Shown here: positions 1-64,000 of the stretch, one piece after another
Numbering within the stretch: position 1 is the stretch's first letter
How the letters are laid out: each line of letters begins with the position of its first letter
DNA from: a virus
Lineage: Duplodnaviria; Caudoviricetes
Direction: 5' to 3' (one strand)
IMG/VR virus record: IMGVR_UViG_3300047565_000101
Span: 1 to 64,000 of that record
Length of the DNA: 64,000 nt
The notes under the pieces: generated by a model
Seen by the model: the letters and a program-made list of their open reading frames with translations, nothing else
Told to the model about the DNA's origin: nothing
Databases searched by the model: none
Translations under genes and position numbers: made by a program

Positions 1-221
1 CATGATAGCTCCTTCTCAATAGCCTCAATAATTAACTGGAATGCAGTTTGTAGTCCTTGATTAAATTCTTCATTGACATAGTTTCCATCTTTGTATGTCG
101 CAGCCAATTCTACTACTGCACGAAGGGCATTGCGAAGTTTCTCAATCAACTCCCACTGTGTTTCGTCAGGCTCTCTATCCCAAACACGGTTAAGTCTGTC
201 TAGCAATTCATCGTGGGTCAT
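1..221 (-). CDS. Small hypothetical protein of the MT(H/Y)DELL..ALRAVVEL..AIEKEL family (stop codon truncated by window edge)
   Basis: Hand translation from ATG at 221: MTHDELLDRLNRVWDREPDETQWELIEKLRNALRAVVELAATYKDG...IEAIEKELS; ATGA overlap with upstream paralog. Confidence 0.8.
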   Translation of the reverse strand, partial: MTHDELLDRLNRVWDREPDETQWELIEKLRNALRAVVELAATYKDGNYVNEEFNQGLQTAFQLIIEAIEKELS

Positions 222-457
222 CCCAACTCCTTTTCAATAGCCTGAATAGTTGGGCAGGGATACTGCTCTCCATCTTCAATGCAAATACCTGCTGGAATAT
301 CTTTATGCTCTACGGATTCTCTATGCAATTCCACTACTGCACGAAGGGCTTTGTGTTGTTTGAATAACCCATTAACGGTTTCCTGCCATTCTTTTCCAAT
401 AGTCGGGTCTAGCGTCAATACTCGTTCCATCTTTGCCAGCAATTCATCGTAAGTCAT
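218..457 (-). CDS. Small hypothetical protein, paralog of 1..221 (CxxxxxxYPCPT variant)
   Basis: MTYDELLAK...ALRAVVELH...CIEDGEQYPCPTIQAIEKELG; start moved to 457 by paralog alignment. Confidence 0.8.
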   Translation of the reverse strand: MTYDELLAKMERVLTLDPTIGKEWQETVNGLFKQHKALRAVVELHRESVEHKDIPAGICIEDGEQYPCPTIQAIEKELG

Positions 458-689
458 TCTTATACCTTTCATTGATAGCCTGTACAATTCCTTCAATTAC
501 ATTATATAGAATATAGCCAATAATTACAATGGGACCGAATATAGAAATAATGAAAGAAACAAGGCCTAGTATAATAAATGTCTCAGTATCTAATTCATCC
601 CAAGTATCTAATTCATCTTTAATGAAAGATTTAAATACATGATTAAATACAAGTAGCGAGCAGGCAATCCATAATAGTTTAATTATCAT
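444..689 (-). CDS. Small membrane protein
   Basis: Two hydrophobic segments. Confidence 0.65.
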   Translation of the reverse strand: MIIKLLWIACSLLVFNHVFKSFIKDELDTWDELDTETFIILGLVSFIISIFGPIVIIGYILYNVIEGIVQAINERYKNDLR

Positions 690-783
690 CTTGATCTGAT
701 TCCCATTCTAATCTGCCATCCTTATATACAGGCCAGTAACCTAATGAACGCCAGTCCATACGCATGATCTTAGCTTCGCTCAC
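679..783 (-). CDS. 34-aa hypothetical peptide
   Basis: GTG start, MSEAKIMRMDWRSLGYWPVYKDGRLEWE...; coupled to neighbours. Confidence 0.55.
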   Translation of the reverse strand: MSEAKIMRMDWRSLGYWPVYKDGRLEWESDQDDN

Positions 784-848
784 TTATTGTTCTCCATCCA
801 GAATATAAATACTAATCCGAGGAATGTAACTAATAATGCTGCTGTCAT
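780..848 (-). CDS. 22-aa single-TM peptide
   Basis: MTAALLVTFLGLVFIFWMENNK; ATGA/GTGA coupling on both sides. Confidence 0.45.
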   Translation of the reverse strand: MTAALLVTFLGLVFIFWMENNK

Positions 849-988
849 TGTTTATGCCTTTTCTTCTTATTTACTTTAACCTGCGACTTAATTAATTCTG
901 CTACTGTTTGATTAAACACTTCTTGTTGCTTTGCTTCATCCCAATTGTTTTCTAATGCTGTCGTTGAAATTGCCTGGTGTATCTGCAT
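845..988 (-). CDS. Hypothetical protein
   Basis: MQIHQAIST...KKKRHKQ; start uncertain, overlaps upstream gene. Confidence 0.45.
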   Translation of the reverse strand: MQIHQAISTTALENNWDEAKQQEVFNQTVAELIKSQVKVNKKKRHKQ

Positions 989-1232
989 TATTTCCAGGGT
1001 TGTTAGCGTCATCTTTTGTCCATTCGTAAGCTGTATCATACAGGTAATCCATAACTTCGTCAATAGCCCCGCCCATAGTTGGGGCGGTAGCTTCACAATA
1101 CTTTCCATCTTCTGCAAATGACAATTCAGCTACCCAATGGTTAAAGAATCCACCATAGTTAACTTTAGCTACTTTGATTGTGTAATGATCTGAATAGTCT
1201 AGTTGATCTTCGGGCCACTCTACTTTATCCAT
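936..1232 (-). CDS. Acidic hypothetical protein (leaderless)
   Basis: ATG 6 nt after TTGACA-17-TATTAT; the ORF-track extension runs into tRNAs and is spurious. Confidence 0.7.
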   Translation of the reverse strand: MDKVEWPEDQLDYSDHYTIKVAKVNYGGFFNHWVAELSFAEDGKYCEATAPTMGGAIDEVMDYLYDTAYEWTKDDANNPGNNADTPGNFNDSIRKQLG

Positions 1233-1238
1233 TAGCAA

Positions 1239-1267
1239 ATAATATAATATTGCTATAGGATTGTCAA
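1239..1267 (-). promoter_or_regulatory. Sigma70/SigA-type promoter
   Basis: TTGACA-N17-TATTAT. Confidence 0.7.
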
Positions 1268-1270
1268 TAG

Positions 1271-1341
1271 CTCCCTGCGCTAGACTCGAACTAACATTCA
1301 CGGCTTCAGAGACCGTTGTCCTACCATTGGACGAACAGGGA
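1271..1341 (-). tRNA. tRNA-Gln(CTG)
   Basis: Cloverleaf; anticodon arm ACGGT-CT-CTG-AA-GCCGT; TTCGAGT T-loop. Confidence 0.92.
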
Positions 1342-1346
1342 ACGAG

Positions 1347-1426
1347 TCCGTCATCTTGGAATCGAACCAAGCATGCCATAAGCGGGGGATTTACAGTCCC
1401 CTGTCCCACCTTGGAACATATGACGG
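1347..1426 (-). tRNA. tRNA-Tyr(GTA), atypical acceptor
   Basis: GGGGA-CT-GTA-AA-TCCCC; long variable arm; CTTGG-TTCGATT-CCAAG. Confidence 0.88.
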
Positions 1427-1430
1427 AAAG

Positions 1431-1513
1431 CGGAAGTAATAGGATTCGAACCTATGGATCTTTCGATCTACGATTTAGCAAACCGTTGCATTCGACCACT
1501 CTGCCATACTTCC
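1431..1513 (-). tRNA. tRNA-Ser(GCT)
   Basis: ACGGT-TT-GCT-AA-ATCGT; long variable arm GATC-GAAA-GATC; G73. Confidence 0.93.
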
Positions 1514-1518
1514 ATTGT

Positions 1519-1673
1519 GTCGGGTCAGTTTATAGATTCCACACTGTAAGGCTTAACCGAATCCCCCGACGAGATCGTGCAGTAGACTCCTAGTTGCCCC
1601 TGCAATTTGCGTAAGCAGTCGACGTTCAGTTTAATAGCTAGTTAAACTATAGTCTGCAATACAAATGTTCCCC
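1519..1673 (-). ncRNA. Putative structured non-tRNA RNA(s) between tRNA-Trp and tRNA-Ser
   Basis: Stems AGACT/AGTCT, TAGTTTAA/TTAAACTG, CTGC/GCAG, GTCGGG/CCCGAC, GGATTC/GAATCT; no credible ORF. Confidence 0.5.
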
Positions 1674-1674
1674 G

Positions 1675-1745
1675 CAGAGTCTCTAGGAGTCGAACCTAGG
1701 CTTACCGCTTTGGAGACGGTAGTGCTTCCGTAACACTTAGACCCT
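1675..1745 (-). tRNA. tRNA-Trp(CCA)
   Basis: ACCGT-CT-CCA-AA-GCGGT; CTAGG-TTCGACT-CCTAG. Confidence 0.92.
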
Positions 1746-1749
1746 AAAT

Positions 1750-1936
1750 CCCTATCCTGTAAGAAGTACCAACGCCAATTTAATGGGACGACTTCTATGT
1801 TGCAGTAGGGCCGATTAATAAGTCTACGAGCAAACTAACTTACTAATCTGATATATGAGGCTTTACATAAGCTCGTTGGCCTCCAGTTGTCCCCGTCGGG
1901 AGTCAGTCTATACACCTGCCACTCAACCTTAATATC
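1750..1936 (-). ncRNA. Putative multi-domain structured RNA between tRNA-Leu and tRNA-Trp
   Basis: Three abutting stem-loops (1850-1936, 1813-1848 with 12-bp stem, 1750-1810) with cross-complementary segments. Confidence 0.55.
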
Positions 1937-1937
1937 G

Positions 1938-2011
1938 TGCATCAAGTAGGACTCGAACCTACAACAATCAGTTCCTAAGACTGACGCCTCTACCATTTGG
2001 GCTATTGACGC
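1938..2011 (-). tRNA. tRNA-Leu(TAG), short variable arm
   Basis: TCAGT-CT-TAG-GA-ACTGA; A73. Confidence 0.9.
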
Positions 2012-2015
2012 TTAG

Positions 2016-2089
2016 CGATCCCGAACGGACTTGAACCGTCGACCTATGCCGTGACAGGGCATCGCTCTAACCAACTGAGCTACGAGACC
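2016..2089 (-). tRNA. tRNA-Asp(GTC)
   Basis: ATGCC-CT-GTC-AC-GGCAT; canonical D and T arms. Confidence 0.94.
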
Positions 2090-2093
2090 AAAT

Positions 2094-2120
2094 GAGTAGT
2101 TTTAAATCATACTCAGGATC
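2094..2120 (-). ncRNA. H-type pseudoknot motif, copy 1
   Basis: GATC-CT-GAGTA-T-GATT-TAAAAC-TACTC; covaries with copy at 15497-15523. Confidence 0.6.
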
Positions 2121-2138
2121 AATATTTAAAGCTAAGAA

Positions 2139-2318
2139 TTAAAATTCATTCTCGACTCTGGAACCAAACAATCGTGACCAGATACTAGATACGCTATTGA
2201 TCCAGTAATCATACTCTACATAGATTACATCAAAGTTAACACTTGTATAACCTTCTTCATCTAGGTATTCAAGGAAATCATCATCTAGCTTTGTCCAGCC
2301 TAATCTTTCATGAATCAT
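2139..2318 (-). CDS. 59-aa hypothetical protein
   Basis: MIHERLGWTKLDDDFLEYLDEEG...; TAATG coupling to groES. Confidence 0.6.
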   Translation of the reverse strand: MIHERLGWTKLDDDFLEYLDEEGYTSVNFDVIYVEYDYWINSVSSIWSRLFGSRVENEF

Positions 2319-2623
2319 TATTCTACCTTTCCTACAATATGCTTGTAATGAATGATCAGATACTTAGTTCCGTCTTCATCTTCCACCTCATGTCCAGTAT
2401 GATCTGGATAAAGGACTGTGTTGCCTTCTACGAACTCTGGGACCTTGATTAGCTCTCCATTAAGGGCATTAGGCTCTCCGCCTCCTACAGCCACTACAGA
2501 GCCCTTATTAAGGCCAGTGTCTCTGAATGCTGCAGAAATTAGCAGACCAGACTGAGTTGTTAAATCGCCTACTTCTTCTGGCTTAATTAGAACTAAGCCT
2601 CCTACTGGTTTAATCATCTTCAT
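2318..2623 (-). CDS. groES: Co-chaperonin GroES (Cpn10)
   Basis: IKPVGGLVLIKP, TTQSGLLI mobile loop, GSVVAVGGG, VEGNTVLY. Confidence 0.9.
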   Translation of the reverse strand: MKMIKPVGGLVLIKPEEVGDLTTQSGLLISAAFRDTGLNKGSVVAVGGGEPNALNGELIKVPEFVEGNTVLYPDHTGHEVEDEDGTKYLIIHYKHIVGKVE

Positions 2624-2768
2624 CCTCTTCTATATAGTCGATGGGAATCATTAATTCACATCTTTCACAATAATTATATCTCATACCTGTATAAGGACAT
2701 GAACCTGCTGATACTTCTTTATGACTAGCAACCTTGCAGATTACCCTGTTAATAATTAATTTTAGCAT
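2610..2768 (-). CDS. Small Cys/His zinc-ribbon-like protein
   Basis: ICKVASH...GSCPYTG...YCERC. Confidence 0.6.
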   Translation of the reverse strand: MLKLIINRVICKVASHKEVSAGSCPYTGMRYNYCERCELMIPIDYIEEDEDD

Positions 2769-2885
2769 TTATTCTTCATTCTGGCTAGTAGTATCTTTAT
2801 CTTTTTTAATCTTATGCGTATTATCACAATATGGATATGATTGTGACCTACCGCAAAAACATTGCTTTGGAGGGATATCTACCAT
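2769..2885 (-). CDS. Minimal CDGSH-type (NEET) 2Fe-2S domain protein
   Basis: MVDIPPKQCFCGRSQSYPYCDNTHK fits C-x-C-x2-S-x3-P-x-C-D-x-T-H. Confidence 0.75.
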   Translation of the reverse strand: MVDIPPKQCFCGRSQSYPYCDNTHKIKKDKDTTSQNEE

Positions 2886-3574
2886 TATTCACCGAATACA
2901 GTCTTATATGTAATTGGGAATGCATCCTTTGTCATTGTCTTTACCGCCTCAGCATAATCTCTAATCTCAGACTGAGCATCACCCTTTAGTCTTTGATCTA
3001 AGAAATTAATTACACCTTGCAAGCTTACTGTCCATCTCCATCGAACATACATCCCATATGCTGGCAAGAATAGGCGAGCCTGCTCTGGTGCTACACCAGC
3101 TTCAAGAGCCTCCTTATAGAGTCGATTACCAGCCCCTGCAATATCAAAAAGCTTATTAGTAAATCTGCCACCAATATGCTCTGGTAGCACTGGACCCGAA
3201 CCTTGCTTACTATTTTCTGGCTTTGATCTCCACTCATCTCCAAGTGGGATATAGAATTCTTCTGCCTCTGTAATGTAACGTCTTGAAGACTCATTCCATC
3301 CGCTTTGATCATCCATATGAGTAGATGAGACAGCATACTTCCACCATTGTCTTGCTACCATTAATGGCGCATAAACTTCAAATGTAAGAGCAGCATGTCT
3401 AAATGGAGAAGTATGATTTTCTCTCCACAAGAAATCGATTAGCTTATGATCCTTCTCGCTAAGCTCGCTGGACTCCTTATCGTATGAAACTCTAGCAGCA
3501 TTTACAATTGATAAATCTGATCCAAGAGTATCAACTAACCGCACATATCCTTTATCTAAAACATCAATCTTCAT
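2885..3574 (-). CDS. thyX: FAD-dependent thymidylate synthase ThyX
   Basis: IVNAARVSY, HTSPFRH, PLMVARQWWKY, WNESSRRY, EQARLFLP, AQSEIRDYA. Confidence 0.95.
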   Translation of the reverse strand: MKIDVLDKGYVRLVDTLGSDLSIVNAARVSYDKESSELSEKDHKLIDFLWRENHTSPFRHAALTFEVYAPLMVARQWWKYAVSSTHMDDQSGWNESSRRYITEAEEFYIPLGDEWRSKPENSKQGSGPVLPEHIGGRFTNKLFDIAGAGNRLYKEALEAGVAPEQARLFLPAYGMYVRWRWTVSLQGVINFLDQRLKGDAQSEIRDYAEAVKTMTKDAFPITYKTVFGE

Positions 3575-3602
3575 ACTACTCCTTGTTTAATAATTAGGTA
3601 TT

Positions 3603-3631
3603 AGTATACATTAATAAGAAATGCCTGTCAA
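3603..3631 (-). promoter_or_regulatory. Promoter for thyX operon
   Basis: TTGACA-N17-TATACT, followed by AAGGAG RBS. Confidence 0.75.
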
Positions 3632-3634
3632 TAG

Positions 3635-3660
3635 AAAAACCCATACATTTCTGTATGGGC
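3635..3660 (-). terminator. Intrinsic terminator
   Basis: CCCATACA-GAAA-TGTATGGG then TTTTT. Confidence 0.8.
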
Positions 3661-3676
3661 TTGTATAAGATTAAAC

Positions 3677-3862
3677 TTATACCTTCTTCTTACCTGTGCG
3701 CTTTGGCTTAGGGATTAAAGATGTTTCTCTACGAATTCCATGCTTGTTCTGATCAATTCTCATTCCTTGCTGGGGATTCCTTCTTGTTGCTTCACGGCTT
3801 GTAACCGCTCCAGAAGCAGATCCTGCTCCTTGTGGCGGAACCATACCTGTGCCATCTGACAT
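3677..3862 (-). CDS. Small basic disordered protein
   Basis: ORF track; coupled to upstream gene. Confidence 0.65.
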   Translation of the reverse strand: MSDGTGMVPPQGAGSASGAVTSREATRRNPQQGMRIDQNKHGIRRETSLIPKPKRTGKKKV

Positions 3863-4026
3863 TAGTTCATATCCATTTCTGTTCTTGATACGCCAAGCGT
3901 ATTCATTGAGTCTGTTCCAAACATTACTGGTGAATCTAACTGTCCTGGGCCGACGTCATAGACGCTACGATTAGGCATTTCTTCCCCCATGAATGCTTCT
4001 TTATTGCAACCACACATTGCACACAT
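3862..4026 (-). CDS. 54-aa peptide with N-terminal MCxxCGC motif
   Basis: MCAMCGCNKEAFMGEEMP... Confidence 0.65.
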   Translation of the reverse strand: MCAMCGCNKEAFMGEEMPNRSVYDVGPGQLDSPVMFGTDSMNTLGVSRTEMDMN

Positions 4027-4028
4027 AA

Positions 4029-4142
4029 TTACTTACCGTTATTTCCGAGACCTGCTCCATCTTGTGAAGACTTGTCTGTTGCTGGGTAAGCTGGCTTTGG
4101 AGCTTCTGTGTAATTTGCTGCTGGTACGTTATTTGTTGTCAT
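4029..4142 (-). CDS. 37-aa peptide
   Basis: Strong AGGAGA RBS; MTTNNVPAANYTEAPKPAYPATDKSSQDGAGLGNNGK. Confidence 0.65.
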   Translation of the reverse strand: MTTNNVPAANYTEAPKPAYPATDKSSQDGAGLGNNGK

Positions 4143-4215
4143 TTTATTTCTCCTATAGGTTTATTTTAGATGGGTCTAGAAATCCATCTACTAATATATT
4201 ATAGCATTTAGTTGA

Positions 4216-4332
4216 TTAAGATCTGTATTTGATGTAAAAGCACTCTTCACATACTTCAATAAACTTAGTTTCTGAACTTGTGAGCCTTGAAGCAGGATTC
4301 TCACATCCTTCTATATCGCATACATCAATCAA
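4216..4332 (-). CDS. Small zinc-finger peptide
   Basis: CDIEGC...VCEEC. Confidence 0.5.
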   Translation of the reverse strand: MIDVCDIEGCENPASRLTSSETKFIEVCEECFYIKYRS

Positions 4333-4334
4333 TA

Positions 4335-4472
4335 CTATTGTACTCTTTCGATTCTATTTATAATAAATCTAACTATATCCCTGGAGTTCCACTCATATGG
4401 GAACTCTATCTCAGAAATCTCTTTAATTAGATTCTTTTTAAATACATCTTTGTATAGCTCTAGTTCATTCAT
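4335..4472 (-). CDS. 45-aa hypothetical protein
   Basis: ATGA-coupled to 4469..4669. Confidence 0.55.
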   Translation of the reverse strand: MNELELYKDVFKKNLIKEISEIEFPYEWNSRDIVRFIINRIERVQ

Positions 4473-4669
4473 TTTATCTTCCCGCCAAACTTAGCCCAAA
4501 CTCTTTCATGCAAGAAGTATCCAAGAGCCTCCCACCCAATATAAATTAAAGCTCCGAGGCTAGCATACTCCCACTCTCCAGTAAAAATATAAATTACTCC
4601 AGCAACGCCTACGAGATGAAATGTCTCCCAGCTTGCTGTCTTTAATAAAGTTCTTTTAGTTGATTCCAT
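4469..4669 (-). CDS. Small membrane protein, DUF2061-like
   Basis: MESTKRTLLKTASW...YFLHERVW. Confidence 0.75.
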   Translation of the reverse strand: MESTKRTLLKTASWETFHLVGVAGVIYIFTGEWEYASLGALIYIGWEALGYFLHERVWAKFGGKIK

Positions 4670-4694
4670 GTATAAAGTCTATCATTTAAATGGT

Positions 4695-4730
4695 AAAGGG
4701 GCAAGACCCAATTTGAGTCCTGCCCCTTTT
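4695..4730 (-). terminator. Intrinsic terminator (possibly bidirectional)
   Basis: AAAAGGGGCAGGACTC...GGGTCTTGCCCCTTT. Confidence 0.8.
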
Positions 4731-4740
4731 ATTAGGCTGT

Positions 4741-5730
4741 TTACTTCTTTAAAGCAACCTTAGCCTTTGGATTCTTTGCGTTCCACTTCTTAGCAAGAGC
4801 ATTATACTCTGCCTTGTAAGCTGCTGCTGCGAGATCCGCTGCTGCCTTTGCTGTAACTGCATCTGCTGCTGCCTTATCGACTGCTGCCTTTGTTACTGCG
4901 TGTGCTGCCTTCTCTGCTGCAAGAGCAGACTGTGCTGCTGCAAGCTCTGCCTTAACTGATGCAAGTATGTCTGCTGGGTTTGTAACAAATGCAAACTTTG
5001 AAACAGACTTAACTGCTGCTGGAAGGCCAGTAACATCTGTTGCTGTAATGTTAACAGCAATTGCTACTGTTCCAACTGTTGCTGGTGCTGTGAGATCAAA
5101 AACAAATGTTCCTGTTGCTGTATCGGATACTGAAACTGCACCTACAGTTGCATTAATTGCAGATACTGTTGGAACAGTTGTTACAACTGGGTTTCCAAAA
5201 ATATCTGTTGTCTTTGCATATACCTTATTAACTGTTGAAACTGCTGCTGAGTCTGCACCAACCACTGAAAGATTATATGCTGCTCCTGCAGAGCCCTTGA
5301 TGTAATATGTTGTTGTGTTTCCACCAACAGTAAGTACTACTGTTCCTGCTGCAACTGACTTTGTAAATACATAGAAGTCAGCAGTTGTGCCTGTTCCTGT
5401 ATTAATTGAAAGCGTTGTAGTACCTGCTGATGCAGTTACTGGAGCTGAAACTGTTGCAAGAGCTGGAACAATTGATGCTCCATTTGCTGTTGCTGAAACA
5501 ACTGTACCTGTATCAAGGCCTGTTACTGCGATCTTGAGAGCATCTGCTGAATCAACTGAGTTGTCTGCTGGTACTGGCAAAACAACTGGGTTTGAAGCAA
5601 CTAGGCCAGTTGAAACTGACGATCCGCCTACTGTTAAAGTTGTTGTTGCTGCACTAGCAGGTGTAGCTACGATTGTTGCAATTGACATAGCTGCAACTAC
5701 GCCTACTGCGATTTTCTTAAATGAGTTCAT
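4741..5730 (-). CDS. Secreted Ala/Thr/Val-rich surface (Ig-like/S-layer-like) protein
   Basis: Signal peptide MNSFKKIAVG...PASA; beta-rich body; C-terminal coiled coil ending KKWNAKNPKAKVALKK. Confidence 0.7.
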   Translation of the reverse strand: MNSFKKIAVGVVAAMSIATIVATPASAATTTLTVGGSSVSTGLVASNPVVLPVPADNSVDSADALKIAVTGLDTGTVVSATANGASIVPALATVSAPVTASAGTTTLSINTGTGTTADFYVFTKSVAAGTVVLTVGGNTTTYYIKGSAGAAYNLSVVGADSAAVSTVNKVYAKTTDIFGNPVVTTVPTVSAINATVGAVSVSDTATGTFVFDLTAPATVGTVAIAVNITATDVTGLPAAVKSVSKFAFVTNPADILASVKAELAAAQSALAAEKAAHAVTKAAVDKAAADAVTAKAAADLAAAAYKAEYNALAKKWNAKNPKAKVALKK

Positions 5731-5774
5731 TTAATTTATTCTCCTCTTTCTCCTGTCTCTTCTAAGACAGAAAC

Positions 5775-5945
5775 CTATTCTAGTTCAAAAATTCTAACAT
5801 GGAAGGAACACGGATCTCCGCCTTCATCCCATTCTTGCATTTCTTCTTCTGACATTGGTGGCCCATCATGAGTATTGCAAAATACATCTGATATCCATCC
5901 CTTATCTCCACCATACTTAATCCATGCATCAAAGTCTAGATCCAT
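5775..5945 (-). CDS. 56-aa hypothetical protein
   Basis: MDLDFDAWIKYG...CNTHDGPP...GGDPCSFHVR. Confidence 0.6.
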   Translation of the reverse strand: MDLDFDAWIKYGGDKGWISDVFCNTHDGPPMSEEEMQEWDEGGDPCSFHVRIFELE

Positions 5946-6241
5946 TCGGATATCTCCTTCATGATTACATGCTTAGGCTTTGCGCCAATTATAGAATGAA
6001 CTTTTTCTCCACCCTTAAACAATAGCATAGTTGGTATAGAAATTATACCATACTCAGAAGACTTCACCTGATTTTCATCAACATTTAACTTACCAATCGG
6101 TAGCTTTCCTTCGCCAGATATCTCTTCTAGAATTGGAAGCATCTTCTTGCATGGTCCACACCACTCTGCCCAGAAGTCTACTAGGATAAGATCATTTGAA
6201 TTAATCGTGTCTTCAAAGTTATCGTCTGTCAAGACAATCAT
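5936..6241 (-). CDS. trxA: Thioredoxin
   Basis: LVDFWAEWCGPCK; SIPTMLLFKGG. Confidence 0.95.
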   Translation of the reverse strand: MIVLTDDNFEDTINSNDLILVDFWAEWCGPCKKMLPILEEISGEGKLPIGKLNVDENQVKSSEYGIISIPTMLLFKGGEKVHSIIGAKPKHVIMKEISEWI

Positions 6242-6450
6242 TAAGACTCCTTAAGCTCTTCTGCTGCTGAATTAAACTTATTCATGAATGTTTGGACTAC
6301 GAACAAAGTTGTCTCATGAGCATTCTTTGACAATGCTTGAAATGCAACTTCATTCTTTTCATCCTCTGGCATCGCCTTGACCCACTTGTTATAAAGATCT
6401 ACTGCAACATCTTCAATGATTCCTTCGAGTACTGTCTGCTTCTTATCCAT
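6241..6450 (-). CDS. Hypothetical protein
   Basis: ORF with GGAGGAG RBS. Confidence 0.7.
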   Translation of the reverse strand: MDKKQTVLEGIIEDVAVDLYNKWVKAMPEDEKNEVAFQALSKNAHETTLFVVQTFMNKFNSAAEELKES

Positions 6451-7366
6451 TTAATGCTCCTCCTAGGTTGATAAGCTTAACATCTAAAACCTTAGCGCTC
6501 TTTACAGTCTTTGCTGTTCTTGAGATCAAGTCATAAATATCTGAGTACGATAGGTTTGGCTTAGCCTGCTTAATTGCAATCCACTGTGCTGCTGCAACTT
6601 GAGTTGATGCAGAAGTACCAGCAACATTGACCTGCACATTTCCTGGCTTCCATGCACGTACGTTACCAATTGCAAAGAAGTCTGTTAGCTTTGGGTCATG
6701 ATTTGTATAAATAGCAACCTCATCATACTGGTCTGTAGCACCAACTGCAATAGCTTCTGGGATACATGAAGGCCAGTCAATTCGGAGGTAGTCACGGTTA
6801 TTTCCAGTTGCAAAGAATGTAGGAACTCCCATTGCAATTAAGTTCTTAATGCTTGTCTGCGTGGTCACTGTCTTAGGGCAATAGTCAACATATGTTCTGA
6901 AATCATGTCGACCTTGTGCCATAGCAACAGCCTGAATATTAAACTTTACCTTATTCTGAATAACCCAATTCAATGCCTTGTAAATAGTTGCTTCGGATGT
7001 AATTTGTCGACGTCCATCTGGTGTATTACCAATGATTCGAATAAATACAACCTTGATATTAGGATTAGCTGCAATTGCAATTGAAGCCATCTGTGTTCCG
7101 TGATCAAATCCATTCTTGGTAAAAATTGCCTGAGGAACTGATGCTGCGCCTGTTCCCTCATTGAATGACTTACCATTTGAGCATGACTCCCAATCAAGGA
7201 TACAAACTTCATGGGCAATCTTATCCTTGAATACTGGAAGTGTTGAGTCCAATGCTGTATCGATAATTGCAATCGTTGGAACTACCTGCTCTGCAGCAGA
7301 TGAGTTATATGTGTTAGGGGTGATAAATAATACGGCAATAAGGGCCGATAGTAGTTTTTTGTTCAT
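6443..7366 (-). CDS. Secreted subtilisin-family (S8) serine peptidase
   Basis: Signal peptide; triad motifs IAIIDT, DHGTQMA, ATGN, AGTSAST. Confidence 0.88.
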   Translation of the reverse strand: MNKKLLSALIAVLFITPNTYNSSAAEQVVPTIAIIDTALDSTLPVFKDKIAHEVCILDWESCSNGKSFNEGTGAASVPQAIFTKNGFDHGTQMASIAIAANPNIKVVFIRIIGNTPDGRRQITSEATIYKALNWVIQNKVKFNIQAVAMAQGRHDFRTYVDYCPKTVTTQTSIKNLIAMGVPTFFATGNNRDYLRIDWPSCIPEAIAVGATDQYDEVAIYTNHDPKLTDFFAIGNVRAWKPGNVQVNVAGTSASTQVAAAQWIAIKQAKPNLSYSDIYDLISRTAKTVKSAKVLDVKLINLGGALNG

Positions 7367-7405
7367 GTCGCCTATTCTAATAAATGATTGACTGCTTGTC
7401 AATAC

Positions 7406-7561
7406 TTATTTGAGATCTTTATACCATTTTTTTGAATCAAGGTTTGGGTCTAGTCCTTGTGATAAGATAAGATTATCTAAGCTCATAGTAAGCAAGTCTA
7501 CTCTAGTTTCGAGTTCAAAAACTTTCTTGTCTAGCTCTTTGATCTTTTTGCTTTTTCTCAT
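7406..7561 (-). CDS. Small coiled-coil protein
   Basis: MRKSKKIKELDKKVFELE... Confidence 0.6.
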   Translation of the reverse strand: MRKSKKIKELDKKVFELETRVDLLTMSLDNLILSQGLDPNLDSKKWYKDLK

Positions 7562-7878
7562 TCCATATTCTCTCTGTCTAGTGGGGTTGGTGCTGTATAG
7601 ATACTTCCGCATTTAATACATTGCATATCAAGGAAGTAGTTAGATATCTCATAGTTTTCAAATACTACTGGGACATTAAATACTGCCGACCCACATATAC
7701 ACTCATGAGTGGGGGTTCCCCTGAGGTCTAGGTTTAGGTCATCATCTTTATCAATAACAACATCATCAAGATCTCTATTATTGAAAACAAGGACTGTGTT
7801 GTTTTTAAAGAAGCTGATTACATTTAAAGTAACAACACCAATTAAGGCCAAGAAGGAAAATCTACCTAACCATTTCAT
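7558..7878 (-). CDS. Membrane-anchored zinc-ribbon protein
   Basis: N-terminal TM; HECICGS...CIKCGS. Confidence 0.65.
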   Translation of the reverse strand: MKWLGRFSFLALIGVVTLNVISFFKNNTVLVFNNRDLDDVVIDKDDDLNLDLRGTPTHECICGSAVFNVPVVFENYEISNYFLDMQCIKCGSIYTAPTPLDRENME

Positions 7879-7892
7879 AATACCATTATACT

Positions 7893-8447
7893 CTAAACTT
7901 GGATGTATGTAAAGGGTGGAGCTACGCTCATTGAGAATTCAGCTGCTGCTTCTAATGCTGTCTTGATACGCATCTTAGGGTTCTTTTGGTTCTTAGTTGC
8001 ATATAATGCACCCATAGCAAAGAATGCTCCGCTACCTTCTGCCATATAGTTTACTACTGCTTCTCCAACATGGAAGTCTTCATCTATAGTAAAGATTCTA
8101 CCTTCGACTCCAACCAAGAATATTCCGCCTTCCGCCTCTTGCCCTGGAACTATGCTGCCATAACCATGAGCTTGAAAAGCATCTTTGATTGAATCGACAA
8201 ACTTAGTTCTTAAAAATTTATCTAAACCTGAATTAGTTTTTGTTGGTGTATACTTTGGTGGATTCCAGTTATATTGCAGGATCTGACCCATTCTAAATGA
8301 ATCAGTAAAAGCAATTGCATACTGACCAACCTTGAAACACTTTGGTTCTTTTCTTGCTATGATCCATCCGCTTTTATCGTCTGAAGCGGCATGGTCAGAC
8401 CCCATATAAACTGTGCCATTTTGCGCTATAGCTACGATACATGTCAT
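7893..8447 (-). CDS. HslV/proteasome-beta-like Ntn peptidase
   Basis: N-terminal MTCIVA (Thr nucleophile), GSD, K..K, AEGSG..A.GAL. Confidence 0.8.
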   Translation of the reverse strand: MTCIVAIAQNGTVYMGSDHAASDDKSGWIIARKEPKCFKVGQYAIAFTDSFRMGQILQYNWNPPKYTPTKTNSGLDKFLRTKFVDSIKDAFQAHGYGSIVPGQEAEGGIFLVGVEGRIFTIDEDFHVGEAVVNYMAEGSGAFFAMGALYATKNQKNPKMRIKTALEAAAEFSMSVAPPFTYIQV

Positions 8448-8470
8448 GCTATAAGTATACTAAATATATA

Positions 8471-8788
8471 TTATGGCTGCTGGCCATCATTTGTTTCTAA
8501 ATGAACTAATGACAATTTAACTAGGGTATCCTCAAGCTCATATCTGACGGAAATAAGCTCCTTCATGGCGGAATAATATTTATCCTTCCACTCAACAAGG
8601 TCCTTTTCAAGCTGATATAATTTAATTTGAAGATCTTTTAGCTCAAGCCTTAATAAATCATGCTCACGCTCAGCAACTCGTACAGCTTCTTTCTTAGAAT
8701 CCTGTTTTTTAGTCACCAAAGTCGTAGCAAGACCGCTTACTACTGAAGCTAAAATAGCTATTACAATGGCTTGAAGTTCTGGGGACAT
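8471..8788 (-). CDS. TM plus coiled-coil protein
   Basis: N-terminal hydrophobic helix, then heptad repeats. Confidence 0.65.
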   Translation of the reverse strand: MSPELQAIVIAILASVVSGLATTLVTKKQDSKKEAVRVAEREHDLLRLELKDLQIKLYQLEKDLVEWKDKYYSAMKELISVRYELEDTLVKLSLVHLETNDGQQP

Positions 8789-8813
8789 TAAACTAATTAT
8801 ACATTAGTATTGA

Positions 8814-9050
8814 TTAAATTAATAACTCCGAGGCTGAAATGTCGTTACCAATATATCTCTTTTTAAGGATAAAGTCTCTTACTGCCTCTGATCCATACTG
8901 TCTTCCAGCCAAAATAATAGTCCATCTAGGCTCAAATTTGGCTGAAATGCACGTTTCGCACATTAATAGGTTGATCGGAATCAATGATGACTTCTTAGCA
9001 TTAAGCTTGTTCTTAGGCTTGTTACATGAATAACAAAGAATTTTTTCCAT
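8814..9050 (-). CDS. Zinc-finger hypothetical protein
   Basis: CYSC...CETC. Confidence 0.7.
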   Translation of the reverse strand: MEKILCYSCNKPKNKLNAKKSSLIPINLLMCETCISAKFEPRWTIILAGRQYGSEAVRDFILKKRYIGNDISASELLI

Positions 9051-9087
9051 TAGTTTGTAAAACCTCTCGTAAGTATACTATTATACA

Positions 9088-9282
9088 CTATTCCTCCTGG
9101 ATATGTGTAAAGACTATTTCATCAACTATTGCAAAATCTTCATTTTCTAATAGTTCTTCAATTTCTAGTCCATCTTTTTCGTACTTTACTACAGAAGCAA
9201 ATGCACCTAGACTTTCTACGGTTCCAAATGTCTTCTCTTCGTGGATAAATACCACATTGATTACATCATAGCTTTCTTTCAC
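9088..9282 (-). CDS. Hypothetical protein
   Basis: ORF track. Confidence 0.65.
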   Translation of the reverse strand: MKESYDVINVVFIHEEKTFGTVESLGAFASVVKYEKDGLEIEELLENEDFAIVDEIVFTHIQEE

Positions 9283-9583
9283 CAGGTTTTCCTTCCAGCT
9301 CGACTCTTACTCCATATGATTCAAGTACCTTTTTAACTAATTCAATATACTCAATAACACGCATCTTTGCTGATCCGTCGTATTGACCAAAATTATCCTC
9401 ATACAGTCTAATTGCTAGAAAGTCTGGATACTCTACGATATCCATTTGTAGGTCAGTGACTGGCCTTACTATCTCTCTTACTTTCTTTGCCATATCTTTT
9501 GTATAGAATACAGGCTTATTGGGATCTCCCGTCCACCAGTTCATTCCATGCTTAAAATGGTCTTTGTCTTTATCAATGTACAT
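9266..9583 (-). CDS. Hypothetical protein
   Basis: ORF track. Confidence 0.7.
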   Translation of the reverse strand: MYIDKDKDHFKHGMNWWTGDPNKPVFYTKDMAKKVREIVRPVTDLQMDIVEYPDFLAIRLYEDNFGQYDGSAKMRVIEYIELVKKVLESYGVRVELEGKPGERKL

Positions 9584-9884
9584 TGCTTTTCCTTAATCTA
9601 TCCCAGATCTCTGGTGTCTTATGAATATTTCTTGCCTTATCAATTGAGCCAGAGTTTAAATAAACTCCGCCCCACACACCATATTCATTATTATCAACAG
9701 CGTTCTTATAACAAACTGATATGACTGGACATGCTAGGCAAGCCTCATCAATATTTTTTGCAATGCTTACATCTGCTTCATATTTATCATAGAATAGATT
9801 GGTTTCCATGCCCTTACATAGAGCGAGATCTTCCCAACCAAAATCATCTATATCAATGCCTAATTCATCTAAAATGTTTGACAT
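9573..9884 (-). CDS. whiB: WhiB-family Fe-S transcription factor
   Basis: W...ALC...F(Y)...CLACPVISVC...EYGVWGG. Confidence 0.92.
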   Translation of the reverse strand: MSNILDELGIDIDDFGWEDLALCKGMETNLFYDKYEADVSIAKNIDEACLACPVISVCYKNAVDNNEYGVWGGVYLNSGSIDKARNIHKTPEIWDRLRKSNVH

Positions 9885-10098
9885 ACTTTAGCGGTAACTT
9901 CCATATTCCTTGACTGTCAACAGAAAATTTTTCTGATGTTCCCCAAGCATTCCGCCTAAACATGCCTTTTTTACTTGTAAATCCAGTAGGTGTTTTATTC
10001 CATATGATTAAGTCGTAGTTTTCCCAAAACGTATCCTGGAAGTCTGACTTAGCCTTATTAATAAATACTTCTACACCCTTCTCATTTAGATGCAACAT
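9865..10098 (-). CDS. Hypothetical protein
   Basis: GGAGAG RBS; ORF track. Confidence 0.7.
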   Translation of the reverse strand: MLHLNEKGVEVFINKAKSDFQDTFWENYDLIIWNKTPTGFTSKKGMFRRNAWGTSEKFSVDSQGIWKLPLKYVKHFR

Positions 10099-10114
10099 AC
10101 TATCTCTCCATTTG

Positions 10115-10196
10115 TACCCGAAGTCGGACTTGAACCGACATGCTGTGAAGCAGCAAATTTTAAGTCTGCCGTGTATACCTATTCCACCATTCGGGC
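10115..10196 (-). tRNA. tRNA-Leu(TAA)
   Basis: GCAGA-CT-TAA-AA-TTTGC; long variable arm. Confidence 0.93.
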
Positions 10197-10201
10197 ATAC
10201 G

Positions 10202-10274
10202 CTGGGAATGCAGGCATCGATCCTGCGACATCCGAATTAACAGTTCGGCGCTCTACCATCTGAGCTAATTCCCA
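10202..10274 (-). tRNA. tRNA-Asn(GTT)
   Basis: CCGAA-CT-GTT-AA-TTCGG; atypical T-loop ATCGATG. Confidence 0.9.
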
Positions 10275-10281
10275 ATAGATG

Positions 10282-10334
10282 CACAAACCGTAGCATCTTG
10301 TATAATTATACAATAAATACTACGGCTGTGTCAA
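10282..10334 (-). promoter_or_regulatory. tRNA promoter inside a long inverted repeat
   Basis: TTGACA-N18-TATAAT; TTGTATAATTATACAA palindrome at 10298-10313. Confidence 0.7.
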
Positions 10335-10342
10335 TCTTTTTT

Positions 10343-11275
10343 TTACTTGTTTTTGTTAATTAAAGAATAAGGATTAAAGCTAGAGAAAAATGATGACTTC
10401 TCCATCTTCTTTACTGGCACACAATTAGGCACCATTCTTCCACCCTTTTCTTTCATTCCTTCTTGCTTGTAACCAGACCAGCAAGCTTTCTCCATATTGT
10501 TCCACTTATCTTCATCTTCATTATCTGATTCGTAAGACTTGCTAACACAATCTGGGCAATCCTCACAAGACATACCGCCTTGCTTGCACATATCGCATGA
10601 ACAAGATTCAGCTGCCTTAACTACTGGCCAATTAACTTCATTCTTGTCTGGATCTCCAACTGGAGCTACTTCTTCTTGCTCCATACCAGCATCTTCTGGA
10701 TCTCCTGGCTCTGGCATTTCTTCTCCATCTTCCATTCCATCTTTTTCTGGCATCTCAATCATTGACTCAATTGCTTCATGTAAAGCTTCTACTAAAACAT
10801 ATAGCTGCTCTCTTGTTACCTCTGGTCTCAAGGCCTTCTGCATATCTTCATCATCTTCAATAACAATTTCATCTGTAATTGGATCAACTAATTCTGTTAT
10901 TATGTCCTTGATCTCTTCAGCGAACTCATTGAAATCTTCATTGCTCTTTTTCATATTCTTTTCACGCTCAACAATTTTCTTAGACCATGAGAATCCAGCG
11001 TCTCCGCCCCATGCATCCCACATAATTCTTCCATTTGATGGATTAGATGTGTTATAAAAATCTTGGCCCTTCTTATCTACTTCGTGACGGGCAAAGAAGG
11101 AATACATGCGCTTAACTGTTGACAAGCTAAGAGACTCTCCTCTTGATAATTGTCCAGCTCTTGTCCATCCAACTGCTGTACCAGCACCTGTTGCCTTACC
11201 CTGTTCTTTCCAGCGAATAGCTCTACGTGCTGCTGCCTGCATTCCAGATGTAGGCTTGTATCCTTCTTTTGCCAT
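10343..11275 (-). CDS. Multi-module hypothetical protein (basic N-domain, acidic linker, Cys cluster, CWxGY..VPNCVP motif)
   Basis: ORF track; motif inspection. Confidence 0.75.
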   Translation of the reverse strand: MAKEGYKPTSGMQAAARRAIRWKEQGKATGAGTAVGWTRAGQLSRGESLSLSTVKRMYSFFARHEVDKKGQDFYNTSNPSNGRIMWDAWGGDAGFSWSKKIVEREKNMKKSNEDFNEFAEEIKDIITELVDPITDEIVIEDDEDMQKALRPEVTREQLYVLVEALHEAIESMIEMPEKDGMEDGEEMPEPGDPEDAGMEQEEVAPVGDPDKNEVNWPVVKAAESCSCDMCKQGGMSCEDCPDCVSKSYESDNEDEDKWNNMEKACWSGYKQEGMKEKGGRMVPNCVPVKKMEKSSFFSSFNPYSLINKNK

Positions 11276-11418
11276 CAGTTCTCCCTAATATCTACTATTT
11301 TATAATTTGTTATTGTATCATCAACACCAAAGATGTCGCTGATATAATCAATTGCATCATCCTCATTAAATGCCTGAATATTGGCCTTAATCTCTAGCTT
11401 GATGCTATAAGTGTTCAT
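11275..11418 (-). CDS. 47-aa hypothetical protein (leaderless)
   Basis: MNTYSIKLEIKANIQAFNEDDAIDY...; TATACT 6 nt upstream. Confidence 0.65.
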   Translation of the reverse strand: MNTYSIKLEIKANIQAFNEDDAIDYISDIFGVDDTITNYKIVDIREN

Positions 11419-11451
11419 ATTCATAGTATACCATTTAGGAGATTTTTTTGC

Positions 11452-11754
11452 CTAGCCAACATTTGCTGCTGCCTTTGCTGAAATCTGACGATTTTCAACC
11501 TCAACGTCAGCTACTGTCTTTGCACCCTTATCTACTGCTGAGAATGCAGCATTGATTTCATCAAGAGTTAGCTTTCCGTCATCCATAAATGCTCTAGCAA
11601 GCTTTTCTACAACTGCTGCAACTGCGGTAAGTCCAGCAACTGTTATTGCTGTAATTGTATCAACACCAGCAATTGCGCCAGCTCCGATTACGCTTAATCC
11701 AGATGCTGCAAATACTGCAACAATACGCATAAGTACGTTATTTAAACTTTTCAT
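11452..11754 (-). CDS. Membrane protein (holin-like)
   Basis: Two TM segments plus DDGKLTLDEINAAF tail. Confidence 0.6.
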   Translation of the reverse strand: MKSLNNVLMRIVAVFAASGLSVIGAGAIAGVDTITAITVAGLTAVAAVVEKLARAFMDDGKLTLDEINAAFSAVDKGAKTVADVEVENRQISAKAAANVG

Positions 11755-11755
11755 A

Positions 11756-11926
11756 TTAATCCTCCTCTCTATTTCGTATTGGATAACTTAATATCCAAGT
11801 TGTTGTTGTTACTATGATTCCATAACCAACAACAGTCTTTGCACTTCCGTCCAAAACTACCCAAGCGATAAACATGCCCAAAAGGGTCCATTGTTGATCA
11901 AGGATATCTTTGATTAGTTTTACCAT
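11756..11926 (-). CDS. 56-aa two-TM membrane protein
   Basis: QQWTLLGMFIAWVVLDGSAKTVVGYGII. Confidence 0.7.
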   Translation of the reverse strand: MVKLIKDILDQQWTLLGMFIAWVVLDGSAKTVVGYGIIVTTTTWILSYPIRNREED

Positions 11927-14097
11927 TTTTCGTTCCTCCTTGAACCACCTGAATTTGCACCACTACTTGAACCACCTGAGGGAGCACTTGGTGCTGATCC
12001 TCCAGTAGCCAAACCTACAGCATTAAGAGCTGCTCCAGTTGCCACAACAGTGGCTACAACCATATCTGTAGCCTCTTCTCTCTCTTCTGGTGTCATATCT
12101 GCACCAATGCTTCCTAAAGCCGCTAAAGCCGCTCCTGGGTCTGTTAAAGCTGCTTCTAGCAGAGCACCTGGATCCTGAATTAATTCAACATTGGCTGCAA
12201 CCTCTGCTGTAATAACAAGAACATTTCCATTCTCATCAGTACGTACTTCAACTGGCGTTGCAGGTGGAAGATCTGCATAAGATACTCCTGATGCCTTGAC
12301 CTCTGCTGCTGAAATAGATTCTCCTGGCTTTAGGTCTGCTACTAATGCTTCTACCACTACCGACTTTTCTTCAGCTGTTAGCTCTTTCCCAGCCTTAGCC
12401 TCTTCTGCTAATTTATTTAATCTTTCTTCCTCTGCTTTTTTAGCTTCTGCTTCTGCCTTGGCCTTATCTTCTTCAGCCTTTGCCTTTGCTTCCTCTGCAG
12501 CTTTTTGCTCTTCTAGTTTCTTGGCATCTTCTTCAGCCTTGGCTTTAGCGTCTGCCTCTGCTTTAGCCTTTTCTTCTTCTGCTGCTTTAGCTTTTGCTTC
12601 GGCCTCTAGCCTATCTGCTTCTGCTTTATCTGCTTCAGCCTGTGCCTTTGCAGCTGCCTCTTCTGCTGCTATACGATCTGCTTCTGCTTTTTTAGCTGCT
12701 TCCTCAGCAGCAATTCTATCTGCTTCTGCTTTTGCTGCAGCCTCCGCTGCTGCCTTTGCCTCTACCTCTGCCTTAATTCTTGCAGCCTCTGCAGCAATTC
12801 TAGACTGCTCCGCCTCGTATGCTTGCTGTGCTGCTATTCTTGCATTCTCTGCGGCTATAGCGGCAAGTCTTGCCTGCTCCGCTGCTGCTCTTTCTGCTTC
12901 TTCATTTGCTAATGTTTGATTAACTATAGAATTTGCTGCGCTAACAGCATTATTCATATCAACAATGGTGGTTCCTACATCCAATAAAGCTAAGCTTAAT
13001 TCATTTTGAGCATCTAAAAGATTTTGTTCTGCTTGGATCAAATCTTCTTCCGCTGTAGCTAGATCTTCATCAAGTATATCAAGCGCTGCCTGTGCAACCT
13101 GAAGATTTTCTTGTGCTGCTTGAAGTGTTTGTATTTGTTCTGGTGAGGCGCTAGATGTACTAAATTCAGATCCTGGTATTACATACCATCCATTTCCAGT
13201 GTTCTTCATTAAAACAACATTAGCTCCTCCGCCATTTTCATAATACCAGAGGGTAAAGTCTTTTCCTGTTCCTGCAACAGTTTGAACCCCAGAAATGGAT
13301 CCTCCACCACCTTTATCAAACCAGTCATTAATTACAAGCTGTCCGTCTAAATAAATTTGAACGCCGTCATCTGCTGGCGCATATAAATATGTTGTTCCAG
13401 TATAAGTTGGTGTCCAAATGCCGTCCCATCTTACTTTAAAGTCATCATTTGCCATGACTAAATTTGCATTGGCATCAAAGTTTTCATTAATACCGTTAGT
13501 ATCAGTAACAACTCTAGCCACCGTTCCCACATTAAGTGGAGGGGCATTATTATATCCAGGATTATGTATAACTGTCATGGTTAATCCAGAAGATGTATTT
13601 TCATTTACTACTGCTGTAGCAGATTCTAATACCGATGTCTTGTCTTCCACTACCGCAGTCTGAGACTCTACTGCTATTTCTAATACAGCAACATTCTCTT
13701 CAGCCTCTTCCACCAAGACTGTAGCTGAGTCAACCTGAATAATAGCAAGAGTAGCGGTATCTACAGCTAACTGGGCCTGCATTATAGAATTATTTGCTTG
13801 TTGAATAGTGGCTGTGACTGTATCTGTAACAGTCGTGATTGCTGTTGCATTGCTTTCTATTGTAGCAGTCTGAGATTCGGCTTGTAATATTGCAGTATTT
13901 GCAGATTCAATAATTTGTGTAGGAGCCTGTATTGTAACAGTAGATGTATCTGATATTTGGATTGAACCAATTGTTGACGTAGTTGGCTCACCAACTTGTA
14001 CTGTTGTCTCGTCAGCGTTGGCTACACTAGGACCAATAAGGAAAAGCCAGCCTGTTATAAATAGGCTGGTAGAAACGTACTTAAACTTTCTGGTCAA
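11920..14097 (-). CDS. Secreted/membrane-anchored PA14-domain protein with long Ala/Glu/Lys coiled-coil stalk
   Basis: Signal peptide; PA14 motifs DDFKVRWDG, ADDGVQIYLDGQLVINDW, YYENGGGA; AEADRIAAEEAA repeats; C-terminal hydrophobic segment. Confidence 0.8.
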   Translation of the reverse strand: MTRKFKYVSTSLFITGWLFLIGPSVANADETTVQVGEPTTSTIGSIQISDTSTVTIQAPTQIIESANTAILQAESQTATIESNATAITTVTDTVTATIQQANNSIMQAQLAVDTATLAIIQVDSATVLVEEAEENVAVLEIAVESQTAVVEDKTSVLESATAVVNENTSSGLTMTVIHNPGYNNAPPLNVGTVARVVTDTNGINENFDANANLVMANDDFKVRWDGIWTPTYTGTTYLYAPADDGVQIYLDGQLVINDWFDKGGGGSISGVQTVAGTGKDFTLWYYENGGGANVVLMKNTGNGWYVIPGSEFSTSSASPEQIQTLQAAQENLQVAQAALDILDEDLATAEEDLIQAEQNLLDAQNELSLALLDVGTTIVDMNNAVSAANSIVNQTLANEEAERAAAEQARLAAIAAENARIAAQQAYEAEQSRIAAEAARIKAEVEAKAAAEAAAKAEADRIAAEEAAKKAEADRIAAEEAAAKAQAEADKAEADRLEAEAKAKAAEEEKAKAEADAKAKAEEDAKKLEEQKAAEEAKAKAEEDKAKAEAEAKKAEEERLNKLAEEAKAGKELTAEEKSVVVEALVADLKPGESISAAEVKASGVSYADLPPATPVEVRTDENGNVLVITAEVAANVELIQDPGALLEAALTDPGAALAALGSIGADMTPEEREEATDMVVATVVATGAALNAVGLATGGSAPSAPSGGSSSGANSGGSRRNEKW

Positions 14098-14156
14098 TTA
14101 GGATCTCCTAAGTAGTCAAACTTTAACTACTTAGCAATTATATCATGCTAAAGTAT

Positions 14157-14606
14157 TTAATTAAGAGCTGTATATGTACCAGAAATATGGAAGTTATCTG
14201 CAACTGCAAGGGTCGTTGGGTTATTGTAAACAAATGGTACATCGAATACAGTGTTCCCTGATGCATCTGTGCTTCCAAGTGTTAGTCTTGACTGCCCAGC
14301 ATAAACATGACCAGTGATCGCATAGTCTATACCAGAAGAAATATCGTGTAAGCATCCTTCTCTAAACTTGTAGCTATACCTAGATGGGAAAGGAAGATCC
14401 ACATAGTATTGTCCAGTACCAAAACTGGTTATATTGTCCATGTCTACCTGTATTTGAAAATGAACTAAAGATCCAGTTTTTATATAAGATCCGCTAAAAA
14501 GTGGCGCTCCATTGAATGTAGGCTGTGAACCAAGAGTCCCACCACTTACAGCAAAATCACTTTCGATAGTTGTTGGTGCAGTTATTGATATCTTTGAATT
14601 CTTCAT
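14157..14606 (-). CDS. Beta-rich protein, probable virion/fibre-tip domain
   Basis: GSYIKTGSLVHFQI...GTGQYYVDLPF...ISGTY pattern. Confidence 0.55.
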   Translation of the reverse strand: MKNSKISITAPTTIESDFAVSGGTLGSQPTFNGAPLFSGSYIKTGSLVHFQIQVDMDNITSFGTGQYYVDLPFPSRYSYKFREGCLHDISSGIDYAITGHVYAGQSRLTLGSTDASGNTVFDVPFVYNNPTTLAVADNFHISGTYTALN

Positions 14607-14872
14607 CGTATATCCAGGCTTAGTACAGCTATCTTAACTCCTGAATCTCCTATAGCAAATATGCTATCAAATGGGTCCAGTTGAATTGTAAAAGATTGTC
14701 CTGGATACAGCTTATGACCGTAATCAATAGAAGACACAGATTCTGTGCCTATATATGCATATCCAGAGGTCATTATGTTTTGTATTGATAATGCTATTGG
14801 AGGATCTACTTCTCCGCTAGAAGTAAGATCTTCTGGTGTTGTTGATAGAGTCACTATCCTCGTTCTTATCAT
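14603..14872 (-). CDS. Small beta-rich hypothetical protein
   Basis: SIQN...YIG...V....G.KL.PG; leaderless. Confidence 0.65.
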   Translation of the reverse strand: MIRTRIVTLSTTPEDLTSSGEVDPPIALSIQNIMTSGYAYIGTESVSSIDYGHKLYPGQSFTIQLDPFDSIFAIGDSGVKIAVLSLDIR

Positions 14873-14886
14873 GGATTAATTATACC

Positions 14887-15069
14887 CTACTTAGGATTAT
14901 CGGTTTTATAGAACCCGCTGCCTTTAAATTGAATTCCAGTTGGAGTGTAATGTCTTCCCATCTGTTTCTCGCATAGCTCACATGTTTGCTCTGGCTTATA
15001 GTCAGAAATCGACATCTTTACTTGTACTACTTCATTATTACATTCACACTTATACTCATAAACTGGCAT
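14887..15069 (-). CDS. FmdB-family zinc-ribbon protein
   Basis: MPVYEYKCEC...CELC...FKGSGFYKTD. Confidence 0.88.
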   Translation of the reverse strand: MPVYEYKCECNNEVVQVKMSISDYKPEQTCELCEKQMGRHYTPTGIQFKGSGFYKTDNPK

Positions 15070-15476
15070 TACTTACCGCTTTTCTTTCTCGCTTTTGCTA
15101 AGGCTTCAAAGTCTTTTACCTTAGTCTCACCCATATATCCCCAAGCATATCCATCTTCGATCATAGATTCATTAATAGACTTATCTTGTCCATCTACATA
15201 AACCCACCCTAAAACACGACCATACTTTTCTGAACTATCTGGAAGTTCTGTCTTAATAACTATTTCTTTTGCATCCTTAAGCTTGTACTTTAGATACTCT
15301 TTTGATTCTAAACCTAATACTTTTTCATTCTTATCTTTTGTGCGGGATTCAGGGGTATCGATTCCCGCCATGCGTACTCGCTTCATTAATGAAATATCGA
15401 AACCAAGATCTATATCTACATCTATAGTGTCCCCATCTATTACACCAATGAGCTTCTTAACACGGTATTCGTACAC
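15069..15476 (-). CDS. Thermonuclease (SNase family)
   Basis: VIDGDTI, RVRMAGIDTPE, EKYGRVLG, SINESMIEDGYA. Confidence 0.9.
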   Translation of the reverse strand: MYEYRVKKLIGVIDGDTIDVDIDLGFDISLMKRVRMAGIDTPESRTKDKNEKVLGLESKEYLKYKLKDAKEIVIKTELPDSSEKYGRVLGWVYVDGQDKSINESMIEDGYAWGYMGETKVKDFEALAKARKKSGK

Positions 15477-15496
15477 GAATCCTCCTTAAAAGTAAA

Positions 15497-15568
15497 GAGC
15501 AGTTTTAACACATGCTCAGGTGTATCCTAAGGCGTAACTAGGCCCGTATCACACGAAATGGCGTGATA
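15497..15568 (-). ncRNA. Structured leader or sRNA: two hairpins plus pseudoknot copy 2
   Basis: TATAAT at 15574-15579; TATCACGC/GTGTGATA; CCTAG/TTAGG; ACAC-CT-GAGCA-T-GTGT-TAAAAC-TGCTC. Confidence 0.6.
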
Positions 15569-15579
15569 GATATATTATA

Positions 15580-16605
15580 TCAAATTCTTGAACCAGATTC
15601 AAGCAGGGAAGCACTAGATACCTTGATAAATCTTACATGATCCTGAAATGATCTAATATTGTCCTGACCTGAGTATGAGATCCCGCTTTGAAGGTTATTC
15701 TTCATTCCCAATATGGTATTTGAAACAGGTCCTTTATTAGAAATAATTCCAGAAACACCCTCTACATGAGGAACTTCTCCTGGTGGCAAATCAAACTCTG
15801 GCTTTTCAATCTGACTATCTAGGGAAGCCAGTCCTCTAAATTTATTACTACCGCATTCATCATGACCAGCAAACATGCTTCCCATCATAACTGCACTTGC
15901 TCCTGCTGCAATCGCCTTTACAATATCTCCATTTTGCTTTATGCCACCGTCTGAAATTAATCCATTAATAGGATCATCTTCTATATAATTATATATATCC
16001 ATAATAGATGCTAATACTGGAACTCCAAATCCAGTTGAAGTTCTTGTCGTACATGCAGCACCGCCACCTATACCGACACGAACAGAGTCGGCACCAGCTT
16101 CAATTAGATCAAAGTATGCTTCATAGGAGGCTACATTGCCAGTCATAATATGTACGTAATCAGGGACTATGAATCTCAAGCTCTTAATTGCATCTACAAC
16201 AAGTTCTGTGTGACCAACTGCAGTATCCAAAAGAATTACTCTTGTTCCCGTAGACAATACGGCATCAATGAATTTTTTGTCGTATGCCTCATCTACATTT
16301 ATTGCAAACCCAGCTCTTGCACCGATTAACTTTATTTGAGATAAGCGATCTTCTTTTGATTGAAATCTTGTGACAAAACCAATTCCACCATAAAGATAGA
16401 TTTCCTCTAACATTTTTACTGAGCTAATGTATTCCATCGGCGCAATGATAAAAGGCATTCCTAACTTTATAGTGGAATTAGGTCTTGCTGGCACACCTAT
16501 CTCGACTGATATATCAATATGACTTCTTGACTTAATCTTAGACTTCTTTGGAACAAGAAGGATATCGTCAAAGCATAAAGAGCTTGTATCTTTGTCGAGA
16601 TACAT
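15580..16605 (-). CDS. IMP dehydrogenase / GMP reductase family protein (no CBS domains)
   Basis: [61 protein letters not shown]. Confidence 0.9.
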
Positions 16606-16610
16606 TTATG

Positions 16611-17246
16611 CTACTTCTTTTTTGATTCTACTACTGGAGCTGCTGGCTTTGCAACAGCCTTCTTTGGCTTGGCTTCTGGCTGTGGCTTAGTCTTTACAAC
16701 CTGACCAAATGCTGGTCGTCCGAATCCTACAATAGAAACAGTCTGGCTTCTGCGAAGCTTTGAGCCGTTCTTCTTCTTGTATGCACGATTCTTAACACAT
16801 GCCTGACCGCCGTTGCGCTGATCTCCCTTTTTATCTGGTGCAGTATTTCCTTCTGCAAGGTCTACTGTTCCATCATTATTAACTCCAACAACAATTCCTA
16901 CGTGAGAAATTCTATCGACGCCATCATTTGGGAAGTCCATATAGGCAATATCGCCAACTTGTGGTGTTGCAACTTCTGCTGCCTGCCATGTTCCAGCCTT
17001 CATAAATGCTTGTGCACCTGCTGGTGTATAAACTGTGTTAGGAATCTTAACTCCAGCTTCATTTCCGCACCAGTTGACGAAGCTTCCGCACCAAGGTTGG
17101 AAGTTAGCCTTTGTAAATGCTCCGTACTTTGTTTCATTATCCTTTGGACCTTCGATGTATCCAATTTCGCCTAGCGCTACTTCTACTAGTCTTGCTGCCG
17201 ATCCTTGTGGAGCCTTTGATGCTCCACCCTCTACTACTGCCTTCAT
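16611..17246 (-). CDS. CHAP-domain amidase (probable endolysin)
   Basis: QPWCGSFVNW, SHVGIV, EGNT, GFGRP. Confidence 0.85.
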   Translation of the reverse strand: MKAVVEGGASKAPQGSAARLVEVALGEIGYIEGPKDNETKYGAFTKANFQPWCGSFVNWCGNEAGVKIPNTVYTPAGAQAFMKAGTWQAAEVATPQVGDIAYMDFPNDGVDRISHVGIVVGVNNDGTVDLAEGNTAPDKKGDQRNGGQACVKNRAYKKKNGSKLRRSQTVSIVGFGRPAFGQVVKTKPQPEAKPKKAVAKPAAPVVESKKK

Positions 17247-17287
17247 TTTATTCTCCTTTTAGTTTATGACTATTTAATACTATATTT

Positions 17288-17632
17288 TTATACTTCAATT
17301 CCATGTTGCCTTTTCCATGTTCTTGCTGCATGGCAATTAGCACAAACTAATTCACATTTAGATATCTCATGCAATGCTTTTGATAATGAAGAATTGCGTA
17401 GTAAGTTACTAACACCATCTTCCTTAATCGTAGAGTCAATATGATCAAACTGCATTATGTAATACGGGTATAGCATTTTGCAATCTGTACATGGAGAAGA
17501 CTCTTTTATATCTCTAACTACTTGCTTAGACTTTTCTCTAAATGCTTTTGTTCTTGATAACGTTAATTCTTTATTACTGTTATACCAAGCTTTTTGTGCT
17601 GCTTTTTGTTTTTCTGGATCTTTATAAGGCAT
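17288..17632 (-). CDS. HNH endonuclease (probable homing endonuclease)
   Basis: CTDC...QFDHID...EISKCELVCANCHAART. Confidence 0.85.
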   Translation of the reverse strand: MPYKDPEKQKAAQKAWYNSNKELTLSRTKAFREKSKQVVRDIKESSPCTDCKMLYPYYIMQFDHIDSTIKEDGVSNLLRNSSLSKALHEISKCELVCANCHAARTWKRQHGIEV

Positions 17633-17680
17633 GGTTAAATTATACCATACTGTTTTGAACCCGTCTATACAACATCACAG

Positions 17681-17753
17681 TACCTTCAGCAGGAGTCGAA
17701 CCTGCGACCTTACGGGTAGAAACCGTTTGCTCTGTCCTCTGAGCTATGAAGGC
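17681..17753 (-). tRNA. tRNA-Arg(TCT)
   Basis: ACGG-TT-TCT-AC-CCGT; GCAGG-TTCGACT-CCTGC. Confidence 0.92.
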
Positions 17754-17759
17754 ATTTAT

Positions 17760-18053
17760 TTAATTATCTTCTGACATGTCTACTATACCATATTCGGTAA
17801 GTATCTGTCTACCATTATCTGTTAGTTCGATATGAGCTTCTAGGTTTTCATTATATGTTACATTGATTAAACCCTTTTCGAAAAGCTCAATTAACATCTC
17901 GTCCACATATGCAATATGTGCGTTCCAAAGTTCTGGAGCAAGCTGTTTTGCAGATTGAGTTATGTTGAATATAAACTGCCCGTCATCTTCAACTCCAATG
18001 ATCTCAATAGCACCTATCTCAAGATAGTGGCTTACTGTCTCTTCTTCATCCAT
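17760..18053 (-). CDS. Winged-helix-like hypothetical protein
   Basis: LFEKGLINV...ELTDNGR; leaderless start. Confidence 0.65.
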   Translation of the reverse strand: MDEEETVSHYLEIGAIEIIGVEDDGQFIFNITQSAKQLAPELWNAHIAYVDEMLIELFEKGLINVTYNENLEAHIELTDNGRQILTEYGIVDMSEDN

Positions 18054-18075
18054 AAAACTATTATACTCCATTTTG

Positions 18076-18149
18076 TAGACCAGGTAGGACTTGAACCTAC
18101 GATAGCCGAATTATGAGTTCGGGGCCTTAACCAACTTGGCTACTGGTCC
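18076..18149 (-). tRNA. tRNA with CAT anticodon (elongator Met or Ile2)
   Basis: CCGAA-CT-CAT-AA-TTCGG; lacks initiator GGG/CCC stem. Confidence 0.9.
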
Positions 18150-18160
18150 ATGTGAGTAAA

Positions 18161-18409
18161 TTATAACGTACCGTCTTCGTTCTTGTCAATAGTATTTTCT
18201 ACTAATTGCTGAACATAGTCTGAGAAATGCTTTCTTATGCTACCAGATGGACGCTTGCCTATTGACAACCAGATTCTTTTGTACTCAACAACATTTGCAA
18301 ATGTTGTAGGACATAGAACAGTTCCATTATATTCTTTTAAAACGATAGGTAGCGGAACATGCTTTCCACAACACTTACATTCTTTTGCTTTTTCTTGATA
18401 CGTACTCAT
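18161..18409 (-). CDS. Hypothetical protein
   Basis: CKCCG...CPTT; coupled to terL. Confidence 0.7.
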   Translation of the reverse strand: MSTYQEKAKECKCCGKHVPLPIVLKEYNGTVLCPTTFANVVEYKRIWLSIGKRPSGSIRKHFSDYVQQLVENTIDKNEDGTL

Positions 18410-20196
18410 ATTATCATCATCCTATCCATTGCGTCCTTTAAGTCATTTGGCATTTGTGGTGCTCTAATTAGATTAATAGATTCACTAGTATCTTCAAGGA
18501 AGTTGTCCATATCCATTGATTCATAGGTGTGAATCTTGATCTCGCTATCATTTGTTATTCTTGTTCTGCTAATTGCATTATATACTGATCCACAAACAGC
18601 ATCAGCCAAGTCTTTCGATCCCTTTCTAGGGTGATCTACTCTGTCCTTCATAATCTTAAGCTGTAGTAATTCATCTACCAGCAACTTAATATGAGGACCA
18701 GTAAGTCTATCTTCTAAAACAATCATAGCCATATCATCATAATGCTTTTTAGCTACCGACAAAATTTCTGTATTAATTCCATAAGCCTTAAGCTGTTGCA
18801 TCATATCGTGTGAGTTCCATCTATCGAATGTACACACTTTAATTTTGAACCCACGTGTTCTTAAAGACAATATATAATCCTTTACCTCTGTGAAGTCCAC
18901 CGACTTTTCTGAGGTAGGGGTCCAGTATCTTACTGCATCTACTTGAACAATTGGAGCAGGCTGAGAATACTCATTAGTAATTTTCACATTAACCCATCTA
19001 TCAACATGTGCCATAGAAACTGCACAATGGTCATGCTTTTGGGCAAGGTCAACGTGCAGGAAATATTCCTTCTCTGGGTCTGGCTGAAACCATTCCTCTA
19101 GTCTTCCAAATTGATCTATTGCCAATGGCATTTTATTAAAAGCATTTTCAATTTTTTCACGTGACTTAAAGAACGCATCAACCATCTCTGGTGGCATGCA
19201 TGCAAATCTGGCTAGGGCATCTGGCATGTTCTTATAAAAGTCTACCTTGAAATCTTCAAGACTCTTGGTTGGATTTACCTCCCATGTTGGGCGCTTTAGA
19301 GCATATGTCTTAGGATAAAGATAAGAATTTATATGGTCTTCTTCCCACTCTACCGTCACCTCATTACCGTCAGTACCGTCTGGCAGATCATCGTCCATCT
19401 TTAAGGTCTTTGATCTAACTACAACTTCTTTTTCTGCAATTACAGACTCATAAAACTTTTGAATTGGATCTCCCTTAAATCGGGGGAACGATAGCAAAAT
19501 AACTTTGCCAAAGTCTGGGAAACGTGACATAACGGAAGCACGATACATGTCATAGATAGCATCAGCTGTCTTTGCTTGGTCATGACCAGTTGTATTTTCA
19601 ACAGCAAAACCAGAAATTTCATCGAGGATTACAGTAATTACGTTATAACCCTCCCAAGCTTCTCTTTCAGAGTGACCAGAGTAAACGTTTACATTCTTAT
19701 CAAACTTGATCTCAGAGGCTTTTGGCTCATACTTGCCAACGAACCATGGGGAACGCTCTATTCGTGTCTTAAAACCCTTAAAGAAGACGTTGTTAGCCTG
19801 CTGTGCGTTGATAGCAATATTAAGAATATCAATTGTATCTCCAGGAGGCTTTCCATAATATGTTGCTGGATCTTTGAGACATAGGAGAAGGTAAACCTGA
19901 TAGGCTACAGAAATTGTTGCCGTGTAGTCCTTACCAGATCCCTTACCAAGCTGAGCGATAACTTCATTGCATGTTTGCTTGAACATGCGTCTACCCTCTT
20001 CTTCTCCAAATAATTTAATTAGAGTAGACTCTTTGTAAATCTGTGATGACTTTTCAATTAATGTTGATTGATATTCTGACAGCGGTGGTAGGCCTAGATA
20101 GTCTGGGCTTGTTACAAATGTACGCAAATCAACTGGGCGCTCTTCAAACTCTTCGCCATCGAGCATATCAATTAAATCATTAAAATCAAAATCCAT
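18406..20196 (-). CDS. terL: Terminase large subunit
   Basis: Walker A GKGSGKD, Walker B VILDE, nuclease HVDLA...HD, DHPRKGSKDLADA. Confidence 0.9.
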   Translation of the reverse strand: MDFDFNDLIDMLDGEEFEERPVDLRTFVTSPDYLGLPPLSEYQSTLIEKSSQIYKESTLIKLFGEEEGRRMFKQTCNEVIAQLGKGSGKDYTATISVAYQVYLLLCLKDPATYYGKPPGDTIDILNIAINAQQANNVFFKGFKTRIERSPWFVGKYEPKASEIKFDKNVNVYSGHSEREAWEGYNVITVILDEISGFAVENTTGHDQAKTADAIYDMYRASVMSRFPDFGKVILLSFPRFKGDPIQKFYESVIAEKEVVVRSKTLKMDDDLPDGTDGNEVTVEWEEDHINSYLYPKTYALKRPTWEVNPTKSLEDFKVDFYKNMPDALARFACMPPEMVDAFFKSREKIENAFNKMPLAIDQFGRLEEWFQPDPEKEYFLHVDLAQKHDHCAVSMAHVDRWVNVKITNEYSQPAPIVQVDAVRYWTPTSEKSVDFTEVKDYILSLRTRGFKIKVCTFDRWNSHDMMQQLKAYGINTEILSVAKKHYDDMAMIVLEDRLTGPHIKLLVDELLQLKIMKDRVDHPRKGSKDLADAVCGSVYNAISRTRITNDSEIKIHTYESMDMDNFLEDTSESINLIRAPQMPNDLKDAMDRMMII

Positions 20197-20199
20197 GGA

Positions 20200-20736
20200 T
20201 TAAGCTTGTTCCTCTTCGATAACTACAGCCTCGACTACGCCTGTAATTTGTGAAAGTCTACGAGCCACATCTAACTTACACTTAGGACATGTCGATGTAA
20301 CCTCTTTTAGAATCTTGACTAGAACATCTTGCTTTCTTTCTGTCTCAGCCAACTGTGTAGCGAGCTCATTATTTTCAAGAACTCCGACTGATTGAAGCAT
20401 TGCAATTCTCTTTGTCTCAATATCTGCAATGAGCTTTAATGCACCTGACTTAATACCAAGTTGCCCAGCCTGATCCGCATCTTCTACGGTTTTCCAAGCT
20501 TCTTTAATAAGCATAGCATAATGCTGGTCAGCTCCAGAGATTGCCTCTTTTGCACGATCACGCATGGTGTTGTCGTTATGGACGACATTCTTCCATTCGT
20601 CTATAAGCTCAAGGACTTCTTTGCGCTGGAAACCAGTTAGGGTTGCAATTTGTGTGGCAGAATTACCCTGTAGTAGCTTTTCAACTACTGCATTCATTCT
20701 GTCCATATGCTGTGGTAAATCAATTTCCATTGTCAT
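20200..20736 (-). CDS. HTH/coiled-coil protein, probable terminase small subunit
   Basis: N-terminal HTH (GNSATQIATLTG); directly upstream of terL. Confidence 0.55.
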   Translation of the reverse strand: MTMEIDLPQHMDRMNAVVEKLLQGNSATQIATLTGFQRKEVLELIDEWKNVVHNDNTMRDRAKEAISGADQHYAMLIKEAWKTVEDADQAGQLGIKSGALKLIADIETKRIAMLQSVGVLENNELATQLAETERKQDVLVKILKEVTSTCPKCKLDVARRLSQITGVVEAVVIEEEQA

Positions 20737-20763
20737 ATATACAGTATACCATATCTTGGTTGA

Positions 20764-21090
20764 CTAGGATTGATTAGCAATTTTAAGCAAGATAAGATAT
20801 CCAATTAAATCATCAATATCATTATCTCCTGGGAATGCTTGATCGTTTTGAATTCTATTTAGCTTATCATCAATACGCACACGGATCTGCTCTTTTGAAT
20901 CCGCCTTTGAAAAGATGCGAATTGGATCAAGAGCTGAGTTACCATAAGAAATATTCTTCTTAATAAGCATTTCAGCGGTCTCAAGACATGCATTAATAAT
21001 CTTAATTCCTGATGGTGCTTCTGTTGCTATTAGCTGTAGGTCATTAACCCAATGCATGTAGCCTTTATCTTTTTCGGGATATCCCGCCAT
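20764..21090 (-). CDS. Nucleotide-modification-associated domain 1 (DUF1599-like) protein
   Basis: LIKKNISYGNSAL...RIDDKLNRI...DDLIGYLIL. Confidence 0.75.
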   Translation of the reverse strand: MAGYPEKDKGYMHWVNDLQLIATEAPSGIKIINACLETAEMLIKKNISYGNSALDPIRIFSKADSKEQIRVRIDDKLNRIQNDQAFPGDNDIDDLIGYLILLKIANQS

Positions 21091-21809
21091 TACCTAGTAC
21101 CCTTCACTTGTGGATCTTCAATCCATTGGACATAACTACCGTCACTCCATTTTTGACTTCCATATATATGACGAACTGATTCAAAATGAAATATTCTCCA
21201 GTCTTCACCACCATAACAATGGAATCCGTACATCTTACCATTACTAGACTCGTTTAACAAGGCATAATCTTCAATAATATTATCTAGATTTATGCCTAAA
21301 GCCTTATTTATTCCTTCTGACCAAATTGCTGGTCCAGTATGGTTATGCACAAAATGCGGAGTTCCATACTCTGGGTTCAACAATTTATCTTTAATTAAAT
21401 CTAATACATACTTTAATATTGGATTATTTGGAGAGGCTGCGAATGTCCACTGACAAAAATGATTGCTTGTTTCTGGGCATACAATGAAGTCCTTATCATC
21501 TAGCATCCATGAGGATATTGGCTTCAAGCATTCTGTATCTAGATCCGCATATACTCCACCGTACTTATAGATAATCATGTATCTCCATAAGTCGCCACGC
21601 ATTACTCCTACAGGAAGGCCAACGAACAGGTCATACCACTCCTGCCCATATTCTTCTAGGACAAATTGACCTGCTTGAACATCATCCATATATCTATGCT
21701 CATATTCTGGATTTAAGTCTTTCCAGGTCTGAATTGCATCATTCATATATGGAGCAAGCGTATCTATAGGATCCTTATAAGTCTGCCAAATAATATTAGG
21801 AATCTTCAT
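21090..21809 (-). CDS. Glycosyltransferase, DXD sugar-binding (GT32/Och1-like)
   Basis: KIPNIIWQTYK, DLWRYMIIYKYGGVYADLD, TGP. Confidence 0.9.
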   Translation of the reverse strand: MKIPNIIWQTYKDPIDTLAPYMNDAIQTWKDLNPEYEHRYMDDVQAGQFVLEEYGQEWYDLFVGLPVGVMRGDLWRYMIIYKYGGVYADLDTECLKPISSWMLDDKDFIVCPETSNHFCQWTFAASPNNPILKYVLDLIKDKLLNPEYGTPHFVHNHTGPAIWSEGINKALGINLDNIIEDYALLNESSNGKMYGFHCYGGEDWRIFHFESVRHIYGSQKWSDGSYVQWIEDPQVKGTR

Positions 21810-22320
21810 TATCGAACTTTGCTATAAATGTTCCAGTTACTTCAAACTTCTTATGCTCTACAATGCCCTTAAACTTCTCAAGCACTCTTTCCATTGTCCA
21901 GTCTTCTTCTACGTGAACCTCATATGGATTTCCATTAATGGCATCTTGATGATAATGAATAATTGGAATTGATATCATGGCATGCTTTGCCTGCTTTGAA
22001 ATTTTTTCCCACAAAGCTACCGCATCTTCTTCAGACATATGCTCAAGGATGTCTCCAAGGATAACAAGATCGTAGCTAAAGTTATCCATATCCCTGACGT
22101 CCATAGCGAATAGTTTATCGTATCGATTAATTAAATTAAACTGATCAATATACGGCTGCCAGACCTCTACCGCATTAACGATAACTCCAGCACCAATTCC
22201 TTCTCTAATTAGATTGAGGTATGTTCCTTGGCCTGCACCAACATCCAATACTGTTTTAGGAGACAACTCAATTATCTTTTGCTGTGCCCATGGCTTATTT
22301 TCTGGATTAGAATATCCCAT
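21796..22320 (-). CDS. Class I SAM-dependent methyltransferase
   Basis: VLDVGAGQG, YDLVILGDILEH. Confidence 0.88.
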   Translation of the reverse strand: MGYSNPENKPWAQQKIIELSPKTVLDVGAGQGTYLNLIREGIGAGVIVNAVEVWQPYIDQFNLINRYDKLFAMDVRDMDNFSYDLVILGDILEHMSEEDAVALWEKISKQAKHAMISIPIIHYHQDAINGNPYEVHVEEDWTMERVLEKFKGIVEHKKFEVTGTFIAKFDNEDS

Positions 22321-22999
22321 TTATTATCTCTCTTTCCTGTGTAGTTTGAAATGTTGATTCTACATTCTCTGTTTTGCATGCTTGATAAGAGCCTGGCTTT
22401 ACCGAGTATACATTAAAAATATTCTGTTGTCTAAACATAAACCAGTCCAGTGGCAAAGAAAAACCACCGTTTGCAATATCTATCATATCCCTAATAGTAT
22501 TTTTATTTACAATATAGCATGCACAAGACCAATCTTGATATGCTCCAGTTATATTAGTAGAAATATCCCTTGTCTTATCATATTTATGCATTTGATCTGC
22601 GGGGACAAACATAAATAACGCATCAAAGTCATTTGGTACCTCTTGTATATAATTAACTATAACCTGAGCTAGACCCTCCTGACATACCAAATCGTCCTCC
22701 ATTAAAACCAAATAGTCATAATCTGATTCAGCAAAATTATTCCAGGCTGTCCAATTGCTTGCCCATATCCCAAGCTCTCCGTATCTCCAGCCCTGCTTAT
22801 TATCTAGGTTATAACCGTCTTGATCAAAATAAAAAGACTTATTTCTCCTAACAAATTCAATTAATTCTATGTTATTTGATATCTTATATGTTGGAGTATC
22901 AAAATAATCAAAGTCACGGAATACTTTATTGGCTATATCGACATTCTTTTTCCTAGACTCATTGCCTTCAATATGAAACATTTTGTATGCAATCTTCAT
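22307..22999 (-). CDS. Glycosyltransferase family 25-like
   Basis: GELGIWASN...W...LVLMEDD...YIVNK...LPLDW. Confidence 0.8.
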   Translation of the reverse strand: MKIAYKMFHIEGNESRKKNVDIANKVFRDFDYFDTPTYKISNNIELIEFVRRNKSFYFDQDGYNLDNKQGWRYGELGIWASNWTAWNNFAESDYDYLVLMEDDLVCQEGLAQVIVNYIQEVPNDFDALFMFVPADQMHKYDKTRDISTNITGAYQDWSCACYIVNKNTIRDMIDIANGGFSLPLDWFMFRQQNIFNVYSVKPGSYQACKTENVESTFQTTQEREIINGIF

Positions 23000-23142
23000 C
23001 TTTTCTTAATCAATCCAAACTGCTCTAGGTATCTCTGTATTGTCATAGCAGATACGTTACACTCTTTGCCTATTTCTGTTACTGTCTTCTTCTGAACTAC
23101 ATATCTTCTATACAGCCAGTCTTTTGATTGGTAGAACTTCAT
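22996..23142 (-). CDS. Small HTH DNA-binding protein
   Basis: KDWLYRRYVVQKKTVTEIGKECNVSAMTIQRYL. Confidence 0.75.
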   Translation of the reverse strand: MKFYQSKDWLYRRYVVQKKTVTEIGKECNVSAMTIQRYLEQFGLIKKR

Positions 23143-23705
23143 CTTTCTGTTAACACCTCATTTGCGTAAAATGCTATGCCTATTGCATCAGCGACATCAA
23201 AATCATCAACATCTACATCAAAAGTCTTTTTTGCCCAGTCAGCAGTCCTTTGCTTACGCATATTTCTAATCTGGTTCTTGTACCATGAGTCTGCGTACCC
23301 TGGACTCTTGACTCTTATTGCTTCTTTCTCCGCCTTTGTAGGGTTCTTATTACCTATCTTTGCCTGCCAAGCTGTTGGGGAAACTGTTATGACCTTAGAT
23401 CCTGTACTCATAAGCTCAGATATGACGGTACCATATACATAGGATAGCTTGATTACAGCATCTGGTGATCTAACAAGAACAGCTCCTTCAATTGCAATAT
23501 AGTCTGAGGCTAGCTCATCGAGCATTGCGTGTGTCTTCTTTTTTGCATCATATATCTTTTCAAATATATCAGCACCAGTAAACTCGACCTTGCCCCATTT
23601 GACAGGCTTGCCATTCTTAAATAGACAAAATGCAATAGAGTTAGTAGATGCATCAATACCTAAAACAGTATTAGCCTTTGTCTTAACAAGCTTAGCTAAT
23701 GTCAT
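23139..23705 (-). CDS. ruvC: RuvC-like Holliday junction resolvase
   Basis: VLGIDAS, IAIEG, P..WQ..IG, DVADAIGIA. Confidence 0.8.
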   Translation of the reverse strand: MTLAKLVKTKANTVLGIDASTNSIAFCLFKNGKPVKWGKVEFTGADIFEKIYDAKKKTHAMLDELASDYIAIEGAVLVRSPDAVIKLSYVYGTVISELMSTGSKVITVSPTAWQAKIGNKNPTKAEKEAIRVKSPGYADSWYKNQIRNMRKQRTADWAKKTFDVDVDDFDVADAIGIAFYANEVLTER

Positions 23706-23970
23706 CTATCATACCCATAAGTCTTGCAGTAACAGTTCTATCTATCTTCTTCTGGCATCCCGCACAAATGTCATCCTGATTGTATCTACTTAGCTTGGTG
23801 GCACAGCTTTTACACACTCTTGGAGCACCATTTCTAATTGCCTTTTTTTCGTAATACTTTTCCATGATCCGTCTGTTTGTTGCAACACGACAGCATTCAT
23901 CAGAGCAATATTTTTGATTATGAGTCTTTACTTCAAAATCAATTGTACATTCTTTATTTGCACATTTCAT
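23692..23970 (-). CDS. Zinc-finger protein
   Basis: CANKEC...YCSDECC...CKSC...CAGC. Confidence 0.75.
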   Translation of the reverse strand: MKCANKECTIDFEVKTHNQKYCSDECCRVATNRRIMEKYYEKKAIRNGAPRVCKSCATKLSRYNQDDICAGCQKKIDRTVTARLMGMIDDIS

Positions 23971-24758
23971 ATCTTAGGTACCTCAAAAAGCTCAATCTGT
24001 GTCGTTCCAATTGGAGTTGTTTTAGCAAAACACTCTTTCTTAATTGGACAATATGTGCAAGGCATCTTTGACTTGGTAGCACCAGCTGGTCTCATAGGAA
24101 TATCACCATTCTGGAAGTTATCCCATACCTCTTGCATCCAGATAAAGGTGTCCTCAATAATCTTCTTATTTCTTTCATTCATGCTAATTGGAATGATCAA
24201 GACTTCTTGAGTATTCTTATTCTCATAAAGGAAGAATCCTTCTTTGGCATCTTTCAGCTTCATATATGTAAGTAGCTGGAGCATATGGTTAGCAGAAGAC
24301 TTCATTTCAGCCTGTCGTGTGTCCCAGACTTCCTGCTTTGCTGTTTTGATTTCACCAATGACCGTTTCACCATCATAGTTCATAATCAAGTCAATGAAGC
24401 CACGAATTGGGGGATACTCGTTAATGATCTCTTCTTCTTCTGCAACAAACTCTGGCATAGTAGCAATTAGCTTTTGAAGTCTTTCATGAGCCTGAGTTCC
24501 CTGTGCCATATTAGCAACAGCGACAGCATCATTATTATCAATAAACATAGCTCCGCTAAAGGCCATATACCAATAGCGTGGGCAAGTTCCGTGTCCATAG
24601 CCAAGCGAGCTTGGGCTAAATGACTTTTTAGTCATCTCTCCATCAGCACGTTTTGTATTTCTATATGACTCATCTAGCAACGAAGCAAATCTTTCTGGGT
24701 CGAAAAACTTGCCTGTGTGCTTTTTAAACTTTAAGTTCTTTACTATGTCTCTTGCCAT
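23967..24758 (-). CDS. Cas4-like PD-(D/E)xK exonuclease
   Basis: CPRYW, GT..H, GFIDLI..EIKT, QL..YM, C.YCP...C. Confidence 0.82.
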   Translation of the reverse strand: MARDIVKNLKFKKHTGKFFDPERFASLLDESYRNTKRADGEMTKKSFSPSSLGYGHGTCPRYWYMAFSGAMFIDNNDAVAVANMAQGTQAHERLQKLIATMPEFVAEEEEIINEYPPIRGFIDLIMNYDGETVIGEIKTAKQEVWDTRQAEMKSSANHMLQLLTYMKLKDAKEGFFLYENKNTQEVLIIPISMNERNKKIIEDTFIWMQEVWDNFQNGDIPMRPAGATKSKMPCTYCPIKKECFAKTTPIGTTQIELFEVPKI

Positions 24759-25108
24759 TATGAGTTATATCTGACTACGTATTTCAAGCTGTCTACCAGT
24801 CGATCCAACGATTCCTTTACTGAATAATAAACATTCTTTTTATTGTTATTAACCGTTCCAGCCTTATCCTTTGCAATAGTAGAATATACTGAGGCAAGTA
24901 CAGCAAACTTGGTTGACATTGCCTGCAACTCAATGATCAAAGTAGGTGCCTTTGCAGATGGGACATCTGGATTCATTAACAATTTTACCACAATTGCCAA
25001 TGCTCTGTCTAGGTGCTCATCATTCATGAACTCATGAAGGTCATTAAATTCTGTTATATCACTAATCAGCTCTAGGGTATTCTTTGACTCAACCTTATTG
25101 TCTGTCAT
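24758..25108 (-). CDS. Hypothetical helical protein
   Basis: ORF track. Confidence 0.7.
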   Translation of the reverse strand: MTDNKVESKNTLELISDITEFNDLHEFMNDEHLDRALAIVVKLLMNPDVPSAKAPTLIIELQAMSTKFAVLASVYSTIAKDKAGTVNNNKKNVYYSVKESLDRLVDSLKYVVRYNS

Positions 25109-25199
25109 TCTTCATCTCCTTGTCTATTTTAGTAACATAATGCTCCACTGCTATGCCTATAAAGTATCCCATAAGCAATCCAAATGAAAACTCAGCCAT
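25095..25199 (-). CDS. 34-aa membrane peptide
   Basis: MAEFSFGLLMGYFIGIAVEHY; GGAGG RBS. Confidence 0.5.
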   Translation of the reverse strand: MAEFSFGLLMGYFIGIAVEHYVTKIDKEMKNDRQ

Positions 25200-25497
25200 G
25201 ATTTTCCTCCCAAAATTCAATCAGTTCTTCTAGAACTGCCCATTCAATTATGCCAAGGCGGACCTTGGACTCTGTACCAATAATAATTTTTAAAGACGGA
25301 TGCATATCTCTGCTTACCCTAAATGTATCTGTACAGATCTTAGCCCACACATCTTTATTTAAAGTAAATGATTTAGAGGCCTCCTTATAATCTACAAGGA
25401 ACTGCTTCCACTTTGCATCACCCTTTTGATATTCACCACGACCAGAATTTTTCTGAGCCTTAGCGCCATCACGTTTAATCTCTGCTCTTTCAGACAT
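25192..25497 (-). CDS. PD-(D/E)xK Holliday junction resolvase-like nuclease
   Basis: NSGRG..KGDA....LVDYK. Confidence 0.65.
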   Translation of the reverse strand: MSERAEIKRDGAKAQKNSGRGEYQKGDAKWKQFLVDYKEASKSFTLNKDVWAKICTDTFRVSRDMHPSLKIIIGTESKVRLGIIEWAVLEELIEFWEENHG

Positions 25498-25685
25498 TAT
25501 CCAACCTTAAGCTGGCTATCGTGTCCATCTGGACATTTCCAAGAAAGGATCAATGATGAAGGATCCCAAAATGCCTCTTCAGCATTCTTATCACACTTCG
25601 AGCATGGCTTCATACCACTAATCTTTTCAAGGTCATCCTTACGCATAATCTCTGGCTTATCAAAAAACTCATTAAGATTTGGCAT
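25497..25685 (-). CDS. Small zinc-ribbon protein
   Basis: CSKC...WKCPDGH. Confidence 0.65.
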   Translation of the reverse strand: MPNLNEFFDKPEIMRKDDLEKISGMKPCSKCDKNAEEAFWDPSSLILSWKCPDGHDSQLKVG

Positions 25686-26676
25686 CAATTTCTCCAATCA
25701 ACTTTTCTACTACATCTGGGTTATCACGAAGATACTGTACTGCTTTTGCACGACCCTGGAATCTCTCTCCATTAACCGTATACCATGCGCCACCCTTTTC
25801 AATAATGCCACACATTTCTGCAACATCTAGGGTCTCTCCGACTCTATCTACACCAAGGGTTTCACCCTGATAATAGAAGTCATACTGTCCAGTTAGATTA
25901 GGAGGCCCAAGCTTATTGTAATCAATAATCCAGTTTACTGGTCTACCGACTCTTTGCTCGATGATCTTATCTCCAACCTTAACGCCAGCCTTAATAGCAT
26001 TTGCCTCAGCTTCGCTAGACCAAAGCTTGATGACTGTAGACGAGAAAAATTTAACCGCCATGCCACCCGTTGGAATATGACTTGCATGCATACTGCCAAA
26101 TTGATTGCGTTGCTGAGAGATAAGAACAAGAAGCGTGTTTTTATTTGCGTAGTTAAGCATCTTAACTGCATGTGTCATATCCTTTGCTTCTGCACCAATT
26201 TGCTTGGTGTCTTGTAAATCCTTTAACTCATTTCCATCTTTTTCAAAATAAATTGCTGGTAGTAGAGCTGAAATGGAATCAACAACAATGATATCCACAC
26301 CAGCATCCATTAGCTTTGTAGCCACATCAACCATATCGTTGATTGTCTTTGCTGGTGAGTGGATCAACGCAGTTGAATCTACTCCTAAAGTTTCAGCCCA
26401 AGCTGGATCGTATGAATCTTCTGCATCAATCCATGCACAAGTCTTTCCCTCTTTCTGGGCTAAAGCTATCATCTGAAGGCAGAAAGAAGACTTACCAGCA
26501 GACTTGTTTCCCCATATCAATGCTTGTCTTCCATAACCAAGACCACCCTTTAAGGCCATATTAAGACCAATACTTGGTGTTGCCTGTCTATCAACCTTAA
26601 CATCCTGTGCTGACTGTACTCTTTGTCTTGTTTTTGGATCTAACTTTGATAAAATATTATCAATATCTATTGTCAT
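25672..26676 (-). CDS. recA: RecA-family recombinase
   Basis: GNKSAGKS, WIDAE, IVVDSISAL, GGMAVKFFSS, KGGAWY. Confidence 0.95.
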   Translation of the reverse strand: MTIDIDNILSKLDPKTRQRVQSAQDVKVDRQATPSIGLNMALKGGLGYGRQALIWGNKSAGKSSFCLQMIALAQKEGKTCAWIDAEDSYDPAWAETLGVDSTALIHSPAKTINDMVDVATKLMDAGVDIIVVDSISALLPAIYFEKDGNELKDLQDTKQIGAEAKDMTHAVKMLNYANKNTLLVLISQQRNQFGSMHASHIPTGGMAVKFFSSTVIKLWSSEAEANAIKAGVKVGDKIIEQRVGRPVNWIIDYNKLGPPNLTGQYDFYYQGETLGVDRVGETLDVAEMCGIIEKGGAWYTVNGERFQGRAKAVQYLRDNPDVVEKLIGEIDAKS

Positions 26677-26706
26677 TGTTACTCTCTCTTTTGTATTAGT
26701 ATAGCA

Positions 26707-27054
26707 TTAAAACAGGTTGCCGTGAAGCTTTGGTCGATCTTTATTTATATTCATTTTCTTTTGGAAGACTTCATCAAGGCTGTGAGTAATTTCATTTTGA
26801 TTTCTCATAGCAGCATAAATATCTAGCAGTCTGATAATTACATCAGCCATCTCTTCCACAACCTCTTCAGAGCCCTTGTTCTTTCTAATTGCTTCAAGCA
26901 CTTCTGTAACTTCTGAGTGGACTAGGGCTAGCTTATTGCCGATCTTATCATAAGAATACTCACCGTCCCAGAATCCCTTTTCAACTGCTGTTTCATGAAG
27001 GACTGCTGCGAGAGCATCCATTCCATAGTCTGTAACTAAATCAAATGAGCTCAT
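26707..27054 (-). CDS. MazG-like NTP pyrophosphohydrolase
   Basis: LALVHSEVTEVLEA...EEMADVIIRLLD...KMNINKDRP. Confidence 0.82.
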   Translation of the reverse strand: MSSFDLVTDYGMDALAAVLHETAVEKGFWDGEYSYDKIGNKLALVHSEVTEVLEAIRKNKGSEEVVEEMADVIIRLLDIYAAMRNQNEITHSLDEVFQKKMNINKDRPKLHGNLF

Positions 27055-27055
27055 A

Positions 27056-27238
27056 TTAATTCCTAACGCTAAATGTAAATGTCGAAGCATCTTCGTTGTA
27101 ATCAACAATTAGCTCTTTGTCATCTACCTCTGCATTTAGCACAGTAGCAACATCTACAGCAATCTTACCTTGACTCTCAAGAATTGCAATCAAAACTCTA
27201 TTTAGGCTTAATGAAGCCATTACATCATTCTCGTTCAC
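27056..27238 (-). CDS. Hypothetical protein
   Basis: ORF track; AAGGAG RBS. Confidence 0.65.
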   Translation of the reverse strand: MNENDVMASLSLNRVLIAILESQGKIAVDVATVLNAEVDDKELIVDYNEDASTFTFSVRN

Positions 27239-30200
27239 TTTATCTCCTTTATCATTAATGTTCCATCATCTAGTTTAGATAGAACTACCTTTGCCTTCAT
27301 GCCATCTCTCATTTTAGCCAACGCTATTTTATATAGTGTTGGGAATGCGATAGCTCTTGTTAAATTTTTGTCTCTATCTGACATAACGATGTGAGCCATC
27401 ATCTTGCCAGCCTTTGTCTTATATGGTGTGAAGTTTACCACAATGACCTCATCTTCTTCAAGGTCATACTCTTTCCTGTAAAGATAATCAACAAACATGT
27501 CTGCTGATTTTGGATCAACATCCTTTACATTGATATACCTTGCAATACGATTATCACCAACAAGAATAAAGTACATCTGATTTGCTTCAATCTGGGTGTC
27601 TTCATGGTGGAATAGTCCAATAGAACCAGTTTCATCAACAAGCTCTACTCTAGCCCACCCTGTTCCACGCTTAATAGACTTAACCATTCCAAACATTGGG
27701 AATGAGCCTAGATCATCAAAGTCTTCAATTGGTCTAGCCTGAGCTTTAATTCTTGGCGGGATTCCCTCTAGATTAAATGTTGGAATTCCCAAGAACTCAT
27801 AGAAGTTATCCTTTTCGTTTCCATTTCTAGGGTTATCGTCGAACGCAGCTGCTCCAATAGAATTAAGAGCATCGATAGCTCTACTATTTATACCGCTTCC
27901 CTTTTTAGAAGCCTTTGCTATAAGGTCTGCATAATCCTTGAATGGTCTATGATCCATAATTTTATTCGCAATATTATCTGAGATGAATTTAATTTCAGCC
28001 AGACCAAATCGAATAGAATCTTTTTGTAACGAGAAGTAAACATCAGACTCATTGACATGCGGAAGCATAATACGAAGCCCAAGACGCTTTGCCTCAATTA
28101 GGTATTCTGTTCTAGCATCCTTATCGCCTTCATTCTTAAGAATTGAAAACATGAATTCAAGAGGGTAATAAGTCTTAAGCCAAGCAGTATAATAAGAAAG
28201 CATGGAGTAAGCAACAGCATGAGAGCGGTTAAAAGAATACCCAGCATGCGCCTCAAAGTCATGCCAAAGCTCCTCTGCCTTTTTCTTATCAATGTGCTTT
28301 GAAGCCCCATCAATAAACTGATCTTTGAACTGGTCGAACTCTTTTGCATCTTTCTTTTTACCAATGATCTTACGCACCTTATCGGCTTCAGACCAAGACA
28401 TTCCTCCTAAGTGTACGCAGGCTTGCATAACCTGCTCCTGATAAATGATAACACCATATGTGTTTTCTGTAAAAGGCTTTAGGATCTGATGCGTATACTC
28501 AACAGCTTCATTGCCTTGTTTTCTATTAATATAAGCAGCACCAACTGTATTCATAGCTCCTGGTCTAACTAGAGCATTCGATGCGGCGAGGTCTTCAAAT
28601 TTATCTACACCCATCTTCATAAGAAGATTTGTATACGGTGTGGCTTCTGCCTGGAATACACCCTTTGTGTATCCCTCAGAAAGCATTTGATAAACCTTTG
28701 AATCATCAAGTGGCAGGGAAGAAAGATCTATGTCTTTGCCGTGTCTCTTGCTAATAGATGTTAGCGTGTCTGAGATAACTGATAGGGTCTTAAGTCCAAG
28801 GGCATCAAGCTTAATAAGCCCAATGTCTGCTACTGTATCCATATCGTATGCCACTACTGGAATTCTTCCAGAGACTTTATCCTGTGCATCTTCTCTAGAC
28901 TCTACTGGTGCATAGTTTCGAATATCGTCTTTTGCAACAACAACGCCAGCAGCATGCACACCAACAGAACGAATTCGTCCACGCAGGCGCTCAGCTAGCC
29001 ATACAACTTCTGGGTAGCGCTCTCTAAAGTCTTTTGTATTTGGGGAAGACAAGAAGTCCTCAAAGGTATCAATCTGCTTTGTTGCACGATTAACTTCTTG
29101 AAGTGGGACCATAAATACACGGGCAGCATCACGGATAACACCCTTATCTTTAAAATAAGTATATGTTGAAATAGATGCAACGTGCTTAAACTTCTTCTTA
29201 AGGTATTCCTTTACCTCTTTACGTCGTCTATCCTCAAAGTCAGTATCAATATCGGGGAAGTCATTACGCTCTGGATTAATAAATCTAAAGAATAGCAGGT
29301 CATATTTAATTGGGTCAACATCAGTGATTCCAAGGGAATAGCATACCAATGAGCCTGCTGCAGATCCACGACCTGGACCAACCTTAATTCCCTCATTCTT
29401 TGCCCAGTTAATCATATCTCCAACAACTAGGAAGTAGGAAGCAAAGCTCTTATTCTTGATAATCTCTAACTCTTCTTCAAGGCGAGCCTTATAGACCTCA
29501 TCCTGAGCCTTCCCGAGGCGTTCTAAGCCACTTTCAGCCAACTCCCTTAGCTTTTCATCAGCATTGGTCTTAGGGACTGGCAGGAGGTCTAGACCACGGT
29601 TAAAGTCATACTCCTCAACTTTGTCAGCAATCTCCATGGTATTCTCGTAAATATCAGTACGAGTTATGCCAGATTTATTAAAATCAGCCTCAATCTCTGA
29701 GCGTGACTGAATAAATAGATTATAATCCTGAAATGTGATACGTCTATCTGGATACAAGTAATTAAATCGATCCATCATATTCTTCATATTTCTGGACATG
29801 TCGAAGTCTGTCTCTTTATCTGCTTTAGGGGATGTAGACAAAATAAGCAATGCTTCTTCTAGAACTCTATCATCTTCTTTAGCAAAGTGAGCATCTCCTG
29901 TTGCCACCGCCTTGATTCCAAGATCATCAGCAAGCTCAAGAAGCTTCGAATTTATTTCTTGTGGATTGTGTGACTGAACCTCAACATAAAAATCTTCACC
30001 GAAATTCTTCTGAAAATCCTTGAGAACCATCTTAGCTTCAGAGAATTCGCCCCTTTCGATAGCCTTAGAAATAAGACCATTAAGGCATCCAGAAAGGACA
30101 ATGATACCTTCTTTATATTCATTTAAAATCTCCCTGTCAATTCTTGGCTTATGATAAAAGCCCTCATTCCATGCAAGCTCTTGCAATGAATTAATGTTTG

Positions 30201-30504
30201 CGAGACCCTTTGCATTCTTTGCCAATAAAATAATATGGTTATAGGCCTGGATAGACTTATCTGTCTTAGAAGATCTATCAAATCTATCTGTTGGTGATAT
30301 GTATGCTTCTACCCCAAGGATTGGCTTAATGCCTAATTTCTTTGCAGCAATCTGCATATCTCTATGTGAAGAAAGAGTTCCGTGATCTGTAATAGCAATT
30401 GCTGTTTGTCCAGCATCAAGCGCTGCTTGACATAGCTCTTCTGGTGAATTTAATCCGTCCATGAGGCTATAGTAGCTATGTACGTGAAGATGTGTAAAAC
30501 TCAT
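27235..30504 (-). CDS. dnaE: DNA polymerase III alpha subunit
   Basis: PHP HLHVHS.YS..DG, GRGSAAGSLV, PDIDTDF, HAAGVV, KLDALGL, YSFNRSHA; no intein. Confidence 0.97.
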   Translation of the reverse strand: MSFTHLHVHSYYSLMDGLNSPEELCQAALDAGQTAIAITDHGTLSSHRDMQIAAKKLGIKPILGVEAYISPTDRFDRSSKTDKSIQAYNHIILLAKNAKGLANINSLQELAWNEGFYHKPRIDREILNEYKEGIIVLSGCLNGLISKAIERGEFSEAKMVLKDFQKNFGEDFYVEVQSHNPQEINSKLLELADDLGIKAVATGDAHFAKEDDRVLEEALLILSTSPKADKETDFDMSRNMKNMMDRFNYLYPDRRITFQDYNLFIQSRSEIEADFNKSGITRTDIYENTMEIADKVEEYDFNRGLDLLPVPKTNADEKLRELAESGLERLGKAQDEVYKARLEEELEIIKNKSFASYFLVVGDMINWAKNEGIKVGPGRGSAAGSLVCYSLGITDVDPIKYDLLFFRFINPERNDFPDIDTDFEDRRRKEVKEYLKKKFKHVASISTYTYFKDKGVIRDAARVFMVPLQEVNRATKQIDTFEDFLSSPNTKDFRERYPEVVWLAERLRGRIRSVGVHAAGVVVAKDDIRNYAPVESREDAQDKVSGRIPVVAYDMDTVADIGLIKLDALGLKTLSVISDTLTSISKRHGKDIDLSSLPLDDSKVYQMLSEGYTKGVFQAEATPYTNLLMKMGVDKFEDLAASNALVRPGAMNTVGAAYINRKQGNEAVEYTHQILKPFTENTYGVIIYQEQVMQACVHLGGMSWSEADKVRKIIGKKKDAKEFDQFKDQFIDGASKHIDKKKAEELWHDFEAHAGYSFNRSHAVAYSMLSYYTAWLKTYYPLEFMFSILKNEGDKDARTEYLIEAKRLGLRIMLPHVNESDVYFSLQKDSIRFGLAEIKFISDNIANKIMDHRPFKDYADLIAKASKKGSGINSRAIDALNSIGAAAFDDNPRNGNEKDNFYEFLGIPTFNLEGIPPRIKAQARPIEDFDDLGSFPMFGMVKSIKRGTGWARVELVDETGSIGLFHHEDTQIEANQMYFILVGDNRIARYINVKDVDPKSADMFVDYLYRKEYDLEEDEVIVVNFTPYKTKAGKMMAHIVMSDRDKNLTRAIAFPTLYKIALAKMRDGMKAKVVLSKLDDGTLMIKEIK

Positions 30505-30710
30505 TAGTATCCGCCTAAACATATATTTCGTGTATGGTATAGTCTACTCTTTACCATATCTTTCTTACTTGGAGCATATAGCTTTTCGTCACATGTAGAA
30601 CATGTAAAGCTCCATTCTTGACCAAAGAAGTCATAGAGCATTCCCTTAAAGTTCTTGTACTTCCGCTCAACAAACTGGTCAAATGGATCAGGTATCTCGT
30701 ATGAAATCAT
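30504..30710 (-). CDS. Small Zn-binding hypothetical protein (leaderless)
   Basis: CSTC...H....C. Confidence 0.65.
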   Translation of the reverse strand: MISYEIPDPFDQFVERKYKNFKGMLYDFFGQEWSFTCSTCDEKLYAPSKKDMVKSRLYHTRNICLGGY

Positions 30711-30733
30711 GTCGATATTCTACTAAATAGAAA

Positions 30734-30757
30734 GGGGCTAGTCAATAGACTAGCCCC
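30734..30757 (-). terminator. Terminator overlapping the -35 of the next promoter
   Basis: GGGGCTAGTC-TATT-GACTAGCCCC-TTT; TTGACT-N17-TAGAAT. Confidence 0.8.
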
Positions 30758-30769
30758 ACCTATTTTAAA

Positions 30770-31444
30770 TCACCAGTCTAGGTTGCTGCTGGTAGCTGAG
30801 GATGCTTCCTCTGCGTTGCCGTTATCTCCAGCAAAGAATGCCTCTTGCTCTGAGTACGGAAGATCTCGAACAGCTGACTCTTCAAGCTTGTAGAGCTCGA
30901 TGCCTGCATAATCAAAATCCTTTTCATCCTTCTGAAGCGGGATGATTGTGTAGCTTGTATCGGTCTTTAGACCAGTACGCTTAATACGCCACATAAGATT
31001 TGAGATGCTTCCCATTTCTCCTGCGTATTCAATAAGTGTTGGTGTAACTGTCTTACCGCTGTGACCCTGTGAAAGGATTGCTACATAAGGATCTTCCTTC
31101 CCGTCTTCAACTAATACGTTAATATAAAGTCGTGACTTGCCCTTCCAGCCAGCCTTAAAGTCCTTGCGATGCTGCTCGCAGCCAAAACACTTGCCCTGAT
31201 CGTCCATAGAGCAAAGAGCCTTACGACGATAATCTGCTGGATTTGTGTGTTCTACTGCAATGAATCCGAGACCATTTGCCTCGTTGTAATGTGGTGAATC
31301 AGGATCTAGCTCCTGTAGGAAGCGAATCTTTACGCTCTCACCATCTTCAATCTTAAGCCAACGTGCCTTTGTGCCGTCGCCTTCTGTATATGTAGGCTTG
31401 TCTAATGCCTTGTTTAAATTACTTAAACCTTTAACGATACCCAT
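30770..31444 (-). CDS. Single-stranded DNA-binding protein (gp32-like)
   Basis: IRFLQE, H...C....C..C, IKRTG..TDTSYTI, acidic tail ending LDW; AAGGAG RBS. Confidence 0.75.
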   Translation of the reverse strand: MGIVKGLSNLNKALDKPTYTEGDGTKARWLKIEDGESVKIRFLQELDPDSPHYNEANGLGFIAVEHTNPADYRRKALCSMDDQGKCFGCEQHRKDFKAGWKGKSRLYINVLVEDGKEDPYVAILSQGHSGKTVTPTLIEYAGEMGSISNLMWRIKRTGLKTDTSYTIIPLQKDEKDFDYAGIELYKLEESAVRDLPYSEQEAFFAGDNGNAEEASSATSSNLDW

Positions 31445-31493
31445 TATTTCTCCTTTATAGTGATGGTATAGATCCATCTGTATTTCTATTATA

Positions 31494-32489
31494 TCATAAC
31501 CAGGAACGGTACTCAATATCTGAAATTGCATTCTTTATGCATTGTGTAATTTCAGCATCTGTCATATCGCCCACATCTTTTGCATCATGAGGATACACAA
31601 CCTTATATTCGTGTGATGCCCACATAATTTCTTTACCACGAAGTCGTGATATTATTTCTTTACCTAGCTCTCTGCCAGCCTTGTCAGCATCAGTCATAAT
31701 TGTAATCTTATTGAAATATCTATTCAATAGCTTAATATGATCTTGTGATACATGACCACCTAGAGTTGCCACAACATTTGGAAACCCAGCCTGATGTACA
31801 CGAATTGCATCAAAGTTAGACTCAACAACAATTACATGATTACCAATTCTCTTGGCACGATGAATATTAAATAGAGTCTTATTCTTTGGTAAATTGGTGC
31901 TGTTCTTAAATGACTTACCCTCAATAGATCTTCCGACAATTCCAACTGGTGTTCCATCTGGGGCATGAACTGGTGTAACAACCATACCCATTGCATTTGA
32001 ATAGCCAAGGTTAAAGTGTTTCATAGACTCTAGATTAATGCCTCTAGACTCTAGATAATCCCTAGCGCTTTTATTACCAGCTAAATCAGCATGCAGTCTA
32101 TCGAGTGTATCCTGTGGGAATTCTTCAAACTCTGGCTTGTCCTCCATTAAGTCTTTTAATGCTTCATCAAATGCGTCTACCTTTGCAGACTCGTAGCCAG
32201 CAATATACCTTAATGCCTGAAAATCATTCTTTTGCAAGACACGCTTTACTAGGTCTAATAGTGTCCCTGATTCAGCGCATGAAGGATTAAAGCAGATCCA
32301 TGCGCCAGACTCAAGGTTAATGCTGCAGCTTGGGCTATGTGTATTTGAATGAAATGGACAAAAGAATGACATCTCATGGTTAGCCTCATGACTAATATTA
32401 AGTCCAAGCGATCTAACTACTGATCGTGTGTGACCTTGGGTGTACTGCGTGGAACTAGCTTCCCTTGTGTTATACCCTCGTATTCCCAT
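31494..32489 (-). CDS. dnaG: DNA primase (Zn finger plus TOPRIM)
   Basis: CPFH....PS....CF...C; VVESNFDA; DADKAG. Confidence 0.9.
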   Translation of the reverse strand: MGIRGYNTREASSTQYTQGHTRSVVRSLGLNISHEANHEMSFFCPFHSNTHSPSCSINLESGAWICFNPSCAESGTLLDLVKRVLQKNDFQALRYIAGYESAKVDAFDEALKDLMEDKPEFEEFPQDTLDRLHADLAGNKSARDYLESRGINLESMKHFNLGYSNAMGMVVTPVHAPDGTPVGIVGRSIEGKSFKNSTNLPKNKTLFNIHRAKRIGNHVIVVESNFDAIRVHQAGFPNVVATLGGHVSQDHIKLLNRYFNKITIMTDADKAGRELGKEIISRLRGKEIMWASHEYKVVYPHDAKDVGDMTDAEITQCIKNAISDIEYRSWL

Positions 32490-32722
32490 GCCTTCTTCTT
32501 TCCTACGTATATGGCGTAAATGCCTAATTCAAAAAACCATTTATTGTCTTTATGATTGTACTCTGTTATCCAGATTGGGTCAAGGTCTAATACCTTTAAG
32601 TATCCCGCATCTCTTATTTGATGTTCAATTGTATTTGTCGCTGCTACTCTTGCCAGTAAAGCATATGAGTCATCTACGAATTCCCCCTCTAAAACAAAAG
32701 GCTTAATTACCTTTGTCGTCAT
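32417..32722 (-). CDS. Hypothetical protein
   Basis: ORF between helicase and primase. Confidence 0.65.
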   Translation of the reverse strand: MTTKVIKPFVLEGEFVDDSYALLARVAATNTIEHQIRDAGYLKVLDLDPIWITEYNHKDNKWFFELGIYAIYVGKKKAWEYEGITQGKLVPRSTPKVTHDQ

Positions 32723-33947
32723 TTTGGAATGGGTTTTCATAAATCTCCTTTACAACACCTCTGTTAATATCCCAATCAAGATAAACTGCAAACTCTGATC
32801 CATGTCGGTTCTTGCGTGAAACAACCTCAATCATATTTGTTCCAGTATACTTATGAACAGCAATAGCCATATCAGCATCATACTCAATTGCCTTAGACCA
32901 TGCAACCTGAGATAGCATTGGTGGAGCATCTTGATCTGTAACATCATCCATGGTTGCTGCAGTAATATCAATTACTGGAATATTATTACTCATAGCAAGC
33001 ATCTTAAACTCACGTGAGATATTCATGTTTCTTTCAGTAGCGCCACCGCTTCGCTTTGTATCTGAGAACAGCTGGTGATAGTCAAGAATAACTAGGTCTG
33101 GCTTATGCTGGTCAATCTTTGCCTGTACTGTATTTGCACTGACTTCACCCATACCTTCGTTTGATACAAGAATAAATCCATTCTTGTTCTCGAACTTCTT
33201 ATTTCCCCATGACTTCAAGTCATCAATATTAATGTCACCCTTAGCAAAGTCACTTGCCTTAAATAGACCAGAGCCCATCATGGTATATATACGGTTACGC
33301 ATATCCTCTGGAGACATTTCGAGAGAAATGATCATAGGCTTAAATCCTTGCTCCCATGCCTTACATGCAAGGTACGATGTAAACCAAGTCTTACCACGCC
33401 CTGGCCATCCAATAGCTACGATCAAGTGTCCTGGTGCCATTCCTGTTGGGTATGCCTTATCAATTGCATCAAATCCAGTAAGAATTCCTGGGCTTCCACC
33501 CATTGCTGCTGATCGCTCCTGCAATGCGATAATATGTCTTTCTGCTGCATCAATATCAGTAACATCTACGTCTCTAACATTGCTTGTAAACTTTGCCAAC
33601 TGAGAAAGCTCATACTGCATTTCAGAGATTACTCTAGATGCAGCATTTTCTTTAATAGCAGAACCGCTTTGAAGGATAATATTCTTCAGGCGAGATGTAA
33701 GAAATTCATTCTTAAGTTTATCTAAGTAGTAGCCAGTCTCAGCCTTTGTATCTACTGGATCAAAGTCTTTAAAGCGCTCCATAAGAACGCCAACTTCTGG
33801 TACAGCCTTAAACTTATAGTAGTAAGCCTTTAATGAATCCCAGATATCCTTATGCGATGTAAATAGGTCATCAACGCTTCCAGCTAATAGTGTGCTGATA
33901 TCCTTGTTCTTGCATACGGATGATATTAGTTCCGCCTCTGTATTCAT
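32703..33947 (-). CDS. dnaB: DnaB-like replicative helicase
   Basis: GWPGRGKT, SLEM, ILDYHQL, IEYDAD, KNRHG. Confidence 0.93.
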   Translation of the reverse strand: MNTEAELISSVCKNKDISTLLAGSVDDLFTSHKDIWDSLKAYYYKFKAVPEVGVLMERFKDFDPVDTKAETGYYLDKLKNEFLTSRLKNIILQSGSAIKENAASRVISEMQYELSQLAKFTSNVRDVDVTDIDAAERHIIALQERSAAMGGSPGILTGFDAIDKAYPTGMAPGHLIVAIGWPGRGKTWFTSYLACKAWEQGFKPMIISLEMSPEDMRNRIYTMMGSGLFKASDFAKGDINIDDLKSWGNKKFENKNGFILVSNEGMGEVSANTVQAKIDQHKPDLVILDYHQLFSDTKRSGGATERNMNISREFKMLAMSNNIPVIDITAATMDDVTDQDAPPMLSQVAWSKAIEYDADMAIAVHKYTGTNMIEVVSRKNRHGSEFAVYLDWDINRGVVKEIYENPFQNDDKGN

Positions 33948-34267
33948 TATTCTCCGCCTTCAACTAATAGTTTGGTCGCTTCCATTAACTTGCGACGCTT
34001 TTCCTTATCCTTCAACTGCTCTTTACGCATGGTGTCTAGCTTATCAAAATTGTAAAGAAAAAACAAGAGGGGATGATTTGATTTAGATGTCTTAAAGTAA
34101 TACTCTAAAAGATCCATCCCTGTTTCAAAACCAACGCTATCTATAACATCCTGCATAGCCATCTTGTCTCTGAATTTATTTACAGTAACATTACGGTTAT
34201 ACTTTTGCTTATATAGCTCCTGGTATTTCCACAGCATAATATATGCCTCTTGATTTTTACTTGCCAC
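33947..34267 (-). CDS. Hypothetical protein upstream of helicase
   Basis: ORF track; GTG start inferred. Confidence 0.65.
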   Translation of the reverse strand: MASKNQEAYIMLWKYQELYKQKYNRNVTVNKFRDKMAMQDVIDSVGFETGMDLLEYYFKTSKSNHPLLFFLYNFDKLDTMRKEQLKDKEKRRKLMEATKLLVEGGE

Positions 34268-34463
34268 TCTTAAGCTCTTCCTCAACCTCTTGTGTCTTCT
34301 GGATGAGCTTATTTTCTACAAACTTGTATACACGCTCAGTTGCAGAGTCTGTTGTCTCTCCATCACGCACAAAGTCTTCAATACCGATACCGATCTTGAT
34401 ACTCTCATAGTTACCAAGATTACGAGTAAACGATAGGTCTATCTTTACTTTTGTCTCTGACAT
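34257..34463 (-). CDS. Hypothetical protein
   Basis: TRNLGNYESIKI motif. Confidence 0.7.
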   Translation of the reverse strand: MSETKVKIDLSFTRNLGNYESIKIGIGIEDFVRDGETTDSATERVYKFVENKLIQKTQEVEEELKSGK

Positions 34464-34945
34464 CATTCCGCCTTCCATACTGGTACGAAGTTTCCTTCTT
34501 CTGTTTTAGTATACAATATTAAATTGTTTTTGAGAATAGCTCGAAGCTCTGCTTTAGATGGAACCTCGCTGCTATGGCCTGCATCTAATATAAACTGATG
34601 GATATCAATAATATCAGATTCGCTGAGCATATACTTGTACCACTCAGAATCTGGATCCCCAATTGGATAAACCTTTTGAGGAACCTTTACTTTACCGTCT
34701 AGTATATAGTCTTGTATAGTAACCTTATGTTTATTTAATACTACGCCAGCCTGCTTAATTGTGTAAGCAGCCTCCATGTATTTCTCTACCTGAGCATAAG
34801 AATACAACACTCGCTTTTTATCTGGGTAACACCAGGCAATCAGCTCATCCTTAGCTCTTGAACGACTTATTACTTTATGTACTTTATCGTTTAAGAAGAA
34901 ATAGACAAACTTTTTGCGTGTAGGTTTTCTTTTCCTTCTAGCCAT
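34463..34945 (-). CDS. HTH-containing hypothetical protein
   Basis: YTIKQAGVVLNKHKVTIQDYI. Confidence 0.7.
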   Translation of the reverse strand: MARRKRKPTRKKFVYFFLNDKVHKVISRSRAKDELIAWCYPDKKRVLYSYAQVEKYMEAAYTIKQAGVVLNKHKVTIQDYILDGKVKVPQKVYPIGDPDSEWYKYMLSESDIIDIHQFILDAGHSSEVPSKAELRAILKNNLILYTKTEEGNFVPVWKAE

Positions 34946-35079
34946 AATCCCATCTTACTAGTAGCCTTATTGATCATCCATCTTTTACCACACATAATGC
35001 AAAATAGCTCTATGTGTAAATTTTGAGAAAATACACGGTCTACAAAAACTCTACCGTTGCACTTTAAACAATTCATCAT
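34891..35079 (-). CDS. Zinc-ribbon protein
   Basis: CLKCNG...CIMCG. Confidence 0.7.
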   Translation of the reverse strand: MMNCLKCNGRVFVDRVFSQNLHIELFCIMCGKRWMINKATSKMGLWLEGKENLHAKSLSISS

Positions 35080-35885
35080 AAGCTAAACTTCTTCCCATCT
35101 ACATAGCATGTATAGTCTTTTGAAATCTCAATAATCTGAATATGTGGCTTATCGCCATTTTCAATATGAGCAATAGCAAAAGCCTTTTGCCAGTTATGAT
35201 TATTGGTGTACTTCATTCCATCGCTGTCTTCGTCGCACATGTGACCAATTTCATATCCACGAAGAGTTTCGCCTTCGCCTTTATTTCTAAGCTGGAATGT
35301 CTGATAAAAAGTACCCGCTCTATGTGAGTGACCACGAATAATAGATACCCCAAAGTTTTCAACATCCTTGCGAACTGATTCGCCAGCATTCTGTGAAATA
35401 GCATTACCATGGTGAACGTGAATATCTCCAAAACGAAGCTTTGGAGCCTCGTTGTAATAGATATATTCATAGCCCAATGTGTCTAATGACCATAATGATT
35501 CTGGAGTTACATCCTTGGCATACTCTGGAAGCTTCTTGTCTAAGTATTCAAAAATTCTAATGTCGTGATTTCCAAGTGCTGAGAATAACTGTGCATTTGG
35601 CAGCATCTCTCTTGTCTTAGCATAGAAGTCTCTTGCGCCCTTAGCCTCATGTCGCATCATAGGAATGATTAAATCCTTGCTATCATCCTTGTGAAGCTGC
35701 ATAAACTCTGCAGATCTTCCTTCTGTATATTTGCTATAGCATGCCTGATCATCAGTATCTCCAAGATAATCTACAACGTCTGGCTTAAACCACTTCATGA
35801 CCTTAAACCACAAAGCAATGGCCTTATCGTCTTGATATGGGAACTGCTGATCGGATGAAAGCATCCACTTTAAATCGTTACTCAT
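35076..35885 (-). CDS. Calcineurin-like metallophosphoesterase
   Basis: SDQQ, GD..D, GNHD, HHG, GHSHR. Confidence 0.88.
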   Translation of the reverse strand: MSNDLKWMLSSDQQFPYQDDKAIALWFKVMKWFKPDVVDYLGDTDDQACYSKYTEGRSAEFMQLHKDDSKDLIIPMMRHEAKGARDFYAKTREMLPNAQLFSALGNHDIRIFEYLDKKLPEYAKDVTPESLWSLDTLGYEYIYYNEAPKLRFGDIHVHHGNAISQNAGESVRKDVENFGVSIIRGHSHRAGTFYQTFQLRNKGEGETLRGYEIGHMCDEDSDGMKYTNNHNWQKAFAIAHIENGDKPHIQIIEISKDYTCYVDGKKFSL

Positions 35886-35969
35886 TTTATCCTTTACGTT
35901 AAAAGGTCACACGAATGTGACCTTATAGACTATGCATAGTATAACATAGTTTAGGAACCTGTCAACAGG

Positions 35970-36368
35970 TTAGTATTTTCTTTGTGCAATGTGCCAGTTT
36001 AGCCAAAGCTTAGATAGTTCTAAGTTAGACTTAACTGTTAATGTAAATGTTCCGTTAGCAACACTACTTGGATTAATTGTAATCTGTGCGCCTTTGGTAT
36101 TTGATCCAGGACTTGCAACAACAATAGCTCCATCTGTGAAGTTTGTTACGGCAATAGGCTCTGTAGTAATAGATACGTTAGCCTTTATGTTCTCTAGCGA
36201 TACCCTACCACAATCTGTAGCAACAGTATAATTTGCAGTACCAGTTGAATTCTTCAGCTTTGTTGTTTCTTCAAATAATGTCTTTACGTTTGACTGTAGC
36301 TCCATTAGCTTTTGTGGGTCTAGTGGGGCACCGTCATTGAATGTAACTGGTGTGTATTGGTCTGGCAT
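35970..36368 (-). CDS. Minor tail/fibre-associated protein
   Basis: FNDGAPLDPQKL N-terminus; H-type-lectin-like C-terminus (LNWHIA). Confidence 0.55.
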   Translation of the reverse strand: MPDQYTPVTFNDGAPLDPQKLMELQSNVKTLFEETTKLKNSTGTANYTVATDCGRVSLENIKANVSITTEPIAVTNFTDGAIVVASPGSNTKGAQITINPSSVANGTFTLTVKSNLELSKLWLNWHIAQRKY

Positions 36369-36772
36369 TATAGATCTTCTCCTAATTCATGCATATTAGC
36401 TTCTGCATCTGATACCTCTATAAGCTTGGATCTATCTAACCCATACTTACTAAATACATCAGGACTATTAATATGCCGTCTTTTATTTTGAGATACTAAA
36501 TACATTTTACCATCTGCAATGTTCTTTATCAAGGTGCCGTCTCTAAATCCAAGCTTGCCAACAAGCTTAAAGTTGGCTAATGCGGACTCTGCTGCGTTAA
36601 CCGTTGGAAAGCTCCATGACTCAGCAGCACGATCAGATATCAGCTTAAATCGCTTATTGTCTTTAATCCAATAAGTAGCCTTATCTGTTTTAACCGCTAT
36701 TCCAGATGGGAAATTAGTTGGTGATGTTATCAAGATGGGCTGAATATTCTTGCTCTGCCAGAACTTTTGCAT
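36368..36772 (-). CDS. Hypothetical protein with duplicated G..xK....Y.I....R..I repeat
   Basis: Two internal repeats. Confidence 0.65.
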   Translation of the reverse strand: MQKFWQSKNIQPILITSPTNFPSGIAVKTDKATYWIKDNKRFKLISDRAAESWSFPTVNAAESALANFKLVGKLGFRDGTLIKNIADGKMYLVSQNKRRHINSPDVFSKYGLDRSKLIEVSDAEANMHELGEDL

Positions 36773-36893
36773 CTCTCTCCTGTACCATTTGTGTAATTTC
36801 TGCTCTTAATACGGCTACCTGTGTCTCATATGAAGAGACGATCTCGCCAATTCTTTGTTGCAATGCAACAATTACAAGCTCATGCTTATCCAT
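36714..36893 (-). CDS. Small coiled-coil protein
   Basis: ALQQRIGEIVSSYETQVAVLRAEIT. Confidence 0.65.
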   Translation of the reverse strand: MDKHELVIVALQQRIGEIVSSYETQVAVLRAEITQMVQERDAKVLAEQEYSAHLDNITN

Positions 36894-36894
36894 G

Positions 36895-37119
36895 TTACTC
36901 AACAATCGTTAGGGTAGCTGCTTCTGCTTCTAAAGCAGACTGTCTTGCATTTTCTCTGCTTAGCTGTGCATTAATCCCATCAATAGTATCTTGATTAGGG
37001 TTTTCCACCGCCTGCTCAGCAATTAGGCTAAGCTGTAGATTGTAACGATTAGATACGCATGTTTTAATATGCTGGTTAATCATGTTCATCTTTTCATTAT
37101 CAGTTAATTCTGCTGTCAT
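36895..37119 (-). CDS. Small coiled-coil protein (leaderless)
   Basis: TATAAT 6 nt before ATG. Confidence 0.65.
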   Translation of the reverse strand: MTAELTDNEKMNMINQHIKTCVSNRYNLQLSLIAEQAVENPNQDTIDGINAQLSRENARQSALEAEAATLTIVE

Positions 37120-37126
37120 TTTAAAA

Positions 37127-37399
37127 TTATACCACGTCTTCCGTATTTTGAATAGCTCCCCACTTACCAAGCGGGCATGATGCATGCGGAAGCTTTGTCT
37201 TTTCAGTCATAAAACATCCACACTTCTTACATGTCTTTGTAAGCTGGATCAATGAAGGACAAGAAAGACATAGGTTATACCTATAGTCTCTTGTCTCATC
37301 ATCTACGTGCTCAATTTTAGGATTAATTAAATCCCAAGGACGTACAGAGTCTCCAGCATTCTTCTCTTTCCAAAGTTGCCAAGGTGACTTATCTGACAT
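37127..37399 (-). CDS. Cys-rich small protein (CxxC..CxxCGC..CP...W; DUF6171-like)
   Basis: CLSCP...CKKCGCFM...CPLGKW. Confidence 0.75.
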   Translation of the reverse strand: MSDKSPWQLWKEKNAGDSVRPWDLINPKIEHVDDETRDYRYNLCLSCPSLIQLTKTCKKCGCFMTEKTKLPHASCPLGKWGAIQNTEDVV

Positions 37400-37630
37400 T
37401 TATGCTCCAGGTGTAGGTTCTACTGGTGCTGTAAATTCACCAGTCTCTGCATTGTACCCTGAGCCGACTGAAATATTATGTGACTCAGACGCAAGCTGCT
37501 CTGTTACATTTAGAACGAGTGGATTACTCAAAAAAATTGAGGATAGTCTTTCATCTGTATGAAGAATATCAGCAACCTCTCCATCAACAATAAATGCTAG
37601 CTTGATTGGTGGTAATTCGTTTTCTGCCAT
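37400..37630 (-). CDS. Probable tail-fibre-associated protein
   Basis: Downstream of fibre; VGSGYN...FTAP; strong RBS. Confidence 0.65.
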   Translation of the reverse strand: MAENELPPIKLAFIVDGEVADILHTDERLSSIFLSNPLVLNVTEQLASESHNISVGSGYNAETGEFTAPVEPTPGA

Positions 37631-37679
37631 GTTATTTCTCCTTTGTTTTATATATTATACTATACTACTTAGATCCTGT

Positions 37680-40280
37680 CTAGCTTGGCAGGATCTGTAA
37701 ATTGTCTACATAATTAGCCTCATTATAAGGGGTATGCATTTTAATAATTCCAGCTGCGACTCCAGATGTGCTAGATGATGGGGCTGACCCAGTAATAGAA
37801 AGCGTGTTTCCAATTTGAGTAGAGCCGTTAAATGCGCTAACTAATATAGAGTTTCCGCTTGTCACAAGAACTAGATTTGGAATATTAACGTATCCAGATG
37901 TGCTAGACGCTACTTGCAATGACCCCTCTTCTGATACAGAAGAGCCATTTGATTTATTTACTTTAATATAACTACTGTAGGTAGATCCAGCTACAGAAAC
38001 TATTGTATTCCATGAATATGTAGTAAAATTAGTTGGAGTACTATCTCTTGTAAACCACTGTTTTCCAGTTACTGTTGTAACTGAATTTGATCTTGTGCTC
38101 CAAGAATATGTTGTTGTAGCGGTTCCAGTAGTGCTTCTCTTATTCCATGAATATGTTGTGTAAGCTGGTGATGATGCTGACCAAAGAGTACCGCTGTAAG
38201 TAGTAGTTGACTGAATAACAGTATAAAAATAGGATCCTGGTGAGCCATAACATTCTCCACATCTAAGACCAACATCTGATGGTCCGTATGGGAGTGTTCC
38301 TGTGGATCCACAACTGCCTCTATTAAATACATACGAGCCACAAAAATAGGTAGTAGATGAAGTACATCCTGTAGAACATCTTTGTCCCTCATTATTTCCA
38401 TATGCAGGACAAGAGCTAAATCCACTAAAACTATCAGAGCATGTTGAAGGTACGGCTGGTGTATATACAGAGTTACATCCACAAACATCACCAGGACCAG
38501 TACCAGATGCTGGGCAACCAGTTGTATTTGATCCACCAGTCTGGTCGCATGCATAGCTTGTTGTTGTTGTAGAAGTACAGTTACAAGCTCCTCCAGGAGT
38601 TTGATTATTACTGTTCGTGCAACTTGACCCACTACTGCCTGGTTCTGTACAAGCATAGTATGTTGTTGAATAGTCAATGCAATTGCAGTATTGACCAGGA
38701 CCAGTACCAAATCCTGAGGACGGGCAAGCTGTACCTACTTCAGATAATGTTGTTGAACATGCATACTCAGAACCAGACTGTGATACGCATCCACATGCAT
38801 CACCAACGTTTGTTCCAATAGTAGGGCAGCCAGTTCTGTTTGAGCCACCAGTGCCAGTACAAGATGTTCCAGATGTAGAAACCTGATTATAGTATGTAGA
38901 TGCTGCCCACCATGAATTTGCAGAAGTTACCCAGAATGCAACTCCATACCCACCGCCATTATTAGGATAATTAAGCCCTCCTATTATGTCATACTTGCCT
39001 CCAGCTTCAATTGCCTGCATTGGATTATCTGTGTAGTTTGATGACACAGATACCGATGAGTATGCTCTATTATTTAATACTGCCCAATAACTTCCATAGT
39101 TTGACCTGCTTGAGTCATACTGCAATCCAGTACTAGTTGTTCCTAATCCACCACTTGCGTTGGATCTATTGAATGTATCGCTCATGTCATCTACATATGC
39201 AGTAATTCCTGGGGAGTAGTAGTAGTAATGAGTAACACCATCGAGTGCAGTTACATCATCTTGTGTATAGAATCTTCTGCTAATATAGGTAAAGTCAGTT
39301 TGTGTGATTGTTCTTGGTGAAGACACTGCAGCTACTGCTAAATCTGTTGTAGTACCACTGCTTGGCACAGATGCACTATTTAAATACACAAGTCTTGTAT
39401 CGACATTTAATGCATTGGAATAAGATCCTGGTGAGCCTTTGTATACGAGAGTTCCAAACTCACCTGTTCCACTTCCCTTTGTTGGGGCAGAATTTTGAGT
39501 AGGGGCAACTGGTGTATTTGTTGAGGTATTTAAAAGATATGCTGGATTTCCTAAATAGCCCTGATAAGTATTACTTACTCCAGTTATTGGTATAACCTTA
39601 AAGTCATAGCTTGTGCTAGGAGAAAGGCTGTCAATTGTTGTATTTGTGCCAGATATAACTTTACTGTAAACATAAGAAGAGTCTACACTTCTCTTATAAT
39701 AAACTAAATACTTTTGTGCATTAGGAGATGATGTCCAGCTAAAAGAAATATCAGTATATGTTATTGTGCCAACTGTTATTACAACATTTTCTGGCCCGTA
39801 TACTGAGGTTGAATCAGATTCATTTGTTGTAGTAGCAGATGGAGATGTTTTTGTAGCCTCGATTACAAATCTATACTTATTTTCAACATTTGGTGATACA
39901 TCAGATGGACTGTCGTCTAATTGATAAGTAACAGTTTCATATGAGCCAACTGATGGATTTACTATATCTAGCCCAGAATCAATTGTGCTCCATGTTGCAC
40001 CAGCATCTATGCTTTTTTCAAATCTATAGTTTAATACATCAGCATTTTCCCAGTGATAATATTTACCAGTTAATGTAATTAGCCATGAAGTTGAATTTGT
40101 GGACTGTGTAATCTCTGAGTCATCTGCTGTACTGGGAACAATTGTAGAGCTGAAGAATAGCTTCCAAGCTCCAGAAACCTTAAGATATCCCTGTGCCACA
40201 TTTTTCCATACACCATCAACTTTTAATTTAATTGAAGCTATGTTTTTCCAAGCTCCATCAACCTTTAGCTTAGCTGTCAA
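37680..40280 (-). CDS. Tail fibre/receptor-binding protein with FN3-like domain and nested Cys4 repeat insertion
   Basis: N-terminal KV(D/S)GxWK x3; LSPSTSYDFKV; six Cys4 repeats; TYSW repeats. Confidence 0.75.
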   Translation of the reverse strand: MTAKLKVDGAWKNIASIKLKVDGVWKNVAQGYLKVSGAWKLFFSSTIVPSTADDSEITQSTNSTSWLITLTGKYYHWENADVLNYRFEKSIDAGATWSTIDSGLDIVNPSVGSYETVTYQLDDSPSDVSPNVENKYRFVIEATKTSPSATTTNESDSTSVYGPENVVITVGTITYTDISFSWTSSPNAQKYLVYYKRSVDSSYVYSKVISGTNTTIDSLSPSTSYDFKVIPITGVSNTYQGYLGNPAYLLNTSTNTPVAPTQNSAPTKGSGTGEFGTLVYKGSPGSYSNALNVDTRLVYLNSASVPSSGTTTDLAVAAVSSPRTITQTDFTYISRRFYTQDDVTALDGVTHYYYYSPGITAYVDDMSDTFNRSNASGGLGTTSTGLQYDSSRSNYGSYWAVLNNRAYSSVSVSSNYTDNPMQAIEAGGKYDIIGGLNYPNNGGGYGVAFWVTSANSWWAASTYYNQVSTSGTSCTGTGGSNRTGCPTIGTNVGDACGCVSQSGSEYACSTTLSEVGTACPSSGFGTGPGQYCNCIDYSTTYYACTEPGSSGSSCTNSNNQTPGGACNCTSTTTTSYACDQTGGSNTTGCPASGTGPGDVCGCNSVYTPAVPSTCSDSFSGFSSCPAYGNNEGQRCSTGCTSSTTYFCGSYVFNRGSCGSTGTLPYGPSDVGLRCGECYGSPGSYFYTVIQSTTTYSGTLWSASSPAYTTYSWNKRSTTGTATTTYSWSTRSNSVTTVTGKQWFTRDSTPTNFTTYSWNTIVSVAGSTYSSYIKVNKSNGSSVSEEGSLQVASSTSGYVNIPNLVLVTSGNSILVSAFNGSTQIGNTLSITGSAPSSSTSGVAAGIIKMHTPYNEANYVDNLQILPS

Positions 40281-40281
40281 T

Positions 40282-41670
40282 TTATGAAGTCCAAACTAAT
40301 AGCACATCGCCATTTGAGCTTCTATCTGTTAAATAAACACTGGAGTCAGCCGTAAATCCACCCTGTGTAATGGTATACATATTTCTAAGACCCCCTGAAT
40401 TAACATTTGCAGTACCAGCTACTTGAGCAGATTTTGCTACCTCAACCTGTCTTCCAGACTCATCTCCAAGATATACTCTACCCCCATTTGTTGAATCTGT
40501 TGTTAATATGTTTGTTCCAGCGATAAAATCTTTTATTTGGAAAGATGATCCAGTAGATGAGATTACAATGTCTGAGCTTAAAAATATGTTTCCTCCATTA
40601 ATCATAGAGATTGTTGCGCTATTACTAATTGAAATAAGAGCTCCGTCATCAGTAATCAACCAGCCATCTGTGTCAGATCCTATGTATCCAGATGTAGCAT
40701 TTACCGTACCAGTAATAGTTAGATCTGTTCCGTCCCATGTCATATTCTTATCTGTTGTTCCGACTTTAAATACACCAGTGTTATACCAATAATTGTCTGT
40801 ACCCATGTAAAGACCATCATTTGTACTGTTTACATTTGTTCCGATCTTCATGCTACCAGCCGACATATATCCGCTAAATTCTCCAGCTGTCGCTGTGATT
40901 GTTCCCTTAATTGAAAGATCGCCATTAGTGTCAAATGATAATATTGCGCCAGCTACTGTTCCGCCTGATCCAAATACTTCAAGAGGATTACCAGTTCCAC
41001 GAATAATTACGTGCTTGCCAGAGGTTGAACCTACTGTAATTGTTGAGCTTGAGCTAAGAGTTCCAGTTGCAATCTTGTCAGCTGTTACAGTTATAATTCC
41101 GCTATTAGAAACTTTGCCAACTCTTACTGGGTTTCCTGTTGCAGCAACTGCTGATGATGCGTCACCAGCTCTATTGAAAGCAACGATTTTAATATAGTAA
41201 TCAACATCATACGATATCGTTAGTGATCCATTAACAACTGTATCTACTCCTAGATAGACAGAGTTATTATTATTTGCAAAATCTAATACATCAACAAAGT
41301 TAGCACTAGGACCAGAATCTGCTGGTGTAAATGAAGAAGATGTGCCAATATAAATCTTTGCATAGTCAGACTGATTTGACTGATTTGCACCAGTTGAAGT
41401 CTTTCCATTCCAAGATACTTCAATTGCACCTAGGACTGGTCTTACCGTTGGTGTTGATGGGTCTGATGGTGCAGCTAGCTCTATCGCTGGGACTTCTACA
41501 TTTTTAACAGCTGACCAATTGCTAAATGTGCCATCTTTATATTTCCATCTAAATTGAATTGGGTATGCGTCTGCTACATCCGTTAGAGCAAGGTCAGTAA
41601 TAGTAACATTAAAATAGTTACCATTTTCAAATGACTCAGAGGTGTCTTTTAGCAGATCTTCATATGCCAT
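40282..41670 (-). CDS. Minor tail protein
   Basis: FN3-like N-part, ADKIATGT and beta-repeat fibre motifs. Confidence 0.75.
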   Translation of the reverse strand: MAYEDLLKDTSESFENGNYFNVTITDLALTDVADAYPIQFRWKYKDGTFSNWSAVKNVEVPAIELAAPSDPSTPTVRPVLGAIEVSWNGKTSTGANQSNQSDYAKIYIGTSSSFTPADSGPSANFVDVLDFANNNNSVYLGVDTVVNGSLTISYDVDYYIKIVAFNRAGDASSAVAATGNPVRVGKVSNSGIITVTADKIATGTLSSSSTITVGSTSGKHVIIRGTGNPLEVFGSGGTVAGAILSFDTNGDLSIKGTITATAGEFSGYMSAGSMKIGTNVNSTNDGLYMGTDNYWYNTGVFKVGTTDKNMTWDGTDLTITGTVNATSGYIGSDTDGWLITDDGALISISNSATISMINGGNIFLSSDIVISSTGSSFQIKDFIAGTNILTTDSTNGGRVYLGDESGRQVEVAKSAQVAGTANVNSGGLRNMYTITQGGFTADSSVYLTDRSSNGDVLLVWTS

Positions 41671-41671
41671 A

Positions 41672-42574
41672 TTAGAACCCCAGCTCTAGCCTATACTCTA
41701 CATCTACTTGACGACCAGCCTGCTTTGTTAATACTGTAGACAAAACAGATCTACTTATTATTCCAAATGCTGGGTCAAATGTGTCCTCATCATTAATTCT
41801 AATTCCATCAAATCCAACAGAAGTCGTTCCGCCAGACTCTTCTATTTCTATCTTTAATTTAGATATTGTTGATTTGTCTGGTGTTCCATACGCAACAAGA
41901 TCTCCAATTGAAGCAGATGCTAGCTTATATCCAGTGCCAGAAGGAACCGTAAAGTCTAGAGTGTATCCATTTCCAGTTGATGTCTCAAAGTATAAAGTTA
42001 TTGCGGAAACGTAAGCATCATTCTTATAAAAAGCAATTGTTGCAGTATCATTTGCGCTGTATCCAGAGATATCTAATGTAGTGTTATAGGTATAGACATC
42101 TGCAGCCATTGTTGCCAGGCTATCTCCGATCTTTGCATTTGATGTAGTTAGAGTAGCAGTGTTTCCAACGCTATCCGTCCAATCAATTACATTATCAAAG
42201 TCTGCTAGGAACTTGCTATCATAGTTATTTGTTGTGGTTCTTACTGCTGGGTATAGACCGACTTCTGATATGACACCAGCCACATCCTGCGGAAGCGTTG
42301 TCTTATATACAACGGAATATGTAGTTGTATCATCAACTGTTCGTATGTCTGTGCTTCCAAATTCAATTGGGAGTCTATAGAATTCAAATCCTAACCTCGT
42401 ATCATTTTCTGTTGCGGTAGTTGGGTCTACTCCAAATGCTAGGTCTTTTCCTAGATTAGCGATATTGCCAGCTACAAAATTAGTTAAATATCTTTTACCA
42501 AACTTAGTAATTACATTTGGTGAGCGATAGATTTCTTTGCCATCTTCATAAAATATATATGTACCTTTAATCAT
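41672..42574 (-). CDS. Baseplate/tail protein
   Basis: NVITKFGK...ISEVGL; tail module position. Confidence 0.7.
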   Translation of the reverse strand: MIKGTYIFYEDGKEIYRSPNVITKFGKRYLTNFVAGNIANLGKDLAFGVDPTTATENDTRLGFEFYRLPIEFGSTDIRTVDDTTTYSVVYKTTLPQDVAGVISEVGLYPAVRTTTNNYDSKFLADFDNVIDWTDSVGNTATLTTSNAKIGDSLATMAADVYTYNTTLDISGYSANDTATIAFYKNDAYVSAITLYFETSTGNGYTLDFTVPSGTGYKLASASIGDLVAYGTPDKSTISKLKIEIEESGGTTSVGFDGIRINDEDTFDPAFGIISRSVLSTVLTKQAGRQVDVEYRLELGF

Positions 42575-42575
42575 A

Positions 42576-43013
42576 TTAAGCAAACGGATTGTAAATCCTT
42601 GCATCCACCCCCACTACATTTTCTGGAAAAGAAAACGAATTTCTTACCTTAATTACTGCTTTAGCCTTGCTGTTTCCAAGAGTATCCTTATATTGAGTAA
42701 CTACAATGCTCTCAATATCGGAAAGATCTGGCGTATCGGTTCTAGTTAAATATTCAGAAATATCCGACTCAGTAATTGTAGCATCTGTTTTGCTGGAAGG
42801 CAATCCTGGAGCTACTAAACTTGTTGGGCTAGAGAGGGATGACGATATTGGATAGGATGGCTCTGGCTGTCCTGCTACCTGGTTAGCATCTACAATTAGG
42901 ACCTTACTAGGATCCATCCATATTGATAGCCTACTGTCCTTTTTGATAATAGGCTTAGCAGCTTGAACAACTCTCGCTGCTGGTATTCTCTTATTATCTA
43001 TATTCTCTAGCAT
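42576..43013 (-). CDS. Tail-region hypothetical protein
   Basis: ORF track; leaderless start. Confidence 0.6.
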   Translation of the reverse strand: MLENIDNKRIPAARVVQAAKPIIKKDSRLSIWMDPSKVLIVDANQVAGQPEPSYPISSSLSSPTSLVAPGLPSSKTDATITESDISEYLTRTDTPDLSDIESIVVTQYKDTLGNSKAKAVIKVRNSFSFPENVVGVDARIYNPFA

Positions 43014-43037
43014 CTTATCATTATATCATTTACAGAA

Positions 43038-44732
43038 CTAAAGTGTTCTGCAAACAATACTTGTCTCCAATCCATCCTGATAGGAGTGTGATATTTCAGT
43101 AATTATAAACTTTGCAGTCTCAGAAATTCCTTGGTATGAATACTTAATTGAAATCATGTCTCCGACTGAAAGTAATGGGTTTCCAAATGTTGAAAATGAA
43201 ACAAGCTTGCTTTTATTAATGACAACAGACTTTATCCAATTTGCTAGATTTTTGACATCTGGCTCTGTTTGAAGCCACTGTGACTCAAATATAACTGGCT
43301 CTTGATTTGAAAAATCTGACTCTTCATCTGTTTTATATACTAGAGTTCCAGAATCTCCAATGCTATTGCCAAATACCATCAGCATATTTGTTCCGTTATC
43401 AGCAAGTGGCACAGTTGTAGAAGTATTATTTAGAATAAAAGCCTCTGCTCCAAAACTTGAAAGCTTTGATCCAATTATATTAACTGCATCATTTTCTCCA
43501 GATGACCAACCAATAGGGAACGAAGGATTTTCAAATCTTTGCTTAACATATGCAATTTCTCTAACCACTGATCCAAATTCTTCAACGACCTTCTTAGTCT
43601 TATATGTTGATATTGCGTCAGATGCGTTATTTGAGTTATACATCAAATTCCCGTAGGCTGTATCTAGTAGATCATTTGAGAACTGGCCCTTATAAAGATT
43701 AATATCTACATCTGTGGACAGGTATCTTGCTTCATCTATAGATGCTGCATAAACATAATCAAATGCCACCTTGCCCTTGATGGACATAACTCCAATTGCT
43801 TGAGTTGGTGCTATTATTGAATTTAGTGGCTCGCCTGCAGTGTATGAATTTGTGTCAGACGCTATTATCTTAAATCCATTAATAAATACTGTTATATTAA
43901 CTGCATCTCCACTGACCTTTACTTTAATATCTAGGTTATACGTGTTCCCGCCGTAAATTCCGTCAAAGATGTTTGCCTTGGCTGTCTGTGTGTCAGCTAA
44001 AACCTTAAGTCCAGAAGTAGTGGACTTGACTATGCGGACCGACTTTCTTCCTTGAGCACCAGATGATGCTGTGCTTTCTACAATTACATAGTAGCCAGAC
44101 TTACCTTCATTTGATAAAAAGAATCCTAGGCCTCCAGATTGGCTTGTTTCATTTTGGGCATTGTTCATAAATATACTTGTGCCAAATGTATAATAAGCAG
44201 GAGTATATGATTTAAGTATAGCCTGAGCCCATGTTGGGGCTGAGATAGAGGACTGTGTTGATGTCGTAGTATTTACTCCATCGAAGGATTTATAAGCCAC
44301 AGCAAATTCATTCTTTTTTCCGCCAGGATATGCTATCTCAAAATATGACTTAGCGCTAGTTAATTTTTGAGGATCAATACCACTTGATATAACAGTTCCG
44401 CCAAGAGATGTTGAGGATAGCTTATATTGCAATATGGTCTGGCTGTTTCCAAGCTGGCTTCCATTCTTGCCCTGTATTTTAAAGTTGTATATGCCGCCCG
44501 CTACAAGGCCCGTCACAGCCACTGGAAGGGCCGTAGCGTTGACTGTAATGGCAGAGCCTATGTTTGTACCAGAAGAATTAACCTGCTGGGCTGTAACCAC
44601 GTAGGCGGGTGCATCAACGGTAGCCATAAGCTTAACACTAGTTAAAGAATCTTGCTCATAAACAAATGCTGGTCCATCTGGATTATACGTTGAGTAATTT
44701 CCATCTTCGCCTGTTTCTACGATTATTGTCAT
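43038..44732 (-). CDS. Minor tail protein (hub C-terminal-like)
   Basis: GNPLLSVGDMISI...FIITEISHSY hub-type ending. Confidence 0.7.
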   Translation of the reverse strand: MTIIVETGEDGNYSTYNPDGPAFVYEQDSLTSVKLMATVDAPAYVVTAQQVNSSGTNIGSAITVNATALPVAVTGLVAGGIYNFKIQGKNGSQLGNSQTILQYKLSSTSLGGTVISSGIDPQKLTSAKSYFEIAYPGGKKNEFAVAYKSFDGVNTTTSTQSSISAPTWAQAILKSYTPAYYTFGTSIFMNNAQNETSQSGGLGFFLSNEGKSGYYVIVESTASSGAQGRKSVRIVKSTTSGLKVLADTQTAKANIFDGIYGGNTYNLDIKVKVSGDAVNITVFINGFKIIASDTNSYTAGEPLNSIIAPTQAIGVMSIKGKVAFDYVYAASIDEARYLSTDVDINLYKGQFSNDLLDTAYGNLMYNSNNASDAISTYKTKKVVEEFGSVVREIAYVKQRFENPSFPIGWSSGENDAVNIIGSKLSSFGAEAFILNNTSTTVPLADNGTNMLMVFGNSIGDSGTLVYKTDEESDFSNQEPVIFESQWLQTEPDVKNLANWIKSVVINKSKLVSFSTFGNPLLSVGDMISIKYSYQGISETAKFIITEISHSYQDGLETSIVCRTL

Positions 44733-46759
44733 GTCCAGCTTACCGTCCTTCCGTACCATCCATCCAGCTTATATACCGCTGGATCATGCTTTACCGCAGT
44801 GGTTCCAAGAGCACCTCTTGTTTTAATTAAATATCTACCACTAGGTTTAAAATAAGATGACCCAATTGGGTCGTCTGGGTTAGAAAAACCTGGCTTAGAT
44901 AAAGCTAAATACTTATTTGCATCTGCCATGCTCTTTAAGAACTGATGGGTCACTGTGCCGTCAAGCAAAACAATATCGTATCCAATTCCATCATACTCGA
45001 TAATCTCAGAATCAACTAATATGTATCCAGCATAATTAAAGAATTGAAGCTGAGAGCTGTAAGCATCCAGGGAGAATATATCTATAACAAACTCTGTGCT
45101 GTTTAATTCAATGGCATTCTTGAGAGATCCTGCGCTCAGATAGTTTACAGGTGATGTCCATAGGTCAGATGAGCTTTGTGTATAATTAGATACAATTGGT
45201 GTGTGCCATAATACCTGTACACTATTTGCAGATGCAATATCTTTCTTTGCAAAATCAGCAATATTTGGAAGGGTATCTCCATCTTGATCATATGTAAATG
45301 TCCAGACAGAAGATCTTCCGTCCTTATCATATAAATAGTCTCTGCTGTAGAACTGGAGGACATTGTATTCATCCATTACAGCATTCATTTGTATGTCTCT
45401 ACATAAAGCTTGAATAGCTTCCCATGCTGTGGTTCTATTGTCCGTCCACCAATATATAATTTGTGGAACAGATGTATCATTTGCCTTCAAGTTAAATTTA
45501 TAGTTTGTAAATCCAACGGAGTCTAGTAGATTTCTAAGAATCGCTGTTACTGGAAACTTCTCGCAAAGCAAATCTGGGCACAGGGTATCCATCAAATATT
45601 TTGTAGAATCGAGTCCAGTTACTCTTGTGTATCCATGCTCATCAATAGTAAAGGAGTCTGCATAGTAAACTCCATGTGGTGTAATATCATACTTAGATCC
45701 AGTTGACCCAAGGGCTCCATTTTCATGGTATGTCTTGATATAAGGAACAATCTCAGCATTCTTTGTCATGTAAATTAAAGAAGAGTCAAATGATGTGCTT
45801 TCTCTATTATATTCAATTATTTGTAATGCAGACTGATCGTACTTTGCTAATCCAATTTGAAGAGAGTTTGATGTAACCTTTCCAACTGGCAAGATATCTT
45901 CCGATGAAGAAGAAGATTCCTTTTTAACTGAGAATGATGCTATGTCGGAAGAAATATCCTTTATCCATCTAGCGGATATCTCTATAACTCCTACATACTT
46001 TCCTCCGCCTGGATTCGTAGCGGTAACACGAATTGACTTAATGGAAAGAGGTATATCAAAAGATAGGGTATTTTGATTTACCTCTGCACCGTCTACTGCA
46101 GTCCATGATCCACCAGATAAATATATATAAGCATACCCACTAGTTGGTGGGGTGCCAGCATTAACAACTGTTACAGTTGAGTTATCTGATTTTGTAATAA
46201 CTACTGTATACGCAGAAGGTAATGCGTGAAACTTTTCAAACTTGACTATAATCTTATTTACAAGAGCTTCTTTATTGCCAGCAGGAATATCTCCAGTCTT
46301 GCCAGCATTTGACCATGTTGTTGAAGTTTGCTTGTATTGTACAGTTAGATCTATATTTGTATCTTTTGCGCCAATCCAATATTTATAATTAACGCTTATT
46401 CCTGGGTAGTACACTCTAGCTTTTGAGTCCGATCTGCTTGATCCAAAATAATCAACAGTTCTATATGGAGTGTATGACGCTGTGTCAGTTGAAGACATAA
46501 CATAATATTTAGCACCAGAATAAACTGGTCTAAATGGCTTTACGATTGAATCTACTGGGAATAGCTTCTTGAATGGATTAGCGGTGCCTGTTGGCCAATC
46601 TGTAATCTTGCTAATATATGTGCTATCTGATGTTGCTGACGTTACTGTAATCCCGTCTATAATTGAATTCATATTTAATTCTAGGGTGCAGCCAAGGGAA
46701 GTCTTTACAGTTGTTTCATTCTTATAGATATTCTTAAGATTATCAGAGGAGGTTAGCAT
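44729..46759 (-). CDS. Minor tail / baseplate hub protein
   Basis: Position after distal-tail gene; AWEAIQALCRD..MNAVMDEYNVLQF. Confidence 0.7.
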   Translation of the reverse strand: MLTSSDNLKNIYKNETTVKTSLGCTLELNMNSIIDGITVTSATSDSTYISKITDWPTGTANPFKKLFPVDSIVKPFRPVYSGAKYYVMSSTDTASYTPYRTVDYFGSSRSDSKARVYYPGISVNYKYWIGAKDTNIDLTVQYKQTSTTWSNAGKTGDIPAGNKEALVNKIIVKFEKFHALPSAYTVVITKSDNSTVTVVNAGTPPTSGYAYIYLSGGSWTAVDGAEVNQNTLSFDIPLSIKSIRVTATNPGGGKYVGVIEISARWIKDISSDIASFSVKKESSSSSEDILPVGKVTSNSLQIGLAKYDQSALQIIEYNRESTSFDSSLIYMTKNAEIVPYIKTYHENGALGSTGSKYDITPHGVYYADSFTIDEHGYTRVTGLDSTKYLMDTLCPDLLCEKFPVTAILRNLLDSVGFTNYKFNLKANDTSVPQIIYWWTDNRTTAWEAIQALCRDIQMNAVMDEYNVLQFYSRDYLYDKDGRSSVWTFTYDQDGDTLPNIADFAKKDIASANSVQVLWHTPIVSNYTQSSSDLWTSPVNYLSAGSLKNAIELNSTEFVIDIFSLDAYSSQLQFFNYAGYILVDSEIIEYDGIGYDIVLLDGTVTHQFLKSMADANKYLALSKPGFSNPDDPIGSSYFKPSGRYLIKTRGALGTTAVKHDPAVYKLDGWYGRTVSWT

Positions 46760-47232
46760 TATACCTCTTCCAATGACATTGACACATTATAGTGAGCTTG
46801 AACTCCACGCTTTTGAAGTACGGAATTAAATGATGTGAATACAACATTGTACTCTTCGTATCCCGAAGACTCCTGATTTGTTCCGTCTTTTGCGTAGTTT
46901 ATTCTAATTCGGAAAGAATCTCTTCCTTCTGTACTCTTATAAAATGTTTTTAAATCTTCCGCTCCCCAATATCCATCTACAGTAAATTCTCTGTATGCTG
47001 GAAGTAGATCCCAAGAAACATCAAAGACAGCCTTATCAGCTACAAAATGCTTTCTTAGTGTTCCATTTGACATTCTTTGTGCATTTTCAATACGGTTATT
47101 ACCCTCAGTAAACTCTGATCTATTATGCTCTGAAACCTTATTAAACTGAAGGGTTGTTACAGGTGGGTTAGCCAATGGATCCTTTGCCTCGATTTGAAGC
47201 AATGTTCCTTTAGGTAGCGTTAAATAGCTCAT
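46759..47232 (-). CDS. Distal tail protein-like
   Basis: Follows tape measure; RMSNGTLRK...SWDLLP...SLEEV. Confidence 0.65.
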   Translation of the reverse strand: MSYLTLPKGTLLQIEAKDPLANPPVTTLQFNKVSEHNRSEFTEGNNRIENAQRMSNGTLRKHFVADKAVFDVSWDLLPAYREFTVDGYWGAEDLKTFYKSTEGRDSFRIRINYAKDGTNQESSGYEEYNVVFTSFNSVLQKRGVQAHYNVSMSLEEV

Positions 47233-50200
47233 ATTCTCTTGACCCCAGGCTTTCCTTCTGCTGCAAAATTAACATCCTTGATATTCTTCATAGCAGTAAT
47301 TGTCTTTCTTGTCACAACCTCAGAAAGCTGCTCCATGTTCATATCTGTTCCGCTAATATTATTTATAATTGTTATTCCACCCATTTTACCATTTGATGAA
47401 TTATTAGCAAGGCTTACTGAGTTAGATGCTAAATTATACATTGGCATATTAAACTTATGGGTTGGAATTATGTCGGCTGTCTGATTAAACTTAATAATCT
47501 CTGGGCCATTCTCTCCTACAAGGGCAACTGTTCCAGCCATTCCACGCATGCCGTTCCACCCCTTTGCCTTAGGAGTCATGCCCTTCTTTAATGTTTTTCC
47601 AGGCTCTTGATCTGTTCTATATCTAACACCAGTATTTGTTACAACATACTCTATTCCATTTTGTGTAACAAGTCTGTTTGCGATAGCCTTTGTTTCAACC
47701 TGTCCAGTTGTTGCAGATACGGTTGTAGTAGTAGTCTTTGGGCCATCTGTAACCTTTTTCCCAGTAAATGTTTCAACTGCTAATGTAAACGCATCTACTG
47801 CTTTATCAAACTTTGTTCCAGCCTTTGCGAGAGTCAAAGTTTCACTAGAAAGATCTGAGAATATTCTTTGGTATGGCTTACCCATATCATTTAAGTCGGA
47901 AGGACCTGGTGCAGACTTTAATCCACCAGGAGAATATTTCTTTTCCATTTCCATTGCTGCTGCCTTAAGGCTAGCATTCGAGCTAGACTTTGCATTGTTT
48001 AATACAGCTGCAATTTCTTTTCCAGCTTCCGCTGTGTACTTACCGCCATGCTTTGCAATTATAGAAGCTAGCTCGCTTGAAAGAGCTTCGGCCTCAGCTG
48101 CTACAGCTGCCTTATTTTCTGATGCGCTTTGTGAGGATGCAACTGCTTTTGCTACTGAGTCTTTCTGATCTTGTAGTCTTTGAATCTGATCCTCAAGCTT
48201 CTTAATATCTGCGTCGTACTTATCGTTAATAGACTGACGAGCGAGCTCTCTTTGTCTATCGGCAGAAAGCTGTTCTATTGAAAGCTTTTCTTGTGCAGCT
48301 TGAGCCAAGTTACCAGTAGCGAGTGCTTGCTGATATCTAATTTGAGCTTGCTTAACCTGTGTTTCAAAATTTTGTGACTTCTCTTGAATATCAAGTATTT
48401 CAAGTCTCTTGTCTCTTTCTTCCTCAAGCTTATCAATTAATTTCTGCTTAGCCTTAATCTGATCATCAATTGATTGTGAGTCCTGCTTAGCTGCATTATT
48501 TGCAGCCTTTGCAGCCTTATCAGCAGCAGCTCTTGCAGCAACAGCAACCTTTCCGATTGATGTCTGCTTATTAATAACTTTAGTAGCAGACTCACTAACT
48601 CTTTCATATCCAGCAGCAACATCAACAGCCTGATCTGGTGTGAGTAGCCCTATATCAACTGTTGTGCTTAATCCACTTAAGTAAAGTCTATACTTTGCAA
48701 ATACACTTAGAATTGTCTCTGCATTTCCAAGCATTGAACCAAGTGCTAGGTCTTGGCTCTTAAGCAATGTCAATGTATTTTGATCCATTGGAAGAGTAGC
48801 TGTTTTTGTTGCCTTTAACTTTTCAAAAGTTAGCTCTAATGACTTTGCCTGATCAACAACTTGTCCATCAACCTTAGTTCCTACAAGAGACTGTCTATAT
48901 GACTCAAAGCTACTAATTACATTATCTAGTCCACGCTGAAACTCTTCCGCATTAAATGTTTGTGGGTCTGAGAGCTGCTTTCCAAGCAATGACAATGAGT
49001 GTGTGGCAGCGCTTGACTTATCTATGATGGACTTAAATCCCTTTGATGATATGGCTGAGAATGCTTGGTTTGCCTTATCTGAGGCTGAAATAATTGTATA
49101 AATCTTATTTGTAGCTTCTTGAACGCTCATGCCCATTGCAACAAACTGAGCCTTCATTGAAGATGCTAAATCTACAACCTTGCTATCGTCTGCCTTATTA
49201 AAGATTGATACTGTTTCTTTTGCATTTTTCTTAGCAGATGCAATGCCTTCTTTAAGCTCCTTGATTGTTAAAGTTAATCCAGATACTCCAGAGCCACTGA
49301 ATGAATCGTAAGCTGTCTCAACCTTTGCCTTGCTTAGCTCAAGCTGCTTATTCATTTCCTTAATCTTATCTGATATACTTACATACTTTAAGCCAACTTC
49401 AGCAAGGGCTGACTTTGTTCCTCCGTACATTGCACGATTTACTTCACCTGCATCTTCTGCGCTCTTTCTCCACATTTGAAGACCCTTAACCATCATGAAT
49501 AAGGATCCGATAACAGCTCCTGGTATTGTTAGCCTACCGAGTATTGATGCAACCTTAGTTAAAGTAGGTAAGAATCCTCCAACCATCTTAAGTCCTGATA
49601 GCATTGGAAGAATATTAGAGGCAATCATAATTGCTGTTCCAGCACCACCACCGACTGCCTGGCCAGCTGCCATTCCAGCCATTCCAATTCCCATTTGAGT
49701 GCCTAGACCCATAGTAGGAAGGCCGTTACCAAACATGCTCTTACCATATGAATTTTTTAGACCAGCTCTATAAGCTCCAACTGCTCCACCAGCATTGTAA
49801 CCAGGAACCATTCCACCCTTATTTAGATGAATCATTCCTCCACGATTTCTCATGGCTCTTGAACCAGTTTTTCTAATAGCTGCGCCTATTGGATCAAAAC
49901 CAAGCTGCAATGACTTAAGAAGTCCGAATGAGCCACCTCTTCTTACGAGTGGCATTCCTACGTTTGTTTTTCTTCCAGCATGTGGTAAGAACTTATCTGG
50001 GAACTTAGAAGTATTTGGATTTCTATCCACTAGCTGTAATTCATCTATTGGAATATGAGCATAACTTAACTTCTTGCCATCTCTTTGTCCAGCTGGAACA
50101 GCTTGTCTTTGTGTTTCATAAGACAATCCATGCTCATTGGAGGTTATTGCTCTAGTAGCCTCATGTCTTATTTTAAATGGCTTCTGACCAGGAACCTTGA

Positions 50201-53200
50201 CTATAATATTATTTTCATTCTTTGGATCAGCAGCAAACTCTATTTCTTTTCCATACTTAGATGAAAGAGTAGATATTAGTGCACTTCTTCTTTGATCAAT
50301 TGTTCCTTCTCCAGGGAATGAGAATCTCATTGCACCAGTGCTGGCTAGTACCTTTATTGCATCTTTAGATAGGCCCGCCTTTAAGTAAGCTGCAGTTAAA
50401 TGCTTTCCAAATTGCATTTCAGTCAAAGGATCTTGAGGGTTGCCGATTGAAGATGACAATGAGCTTAATATAATGCTCTTTTGATCATCAGTGATTGATC
50501 CATAGCCAGCTTTACTCATTAACCTACTAGCCATATCAAAGGCACCTGGCTGAGAGAATTCAGACAAGAATGCTGCTCCAGGTATTCCTCTTCCACCACG
50601 TGTTGTTAAATTAGATTGACCATGCATCATTGGGTATACAGAATTCTGTAACATTGGGATGCTAATTCCTGCATGCTCCAAGAGAGCCATTACCTTATAT
50701 TGCTCGCCTCTGCCTAGCTTAGATGCATTGTTTAGTGCATCATAAACGCTTGTGTTATCCTTCTTTATAGCACCATTAGAACCAATATTATATCCTGGTC
50801 CAGTAGAGCCAGAACCATTAATTGCTTGAAGCAATGGCAGGTTAGCTCTTGTTGATTTAGCATTTACAACAAACTCTCCAGGAGTAAGCATAGCTGGAAC
50901 AACATCTGCATTTACATTTGGGCCTGGAACAATGTTGCCATCATTTAGTGTATAGACATATCCACCACTATTCAATCTCTTTGGCTTAGTTGTTTCGATA
51001 CTATAACCACCACCAGAAGTTCTAACGCCAAGAGCTCCTGCAATTTTATTAACTAAAGTAGAAGTAGAGGACTTATGGAAAAGCTCCTTCATATTTGACT
51101 TTCCAGTCTTTGGATCAATAACTGGCTGTGATGTCAATGGAACTGTTGTGAGATTTGCCACTCTTCCTTGAGAAATTGCTACAGCTTGTGTTGTTTCAAC
51201 AATCATTTTTTCTACAGCTATATTTAAATCAATAATCTTTTGTCTTGCGACATCAACCTTTATTTTGCCTGCCTGTAGATCTGCGACAATAAGAGATGCT
51301 TCTTGTGCAGCACCAGTTGTAATGTTAGTAATCTGTGGAAGAAGTGCTTGATAAGAAGCTGAGAGCTCTGATGTAATGGCACCAGTTGAAGCAACCTCCT
51401 TCTTAAGAACTGCAATTTCTTCCTTTGACTGCATTGCTAGGGCACCAGTCATAGAGTGCCACTTTGCAGCTTCCGCTGCAACTACTCCAACCGACTTGCC
51501 CTTTCTAGCTGTGACATTCTCAAATAAAGGCATGTCATCATTCATATAAACCTGCGGTGTTGCACCAAGATTTCTATTCAATGGAATTGGATTTGGGACC
51601 ATTCCGAATATAGTCTGATTCATCTTCTGCTGTTCTGTCATTCCAGAAACAGGGTTCATGTGTGCGCTTGCTCTACTTCCAGCTGGACCAATTAATGGGT
51701 GCTCTGGGTTAGCAACTCTTGATGCGCCTTGAATAATTGTATTACCTTGTACTGTAGATATAGTTGGCTGTACTGATACGCTACCAGATGCGGCTTTTTG
51801 CTGAAGGATTGTTAACTGATCATTTACACCCTGAAGAGCTGCCTTGAGAGCAAGTGCTGCCTCTGCATCGCTATAGAATGTCTTCTCAATTAAATCTCCA
51901 GCCTTTTGAGCTGCTACCATCTCTGGTGTTAATAATTTAAATCCTTCTCCACCCTTAAAGAGTGCCTTGAAGTGACCAATTCCCTTGATAATATATCCAA
52001 AGAAGTTTGCAAACACACCAGTTAACATAATAAGTGGACCAGCTAAAGCTGTAAATCCACCAATAATTGTAATAATATTTTTAAGAGGCTCAGGCATCTT
52101 ATTAATAAAGTCTAATACCTTATTAACAACTCCGATAATACTTGTTCCAATAGTAAGGAACTTATCTCCAACTTCCGCCATGTTTGCCTTGAGCGTTTCT
52201 AATGCTCTTGCATACTTACCTGCTGCCGACTCTGTTACTTGCGCTAATTCTCCAGTTGCTATCTGCTGAAGATCTGCTGAGCTTGCCTTCATCAAATCAA
52301 GAACCTGAAGTGTCTGGCTTCCTTGCTTTCCAAGATTCTCAAACAATGCGTTCATTCTTGAGAACTGGAACTTACCAAATAGCTGCTCAATAGCCTGCTG
52401 CTTTTGAAGCGGATTAAGCTTATCTAGTGCCCCCTGTAAATCTAATAATGTCTGCGTTACATTGCCAGCATTATTATTTACAATTCCAAGCAAGTCTATT
52501 CCAAAGCTCTTGAATTGTCCTACTGCAACCTTAGTTGGGTTAATGAGAGAAGCAAGACCAGACTTTAATGCGTTTGCACCTTCTGTTGCATTGATTCCGC
52601 CTTCACGCATTGCTGTTAGGTATAAAGCTAAGTCTTTTACATCTCCGCCAAGACCCTTTACTACTGGGCCAGCTTTTGGAATCGCTTCAACTAAGTCAGA
52701 AAGGCTTGTTGAGGTTTGGTTTTCAACTGCGTTAAGAAAGTTAATTGATTGAGAAAGCTCTTCTGTATTTTGCTTAAATGCGCTTTGAATAGCAAGAGTT
52801 GCCTTCATAGCCTCTTGCCTATCAACTTCACCAAGTACTGAAAGTCTAGTTGTTTCTTCTACCGATCTAAGTAGTTCATTTCCAGTCTTACCAGTTGCTG
52901 CAATATCTGCTGCAAGAGCAATAGTATCTTTAAATGAAACGCCCATTGATGCAGAAAGCTCTTTAGCTGTCTGAGATACATCGTCTCTAACCTTCTGAAG
53001 GTTTGTCGAGGAAGTCTTTGAAAGATCTCCGTAAACCTTAGTGAGTCTTGTTAATTCTTTATCTACTTCTCTAAATGCCTTTGCAGCTGCCATTCCGAAG
53101 CCAGCAATTGGCACAGTAAGTCCAACTGTAAGCTGTCTACCAGCCCACTGAGTATTCTTACCCCAGTTAATTAATTGAACTCCGCCATCTTGCACAACCT

Positions 53201-53687
53201 TGTTATAGATCTGCATTTCAGTTCTAGCAAGCAGCGTCTTATTCTTTATATTATCCAATCCCTTTGGGACATGGACATTAAACTTCATCATGCCATCGGC
53301 TGCCTTGCCTAATGGCTGTACTACTGCATTTTGTAATGCTACTTGCTGCTGAGCGAGATCTCTAATTAAACCGCCAGAGGTTCTGGTATGCTCTTGCCAT
53401 GTCTTAAAATAATCACGTAGCTTGAGCTTACCAGAATCCAGCTGTTTTCCAAATTTTTGTACATCATCTGAAACAGTAACAAAGTGTGTAGAGAATTGAC
53501 CAGTTGCTCTAAGAGTATCTCCTAGCGCCTTCTGTGCTGCATTTGCTTGTGATGCCAATGCTGTATTGGTCAAAGCAACTTGCTGCTTAAATTTAGCTAA
53601 TGCTGCCGAGGTTCGTTGCACATCTGCAATCAAACCTGAAAAGTCGGACGTTGCAACTATATTCGTTACAATTTGTTCATCAGCCAT
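47229..53687 (-). CDS. Tape measure protein
   Basis: 2152 aa, helical; TP901-type core; DVVPAMLTPGEFVVN; follows chaperones. Confidence 0.93.
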   Translation of the reverse strand: MADEQIVTNIVATSDFSGLIADVQRTSAALAKFKQQVALTNTALASQANAAQKALGDTLRATGQFSTHFVTVSDDVQKFGKQLDSGKLKLRDYFKTWQEHTRTSGGLIRDLAQQQVALQNAVVQPLGKAADGMMKFNVHVPKGLDNIKNKTLLARTEMQIYNKVVQDGGVQLINWGKNTQWAGRQLTVGLTVPIAGFGMAAAKAFREVDKELTRLTKVYGDLSKTSSTNLQKVRDDVSQTAKELSASMGVSFKDTIALAADIAATGKTGNELLRSVEETTRLSVLGEVDRQEAMKATLAIQSAFKQNTEELSQSINFLNAVENQTSTSLSDLVEAIPKAGPVVKGLGGDVKDLALYLTAMREGGINATEGANALKSGLASLINPTKVAVGQFKSFGIDLLGIVNNNAGNVTQTLLDLQGALDKLNPLQKQQAIEQLFGKFQFSRMNALFENLGKQGSQTLQVLDLMKASSADLQQIATGELAQVTESAAGKYARALETLKANMAEVGDKFLTIGTSIIGVVNKVLDFINKMPEPLKNIITIIGGFTALAGPLIMLTGVFANFFGYIIKGIGHFKALFKGGEGFKLLTPEMVAAQKAGDLIEKTFYSDAEAALALKAALQGVNDQLTILQQKAASGSVSVQPTISTVQGNTIIQGASRVANPEHPLIGPAGSRASAHMNPVSGMTEQQKMNQTIFGMVPNPIPLNRNLGATPQVYMNDDMPLFENVTARKGKSVGVVAAEAAKWHSMTGALAMQSKEEIAVLKKEVASTGAITSELSASYQALLPQITNITTGAAQEASLIVADLQAGKIKVDVARQKIIDLNIAVEKMIVETTQAVAISQGRVANLTTVPLTSQPVIDPKTGKSNMKELFHKSSTSTLVNKIAGALGVRTSGGGYSIETTKPKRLNSGGYVYTLNDGNIVPGPNVNADVVPAMLTPGEFVVNAKSTRANLPLLQAINGSGSTGPGYNIGSNGAIKKDNTSVYDALNNASKLGRGEQYKVMALLEHAGISIPMLQNSVYPMMHGQSNLTTRGGRGIPGAAFLSEFSQPGAFDMASRLMSKAGYGSITDDQKSIILSSLSSSIGNPQDPLTEMQFGKHLTAAYLKAGLSKDAIKVLASTGAMRFSFPGEGTIDQRRSALISTLSSKYGKEIEFAADPKNENNIIVKVPGQKPFKIRHEATRAITSNEHGLSYETQRQAVPAGQRDGKKLSYAHIPIDELQLVDRNPNTSKFPDKFLPHAGRKTNVGMPLVRRGGSFGLLKSLQLGFDPIGAAIRKTGSRAMRNRGGMIHLNKGGMVPGYNAGGAVGAYRAGLKNSYGKSMFGNGLPTMGLGTQMGIGMAGMAAGQAVGGGAGTAIMIASNILPMLSGLKMVGGFLPTLTKVASILGRLTIPGAVIGSLFMMVKGLQMWRKSAEDAGEVNRAMYGGTKSALAEVGLKYVSISDKIKEMNKQLELSKAKVETAYDSFSGSGVSGLTLTIKELKEGIASAKKNAKETVSIFNKADDSKVVDLASSMKAQFVAMGMSVQEATNKIYTIISASDKANQAFSAISSKGFKSIIDKSSAATHSLSLLGKQLSDPQTFNAEEFQRGLDNVISSFESYRQSLVGTKVDGQVVDQAKSLELTFEKLKATKTATLPMDQNTLTLLKSQDLALGSMLGNAETILSVFAKYRLYLSGLSTTVDIGLLTPDQAVDVAAGYERVSESATKVINKQTSIGKVAVAARAAADKAAKAANNAAKQDSQSIDDQIKAKQKLIDKLEEERDKRLEILDIQEKSQNFETQVKQAQIRYQQALATGNLAQAAQEKLSIEQLSADRQRELARQSINDKYDADIKKLEDQIQRLQDQKDSVAKAVASSQSASENKAAVAAEAEALSSELASIIAKHGGKYTAEAGKEIAAVLNNAKSSSNASLKAAAMEMEKKYSPGGLKSAPGPSDLNDMGKPYQRIFSDLSSETLTLAKAGTKFDKAVDAFTLAVETFTGKKVTDGPKTTTTTVSATTGQVETKAIANRLVTQNGIEYVVTNTGVRYRTDQEPGKTLKKGMTPKAKGWNGMRGMAGTVALVGENGPEIIKFNQTADIIPTHKFNMPMYNLASNSVSLANNSSNGKMGGITIINNISGTDMNMEQLSEVVTRKTITAMKNIKDVNFAAEGKPGVKRI

Positions 53688-53695
53688 ATATTATT

Positions 53696-54064
53696 CTATA
53701 CCCCTTGGTATCCTAGGCCCATTCCAATTCCAAATCCTTCACCCATTGCAGTACTGCCTTGTAGTGAAACTATGTCATCTGATCCTGCATTGATTCCCAT
53801 AGCTTTTCTTTGAATATCTTCGAAGGTAGGACCCTCCTCTTCTGTTGTTTCATTTAAGTCAACACCTTGAAGTGATGCCAGGAATCTCCTTTTATCATCT
53901 TCCGTCTTCTGCATTGCCTTAAACGTTTGTATCAGCTCTGGCATGGATAAGTTTTCTTCTAACTCTTCGTAATTTTTCCAATTACCGAGCAAGAAGACCT
54001 CACCCTCTAAAGCGGCTAAATCTAGTTCTGACCAGCCAGAACCGCTGCCGCTAGAAGGTTTGGG
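53696..54064 (-). CDS. Tail assembly chaperone, -1 frameshifted extension (gpT-like)
   Basis: -1 frame opens right after a TGA at slippery C-CCA-AAC (54058-54064). Confidence 0.75.
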   Translation of the reverse strand, partial: PKPSSGSGSGWSELDLAALEGEVFLLGNWKNYEELEENLSMPELIQTFKAMQKTEDDKRRFLASLQGVDLNETTEEEGPTFEDIQRKAMGINAGSDDIVSLQGSTAMGEGFGIGMGLGYQGV

Positions 54065-54354
54065 TCATCCATCTTGATGCCTCCACAAACTTCTAGAATT
54101 CTATTGATTGTTGGAACATCCAATAGATCTTCAAACGCATCTCTATCCTTAACAATTTCTGGCAGCTGCTTTTCTAATGCTACTGCACATGCGTTAATAA
54201 GAATATCGAGAGTCTCATCTTCTGTTTCTGCTGAGCCAGTCTTATTGATCTCAACCATGAATTTTCTTAGTTCTTTAATTGATAGTGGTTTTAGCTTTAC
54301 GACTGTTCCATCCTGTAATGGAATCTCTTCTGTATCGTATACTGTAGTTGCCAA
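54022..54354 (-). CDS. Tail assembly chaperone (gpG-like)
   Basis: Between major tail and TMP; LKPLSIKELRKF; AGGAGG RBS. Confidence 0.8.
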   Translation of the reverse strand: MATTVYDTEEIPLQDGTVVKLKPLSIKELRKFMVEINKTGSAETEDETLDILINACAVALEKQLPEIVKDRDAFEDLLDVPTINRILEVCGGIKMDDPNLLAAAVLAGQN

Positions 54355-54414
54355 TTTATCCTCCTAGGATTCGTCTTAATTATTATAACAAAGAGATGTT
54401 ACTAATACAAACAG

Positions 54415-54438
54415 AAAACCCCCATTTCTGGGGGCTTT
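54415..54438 (-). terminator. Intrinsic terminator after major tail gene
   Basis: GCCCCCA-GAAA-TGGGGGT-TTT. Confidence 0.8.
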
Positions 54439-54460
54439 CCTATATTTAATTATTATTAAA

Positions 54461-55144
54461 TTATGCAGATGCTCTAAAGCGGTCTACGATCTTACCGTAC
54501 TCTGATCCAGAATATGTTGCATCTGGGAGAAGACGGAAAGTAACTGGGAATGAAGTTGGTGTATTACGTGCGAGTGAGAACTGTGACTGCTGTACAGAAA
54601 GCACACGACGACCATAATATACACGCTCTGTATTTGGAGATGTCGCTGTTGGAGCTGGTCCTACTGCGATGAGCTGACGCTCTGTTGGAGCCTCAAGGAG
54701 AGCTCCACCTGCAATATTAAGAGTTTCGTTTCCTGTTGCTGAAAGTGTTCCAGAACGGCTGCTTGACTTCTGACCGAAAACAGTCATAACGTTAAACAAT
54801 GTACCTTCTGAGAGCTCTGTTGCGAGCATAACTTCCATTGACTCCTTGAACAGCTTAGCTGTATCGAGGAGCTGATCTACTGTTACTGAACCGTATGTTG
54901 GGTTGTAAGTAATCTGAAGACCGTTGTTTGTAAATCCAACGTTTGTGTAACCATTTGCTACAGTTGAACCAACAACTGCTGAACGAAGATCACCGTTTCC
55001 ATCGACTGCAGAACCATTTGAACCTGTTGCGAATGAACTGAGTCCTGTTGGGTCTAATACTGCATATTCGCTATCTGTTGAATCTAGAGTAGTAATATTA
55101 AGCGGTGCTGCACCGATAATAATATTCTTAGCATTAAATGCCAT
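54461..55144 (-). CDS. Major tail tube protein
   Basis: VGFTNNGLQITY.P...VDQL...ATELSE..L.N; strong RBS plus terminator. Confidence 0.85.
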   Translation of the reverse strand: MAFNAKNIIIGAAPLNITTLDSTDSEYAVLDPTGLSSFATGSNGSAVDGNGDLRSAVVGSTVANGYTNVGFTNNGLQITYNPTYGSVTVDQLLDTAKLFKESMEVMLATELSEGTLFNVMTVFGQKSSSRSGTLSATGNETLNIAGGALLEAPTERQLIAVGPAPTATSPNTERVYYGRRVLSVQQSQFSLARNTPTSFPVTFRLLPDATYSGSEYGKIVDRFRASA

Positions 55145-55243
55145 TTTAACCTCCTGTTAAAATATTTCTTTTATTTCAAAATTTTGGCTGGCTAGGCCCT
55201 TTCCTCTAGTATAATTTTAAGCCATAAATGGCACTAAAGCAAA

Positions 55244-55753
55244 CTAGGCAAATCTGCCAGAGCCGTCAGTAATTCTTGAGTATTTAACCTCAAGGACTAC
55301 ATCTGATGAGAGGAATCCAGCTAGTTCTTTTGATGGCTCAGTTGGGGATATATCTGCCACATAGATACTATGGAATTTAAATCCTGAAGGAAGGCTTGTG
55401 TCTGCATTTACTTCCTTTGCAGTAACATCCATTCTTCTGAATATATCGATCATCGCATTTCGAATCTCATTTATCTCTGAGAAGTCTGTCGCAAATATTG
55501 TAAACAGGACTTGCTCATTACATATTAGCCAGTTATCGTCATAGGACATTCCTACCTTATCGTAGATAATATGCTTCTTCCCGCTCAAATACTGGTTGAA
55601 GTCTGGAGATTGTTGTACTGGTATTATCGGAATAAATGTATCTCCGAGGGAATCTGAATAATAGTCTGAATCATTCATGACCTCAAGGTCTAAAAGGTTA
55701 TTCCATAAGAACAATCTTAAATTATATACTGCATCTTTCTTGTAATCAGCCAT
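55244..55753 (-). CDS. Tail terminator-like protein
   Basis: Synteny before major tail. Confidence 0.6.
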   Translation of the reverse strand: MADYKKDAVYNLRLFLWNNLLDLEVMNDSDYYSDSLGDTFIPIIPVQQSPDFNQYLSGKKHIIYDKVGMSYDDNWLICNEQVLFTIFATDFSEINEIRNAMIDIFRRMDVTAKEVNADTSLPSGFKFHSIYVADISPTEPSKELAGFLSSDVVLEVKYSRITDGSGRFA

Positions 55754-56538
55754 TATATTCTACCTCCGAATGCTGAAGATACAGCCATGTCTGCCTGCGA
55801 AGCTAAGCTATTAGCAGAAAAGCTGTAACTAACTTTTTTAATATTTACTGGAAGCTTCATAGCCTGTGTTAATGAGCTGTTAAATAATCTATGTACGCCA
55901 GACTTTTTAATTGATAGATTAACTAAATTACCAGTAAAAAATAATTTATAAGCAACCTTATAGGATCCAGTTGTAGCATTGCCACCAGGCCTTAGAACGG
56001 TCACTGAAGCCCCTTTGGGCATGAAAACAGTATAACCACCCTTGGCTTCGAATACGAGCCTCTCAGAGGCCTTAGGAGCGATTTTAACGGGGTCTCCCTT
56101 TTCCATCACAAAAGCTTTCTTAATAAATACATGTCTATTTTTTGTGCTTCTTGAAGGAACAAATGTTTTAGAGTCTAGAAAATCTGTAGTAATATTAAAT
56201 GATAGTCCAGATGGCTTATTTAAATACAACTTAAATAATCTATTATTTTTATTTCCAGTTTTCTTCCATTCGTAAACATGGTGAAACTGCTTAGGTTTAA
56301 TTCTTGCCTGAGCATCTAAATAGAGGCCGAAGTCTTTTTCGATTTGCTCAAATATTACTTTAGAAAATGCATTTTGGAATTGTTTATTCTTTGTTATTTT
56401 TGCAACAACATTAGCTTGATAAAATATAGCAGCAGATATCTGTGCAACCGTACTATCCTTTAAATGACTTCCTGGCTTGGATGTCATTAATGGCTGTAGT
56501 CTACTTGCTGCAGAAAGCAATAATGCGCTAGATTCCAA
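55753..56538 (-). CDS. Neck/tail-completion region protein
   Basis: Synteny; basic protein; TTG start inferred. Confidence 0.55.
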   Translation of the reverse strand: MESSALLLSAASRLQPLMTSKPGSHLKDSTVAQISAAIFYQANVVAKITKNKQFQNAFSKVIFEQIEKDFGLYLDAQARIKPKQFHHVYEWKKTGNKNNRLFKLYLNKPSGLSFNITTDFLDSKTFVPSRSTKNRHVFIKKAFVMEKGDPVKIAPKASERLVFEAKGGYTVFMPKGASVTVLRPGGNATTGSYKVAYKLFFTGNLVNLSIKKSGVHRLFNSSLTQAMKLPVNIKKVSYSFSANSLASQADMAVSSAFGGRI

Positions 56539-56953
56539 TTTGCTGATTCTCCGATCTCTTAGCGGTTGTGTTATATGCAATAACTCCGCCAAATGGATCA
56601 GTTACTGGGGTAACTCCGACTACCTCAAATACGGTTGGTGTCTCTGATGGGTAGTCAAGCTCAGTCCAAATATGGACTCCATCTTTTGTTCTTATATTGG
56701 TAATCTTATGCCTTATGTTTAATTTGTTAACAGTTCTAATCTGAATCATCTGATCATTGGTATAGCGATTATTAAATTCCTGCCTGTCGCTTCCTCTTGA
56801 TGATGTAGAGTTGCTAATAATGCCTTTTGCAAAGCAGTCTACAGATCTATCAAAATTCCATTCTTTCTTAATGGAGCCAGTTGAAGGATCTTGTGTTTCA
56901 GATTGGGAGTATACATCCAATCTCATAGGCAATAATGATTCGATTATATCCAT
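56528..56953 (-). CDS. Head-closure (stopper) protein
   Basis: Synteny; QDPSTGSIKKEW...FEVVGVTP. Confidence 0.65.
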   Translation of the reverse strand: MDIIESLLPMRLDVYSQSETQDPSTGSIKKEWNFDRSVDCFAKGIISNSTSSRGSDRQEFNNRYTNDQMIQIRTVNKLNIRHKITNIRTKDGVHIWTELDYPSETPTVFEVVGVTPVTDPFGGVIAYNTTAKRSENQQIGI

Positions 56954-57942
56954 TAAATTGCTACCATGCTGGTAACAACATAAGGTGACAATAGCTTGTC
57001 TGCGTAGAGATTACCAGTTCCATTTTGTGCAGCTCCAGTATATTCAAACTTCCAGTCAAATGCGCTGATGCTCTTAACATACTTGTTTCGCCACTCTGTA
57101 TCTTTTTCAAAGAATTGCTTCATTAACACTATACAGGCTTCTTGAATATCAGAAGGAACCTTTGACCAACCGAATCTTCCTTCCACTGTATATCTGTATC
57201 CATCTCTAAAACTACTTCCATCCCCACGATCATAAATTGTAGGAGGAACCATTCCGTTGGCTGTGTATACAACATTATCTGTCAGCTCTTGTCTATTTAC
57301 ACGAATTCCGTAGCCAGACTCTGATATAACTGGAGAATAGACCCAGTTGTCTACATCATTAATATTGTCTACTAGCAGTACATCATTTTCGTATAGCTTG
57401 TGAATTGAATTTATCTTGTATGGTAGAGGAAGGATATCTGATCCAAATCCGTATACGACCTGCTTGTCATCATACAGATAAAATGATTGCTCTGTGAAAT
57501 CTTCAATAAGCTTACGAGCATATCTTTCCGCTAATTGCATTTCGTAATATGTTTTATAGTTAGGGTCAGACGGATCTGTACCGACATTCATCTGGTCCCA
57601 GGCGTCTGAAAGATTTACATATGGTGTTACTACATCTACGTACTGGGAGTGTGAGGCTTCAGTACCATCTACCTGATACTCCCAGACGATCTTAAACGTT
57701 CTGTTTCTTTGACAAAACTGAAAGGGAATTACTATCTGGTACGTTCCCTCATCGTTGTCTAATTTGGTGGCAGTAATTACATCTAGGTCATCAGTAGATA
57801 ATACTAATGGATCTAATGTTTGATCTCCAGTCACATCATAAATTGTTGCTGTTACAACATCATCATCTGCTGCGATAATTTCTCCGCCCCAGAATATCTT
57901 TGTTTTAATTGGTGCTGTTTGATCTATGTAAATTTGTGCCAT
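56953..57942 (-). CDS. Head-tail adaptor protein
   Basis: ARKLIEDFTEQSF...GW..VPSDIQEACIVL. Confidence 0.75.
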   Translation of the reverse strand: MAQIYIDQTAPIKTKIFWGGEIIAADDDVVTATIYDVTGDQTLDPLVLSTDDLDVITATKLDNDEGTYQIVIPFQFCQRNRTFKIVWEYQVDGTEASHSQYVDVVTPYVNLSDAWDQMNVGTDPSDPNYKTYYEMQLAERYARKLIEDFTEQSFYLYDDKQVVYGFGSDILPLPYKINSIHKLYENDVLLVDNINDVDNWVYSPVISESGYGIRVNRQELTDNVVYTANGMVPPTIYDRGDGSSFRDGYRYTVEGRFGWSKVPSDIQEACIVLMKQFFEKDTEWRNKYVKSISAFDWKFEYTGAAQNGTGNLYADKLLSPYVVTSMVAI

Positions 57943-57952
57943 TTATTGAGAT

Positions 57953-58345
57953 TTAGTGGTAAAACTCCTGGACCTCATTTGGGGTAGCCAGTCTAAATCC
58001 CTCCTCCTTATCAAAAATTGCTTGTGCATCATTTTTACTCATAGCAACGAAAGGATGCTCTTTTGTAAAAGTAAAGCCAATAATATCATATCTAAAATTA
58101 GCTCTAGTCATCTTGACCAAAACTGTGTCTTCTGGGCTCAACTCTTTTTGTGCCTTTGGCTTGATCTCATCTTCGAGATCTTCCTCTTCTTCACGATCAA
58201 GAGTCTTTTCATAAATTGTCCAGCTAACACCTTCATCAGCCAATGCTGCAATAATGTCTGCCTTATTCTTTAAGCCTTCTGTATCTACGCCGAAGTCTTC
58301 TGCGACCTTTTTTAACTCTGAAACCTTAAGTGTTTCAAATGACAT
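57953..58345 (-). CDS. Rho-N/HeH-domain protein
   Basis: LKVSELKKVAEDFGV..GLKNKADIIAAL. Confidence 0.7.
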   Translation of the reverse strand: MSFETLKVSELKKVAEDFGVDTEGLKNKADIIAALADEGVSWTIYEKTLDREEEEDLEDEIKPKAQKELSPEDTVLVKMTRANFRYDIIGFTFTKEHPFVAMSKNDAQAIFDKEEGFRLATPNEVQEFYH

Positions 58346-58396
58346 AATTTCTCCTTAGTCTAAGTTCTTTAATTATAGCATTGATAAATTAAAATG

Positions 58397-58422
58397 AAAA
58401 GCCCCCGAATTTCTTCGGGGGC
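58397..58422 (-). terminator. Intrinsic terminator after capsid gene
   Basis: GCCCCCGAA-GAAA-TTCGGGGGC-TTTT. Confidence 0.85.
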
Positions 58423-58447
58423 AATTCTTTGGTATTTAGCTAATTAA

Positions 58448-59497
58448 TTAGCTAGCAACCTTAACGTTCTTAACAACGACCCAGGCATCTGCCTGCTCGA
58501 TCTGAACACCAACACGGGTATAGAGTGTATACTCGATTGAGTCCTTACGTGGCCAGAAGAAGCGGTAGACTGTAACGTCACGCTTGATACCAACAACAAT
58601 GTTGTTAGGGAATGTCAAGTGGATGTCACCGTGGCTGCCTGTCTCTCCTGAGTAGTCGCCGTCCTGTGTCTCGTTGAGAAGTGGGACTTCAACAATTGGA
58701 ATACCGAATGCATATGGTGCAACGTAACCAGCTGGGCCACCAAGTGGCTGTACATCGCCACGGATGATGCTTGAAGCAATATCCTGTGGGATTGTCTGGT
58801 TTGTTCCGATGCTGTTTGCATAGAGGAAGTCCTGGATAAGGTTTGATCCTGCAAGGAAGCGAAGGTCTGTGCGACGCTGCTTGTACTTACGTGGAAGTGC
58901 CTTAAGTGCTGAGTTAAAGATTGCACGTGATACTGCAGCTCCGCCAGCGTCTACGACGTGACCATTAGCCTTAGCCTTCTTAACAACACCATCAAATGAC
59001 TTATAAAGTGCATCTGATGTAAGAGCTGTATTACCATTGAGGATTACATCTTCAATGTCGTTACCTGCCTGTGTTGCCATCATTCGTGCGATGTGATCTT
59101 CTAGATCTGGACCCTCGATATTATCTTCGAGTGACTCTGTTGAAAGCTCCCAATCTAAACGGAGCTTCTTTGTTGAGAGAGAAATCTTGGAGAATGTGAC
59201 TGCAGAGTTAGCTGCTGTGTCATCACCTTCGGTTGCAAGCTTCATAAGCTTCTCACCTACGCCAATACGATCAATCTCGGTTGTATCTGACTTCATACGA
59301 ACTGTACGAGCGACCTTACCGATTACGGTAGCGTCGAACATATAGTCTAGGAAGCGAGCTGACTGCTCTGGGTTAAGCAAACCGCCGTTACCCTCAGCAC
59401 CAACATGGATACCTGTTGTAGAATCTGCTGATCCTGACATAGAACCTGTTGCTGTTGTGTTTGCTGCGATTGTTTTTTCTAACATTTCATTGCTCAT
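58448..59497 (-). CDS. Major capsid protein (HK97 fold)
   Basis: GGLLNPEQSARF, ESLEDNIEG, strongly biased codons, synteny. Confidence 0.9.
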   Translation of the reverse strand: MSNEMLEKTIAANTTATGSMSGSADSTTGIHVGAEGNGGLLNPEQSARFLDYMFDATVIGKVARTVRMKSDTTEIDRIGVGEKLMKLATEGDDTAANSAVTFSKISLSTKKLRLDWELSTESLEDNIEGPDLEDHIARMMATQAGNDIEDVILNGNTALTSDALYKSFDGVVKKAKANGHVVDAGGAAVSRAIFNSALKALPRKYKQRRTDLRFLAGSNLIQDFLYANSIGTNQTIPQDIASSIIRGDVQPLGGPAGYVAPYAFGIPIVEVPLLNETQDGDYSGETGSHGDIHLTFPNNIVVGIKRDVTVYRFFWPRKDSIEYTLYTRVGVQIEQADAWVVVKNVKVAS

Positions 59498-59513
59498 TAT
59501 TTTTTCACCTACC

Positions 59514-60827
59514 TTATTTGACTAGTTCATTTACGGAACCGAGGAAAGAACCGTTCCATCGTGATTTTTTGATTGTAACTTCCTGAGATCCGCCAAGATC
59601 TAAGGACTTCTTAATTGCTGTCTCTGCTTCAACAGCATCGACACGCTTCTGGACACCATCAATGGTGCCTCTTATATCTTCAACAGCCTTGCTAAGAATA
59701 GCATGCTGTTCTGCCAACTCTGTAAATCGGCTATCAACGCTCTTGCTGAATGAATCAACAGTAGTTGTGATAGCTCCAACCTGCTCTGCATTTGCAGAAC
59801 TAGCCTTACTAAGAGTCTCTGAGAAAAATACCTTTAGGTCGCCAAGCATCTTTGCAAAATCAGGTTCATCAACCTCAACTTCGGATACGTTGGCTGCTTT
59901 TTCCAGAGTTTCGGCAGGAGCGTCTTCAACAACTGGAGCCTCTTCGACTGCAGGTGTTTCTTCAGCAACAACTGTTTCTTCGACAGCTGGTGCTTCTTCT
60001 ACGGCAGTAACTTCTGCTACTACGTTTTCTGTATTTTCTGACACTGTATTACCTCCTTCTGCGTTTGCCTGTTTTGCAATTGTTTGTGCAGGCAACGATA
60101 ATCTTGATCTGAATGAATCAAGAATTCTATTTATTTCTTTGCTCTTATTAACATCATTACTCTCAACCCAACCAATTAATTCTGCTGGCTTACCAGTGAT
60201 TGGTGAATCATATGCGGAATCCTTAGAGATAAATACCTTATCTGATTCTTCGCAATAAAAAATATTTTCTGTTTGTGTCTCTGCTGCAATTCCCTTGAAT
60301 ACGAATTGTCCGTTCATCTTTTGAACCGATAGGATGTTACATAGTTCATTTGCTGGTGAGTCTACGATTGATAGCTCCATCAAAGCATACTTCTTAATAA
60401 ATCTAACTGCCTGTCCTGTTGACTTGTTTACTTCGTTATCTGACTCTATAATCTTTCCGCCGATTGAGAATCCAGTTAGAGTTCCGTCAAGAACCTTTTC
60501 CCAAGTATCCTGTGCACCCTTTGAAACATATGCATCTACATAAACGCCATTATAAAATTCACCAGTTGTCTGATCATAGAAAGTTTCTGGTCTGAATGAG
60601 ATCATCTTTCCAACAGCATTAGATCCATGCATCTCACGAATGTTTCCACGGAAATTTTCAAATGCTTCGAGACTTGCTTCTGCTGTTACAAGGTCTCCAG
60701 TTTGATCAACGTTGTCCAGGGTTGCGAATCCAGACACAGTTCTCTTCTCACGATTAACTTTTGTAAATGGGACGGAAAGAGTAATGTCGTTTCCGCTTGA
60801 AGACCATAATGATTTCTCGATGTTCAT
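59514..60827 (-). CDS. Prohead protease fused to scaffold
   Basis: IREMH, GFSIGG, ELSIVDSPAN; acidic/coiled-coil C-terminus. Confidence 0.88.
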   Translation of the reverse strand: MNIEKSLWSSSGNDITLSVPFTKVNREKRTVSGFATLDNVDQTGDLVTAEASLEAFENFRGNIREMHGSNAVGKMISFRPETFYDQTTGEFYNGVYVDAYVSKGAQDTWEKVLDGTLTGFSIGGKIIESDNEVNKSTGQAVRFIKKYALMELSIVDSPANELCNILSVQKMNGQFVFKGIAAETQTENIFYCEESDKVFISKDSAYDSPITGKPAELIGWVESNDVNKSKEINRILDSFRSRLSLPAQTIAKQANAEGGNTVSENTENVVAEVTAVEEAPAVEETVVAEETPAVEEAPVVEDAPAETLEKAANVSEVEVDEPDFAKMLGDLKVFFSETLSKASSANAEQVGAITTTVDSFSKSVDSRFTELAEQHAILSKAVEDIRGTIDGVQKRVDAVEAETAIKKSLDLGGSQEVTIKKSRWNGSFLGSVNELVK

Positions 60828-60880
60828 ATCCTTAATTTTATTACGCTATATATAAAAAGGCAAATAGTAGTCGATTGCGA

Positions 60881-62461
60881 TTAATCGACTTGACTACCGT
60901 CACCCTTTGCATTTCTTCCTTCACCAGAAATATCTGGCGATGTGGCTTCTCTATCCTTGTCTCTTGTTCTTGAATTATTAGCTTGGGCTCTTATTTCCGC
61001 CTGTGCCTGTGGCTTTAAATCAACTGGGACATCTCCACCATCTAGTGGGATCATGCCCTTTCTAATTCTAACCTCATTAGGGACAATGACCTTCATTCTC
61101 AAATATCTTTCATCAATCTTAGACTGAGTATCCTCGTCTGTGAGTGTCAATTCATTGAATTTAAGAGAGAGGGCATCTGTCTTTTCGCTAAATATATTAT
61201 TAATCTTTTTCTCAAGAATCATCTGAGCTGGTCGGCAGACCTGCTCTTTAAATGTCTTGTCAGCATCTCTTGCAACTGCTAGATTTACTCCCTCTGGAGT
61301 ACCAATTTTATTAATAGGAACACGATGAGCTAAAAGAATTTGATCACGGTTCATTAAGTGGTACTTTGTAAATGAAGACTCTTGAGCTCCTGACTCAATT
61401 GGCTCCATTTTGAATTCTGACTTCTCATCTGGTTTATCTGCTGGAAGCGGAATATATAGAGATCTATGATTCTTGCCCTTTAGTCCAACCTGGAAAAATT
61501 CTAGAAGCTTTCTTTCTGACTCTGGTGAAAGCTTTGCTCCCTTTACTGTGATAATATATCTTGGAACCGCCTTATTTTCAAAGTAGTCCAAGTTATACTT
61601 TCCTGCAAATTCATTTCCAGCTAAAGCATTCTGTGCAGCAATAATATCTGGTACACCATAGTAGTTATTCTGTGGGGTGTACTTCTTAAGATGAATAATC
61701 TCATTAGGTCTATCTAGTCCGCCAGCAATTGGATTAGGTGTGTCCTGATCTCCGAAGTTTCTAAAGAATACAGCCTTGCCATAAAGCAATTGAACAAATC
61801 CATCACGTAGTCTTCTAATACGCATTGTCTTTGCAGGGATATGTCCGATATATCCGATACCACCATTTGTTGTTCTTCCAATTTCAATAAAGCCATTACC
61901 AGTTGCCTCAAGGTCGGTATAAGCCTTAATTAAAGTTTCAGTAAAAGTCTCTTCTTCATTTGTAGATTCAAGCCAAGCCTCAAGATCTTGTCTTAGCTTA
62001 TTTAGCTTTTTGCGAGCTCTCTCTAATTGCTTCTCATCTGCAATGGAATCAAATGCATCATTTGTTCTCTGTGTTTCAACAAAAGAATAACCTAGGCCAA
62101 CAATATTTGAAACCTTTGCATTAATCGCTGCATAGTTGTATGTAGAAATCTCATATACTTTTGAAAGGTACTCAAGATTATATGGTGGCTGAACAAGGTC
62201 AAACATAGCATAACCGCTAATTGCTTGAGCTAATAAATTCTGCTGGGTGCCTGCTCCATCTACACCATTAAATGCCTTTGTGAATTCACGTGACATCTTG
62301 CGTCTAAAAGCTGGGCTTAATCCATGAAGCTTTTGAAGATCCTCTTTGCCCATATTAAATGGGTCTGTTGAGATCTCATCCTTAACAGTATTGAACTTAT
62401 TCCAGTCATCAACATTGCTAAGCTGGATCATATCGTCTTCTTTGTCTTCAATAAATTCCAT
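60881..62461 (-). CDS. Portal protein
   Basis: TGNGFIEI.R, EIIHLK...YYGVP, YFENKAVP, NEVR. Confidence 0.9.
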   Translation of the reverse strand: MEFIEDKEDDMIQLSNVDDWNKFNTVKDEISTDPFNMGKEDLQKLHGLSPAFRRKMSREFTKAFNGVDGAGTQQNLLAQAISGYAMFDLVQPPYNLEYLSKVYEISTYNYAAINAKVSNIVGLGYSFVETQRTNDAFDSIADEKQLERARKKLNKLRQDLEAWLESTNEEETFTETLIKAYTDLEATGNGFIEIGRTTNGGIGYIGHIPAKTMRIRRLRDGFVQLLYGKAVFFRNFGDQDTPNPIAGGLDRPNEIIHLKKYTPQNNYYGVPDIIAAQNALAGNEFAGKYNLDYFENKAVPRYIITVKGAKLSPESERKLLEFFQVGLKGKNHRSLYIPLPADKPDEKSEFKMEPIESGAQESSFTKYHLMNRDQILLAHRVPINKIGTPEGVNLAVARDADKTFKEQVCRPAQMILEKKINNIFSEKTDALSLKFNELTLTDEDTQSKIDERYLRMKVIVPNEVRIRKGMIPLDGGDVPVDLKPQAQAEIRAQANNSRTRDKDREATSPDISGEGRNAKGDGSQVD

Positions 62462-62463
62462 GG

Positions 62464-62811
62464 CTAGTTTTGCCCTCCGCTTTTAAGAGCTTTCATCTCG
62501 TCCTTATAGTTTCCAATATCAAATGGATCTGGTACGAGTCCCCACTCTAGTCTTTTCTTTTGATACTCAAATTCTTCATCATCAATTTTTCTTTTGCCTG
62601 GAAGGAACTTGGGCTGACCGTCATCTATTCCGTAGCCACGAACTGCTTCTGCTAGCAAGGATATTCTTTGCTTATTGCCAATCTTTGAAGTAATTGATAG
62701 ATAGTTTCCATCATCGTCACCAATCCAGCGTCCATCTGGCATTTCCCATACGTATATGCCAAGCGTAGTCTCATCGTCAATTACCTGTTGATTTATTTTT
62801 TGAATGTCCAT
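62464..62811 (-). CDS. Hypothetical protein
   Basis: ORF upstream of portal. Confidence 0.7.
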   Translation of the reverse strand: MDIQKINQQVIDDETTLGIYVWEMPDGRWIGDDDGNYLSITSKIGNKQRISLLAEAVRGYGIDDGQPKFLPGKRKIDDEEFEYQKKRLEWGLVPDPFDIGNYKDEMKALKSGGQN

Positions 62812-62873
62812 AGATATACATTCTACCATTCTTCTCTATACAAGTCCAGATTTTGTCACGTACGATGACAGAA

Positions 62874-64000
62874 TTATACGTTTTGTACAACTATCCAGTC
62901 ATTATTATAGGCTTTAACTGGGCTTTCTGTCAGCGTAATTGTCGCATCTTCAACCAGCACAAGGCTGTTTCCAGTGTATGCATTGTAATGATCCTGCGTG
63001 TCCTCTAAAGAAAACTGGTCTTCATAAGTAGCTATATTCTGATATAAAGCTTCTACGGCACCATAGAGAGAGTGGTTAAATTTAATTACATTTGAAATTG
63101 GCTGTGTAAACACTATAACAACATGATGTAGCTGGCCAGTCTTAAATACGTTAGAAACGCTTGTTTCAGATACCTTATCAACACCATTTACATATATGGC
63201 AGAAATATTAGACTTTGATATTGTGCCAGAATTTCTCCAAGAATAATTAGCAGCAAAATAATTAGTGTCCGCTACTGCTGATACTAGGCCACTATCAGTT
63301 AATGCATATGGGGTATAGAAAAATTCTAATGTATTTACAAGCATATCTGTTGTTATATAGAACCCTGAGTCTTGAACGGTCTTTACTCCATTGAGGTCAT
63401 TTCTGGACAAAATTGGATAAAGCTTGCTTCCAAGGTCAACCTCAAGAGAAGTAACATTTGAATCATCTTCAATCTTTGACAGGTAAGATGGATAATTTGT
63501 AGCATATATCTTTTGGTCATTATAGAATCGCATAGTCAAGTACGTTATCTCTGGGTTATACTTGCTATCATCTGACGTGCTTAATGTAACTCTTATATAT
63601 AGAATTCTTTCATCAGAGAAGCCCACATCACCAATTATATATTGTGGAATGGATCTTCCATTAACACACTCTACATAGGTTTCTCCATCAATACTTGTTT
63701 CTACTGTTACTAGCTCTCCGCCGTCCCATTCTATATAAGAGTCATCTATAGTCAATCCAGATGGAATAGAAATAACATCATCAAATGATACTGACTGGAT
63801 GTCGCCATTTTCAGTAGTAATTTTTAATGACTTTTTTACTTCATCATATTCTAATAAATCTGAAGCAAAGTATGAAAAGCTTTTATTTCCTGGATAGGAA
63901 TAGGAATACTGCTTTGATATTCCGTTATCAAATATCTCAAATAAATGTCCATTATTAGGAGCTACTACCTGAAGTGCTGGCATCCCGCTTCCATACACAT
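62874..64000 (-). CDS. Virion structural protein, 5'-truncated by window edge
   Basis: Open to the edge; LamG-like IYVNG...HHVVIVF. Confidence 0.6.
   Translation of the reverse strand, partial: VYGSGMPALQVVAPNNGHLFEIFDNGISKQYSYSYPGNKSFSYFASDLLEYDEVKKSLKITTENGDIQSVSFDDVISIPSGLTIDDSYIEWDGGELVTVETSIDGETYVECVNGRSIPQYIIGDVGFSDERILYIRVTLSTSDDSKYNPEITYLTMRFYNDQKIYATNYPSYLSKIEDDSNVTSLEVDLGSKLYPILSRNDLNGVKTVQDSGFYITTDMLVNTLEFFYTPYALTDSGLVSAVADTNYFAANYSWRNSGTISKSNISAIYVNGVDKVSETSVSNVFKTGQLHHVVIVFTQPISNVIKFNHSLYGAVEALYQNIATYEDQFSLEDTQDHYNAYTGNSLVLVEDATITLTESPVKAYNNDWIVVQNV

Follow-up and report, generated by a model that had tools for sequence, protein, structure and literature searches.

The window, meaning the whole stretch of 64,000 nt analysed here (positions 1 to 64,000 of an IMG/VR virus record of 104.8 kb, with an estimated completeness of 97%), begins with a cluster of tRNA genes. 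Every one of them lies on the minus strand, as do all the RNA features of the window described below. Read along that strand, tRNA-Asp (2015–2089) is followed by tRNA-Leu(tag) (1937/8–2011), a gap of 191 nt (1746–1936), tRNA-Trp(cca) (1674–1745), a second gap of 160 nt (1514–1673), and then tRNA-Ser, tRNA-Tyr and tRNA-Gln. The remaining tRNA–tRNA junctions in the cluster measure 3–4 nt, and most of those in related arrays 0–4 nt. A consensus scan found no promoter- or terminator-like sites within the cluster. An initial annotation had described the Leu–Trp gap as one RNA of ~190 nt made of three domains. It had placed the bounds of the element correctly, since the gap starts one C past the discriminator of tRNA-Leu and the final helix stops 4 nt short of tRNA-Trp. 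The gap is real; its content, however, is not one RNA but two units. The first is a structured RNA gene of ~125 nt, here called module A (1810–1936), which comprises domains 1 and 2 of the annotation; the second is the former domain 3 (1746–1812). They are treated as separate because domain 3 is restricted to one lineage, and because contigs from relatives skip exactly positions 1743/1747–1813. When the region 1200–2200 was compared with Rfam 15, only tRNAs were matched, and nothing in the gap was recognised at the gathering score or at E values up to 10; the same was true of divergent members of the family. ARAGORN found neither a tRNA nor a tmRNA in the gap.

The phage bearing this cluster encodes Pol III alpha, DnaB, primase, RecA, ThyX, ribonucleotide reductase, GMP reductase, GroES and WhiB, together with a CHAP endolysin and an ORF of tape-measure size (2152 aa). 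Its major capsid protein is 57–59% identical to those of Streptomyces phages of the Stanwilliamsviridae, and every DNA run in which the stretch was found is a freshwater or drinking-water metagenome; the hosts are probably freshwater actinobacteria. When window 2885–3574 is compared with L003, a close relative, ThyX and the tRNA array stand in opposite order: the array lies downstream of ThyX in the window and upstream of it in L003. Elsewhere in the genome, at 64.6–72 kb (L186:643–7909), a run of ORFs includes six matches to the 2OG-Fe(II) oxygenase family, with adjoining glycosyltransferases and methyltransferases.

Homologs of module A were collected from loci around relatives of the neighbouring ThyX gene, from three pattern scans of IMG/VR and from one pattern scan of metagenomes. 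The first searches rendered 50 distinct sequences, which make up alignment A3. Three divergent copies (type II; G009, L218 and L219) were found later, that of G009 (81.5 bits) in a search of the whole records of relatives with the covariance model R1; two further pattern scans for loop variants returned this same lineage only. Altogether, module A is present at about 60 loci in freshwater phage contigs, corresponding to 53 distinct copies. The window copy, with 146.7 bits against R1 and all its helices intact, belongs to the family as defined below. L100 was also found not to be a member. No bacterial genome was found to contain module A when a degenerate pattern scan was combined with model R1; the six bacterial matches to the degenerate pattern were attributed to chance, with nhmmer scores of ≤13.6 bits and no match to R1. 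A blastn search against public phage records matched tRNAs only.

Every homolog occupies a slot between two tRNA genes. Module A starts between 0 nt (36 cases) and 4 nt after the upstream tRNA as ended by ARAGORN, and in 38 of 46 loci the next tRNA begins exactly 4 nt past its last helix (P4, see below). This tail reads R-C-N-N in most loci and is mostly RCUU (ACUU or GCUU); in the lineage of the window it is replaced by the domain 3 insert. The neighbouring genes are diverse: at least eight types were found upstream (Leu(tag), Leu(taa), Glu, Gly, Ile, Lys, Arg and Asn) and at least twelve downstream, including Trp, Glu, Lys, Ser, Gln, Leu, Gly, Tyr, Arg and Asp. Module A is single-copy wherever present. 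It behaves as a cassette that moves among phage tRNA arrays as a tRNA gene does. One example is G001 (L185), a complete phage of 100.6 kb that has only 13 of 152 ORFs in common with the window phage and has only two tRNA genes, Asn and Gln, which flank module A (G001:10312–10431). Among near-complete relatives that had not been picked for module A, it was present in two (G002 and G009) and absent from five (G003, G006, G007, G008 and G011), and it was also absent from three cultured Streptomyces phages (TunaTartare, Mildred21 and Jada). Module A is therefore accessory among related phages of ~100 kb, and this patchiness, with none in the cultured Streptomyces relatives, indicates that it is probably exchanged horizontally between phages.

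The structure of module A was tested on alignment A3 with a model of six nested helices plus a loop–loop helix. Of the cells in this model, 95.3% were paired, as against 32–44% when the partners were slid by 1–3 columns. Compensatory changes, affecting both sides, were seen at 23 pairs, and none of 500 shuffles matched the alignment in any of five measures. The 5′ domain (1850–1936), which is supported by covariation, contains P1, P2 (enclosing P2a and P2b) and P3. P1 is a helix of 5 bp, GAUAY/RUAUC (1936–1932 with 1854–1850; 99.6% of cells paired). This is the GATAT/ATATC stem of the initial annotation, and it covaries, with U-A in 28 sequences and C-G in 21. P2, GGUUG/CAACU (1928–1924 with 1889–1885), is paired in 99.2% of cells. 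Of the two helices that it encloses, P2a (3–4 bp, within 1918–1904) covaries strongly, while P2b (UCCC-GACG-GGGA, 1901–1890) is 96.5% paired and shows a C-G to U-A change in five sequences; in the divergent copies L145, L119 and L138 the distal part of the P2 arm consists of one hairpin. P3 (GAGGN/N′CCUC, 1883–1879 with 1861–1857) is a 5-bp helix closed by a 17-nt loop and paired in 100% of cells, its N-N′ pair (60–80) appearing as six pair types; in the type II copies it is fully compensated, as GCUGG/CCAGC or GUUGG/CCAAC. The 3′ domain is the P4 hairpin (1848–1813), with 12 bp and a conserved 12-nt loop, AGUYUGCUCGUA. It is 99.3% paired with compensatory changes at 9 of its 12 pairs, so the 12-bp hairpin proposed earlier is real. 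With the distal P2 arm variable, P1, the base of P2, and P3 and P4, including the loops of these two, make up the conserved core.

The second closing stem that had been proposed for domain 1, AGGTT/AGCCT, did not hold. It was paired in 83.6% of cells, and its U-G pair was unpaired in 36 of the 50 sequences because the partner column belongs to P3; the true helices in this part are GGUUG/CAACU and GAGGN/N′CCUC. A second GUUG/CAAC pairing (columns 16–19 with 61–64) was discarded, as its 5′ side varies without compensation. Also discarded was a start-stop mini-ORF (an SD-like GGAGG, then AUG-UAA), which is not conserved, the AUG being AUAG or ACAG in many copies. Two of the checks suggested in the initial annotation gave opposite outcomes. 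While the comparison of homologs showed six covarying helices, the folding energy was no better than that of shuffled controls, either for the 191-nt gap (z +0.28) or for a 128-nt core (z −0.25), and the reverse strand of the gap was likewise no better than its shuffles; judged by the energy criterion of the initial annotation, the element would not have passed. With single-sequence z values like those of shuffles, the support for the fold comes from the comparison between copies and not from folding energy. In L145, a GC-richer homolog, the minimum-energy fold coincides with the comparative model (z −2.5).

Given its position in a tRNA slot, module A might be thought a degenerate or unorthodox tRNA gene, the more so since some tRNAs of related arrays do escape ARAGORN (such as the one at L031:1155–1226), or else a spacer that folds by chance. 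Both ideas are barely credible. The interval 1746–1936 has no match to a tRNA model even at E values up to 10, the covarying architecture is not a cloverleaf, and the existence of about 60 conserved copies excludes a chance spacer. An assignment of module A to the tRNA family (RF00005) was accordingly refuted, there being no tRNA-model or ARAGORN match and no helices compatible with a cloverleaf.

The loops of P3 and P4 are conserved and mutually complementary: in the 50 main-group sequences the consensus is CA-ACGRGC-nnnnGUAAA for P3 and AGUYU-GCUCGU-A for P4, which allows six pairs, and the sole variation in this helix is an A or a G opposite U. The loops were unchanged when left free in the search pattern. 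The two strands, ACGAGC in the P3 loop (1871–1876) and GCUCGU in the P4 loop (1826–1831), are pairable in all 53 copies. The corresponding loops of the type II copies are CAAAAGGCU... and AGUUUCCCUUUA, and a helix can be drawn in the same register (A-U, A-U, A-U, G-C, G-C, C.C; that is, AAAGG:CCUUU). Compared with the main group, both partners differ at three of the six pairs and one pair is lost (C.C), this covariation coming from one divergent lineage of three sequences. The long-range ACGAGC:GCUCGU pairing of the initial annotation is thus supported, and, according to the sequences, the loops of P3 and P4 are able to pair in a 6-bp kissing helix, a loop–loop pseudoknot. Given the lengths of P1 plus P3 (10 bp and the loop) and of P4 (12 bp), both loops would be able to meet inside a single molecule, which would then be compactly folded.

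The same two loops could, in principle, pair between molecules, hand in hand as in phi29 pRNA or the cages of ROOL and GOLLD, so that module A would form rings or cages as an RNA-only homo-oligomer. Each molecule has two conserved loops that are mutually complementary and covary, and the phage-borne, tRNA-adjacent ROOL and GOLLD RNAs form homo-oligomers (PMC12286853). The helix lengths, however, suit an intramolecular contact equally well, and the module A RNA is small; we regard assembly of this kind as very unlikely.

These elements define module A as a previously uncatalogued RNA family, with helices P1–P4, pairable P3 and P4 loops that are conserved, and placement in a tRNA slot, where the RNA ends in a 3′ tail of 4 nt.

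Domain 3 behaves differently. It is a facultative irregular hairpin of 62–67 nt (1746–1812) between module A and tRNA-Trp, confined to the window, L003/L110, L099 and L116, and missing from 49 of the 53 distinct copies. It is single-copy in the genome, its fold has a z of −0.62, and it has a closing helix and a 4-nt tail (AUUU) to itself, as a separate slot unit would; in relatives, the RNA-library contigs pass over 1743/1747–1813. According to the initial annotation, the CGTTGGT of domain 3 would pair with GCCAACG in domain 1, as an alternative to the loop–loop helix, and the whole would be a three-domain RNA of ~190 nt or a switch. In the window the CGUUGGU of domain 3 is indeed complementary to GCCAACG, overlapping the ACG of the kissing segment, and one RNA-library contig spans 1770–1938 unbroken. 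This pairing is nevertheless available in four distinct copies only, and in L003 two of its seven pairs are lost with no compensation. Since domain 3 is lacking in 49 of 53 copies, in which the domain 1 segment stays conserved, the alternative pairing is not a family feature, and a switch with two alternative long-range pairings finds no place in nearly all members. With domain 3 also having a closing helix and tail of its own, a single three-domain RNA is most improbable, and the comparison of sequences largely refutes the switch as a property of the family. Domain 3 would instead be a separate, lineage-specific passenger in the next slot, outside the conserved architecture of module A.

Other slots in these arrays hold further RNAs of this kind. 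The Trp–Ser gap (1514–1673) contains module B, a second conserved non-tRNA RNA of 139–165 nt with a conserved 3′ core of ~105 nt and an optional internal hairpin; its motif GGGGCAACUAGGAG resembles GGGGACAACUGGAGG of module A. Among complete genomes, both modules are present in G000, G017 and G018, five have A only, and G003 has only a weak B, so that modules A and B occur independently. An additional module of ~72–80 nt was seen in related tRNA slots (L047:3580–3659, L058:3256–3444 and L035:5132–5339), where no Rfam tRNA-model match was obtained at E values up to 0.05; the arrays therefore host several families of passenger RNAs. The sequence at L031:1155–1226 is a tRNA with 47 bits in Rfam that ARAGORN had missed, which means that long gaps in the arrays are not always non-tRNA RNAs.

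Sequences of module A are found in RNA libraries. Six freshwater metatranscriptome runs hold part of the stretch, and contigs of four of these, from four studies, contain module A; being assembled contigs, they show the sequence in libraries and not ends, strand or stability, and DNA carry-over is possible. One contig of 184 nt matches 1813–1938 with one difference, and others, which lack domain 3, run across module B, tRNA-Trp and module A. Stretches of the cluster with no cover in these contigs were not counted as evidence. Module A is most likely co-transcribed with the tRNA operon. The earlier proposal of an undescribed phage non-coding RNA in the tRNA operon thus stands, given the lack of an Rfam match, the strong covariation and the RNA-library contigs, although the RNA is neither of ~190 nt nor a switch.

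The 3′ end of module A has a layout that recalls that of the neighbouring tRNAs. In a tRNA, the acceptor and T-arm stack comprises 12 bp, and in the arrays that contain module A the tRNA–tRNA junctions mostly read N73, C and then 3 nt. Module A ends in a 12-bp helix, a purine, in most cases a C, and 2 nt. P4 with its R-C-N-N tail thus copies the 3′-end layout of the array tRNAs, and this suggests that the RNA is released by tRNA-processing enzymes. In the mechanism we propose, module A would be transcribed within the tRNA precursor and set free by the enzymes that mature the flanking tRNAs. The 3′ processing of tRNA-Leu(tag), which lies directly upstream, would define the 5′ end of module A, with RNase Z or exonucleases acting there, while the RNase P cut at the 5′ end of tRNA-Trp, downstream, would set the 3′ boundary of the spacer RNA. 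P4 and the R-C tail, by imitating the 12-bp acceptor/T-arm stack and N73-C74, may serve as a handle for processing and stability. The mature RNA would then act in trans, most probably by binding a conserved protein of the host or the phage as a decoy or cofactor.

Several features of module A would also fit an element that acts purely in cis on the tRNA precursor, as a folding insulator or processing spacer, and has no function once released: it is always found between tRNAs, P4 and the tail copy the layout of a tRNA 3′ end, it has no promoter or terminator of its own, and the ORFs scanned revealed no partner protein. A spacer would hardly need, however, two loops, 12 and 17 nt long, together with several junctions, all near-invariant across phages sharing few genes; most tRNA junctions in the same arrays need only 0–4 nt, and related complete genomes do without module A. 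We consider a purely cis-acting role quite unlikely. It is because two loops and several junctions are conserved across phages that share few genes that we favour a trans-acting RNA with a conserved partner over a mere spacer. Overall, module A is a structured RNA gene of the tRNA slot whose product is probably excised from the tRNA precursor, stable and trans-acting, an interpretation in which we place moderate confidence and whose trans role we infer solely from the anatomy of the RNA.

No direct lead to a partner emerged from the phage genome. Neither Ro60 (TROVE), RtcB, RNA ligase nor CCA-adding domains were detected among the about 110 ORFs scanned. When seven genomes with module A were compared with five without it, a comparison confounded by the carriers being closer kin of the window phage, no RNA-related domains appeared in the ORFs enriched with module A. 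A search for antisense targets in the phage genome rendered matches of 9–10 nt only, which is the chance level. On the minus strand, positions 20254–20265, inside an ORF, carry 12 nt that also occur in the loop and stem of P4 (GCTCGTAGACTT); this was rejected as an antisense site, being of the same sense as the module A RNA, and is probably due to chance.

The likeness of P4 to a tRNA 3′ end may be taken further. The helix and its R-C tail could be matured and CCA-tailed as a minihelix, with the kissing loops replacing the D-loop/T-loop elbow. A 12-bp helix followed by purine-C corresponds to the acceptor/T stack followed by N73-C74 in the neighbouring tRNAs, the lengths of P1, P3 and P4 are conserved, and RNAC of phage T4 also has a tRNA-like T-arm. 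Module A is, in addition, accessory and probably transferred horizontally, as is typical of counter-defence cargo. Against this, it has no T-loop sequence, cloverleaf or match to a tRNA model, and its tail is usually CUU and not CCA, so mimicry of the tRNA 3′ end and elbow seems unlikely. It is similarly unlikely that the aim of such a mimic would be to occupy or divert a tRNA-binding host enzyme or a defence toxin that targets tRNAs. If true, however, tRNA arrays would carry an RNA-based counter-defence against an enzyme of freshwater Actinobacteria or a toxin directed at tRNA ends.

As for known systems, the trans-acting, tRNA-processed RNA that we favour is most easily compared with the RNAs of phage T4 named RNAC (species 1, 139 nt) and RNAD (species 2, 119 nt), which, like module A, are non-tRNA RNAs within a tRNA cluster and abut tRNAs. 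The T4 cluster and the window alike carry two such RNAs, in the window modules A and B. The roles of RNAC and RNAD are still unexplained (PMC3014915; PMC9697503). No homology to them was found, since R1 finds no match in the T4 region (L180) and the folds are unrelated; RNAC has a genuine T-arm (GGGUUCGAAUCCC) while module A has none, and T4 differs from the carriers of module A in phage lineage and host phylum. As an analogy, the T4 RNAs are closer to module A than GOLLD and ROOL, to which the initial annotation had likened it. That likeness holds for the context, GOLLD and ROOL being phage-associated, often adjacent to tRNA genes and highly structured; it does not extend to the RNA itself, for which their covariance models gave no match and which is several-fold smaller. 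Moreover, GOLLD and ROOL form multimeric cages (PMC12286853). The pRNA of phi29-like phages is likewise a phage RNA of ~120 nt with a helical junction and two mutually complementary loops, but it comes from small podoviruses, is located outside tRNA arrays, and has no Rfam match to module A. YrlA, a bacterial and phage Y RNA-like RNA, is also small and structured, occurs alongside actinophage tRNA arrays and includes a tRNA-like module; matches to its model (RF02553) stayed below threshold, at ~23 bits where the gathering score is 69, and fell for the most part on the flanking tRNA genes of the relatives' loci.

That phage tRNA clusters may contain small RNAs other than tRNAs, as RNAC and RNAD of T4 do, has been known for about 50 years. 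The present results indicate that an unrelated lineage, formed by freshwater phages probably infecting actinobacteria, carries its own families of passenger RNAs, and module A adds a candidate family to RNA catalogues. Why structured RNAs reside in the tRNA slots of phages, whether as processing handles, decoys or RNA assemblies, is a general question that module A, a compact RNA with natural compensatory variants, makes testable.

What the first reader, a model, noticed from the sequence alone, without database searches (positions are those of the whole stretch)
2094..2120. Covarying H-type pseudoknot motif present twice
Seen: GATC-CT-GAGTA-T-GATT-TAAAAC-TACTC here and ACAC-CT-GAGCA-T-GTGT-TAAAAC-TGCTC at 15497-15523. 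The loops (CT, T, TAAAAC) are identical while both stems change compensatorily (GATC/GATT vs ACAC/GTGT; GAGTA/TACTC vs GAGCA/TGCTC). This copy sits 4 nt before the first tRNA of the cluster; the other lies just before the thermonuclease RBS. I cannot assign it to a named riboswitch or ribozyme. Inference: a compact exonuclease-blocking, processing or protein-binding RNA element.
Basis: partly seen in the sequence, partly recalled or inferred. Interest (0 to 1): 0.75.

Follow-up and report, generated by a model that had tools for sequence, protein, structure and literature searches.

The report
Coremin-like RNA pseudoknot at phage gene boundaries
The two look-alike 27-base stretches are real copies of a tiny knotted RNA that hundreds of unrelated phages place just after genes; it resembles a plant-virus RNA that stalls RNA-degrading enzymes and ribosomes, but its job in phages is untested.

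Summary
Confirmed and extended. The window is part of a 104.8-kb freshwater phage. It holds two copies on the minus, transcribed strand (2094-2120, 15497-15523). The whole genome holds six, against about 0.15 expected by chance.

The consensus is NNUC-CU-GNNNA-U-GANN-UAAAAC-UNNNC, an H-type pseudoknot. Both stems covary strongly in metagenomic phages: 92.7% of cells pair, against 70% in shuffles, and 7 of 9 pairs change on both sides. The motif occurs in more than 230 IMG/VR contigs, in cultured phages of many phyla, and in 85 stretches of bacterial or archaeal assemblies. Rfam 15 has no match.

New here:
- It starts no closer than 5 nt after the upstream stop codon, with modes at 5 and 6 nt.
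- It sits 3-13 nt before tRNAs and almost never after them.
- In some relatives a terminator-type hairpin occupies the same site.

The closest known element is the coremin / xrRNA-C roadblock of eukaryotic RNA viruses. Its obligatory second hairpin and its loop rule are not met here, so this is a variant, not a member.

Best reading (0.4): a mechanical boundary element that caps and protects RNA ends. The enzyme it blocks is unresolved. This scan has met the same family in at least 30 other genomes.

The parts
2094..2120 (-). Pseudoknot copy 1. S1 2120-2117 pairs with 2108-2105. L1 is CU (2116-2115). S2 2114-2110 pairs with 2098-2094. L2 is U (2109). L3 is UAAAAC (2104-2099).
2015..2089 (-). 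tRNA-Asp(GTC), the first tRNA of the cluster, starting 4 nt after copy 1.
   Evidence: The pseudoknot-then-tRNA arrangement recurs in 34 non-redundant instances.
2139..2318 (-). Upstream 59-aa ORF. Its TAA stop lies 18 nt before copy 1.
   Evidence: no PHROG match
15497..15523 (-). Pseudoknot copy 2. S1 is ACAC/GUGU, L1 is CU, S2 is GAGCA/UGCUC, L2 is U, L3 is UAAAAC.
15574..15602 (-). Sigma-70-like promoter TTGAAT-17-(TG)TATAAT overlapping the stop of the upstream ORF. It would put copy 2 about 45 nt into the leader of the nuclease mRNA.
   Evidence: 10 of 12 matches, consensus scan only; sequence
15580..16605 (-). Upstream 341-aa ORF (dehydrogenase-like, phrog_9582). Its TGA stop lies 56 nt before copy 2.
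15069..15476 (-). Downstream 135-aa thermonuclease-like ORF with a GTG start. Its AAGGAGG at 15488-15482 follows a U-rich tract (UUUACUUUU) directly after copy 2.

Best explanation
The element is a compact H-type RNA pseudoknot. It has a 4-bp S1 closed by C-G, a C-Y loop across S2, a 5-bp (possibly 6-bp) S2, one junction U, and an A-rich UAAAAC loop laid in the S1 minor groove. I infer this fold from covariation and by analogy with coremin and luteovirus pseudoknots.

I read it as a modular mechanical boundary element on phage transcripts. It stays folded just outside the footprint of the terminating ribosome and stops processive enzymes that travel along the RNA.

For the copies in this genome, the most likely job is that of a terminator-type hairpin without a GC-rich stem. 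It would cap the 3' end of the upstream cistron. After RNase P cuts at the tRNA, after an endonuclease cuts in the G-poor, U-rich flank, or after termination in a following U-tract, 3'-to-5' exonucleases would be left with a knot and only a few free bases.

Shown: the fold's covariation, its placement rules, and its exchange with terminator-type hairpins. Inferred: the roadblock action, the enzyme blocked, and the direction.
For: - Real, selected structure: 6 copies against about 0.15 expected. S1 pairs fully in 101 of 131 pattern-retrieved instances and in 3 of 4 positions in the rest, across 45 distinct S1 pairs. S2 pairs fully in 100 of 120 instances retrieved without any pairing requirement. 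Overall 92.7% of cells pair against 70.3% in shuffles (0 of 500 shuffles as high) and 27-43% in slid controls, and 7 of 9 pairs change on both sides.
- RNA-level and intergenic: the nearest upstream ORF is on the same strand in 244 cases against 50.
- It belongs to the upstream gene. The distance from the stop codon has a hard floor of 5 nt (0-3 nt: 0 cases; 4 nt: 1; 5 nt: 49; 6 nt: 42) and then a tail. The distance to the next start codon is broad, at least 9 nt.
- In 80 relatives of the phrog_1221 gene, about 70 carry the pseudoknot after the stop. Ten loci (5 sequence variants) carry a GC hairpin at the same place instead, followed by the same TTTTTATTT tract and tRNA.
- A U-tract (TTTT within 12 nt) follows 24% of copies, against 3.5-6.5% at control positions. 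The 3' flank is G-poor.
- The pseudoknot lies 3-13 nt before a tRNA in 34 cases, and after a tRNA (within 60 nt) in only 2. RNase P cleavage would therefore leave the knot plus a tail too short for most 3' exonucleases to load; that last step rests on established knowledge.
- In this genome, copies at 93236 and 94455 lie 5 nt after a stop. They are followed by a terminator or hairpins and then the next promoter, which places them at a transcript's end.
- Hosts include Vibrio and Erwinia. These lack a 5'-to-3' exonuclease but have 3' exonucleases (my own knowledge).
Against: - There are no RNA-end, half-life or nuclease data. No RNA run holds this phage.
- The closest characterised relative, coremin, blocks enzymes coming from the 5' side, not the 3' side (PMC6546385).
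- Copy 2 here, and a few copies elsewhere, sit 4-11 nt or a few tens of nt downstream of promoter-like sites, in 5' leaders. Promoter-like sites are equally common upstream (10) and downstream (11) of the motif.
- A terminator hairpin and a pseudoknot at the same site could share a different function, such as 5' protection of the next RNA or transcription termination.
- Conservation of 14 of 27 nucleotides across phyla is more than a plain barrier would need.
- The instance sets were fetched by sequence patterns, ORFs were called naively, and many loci are related. Counts are therefore not independent events.
Confidence: 0.4

Rival explanations
1. It is a bacterial-virus xrRNA. The knot stops enzymes coming from the 5' side (RNase J, or RNase E scanning from a 5' end). 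It thereby shields the RNA behind it: the next cistron, the tRNA array, or the nuclease mRNA leader.
For: - Order-preserving identity with coremin at U3, C4, C5, G, A, D, G, A, U, AAA, C, U and C. This includes the C-G closing pair and the AAACU residues, which are essential for Xrn1 stalling (PMC6546385, read).
- The published model has the same topology, with the A-rich loop in the S1 minor groove (PMC10321173).
- Natural coremin loops of up to 8 nt still stall Xrn1 (PMC10520033).
- Copy 2 lies in a promoter-proximal leader.
- Five loci have a -10 box 4-11 nt before the knot, which puts it at a transcript's 5' end.
Against: - The second hairpin (hp2), strictly required for Xrn1 resistance in both coremin types, is not enriched after the phage knot: 7.8% against 7.8% in shuffles.
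- The second loop base is U or C, not the required G. CCGAAA loops fail in the published assay.
- Carriers include phages of Vibrio and Erwinia, whose hosts have no known 5'-to-3' exonuclease (my own knowledge).
- tRNAs need no 5' shield, yet the knot sits before them and not after them.
- Several copies precede a terminator or the next promoter.
Confidence: 0.25
2. It is aimed at the ribosome. The knot is one that ribosomes cannot easily open. Parked at the mouth of the mRNA channel when the stop codon is in the A site, it would insulate downstream RNA from read-through or post-termination scanning ribosomes, or tune termination or recoding.
For: - The hard 5-nt floor and the modes at 5-6 nt match the classic spacer between an A-site codon and a recoding pseudoknot.
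- Coremin and its Watson-Crick variants stimulate -1 frameshifting without hp2. They were selected in E. coli in a frameshift screen, and they block scanning ribosomes (PMC10321173, PMC10520033).
- The architecture parallels luteovirus frameshift knots.
- In bacterial small-ORF loci, the UGA stop lies inside the knot.
Against: - About 60% of copies lie 10 nt or more from the stop, or have no nearby ORF.
- No slippery heptamers precede the stops.
- Spacers of 5 and 6 nt put the knot in different frames, and two of three frames close inside it, so there is no consistent extended product.
- The floor is equally explained by simple steric exclusion plus genome compaction.
- Copies before tRNAs and next to promoters have no obvious ribosomal role.
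Confidence: 0.12
3. It is the structured half of an unconventional intrinsic terminator or pause site. Closure of S2 behind RNA polymerase would play the part of the terminator hairpin.
For: - Exchange with a canonical hairpin in front of the same U-tract.
- Fourfold to sevenfold enrichment of TTTT within 12 nt.
- The geometry fits: 7-9 nt from the end of S2 to the end of the U-run in relatives such as L335 and L342.
Against: - Three quarters of copies have no U-tract.
- tRNAs or genes follow within a few bases and must be transcribed through it.
- Nested folding energy is only -4 to -9 kcal/mol.
- One copy in this genome is itself followed by a normal terminator.
Confidence: 0.08
4. It is a ligand-binding aptamer or a very small self-cleaving ribozyme.
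For: - Fourteen near-invariant nucleotides cluster at the helical junction.
- The distribution is phage-rich, cross-phylum and multi-copy, like that of hammerhead, twister and pistol ribozymes.
- The size and topology recall preQ1-I.
Against: - There is no expression platform and no link to any gene function. Upstream genes fall into 90 clusters.
- There is no Rfam hit, even at E<=10.
- At 27 nt it is smaller than any known natural ribozyme.
- The conserved residues are already explained by the coremin-type fold.
Confidence: 0.05
5. It is a tRNA-acceptor mimic, read as U(-1)/G(+1)-C(72)/A(73). RNase P or RNase Z would cut it to punctuate polycistronic RNA.
For: - U6, G7-C27 and A28 (66%) match the preferred RNase P context.
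- Pseudoknotted acceptor arms of plant-virus tRNA-like structures are RNase P substrates (my own knowledge).
- ACCA after the knot is about 10 times enriched.
Against: - ACCA follows only 17 of 370 copies, many of them related.
- G7-C27 can be A-U.
- The stacked helix is 9-10 bp with no T-loop.
- The 5' 'leader' is itself locked in S1.
Confidence: 0.05
6. It is a DNA-level signal (a protein site or a single-stranded DNA hairpin of a mobile element), or a chance repeat.
For: Short palindromic DNA repeats can also keep pairing.
Against: - Two interleaved stems both covary.
- There is a strong bias to the sense strand.
- Copies within one genome differ by compensatory changes rather than being identical.
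- The shuffle expectation is about 0.15.
Confidence: 0.02

Closest known systems
Coremin motif / xrRNA-C of beny-, cucumo- and many other eukaryotic RNA viruses (Dilweg 2019 PMC6546385; Dilweg 2023 PMC10520033)
   Same: - A short first stem closed by an obligatory C-G pair.
- The loop starts with C, holds a G, and ends in A then D (A/G/U, never C).
- The stem is followed by U-(U/A)-A-A-A-C-U, whose A, C and U residues are essential.
- Placement in 3' UTRs, around stop codons and in intergenic regions.
- Natural loops of 4 to 8 nt.
   Different: - The phage loop is C-Y-G-NNN-A-U, with G third rather than second.
- Five covarying Watson-Crick pairs join the loop to the 3' strand.
- The obligatory second hairpin is absent.
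- The hosts are DNA phages and bacteria, where Xrn1 does not exist.
Watson-Crick-type coremin (xrRNA-WCC; Dilweg 2023 PMC10321173)
   Same: - A canonical antiparallel H-type pseudoknot: S1, a short L1, S2 made by the loop and the 3' spacer, and an A-rich L2 modelled in the S1 minor groove.
- It stimulates frameshifting without hp2, and it worked in an E. coli screen.
   Different: - Its S2 has 3 bp and includes the C of AAAC. The phage S2 has 5-6 bp and starts after that C.
- Its L1 is a single required G, against C-Y in phages.
- It still needs hp2 to stall Xrn1.
Luteovirus/enamovirus -1 frameshift pseudoknots (BWYV type)
   Same: A compact knot of similar size, with a 2-nt L1 starting with C, one junction U and an A-rich minor-groove loop (my own knowledge; BWYV is named as comparable in size in PMC10321173).
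   Different: - No slippery heptamer upstream.
- It lies after stop codons rather than inside ORFs.
- The BWYV knot does not stall Xrn1.
Intrinsic-terminator or REP-type 3' hairpins that stabilise upstream cistrons
   Same: - The same position after the stop codon.
- Exchanged with such a hairpin at a homologous site.
- Often followed by a U-rich tract.
   Different: It is a pseudoknot with conserved loops and AT-rich stems, and it mostly lacks a U-tract.

Membership tests
Coremin / xrRNA-C | First hairpin of 3-5 bp closed by C-G (a G-C pair abolishes function) | tested here: met
   C-G in 100 of 101 aligned copies. The one exception is the genome copy at 93236, which has G-C. The rule comes from PMC6546385.
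Coremin / xrRNA-C | Loop consensus YGAD or YGNNAD: Y first, G second, A then D last | tested here: not met
   The phage loop is C-(U>>C)-G-N-N-N-A-(U 87%/A 11%). First, penultimate and last positions fit, but G is third. CCGAAA-type loops fail the published Xrn1 assay.
Coremin / xrRNA-C | Conserved spacer GUUAAACUAC, with A16-A20 essential | tested here: inconclusive
   U-A-A-A-A-C-U is matched, and AAAC-U was present in every copy of the pattern-selected sets, where the retrieval patterns had fixed it; in the tolerated variant the base before AAAC is U. The following A20-C21 is replaced by the covarying S2 strand.
Coremin / xrRNA-C | Second hairpin (hp2, at least 4 bp) directly after the spacer, required for Xrn1 resistance | tested here: not met
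   A hairpin starts 0-2 nt after the motif in 7.8% of 370 copies, against 7.8% in shuffles. Three of the six copies in this genome do have one.
Coremin / xrRNA-C | Stalls a 5'-to-3' exoribonuclease | not testable with these tools
   No RNA run holds this phage.
xrRNA-WCC | S2 formed by Watson-Crick pairs between loop and spacer | tested here: met
   S2 is 94.3% paired, and its three inner pairs change on both sides.
xrRNA-WCC | Single-nucleotide L1 that must be G | tested here: not met
   L1 is C-U or C-C. It may reduce to a single C if U6 pairs with A28.
-1 frameshift stimulator | Slippery heptamer 5-8 nt upstream, inside an ORF with an overlapping -1 ORF | tested here: not met
   Stop codons, not slippery sites, precede the spacer.
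preQ1-I or any other Rfam 15 family | Covariance-model match | tested here: not met
   Nothing overlaps any copy at gathering score or at E<=10.
Intrinsic terminator | Stable stem directly followed by a U-tract | tested here: inconclusive
   TTTT within 12 nt in 24% of copies, against 3.5-6.5% at controls. Copy 2 has UUUACUUUU and copy 1 has AUUU followed by a tRNA.
tRNA-like RNase P substrate | Acceptor-like helix followed by RCCA | tested here: not met
   ACCA follows 17 of 370 copies.

The most novel reading that the evidence does not exclude
DNA phages and some bacteria use the same tertiary RNA knot as the coremin xrRNA of eukaryotic RNA viruses. This would make it the first exoribonuclease- or ribosome-stalling RNA class described for prokaryotic viruses. 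It would be a universal, host-independent mechanical roadblock shared across domains, used to punctuate and stabilise pieces of polycistronic RNA.
Probability: 0.3. Interest if true: 0.85.

Novelty: new variant of a known kind. Interest (0 to 1): 0.75.

Why it matters
Programmed nuclease-resistant RNAs are known only from eukaryotic RNA viruses. A 27-nt knot with the same core, conserved in phages of Actinobacteria, Cyanobacteria, Proteobacteria, Bacteroidetes, Firmicutes and Saccharibacteria, would show that the fold works against very different enzymes.

It would also explain how phages set the ends and lifetimes of RNA segments without GC-rich hairpins. And it would give synthetic biology a very small, host-independent insulator or stabiliser.

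The 5-nt stop-codon rule and the natural exchange with terminator hairpins make the question directly testable.

Tried and rejected
- Rfam at gathering score and at E<=10, on the window, on four motif loci, on 19 bacterial loci and on a 1.6-kb stretch holding three copies: only tRNAs, one tmRNA, one L10 leader and noise.
- Megablast of both sites against 50,697 phage records: no near relative.
- Sequencing runs: no RNA holder listed for this phage, only freshwater DNA metagenomes. RNA ends could not be mapped, and read laying was not used.
- Full-text search for the motif as letters, and for pseudoknot, phage and stop-codon terms: nothing relevant. No listed paper combines coremin with phage. 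Two 2026 genome-language-model preprints do not mention the motif.
- E. coli genomes: no hit for the commonest variant.
- A cobalamin-riboswitch reading of the conserved upstream sequence in bacterial loci: rejected. That sequence shows third-codon-position variation and encodes a 20-aa peptide.
- The motif's UGA as the usual stop of phage genes: rejected. That holds only in the bacterial small-ORF family.
- Promoter reading: no conserved -35/-10 hexamers, and the variable bases covary as pairs.
- Pfam and NCBIfam on the small peptides: no family.
- Relatives of the Hsp20 gene: some keep the knot, some have another small hairpin, and some have nothing. This was less informative than the phrog_1221 set.

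Full report
**The observation.**
The two 27-nt strings are present as written, on the minus strand, at 2120..2094 and 15523..15497. All ORFs and the ten tRNAs in this part of the window are also on the minus strand. Copy 1 ends 4 nt before tRNA-Asp (2089..2015). Copy 2 ends 8 nt before the AAGGAGG of a thermonuclease-like ORF (15476..15069).

The window is the first 64 kb of a 104.8-kb IMG/VR phage record with 38.9% G+C. The DNA occurs in freshwater metagenomes.

A descriptor that demands full pairing of both stems plus the CT and AAC loop letters finds six copies in the genome, against 0-1 in each of 20 shuffles. The four extra copies are on the plus strand at genome positions 92932, 93236, 94455 and 98843. 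Each has its own complementary S1 (CGAC/GTCG, AGAG/CTCT, TCTC/GAGA). One has a different S2 (GGGGA/TCCCC). A looser descriptor adds no more copies.

**Is the structure selected?**
I tested this on sets retrieved without any pairing requirement.
The unconstrained S1 positions pair fully in 101 of 131 instances and in three of four positions in the other 30. There are 45 distinct S1 pairs.
- A second pattern left the three inner S2 pairs free. S2 is fully paired in 100 of 120 instances, with forms such as GGGCA/TGCCC, GGACA/TGTCC, GGTCA/TGACC, GCGCA/TGCGC and GTCCA/TGGAC.
- On a 101-sequence alignment, 92.7% of cells form standard pairs. Shuffles give 70.3% (0 of 500 as high) and slid controls give 27-43%. 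Seven of nine pairs change on both sides.
- Nested folding alone gives only -4 to -9 kcal/mol, so the case rests on covariation.

The consensus is NNUC-CU-GNNNA-U-GANN-UAAAAC-UNNNC. C4-G13, C5, A11-U23, AAAC and U23 were the same in every copy, although the retrieval patterns had fixed AAAC, U23 and, in most sets, C5. Position 6 is U, rarely C, and never A or G. G7-C27 can be A-U. The flanks are not conserved, except for A28 (66%) and a G-poor, U-rich 3' side. U6-A28 may form a sixth S2 pair.

**Distribution.**
The exact motif also occurs in 85 stretches of GTDB assemblies. These include many Saccharibacteria, Aminicenantes, Clostridia and Syntrophaceae, plus a few contigs binned as archaea.

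It is present in cultured phages of Mycobacterium (Labelle, a Patiencevirus), Synechococcus, Nostoc, Erwinia, Vibrio, Paracoccus, Lentibacter and Prevotella.

Three bacterial hits are CRISPR spacers flanked by repeats.

No Rfam 15 family matches any copy, at gathering score or at E<=10.

**Placement rules (new here).**
These come from 370 non-redundant instances.
- The nearest upstream ORF is on the same strand in 244 cases against 50.
- The distance from the stop codon of an upstream ORF of at least 60 codons to the first base of the knot has a hard floor. There are no cases at 0-3 nt and one at 4 nt. Then come 49 at 5 nt, 42 at 6, 7 at 7, 19 at 8 and 16 at 9, followed by a long tail.
- Five nucleotides after an A-site codon is where the mRNA leaves the bacterial ribosome (established knowledge). 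So the knot is never placed where a terminating ribosome would have to open it.
- The distance to the next start codon is broad, at least 9 nt and mostly 20-40 nt.
- The knot lies 3-13 nt before a same-strand tRNA in 34 cases (Asp, Asn, Thr, Arg, Met, Gly, Ile, Trp). It lies within 60 nt after one in only two cases.
- TTTT occurs within 12 nt downstream in 24% of copies, against 3.5-6.5% at control positions.
- Promoter-like sites are rare and equally frequent on both sides.

**A natural exchange.**
The commonest upstream neighbour is a phrog_1221 gene (49 of 230). This phage also has it, at genome position 93436-94449, followed 5 nt later by a copy.

Among 80 relatives of that gene, about 70 have the knot 6-11 nt after the stop, usually followed by tRNA-Asp. 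Ten loci (five sequence variants) have, at the same place, a GC-rich hairpin followed by the same TTTTTATTT tract and tRNA.

So the knot and a terminator-type hairpin are interchangeable there.

In this genome, the copies at 93236 and 94455 are followed by a terminator or hairpins and then by the next promoter. Copy 2 in the window lies about 45 nt downstream of a good promoter match, in the nuclease leader.

**Comparison with what is known.**
A note from this scan pointed me to the coremin motif, and I checked the papers myself.

Coremin has several defining features (PMC6546385):
- a 3-5 bp hairpin with an obligatory C-G closing pair;
- a YGAD loop;
- a spacer, GUUAAACUAC, whose A16-A20 are essential;
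- an obligatory second hairpin.

Loops of 6-8 nt occur naturally, and the motif also blocks scanning ribosomes (PMC10520033).

A Watson-Crick variant forms a true H-type pseudoknot, with the A-rich loop modelled in the S1 minor groove. It stimulates frameshifting without the second hairpin, but it still needs that hairpin to stall Xrn1 (PMC10321173).

The phage consensus lines up with coremin in order and identity at about 13 positions: U3 C4 | C ... G ... A D | G A | U (U/A) A A A C | U ... C.

Two defining features fail, however. G is the third loop base, not the second. And a following hairpin is not enriched (7.8% against 7.8% in shuffles).

I therefore file it as a new variant that probably works like coremin, not as a member. 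No listed paper joins coremin with phages.

**Mechanism.**
The evidence supports a mechanical boundary element.
- Context points to the 3' end of the upstream cistron: adjacency to the upstream stop, position before but not after tRNAs, exchange with a terminator hairpin, U-rich flanks, and carriers whose hosts lack 5' exonucleases.
- Homology points to a 5'-side roadblock against RNase J, RNase E scanning or ribosomes.

I give 0.40 to the 3'-cap reading and 0.25 to the xrRNA reading. I give 0.12 to a ribosome-directed role and 0.08 to a terminator structure. Smaller odds go to an aptamer or ribozyme, to tRNA mimicry and to a DNA-level signal. None of these could be tested, because no RNA data exist for this phage.

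**Caveats.**
ORFs were called naively. Many loci are related, so counts are not independent events.

This scan has reported the same family in at least 30 other genomes. That is not independent evidence.

Noticed in passing
Loci L125, L128, L135, L145, L147, L154, L156, L167, L171, L175, L179, L191, L197, L198, L206 (bacterial assemblies): A conserved stand-alone small gene: promoter, RBS, a roughly 20-aa ORF (M-[KR]-R-F-x-V-P-R-x-A-H-C-x-x-G-C-x3-S), then a terminator. Its UGA stop is the UGA inside the pseudoknot (CC-UGA-G). Third-codon-position variation shows it is coding. No Pfam or NCBIfam family matches. In Aminicenantes it lies next to Peptidase_C26 and xanthine-dehydrogenase-like genes.
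   Followed up: partly
L185 (Anaerolineae), L202 (Poribacteria), L129: The motif occurs as, or within, a CRISPR spacer flanked by direct repeats, so hosts have taken spacers from knot-bearing phage regions.
   Followed up: no
L333, L369, L373, L387, L402, compared with L334-L410: At the same site between a phrog_1221 gene and tRNA-Asp, some phages carry a GC hairpin plus TTTTTATTT in place of the pseudoknot. The U-tract and tRNA are retained.
   Followed up: yes
L124, L137, L143, L151, L159, L174, L180, L184, L199, L207 (Saccharibacteria): A near-identical 45-nt sequence (...GGCCACUAGACCCAUCGUCCUGGACAUGACCUGAAAAAUGUCU) precedes the pseudoknot. A 111-aa ORF starting MSEWTEKDFESYT follows it. 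This may be a larger conserved RNA or a prophage module.
   Followed up: no
window 15524-15573 (-): Between the promoter-like site and copy 2 lie two small hairpins (AUCAC...GUGAU and CCUAG-UUACGCC-UUAGG), so the nuclease leader is structured throughout.
   Followed up: no
genome 93263-93293 and 94482-94600 (outside the window; L005 3263-3293, 4482-4600): Knots here are followed directly by small hairpins. One has a UACG tetraloop (ACGC-UACG-GCGU). They are also followed by TGTGA-N6-TCACA boxes and TGTCRG-N10-TATAAT promoters, a repeated early-gene cassette layout.
   Followed up: partly
genome 93236-93262 (L005 3236-3262): This copy alone has a G-C rather than C-G closing pair and a GGGGA/UCCCC S2. 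That S2 could pair instead with the adjacent terminator (GCCCCC...GGGGGC), so it may be a switch or a decaying copy.
   Followed up: no
window 1519-1673 and 1750-1936 (-): There are long non-tRNA spacers inside the tRNA cluster, which other first-stage notes flag as structured RNAs. Rfam gives only weak sub-threshold plastid-UTR hits that overlap the tRNA genes themselves.
   Followed up: no

What the first reader, a model, noticed from the sequence alone, without database searches (positions are those of the whole stretch)
37990..38880. Tail fibre with a nested out-and-back (matryoshka) Cys4 stalk
Seen: inside the C-terminal beta-domain are six tandem modules C-x8-10-C-x10-16-C-x1-3-C (24 Cys), followed by six short Cys-free strands (YFYTV, TTYSGT, TTYSWNK, TTYSWST, GKQWFT, TTYSWNT). 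Read in reverse order, the strands match the modules: the two most similar modules (1 and 4, C..TGGSN.TGCP..GT..GD.CGC) pair with the two TTYSWN strands. Inference: each domain is completed by a returning strand, forming an antiparallel telescoping arm that grows by insertion at its tip, a length-tunable receptor probe unlike ordinary trimeric fibres.
Basis: partly seen in the sequence, partly recalled or inferred. Interest (0 to 1): 0.75.

Follow-up and report, generated by a model that had tools for sequence, protein, structure and literature searches.

The report
Nested disulfide-stapled stalk in phage fibre
The last tail gene of an uncultured phage encodes a sugar-binding-type head domain from which a thin arm, roughly 20 nm long by indirect estimate, of six disulfide-stapled modules runs out to a variable tip and back along six matching strands, a predicted shape with no solved counterpart whose length changes between relatives by paired gain or loss of modules and strands.

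Summary
All 24 Cys of the 866-aa tail protein (37680-40280, minus strand) lie at aa 474-677 in six C-x9-10-C-x10-16-C-x1-3-C modules, followed by six Cys-free aromatic strands.

The out-and-back reading is largely supported. In 33 regular homologues, module and strand counts match (3:3 to 8:8) across at least 8 changes of number on a tree. The Cys-free limb grows by 12 aa per module (r = 0.98). AlphaFold2 models the region confidently (pLDDT 87). The inner half (modules 4-6 plus strands 1-3) folds alone at pLDDT 95.7 with unchanged strands, so those strands pair with those modules.

The arm is an insertion in a ConA-like carbohydrate-binding sandwich. That sandwich resembles receptor-binding domains of mycobacteriophages TM4 and Douge. 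The arm itself has no solved analogue (best Z 2.9).

- The Cys are disulfides (C1-C3, C2-C4), not metal sites: 143 of 201 modules keep only C1 and C3.
- Length changes by matched mid-stalk indels in both limbs, not by insertion at the tip.

The tip is the most variable part, so it is the likely receptor contact. No coordinates or contact map were available. Oligomeric state and function are untested. The scan also noted this same stretch in an overlapping window of this genome (e1-5842311).

The parts
37680..40280 (-). Whole gene, 866 aa (P0001), TTG start. It is the last gene of the tail module: tape measure 47229-53687, minor tail proteins 44729-46759 and 43038-44759, tail protein 41672-42604, and a 462-aa protein at 40282-41670.
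40098..40280 (-). N-terminal segment aa 1-61 with three K-V-D-G-x-W-K-N-type repeats. It is shared with hundreds of proteins that carry other C-termini, so it is the likely attachment part.
   Evidence: PHROG 25859, E = 2.2e-9; many hits cover only aa 1-260
39561..39782 (-). Weak fibronectin-III-like domain, aa ~167-240.
   Evidence: PDB sequence search, E 0.003-0.05, FN3 chains only
38883..39134 (-). First half of the ConA-like/CBM beta-sandwich scaffold (aa 383-466, ending in WWAAS). Its last strand continues into the stalk.
   Evidence: Conserved 'pre' HMM in 71 homologues; VIA: 4b1m_A Z 14.4, 9n6a_A Z 12.6, 8zdo_a Z 11.4
38343..38882 (-). Outgoing limb, modules 1-5 (aa 467-646). Each module has a linker strand, C1, a roughly 13-18 aa loop holding C2, then C3-x-C4. 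Module starts (C1) are at aa 474, 508, 544, 578 and 614.
   Evidence: AF2 DSSP strands at aa 456-476, 495-516, 531-551, 565-585 and 599-621
38232..38342 (-). Tip module 6 (aa 647-683, spacing 9,16,2) with a 29-aa tip loop. It is the least conserved part among close homologues.
37983..38231 (-). Return limb, aa 684-766. It holds six Cys-free aromatic strands, modelled as an almost continuous extended strand running back to the scaffold.
   Evidence: DSSP strands at aa 684-700, 707-714, 720-745 and 750-778
37683..37982 (-). Second half of the ConA-like scaffold (aa 767-866, with G-I-I-K and D-N-L near the end).
   Evidence: 'cterm' HMM; VIA; hhalign to the in-genome paralogue, 97.5%
37127..37630 (-). 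Two small downstream genes: 76 aa (37400-37630) and 90 aa with six Cys (37127-37399). Both are conserved next to the fibre in the sister phage. Whether they belong to the feature is not shown.
   Evidence: Pfam DUF6171, E = 1.2e-4, below the cut-off; synteny and 83-94% identity in L003

Best explanation
The protein is the distal tail fibre or receptor-binding protein of a roughly 105-kb uncultured siphophage related to large Streptomyces phages.

Its C-terminal ConA-like carbohydrate-binding sandwich carries a 302-aa insertion between two neighbouring strands. The insertion forms a long, thin, out-and-back beta-ribbon arm.

On the way out, each 32-36 aa module contributes two short parallel strands. 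These are joined by a crossover loop and stapled by two disulfides (C1-C3 and C2-C4). After a tip module the chain returns as one extended strand. About 12-15 residues of that strand carry one T-T-Y-S-W-type aromatic motif and lie antiparallel against each module.

Because one module and one return strand span the same axial distance, their numbers must match. Length evolves by paired indels in the two limbs.

The conserved stalk presents a hypervariable tip about 20 nm from the lectin-like head. The tip is the probable specificity-determining contact with the host envelope.

Shown: the sequence layout, the co-variation of counts, the paired Cys loss, the variability of the tip, and the scaffold fold match.

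Inferred: the 3D topology (AF2 only, no contact map seen), the disulfide chemistry, the length in nm, and the receptor-binding role.
For: 1. Layout confirmed.

2. 71 homologues share the flanking scaffold halves around an insert of very different length, 128-555 aa among the 51 measured.

3. In 33 regular homologues, modules and strands number 3:3, 4:4, 5:5, 6:6, 7:7 and 8:8. Three of them scan as 8:7, one as 3:4. Cys-free limb length rises by 12.0 aa per module, r = 0.976. On a tree of the non-insert parts the number changes at least 8 times.

4. The sister phage (helicase 96% identical, scaffold 83-85%) lacks about 68 aa, two of modules 1-3, and 30 aa, two return strands in the strand 3-5 region (boundaries ambiguous because strands 3 and 4 are near-identical). 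Strands 1 and 2 and the junction to the scaffold (strand 6) are kept. This fits reverse-order pairing and rejects same-order pairing. P0166 (6:6) differs from P0012/P0013 (5:5) by one 32-aa module and one 13-aa strand.

5. AF2 of aa 380-866 gives pLDDT 87.3 with nothing below 50. Strands are long in both limbs and the return limb is nearly continuous. AF2 of aa 570-724 alone gives pLDDT 95.7, with all five models above 92 and the same strand pattern. Strands 1-3 therefore find their partners in modules 4-6.

6. Foldseek superpositions give rmsd 45-85 A for the 487-aa model and 17-38 A for the 155-aa unit. That is only possible for very elongated models.

7. All 201 parsed modules have either 4 Cys (58) or only C1 and C3 (143). 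P0006 lost exactly C2 and C4 of module 4 without any indel.

8. Scaffold matches: CBM66 Z 14.4, TM4 gp23 receptor-binding domain Z 12.6, Douge gp23 BppU-CBM Z 11.4. The Douge domain binds mycobacterial glycans (PMC13033339).

9. Tip module 6 and strand 1 are the least conserved among close homologues (0.44 and 0.17, against 0.62-0.84 elsewhere). In the 5:5 clade the least conserved window lies in the tip cap.
Against: - No coordinates, PAE or contact map could be read, so strand pairing is deduced from DSSP, construct autonomy and rmsd, not seen directly.
- AF2 can be overconfident on S/T/G-rich repeats, and the alignments are shallow (18 and 51 sequences). pTM is only 0.51 and 0.65.
- Strand counting uses a hand-made motif score. 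Three 8-module proteins scan as 7 strands and one 3-module protein (P0130) as 4.
- The period-3 duplication (modules 1 and 4, strands 3 and 6) fits both reverse pairing and a shifted forward pairing.
- Divergent family members have Cys in the return limb, local hairpins between modules, or no obvious return strands, so the rule holds for one large subfamily only.
- Disulfides would have to form in or after a reducing cytoplasm.
- No experiment bears on binding or on oligomeric state.
Confidence: 0.65

Rival explanations
1. The same out-and-back arm exists, but as part of an oligomer (dimer or trimer). There, return strands pair with modules of neighbouring chains, or several arms bundle into one shaft, as in the intertwined T4 gp37 needle.
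For: Most tail fibres are trimers. Douge BppU, which carries the similar CBM, forms homodimers (PMC13033339). T4 gp37 runs out to a tip and back in a trimer (PMC6957217, plus established knowledge). B-type homologues have an odd Cys count, with one extra Cys at the stalk base, which could make an inter-chain bond.
Against: The monomeric inner unit is modelled at pLDDT 95.7 with all strands satisfied. There is no coiled-coil or trimerisation motif in the insert. Only 3 His are present, so there is no His-metal core. The oligomer test could not be run.
Confidence: 0.2
2. The Cys modules and the T-Y-S-W strands form two separate, side-by-side domains: a compact Cys-rich knot array and a small beta-meander. 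Their counts match only because both were copied by the same ancient duplications.
For: Both repeats show a period-3 duplication. No contact map was available. Some relatives have Cys-rich inserts with almost no Cys-free tail.
Against: At least 8 number changes all keep equality, including recent ones between near-identical phages. The return limb is modelled as 17-29 aa continuous strands, not a meander of short hairpins. The models are far too elongated for compact domains. Many 'tail-less' relatives do have return strands that merely contain Cys.
Confidence: 0.08
3. The modules are Cys4 metal (Zn or Fe) sites that rigidify the stalk.
For: Four Cys per module with a C-x-C pair in this phage. 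A Cys-rich DUF6171-like gene lies downstream.
Against: 143 of 201 homologous modules keep only two Cys (C1 and C3). C2 and C4 are always lost together, and no 3-Cys module occurs in the regular subfamily. A virion protein is exposed to oxic water. There are almost no His.
Confidence: 0.05

Closest known systems
Carbohydrate-binding (ConA-like/CBM) receptor-binding domains of actinophage tails: TM4 gp23 C-terminal domain (PDB 9n6a) and Douge gp23 BppU-CBM (PDB 8zdo)
   Same: Same beta-sandwich fold for the two scaffold halves (Z 12.6 and 11.4, about 160 aligned residues). Same place at the distal tail of a siphophage with an actinophage-like portal and tail genes. The Douge domain binds host glycans.
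   Different: No detectable sequence similarity. Here a 302-aa arm is inserted between two strands of the sandwich. The solved chains that aligned are only 311-367 residues long in all; whether they carry a smaller insertion at this site was not examined.
T4 gp37 long-tail-fibre tip (needle and head domains)
   Same: The chain runs out along a thin beta needle to a receptor-binding tip in the middle of the sequence and returns antiparallel. The tip carries specificity (PMC6957217; topology from established knowledge of the 2010 structure).
   Different: gp37 is an intertwined trimer held by seven His-coordinated iron ions. Here there are only 3 His, stapling is by disulfides, the unit is a tandem module with a one-to-one return strand, and the monomer model is self-sufficient.
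Bovine ultralong CDR-H3 'stalk and knob' (analogy, from established knowledge)
   Same: A beta-ribbon stalk grows out of two neighbouring strands of a beta-sandwich domain and presents a disulfide-rich variable tip.
   Different: The antibody stalk is a plain two-stranded ribbon a few nm long with disulfides only in the knob. Here the stalk itself is modular, disulfide-stapled and several times longer.
Rod-like disulfide-rich module arrays (TNFR and EGFR Cys-rich domains) and single-layer beta-sheet rods (SasG/Aap G5-E, OspA)
   Same: Elongated, core-poor rods built from small tandem units.
   Different: Those chains run one way only and have no return strand. None appeared in the fold search of the stalk unit (best Z 2.9), which does not exclude a distant likeness.

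Membership tests
ConA-like lectin / CBM beta-sandwich (scaffold only) | Two-sheet jelly-roll sandwich fold | tested here: met
   VIA: 4b1m_A Z 14.4, rmsd 2.8 A, 149 residues; 48 chains with Z of 8 or more, nearly all lectin, CBM or GH43_C2-type. Atlas structure rows for DUF1080 and GH43_C2 give TM 0.62-0.67 by target.
ConA-like lectin / CBM beta-sandwich (scaffold only) | Match to a curated sequence family | tested here: not met
   No Pfam hit at E up to 1. PDB profile search finds only weak FN3 elsewhere in the protein.
ConA-like lectin / CBM beta-sandwich (scaffold only) | Sugar-binding site and sugar binding | not testable with these tools
   No coordinates available and no assay.
Actinophage distal-tail CBM receptor-binding proteins (TM4 gp23, Douge BppU) | Structural similarity of the C-terminal domain, and location in the tail module | tested here: met
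   Z 12.6 (9n6a_A) and 11.4 (8zdo_a). It is the last gene after the tape measure and minor tail genes. The portal is 57% identical to Streptomyces phages.
Actinophage distal-tail CBM receptor-binding proteins (TM4 gp23, Douge BppU) | Sequence homology | tested here: inconclusive
   tblastn against 50,697 phage records gives no match at E up to 1e-5. Fold-level likeness only.
T4 gp37-type iron needle | Repeated His-x-His motifs coordinating Fe along the needle | tested here: not met
   Only 3 His in 866 aa, none in aa 467-766.
T4 gp37-type iron needle | Out-and-back chain path with the tip in mid-sequence | tested here: met
   AF2 models and the autonomy of the inner unit. This rests on prediction only.
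T4 gp37-type iron needle | Intertwined homotrimer | not testable with these tools
Cys4 metal-binding modules (zinc-ribbon-like) | Four conserved metal ligands per module | tested here: not met
   143 of 201 homologous modules have only C1 and C3. C2 and C4 are lost as a pair.
Known solved fold for the stalk unit | Any solved chain with a similar arrangement | tested here: inconclusive
   Foldseek against PDB gives no hit at E up to 1e-3. VIA against 48,161 representatives gives best Z 2.9 over 49 residues. The Atlas gives TM of 0.22 or less for aa 467-770.

The most novel reading that the evidence does not exclude
The stalk is a previously undescribed protein architecture: a nested, disulfide-stapled three-stranded beta-ribbon. 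Its length is set in quanta of roughly 4 nm by the number of module and return-strand pairs. It evolves by matched indels in two distant parts of the gene. Aquatic actinophages use it as an adjustable probe that carries a hypervariable receptor-binding tip through a thick host envelope.
Probability: 0.45. Interest if true: 0.8.

Novelty: new variant of a known kind. Interest (0 to 1): 0.68.

Why it matters
If the model holds, this is a new way to build a phage receptor probe. It would be a monomer-sufficient, modular beta-ribbon whose length is tuned by adding or removing a module on the way out and a strand on the way back. The specificity would sit in a small variable tip.

It gives a clear, testable case of two distant gene segments that must change together. 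It also points to a confidently predicted fold with no solved relative, and to a possible rigid protein spacer of programmable length.

For phage biology, it marks where host-range determinants probably lie in a large group of uncultured freshwater-type phages.

Tried and rejected
- **Sequence families.** Pfam found nothing for the fibre. PHROGs hit only an unknown family on aa 1-61. blastn and tblastn against the phage collection found no match. The PDB sequence and profile searches found only weak FN3.
- **Tandem repeats.** Tandem Repeats Finder found no DNA-level array.
- **Literature.** Searches for a described Cys-rich or solenoid fibre of this kind, and for DUF6171, found nothing relevant.
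- **First 'return limb' measure.** Taking the residues after the last Cys gave only r = 0.51 over all 51 proteins. Some relatives carry Cys after or within the return strands, so I replaced it with a module grammar plus a strand motif scan on the regular subfamily.
- **Direction test from duplications.** Using the module 1/4 and strand 3/6 duplication failed, because both repeats have period 3. The P0166/P0012 indel lies in the middle and also fits both directions.
- **Whole-protein search of the own genome.** It missed the paralogue. The paralogue was found by reading the locus and confirmed by hhalign.
- The Atlas fold library was not available. Model coordinates are not exposed.
- **Fold searches of the stalk unit.** Foldseek against PDB found nothing at E up to 1e-3 and VIA-wide gave best Z 2.9. 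This shows no known analogue was found, not that none exists.
- **Erv1/ALR sulfhydryl oxidase.** No match in the genome, but the control genomes did not ring either, so this is uninformative.
Full report
**Observation.** The finding lies in one ORF, window 37680-40280 on the minus strand, 866 aa with a TTG start. All 24 Cys of the protein lie at aa 474-677. Their spacings are six repeats of C-x9-10-C-x10-16-C-x1-3-C, separated by 7-11 residues. Six Cys-free aromatic strands follow at aa 684-766: YFYTV, TTYSGT, TTYSWNK, TTYSWST, GKQWFT and TTYSWNT. Modules 1 and 4 are the most alike at DNA level (72% over 65 nt). Strands 3 and 6 are 95% alike over 19 nt.

**Context.** The window is part of a 104.8-kb virus record judged 97% complete, with all genes on one strand. 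Upstream of the ORF lie a 2152-aa tape measure, two minor tail proteins, a tail protein and a 462-aa protein, so this is the last gene of the tail module. The portal is 57% identical to the portals of large Streptomyces siphophages, and a minor tail protein is about 26% identical to theirs. The genome has only about 39% G+C. A low-GC aquatic actinobacterial host is therefore an inference, not a result. The fibre has no Pfam family and no match in 50,697 phage records.

**A variable insert in a conserved scaffold.** Searches of the large protein collections found 405 relatives. Most share only the N-terminal 260 residues, as expected for an exchangeable fibre. Seventy-one also share two conserved segments, aa 383-466 and aa 767-866 of this protein. 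These flank an insert whose length ranges from 128 to 555 aa among the 51 measured. VIA-align places the two segments together as a ConA-like/CBM sandwich: CBM66 (4b1m_A) Z 14.4 at 2.8 A over 149 residues, the TM4 gp23 receptor-binding domain Z 12.6, and Douge gp23 Z 11.4. The Atlas rows agree. The Douge domain is a glycan-binding baseplate module (PMC13033339). A 294-aa paralogue with the same scaffold and a different 20-Cys insert lies just beyond the window.

**Counts co-vary.** I parsed modules with a Cys-spacing grammar: A = four Cys, B = C-x19-30-C. I counted return strands with a motif score. In 33 regular homologues the pairs are:
- 3:3 (one of the two 3-module proteins, P0130, scans as 3:4)
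- 4:4
- 5:5 (eight proteins)
- 6:6
- 7:7
- 8:8 (three of these scan as 8:7; at least one, P0011, holds a weak eighth strand)

The Cys-free limb grows by 12.0 aa per module, r = 0.976. On a tree built only from the non-insert parts, the module number changes at least 8 times, and the strand number follows each time.

**Direction of pairing.** A sister phage has the same gene order, a 96% identical helicase and an 83-85% identical scaffold, and it carries a 4:4 fibre. Against it, this protein has about 68 extra residues, two of modules 1-3. It also has 30 extra residues, two return strands in the strand 3-5 region; the exact boundaries are ambiguous because strands 3 and 4 are near-identical. 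The tip module, strand 1, the distinctive strand 2 and the junction to the scaffold (strand 6) are kept. Same-order pairing would require loss of strands 1-3, so it is rejected. Reverse-order pairing (2 with 5, 3 with 4) fits. A second recent case, P0166 (6:6) against P0012/P0013 (5:5), shows one 32-aa module and one 13-aa strand, both in mid-stalk, and is neutral on direction. In both cases there are two separate indels, not one contiguous indel at the tip. Growth by insertion at the tip is therefore not supported.

**Structure prediction.** AlphaFold2 on aa 380-866 with 51 aligned homologues gave mean pLDDT 87.3, pTM 0.51 and nothing below 50. In the outgoing limb, the stretch from C3-x-C4 through the linker to about eight residues past the next C1 is strand. 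The 13-18 residues around C2 form a loop. After a 29-aa tip loop, the return limb is almost continuous strand (aa 684-700, 707-714, 720-745, 750-778) and runs straight into the scaffold.

A continuous 26-aa strand spanning strands 4 and 5 excludes a meander of short hairpins. A C1-C3 bond requires the two short strands of a module to start side by side. The outgoing limb is therefore best read as staggered parallel strand pairs joined by crossover loops, with the return strand antiparallel beside them. That would be a three-stranded ribbon. This step is inference.

Coordinates are not exposed, so I tested the topology indirectly. The contiguous inner unit, aa 570-724 (modules 4-6, strands 1-3), was folded alone. 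It gave pLDDT 95.7, pTM 0.65, all five models above 92, and the same strand pattern residue for residue. Strands 1-3 therefore find all their partners within modules 4-6, as a nested arrangement predicts.

**Shape and novelty of the fold.** Foldseek found no solved match for either model. The forced superpositions have rmsd 45-85 A for the 487-residue model and 17-38 A for the 155-residue unit. Values like these need radii of gyration near 60-70 A and about 30 A. That implies a rod of about 20 nm for six modules, roughly 4 nm per module. This agrees with 12-15 extended residues per module. VIA-align against 48,161 representative chains gave a best Z of 2.9 for the unit, where unmatched models typically reach 7-8. 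The Atlas gave TM of 0.22 or less for the insert. BFVD holds six significant relatives, all uncharacterised proteins of uncultured phages.

**Disulfides, not metal.** Of the 201 modules parsed, 58 have four Cys and 143 have two. None has three. The two that remain are C1 and C3. This is clearest in P0006, where module 4 has spacings 21 and 13 without any indel, so exactly C2 and C4 were replaced. Pairwise loss points to C1-C3 and C2-C4 disulfides and is incompatible with a conserved four-ligand metal site. The protein has only 3 His, so a gp37-type iron core (PMC6957217) is also excluded.

**Likely function.** Among the five closest 6:6 proteins, conservation is 0.62-0.84 along the stalk and 0.67-0.71 in the scaffold. 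It falls to 0.44 in tip module 6 and 0.17 in strand 1. In the separate 5:5 clade, the least conserved 15-residue window (0.29) lies in the tip cap. The simplest reading is a conserved arm that presents a fast-evolving contact surface at its end, on a head domain of a glycan-binding type. Module number (3 to 8 or 9 among relatives) would set the reach. None of this has been tested experimentally.

**Limits.**
- The topology rests on AF2 secondary structure, construct autonomy and rmsd arguments. No contact map was seen.
- The alignments are shallow and the sequence is compositionally biased.
- The equality rule holds for the regular subfamily. Other relatives place strands between modules, put Cys in the return strands, or reverse the order of the two limbs. 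These cases are compatible with a two-limbed arm but were not analysed in depth.

**Verdict.** The metal-site and tip-growth parts of the interpretation are not supported. It is a new structural variant of a phage receptor-binding protein, with a stalk fold that has no solved counterpart.

Noticed in passing
G000:C1 64643-65527 (-), = L002:2644-3528 (-), just beyond the window end: A 294-aa paralogue made of the same scaffold (G-I-A-F-W ... S-W-Y-A-A before, G-I-V-K near the end) with a different, roughly 100-aa, 20-Cys insert. It lies next to a 579-aa Laminin_G_3 protein and fibre-like genes.
   Followed up: partly
window 37127-37630 (-): Two small genes lie directly after the fibre: one of 76 aa, and one of 90 aa with six Cys and a weak DUF6171 match (E = 1.2e-4, below the cut-off). 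Both are kept next to the fibre in the sister phage, at 83% and 94% identity. A role in fibre folding or oxidation is only a guess.
   Followed up: partly
homologues P0031, P0028, P0029: Some relatives have three-Cys modules (C-x13-17-C-x2-C) together with single-Cys strands (T-x-Y-T-C) in the opposite limb. In P0031 the strands come first and the modules return, four of each. This parity hints at cross-limb disulfides and at a swapped limb order.
   Followed up: partly
homologues P0103, P0123, P0135, P0179: Very long inserts (up to 555 aa, 48 Cys) carry local hairpins of the type Y-S-Y-P-I-R...T-T-T-Y-S-C between modules. They also have six-Cys modules containing C-C pairs, so they may be branched or differently nested variants.
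   Followed up: no
B-type homologues such as P0012, P0014, P0021: These have an odd total Cys count, because of one extra Cys right after the W-W-S-A motif at the base of the stalk. It could be free or form an inter-chain bond.
   Followed up: no
window 1270-2089, 10114-10274, 17680-18149: Ten tRNA genes (Gln, Tyr, Ser, Trp, Leu x2, Asp, Asn, Arg, Met), all on the minus strand.
   Followed up: no
window 5948-6238 (-): A phage-encoded thioredoxin (PF00085, E = 2.1e-28). No link to the fibre was shown.
   Followed up: no
window 60881-62461 (-) and the genome overall: The portal is 57% identical to Streptomyces phages of the BillNye/Jay2Jay type, yet the genome has about 39% G+C. This suggests a low-GC actinobacterial host, perhaps aquatic.
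   Followed up: partly
L002:9968-11227 (-) and 5027-9910 (-): A 419-aa protein has FN3 repeats, a long Pro/Phe/Tyr tract and a Hint-like end. It is followed by a run of 2OG-oxygenase-like genes.
   Followed up: no
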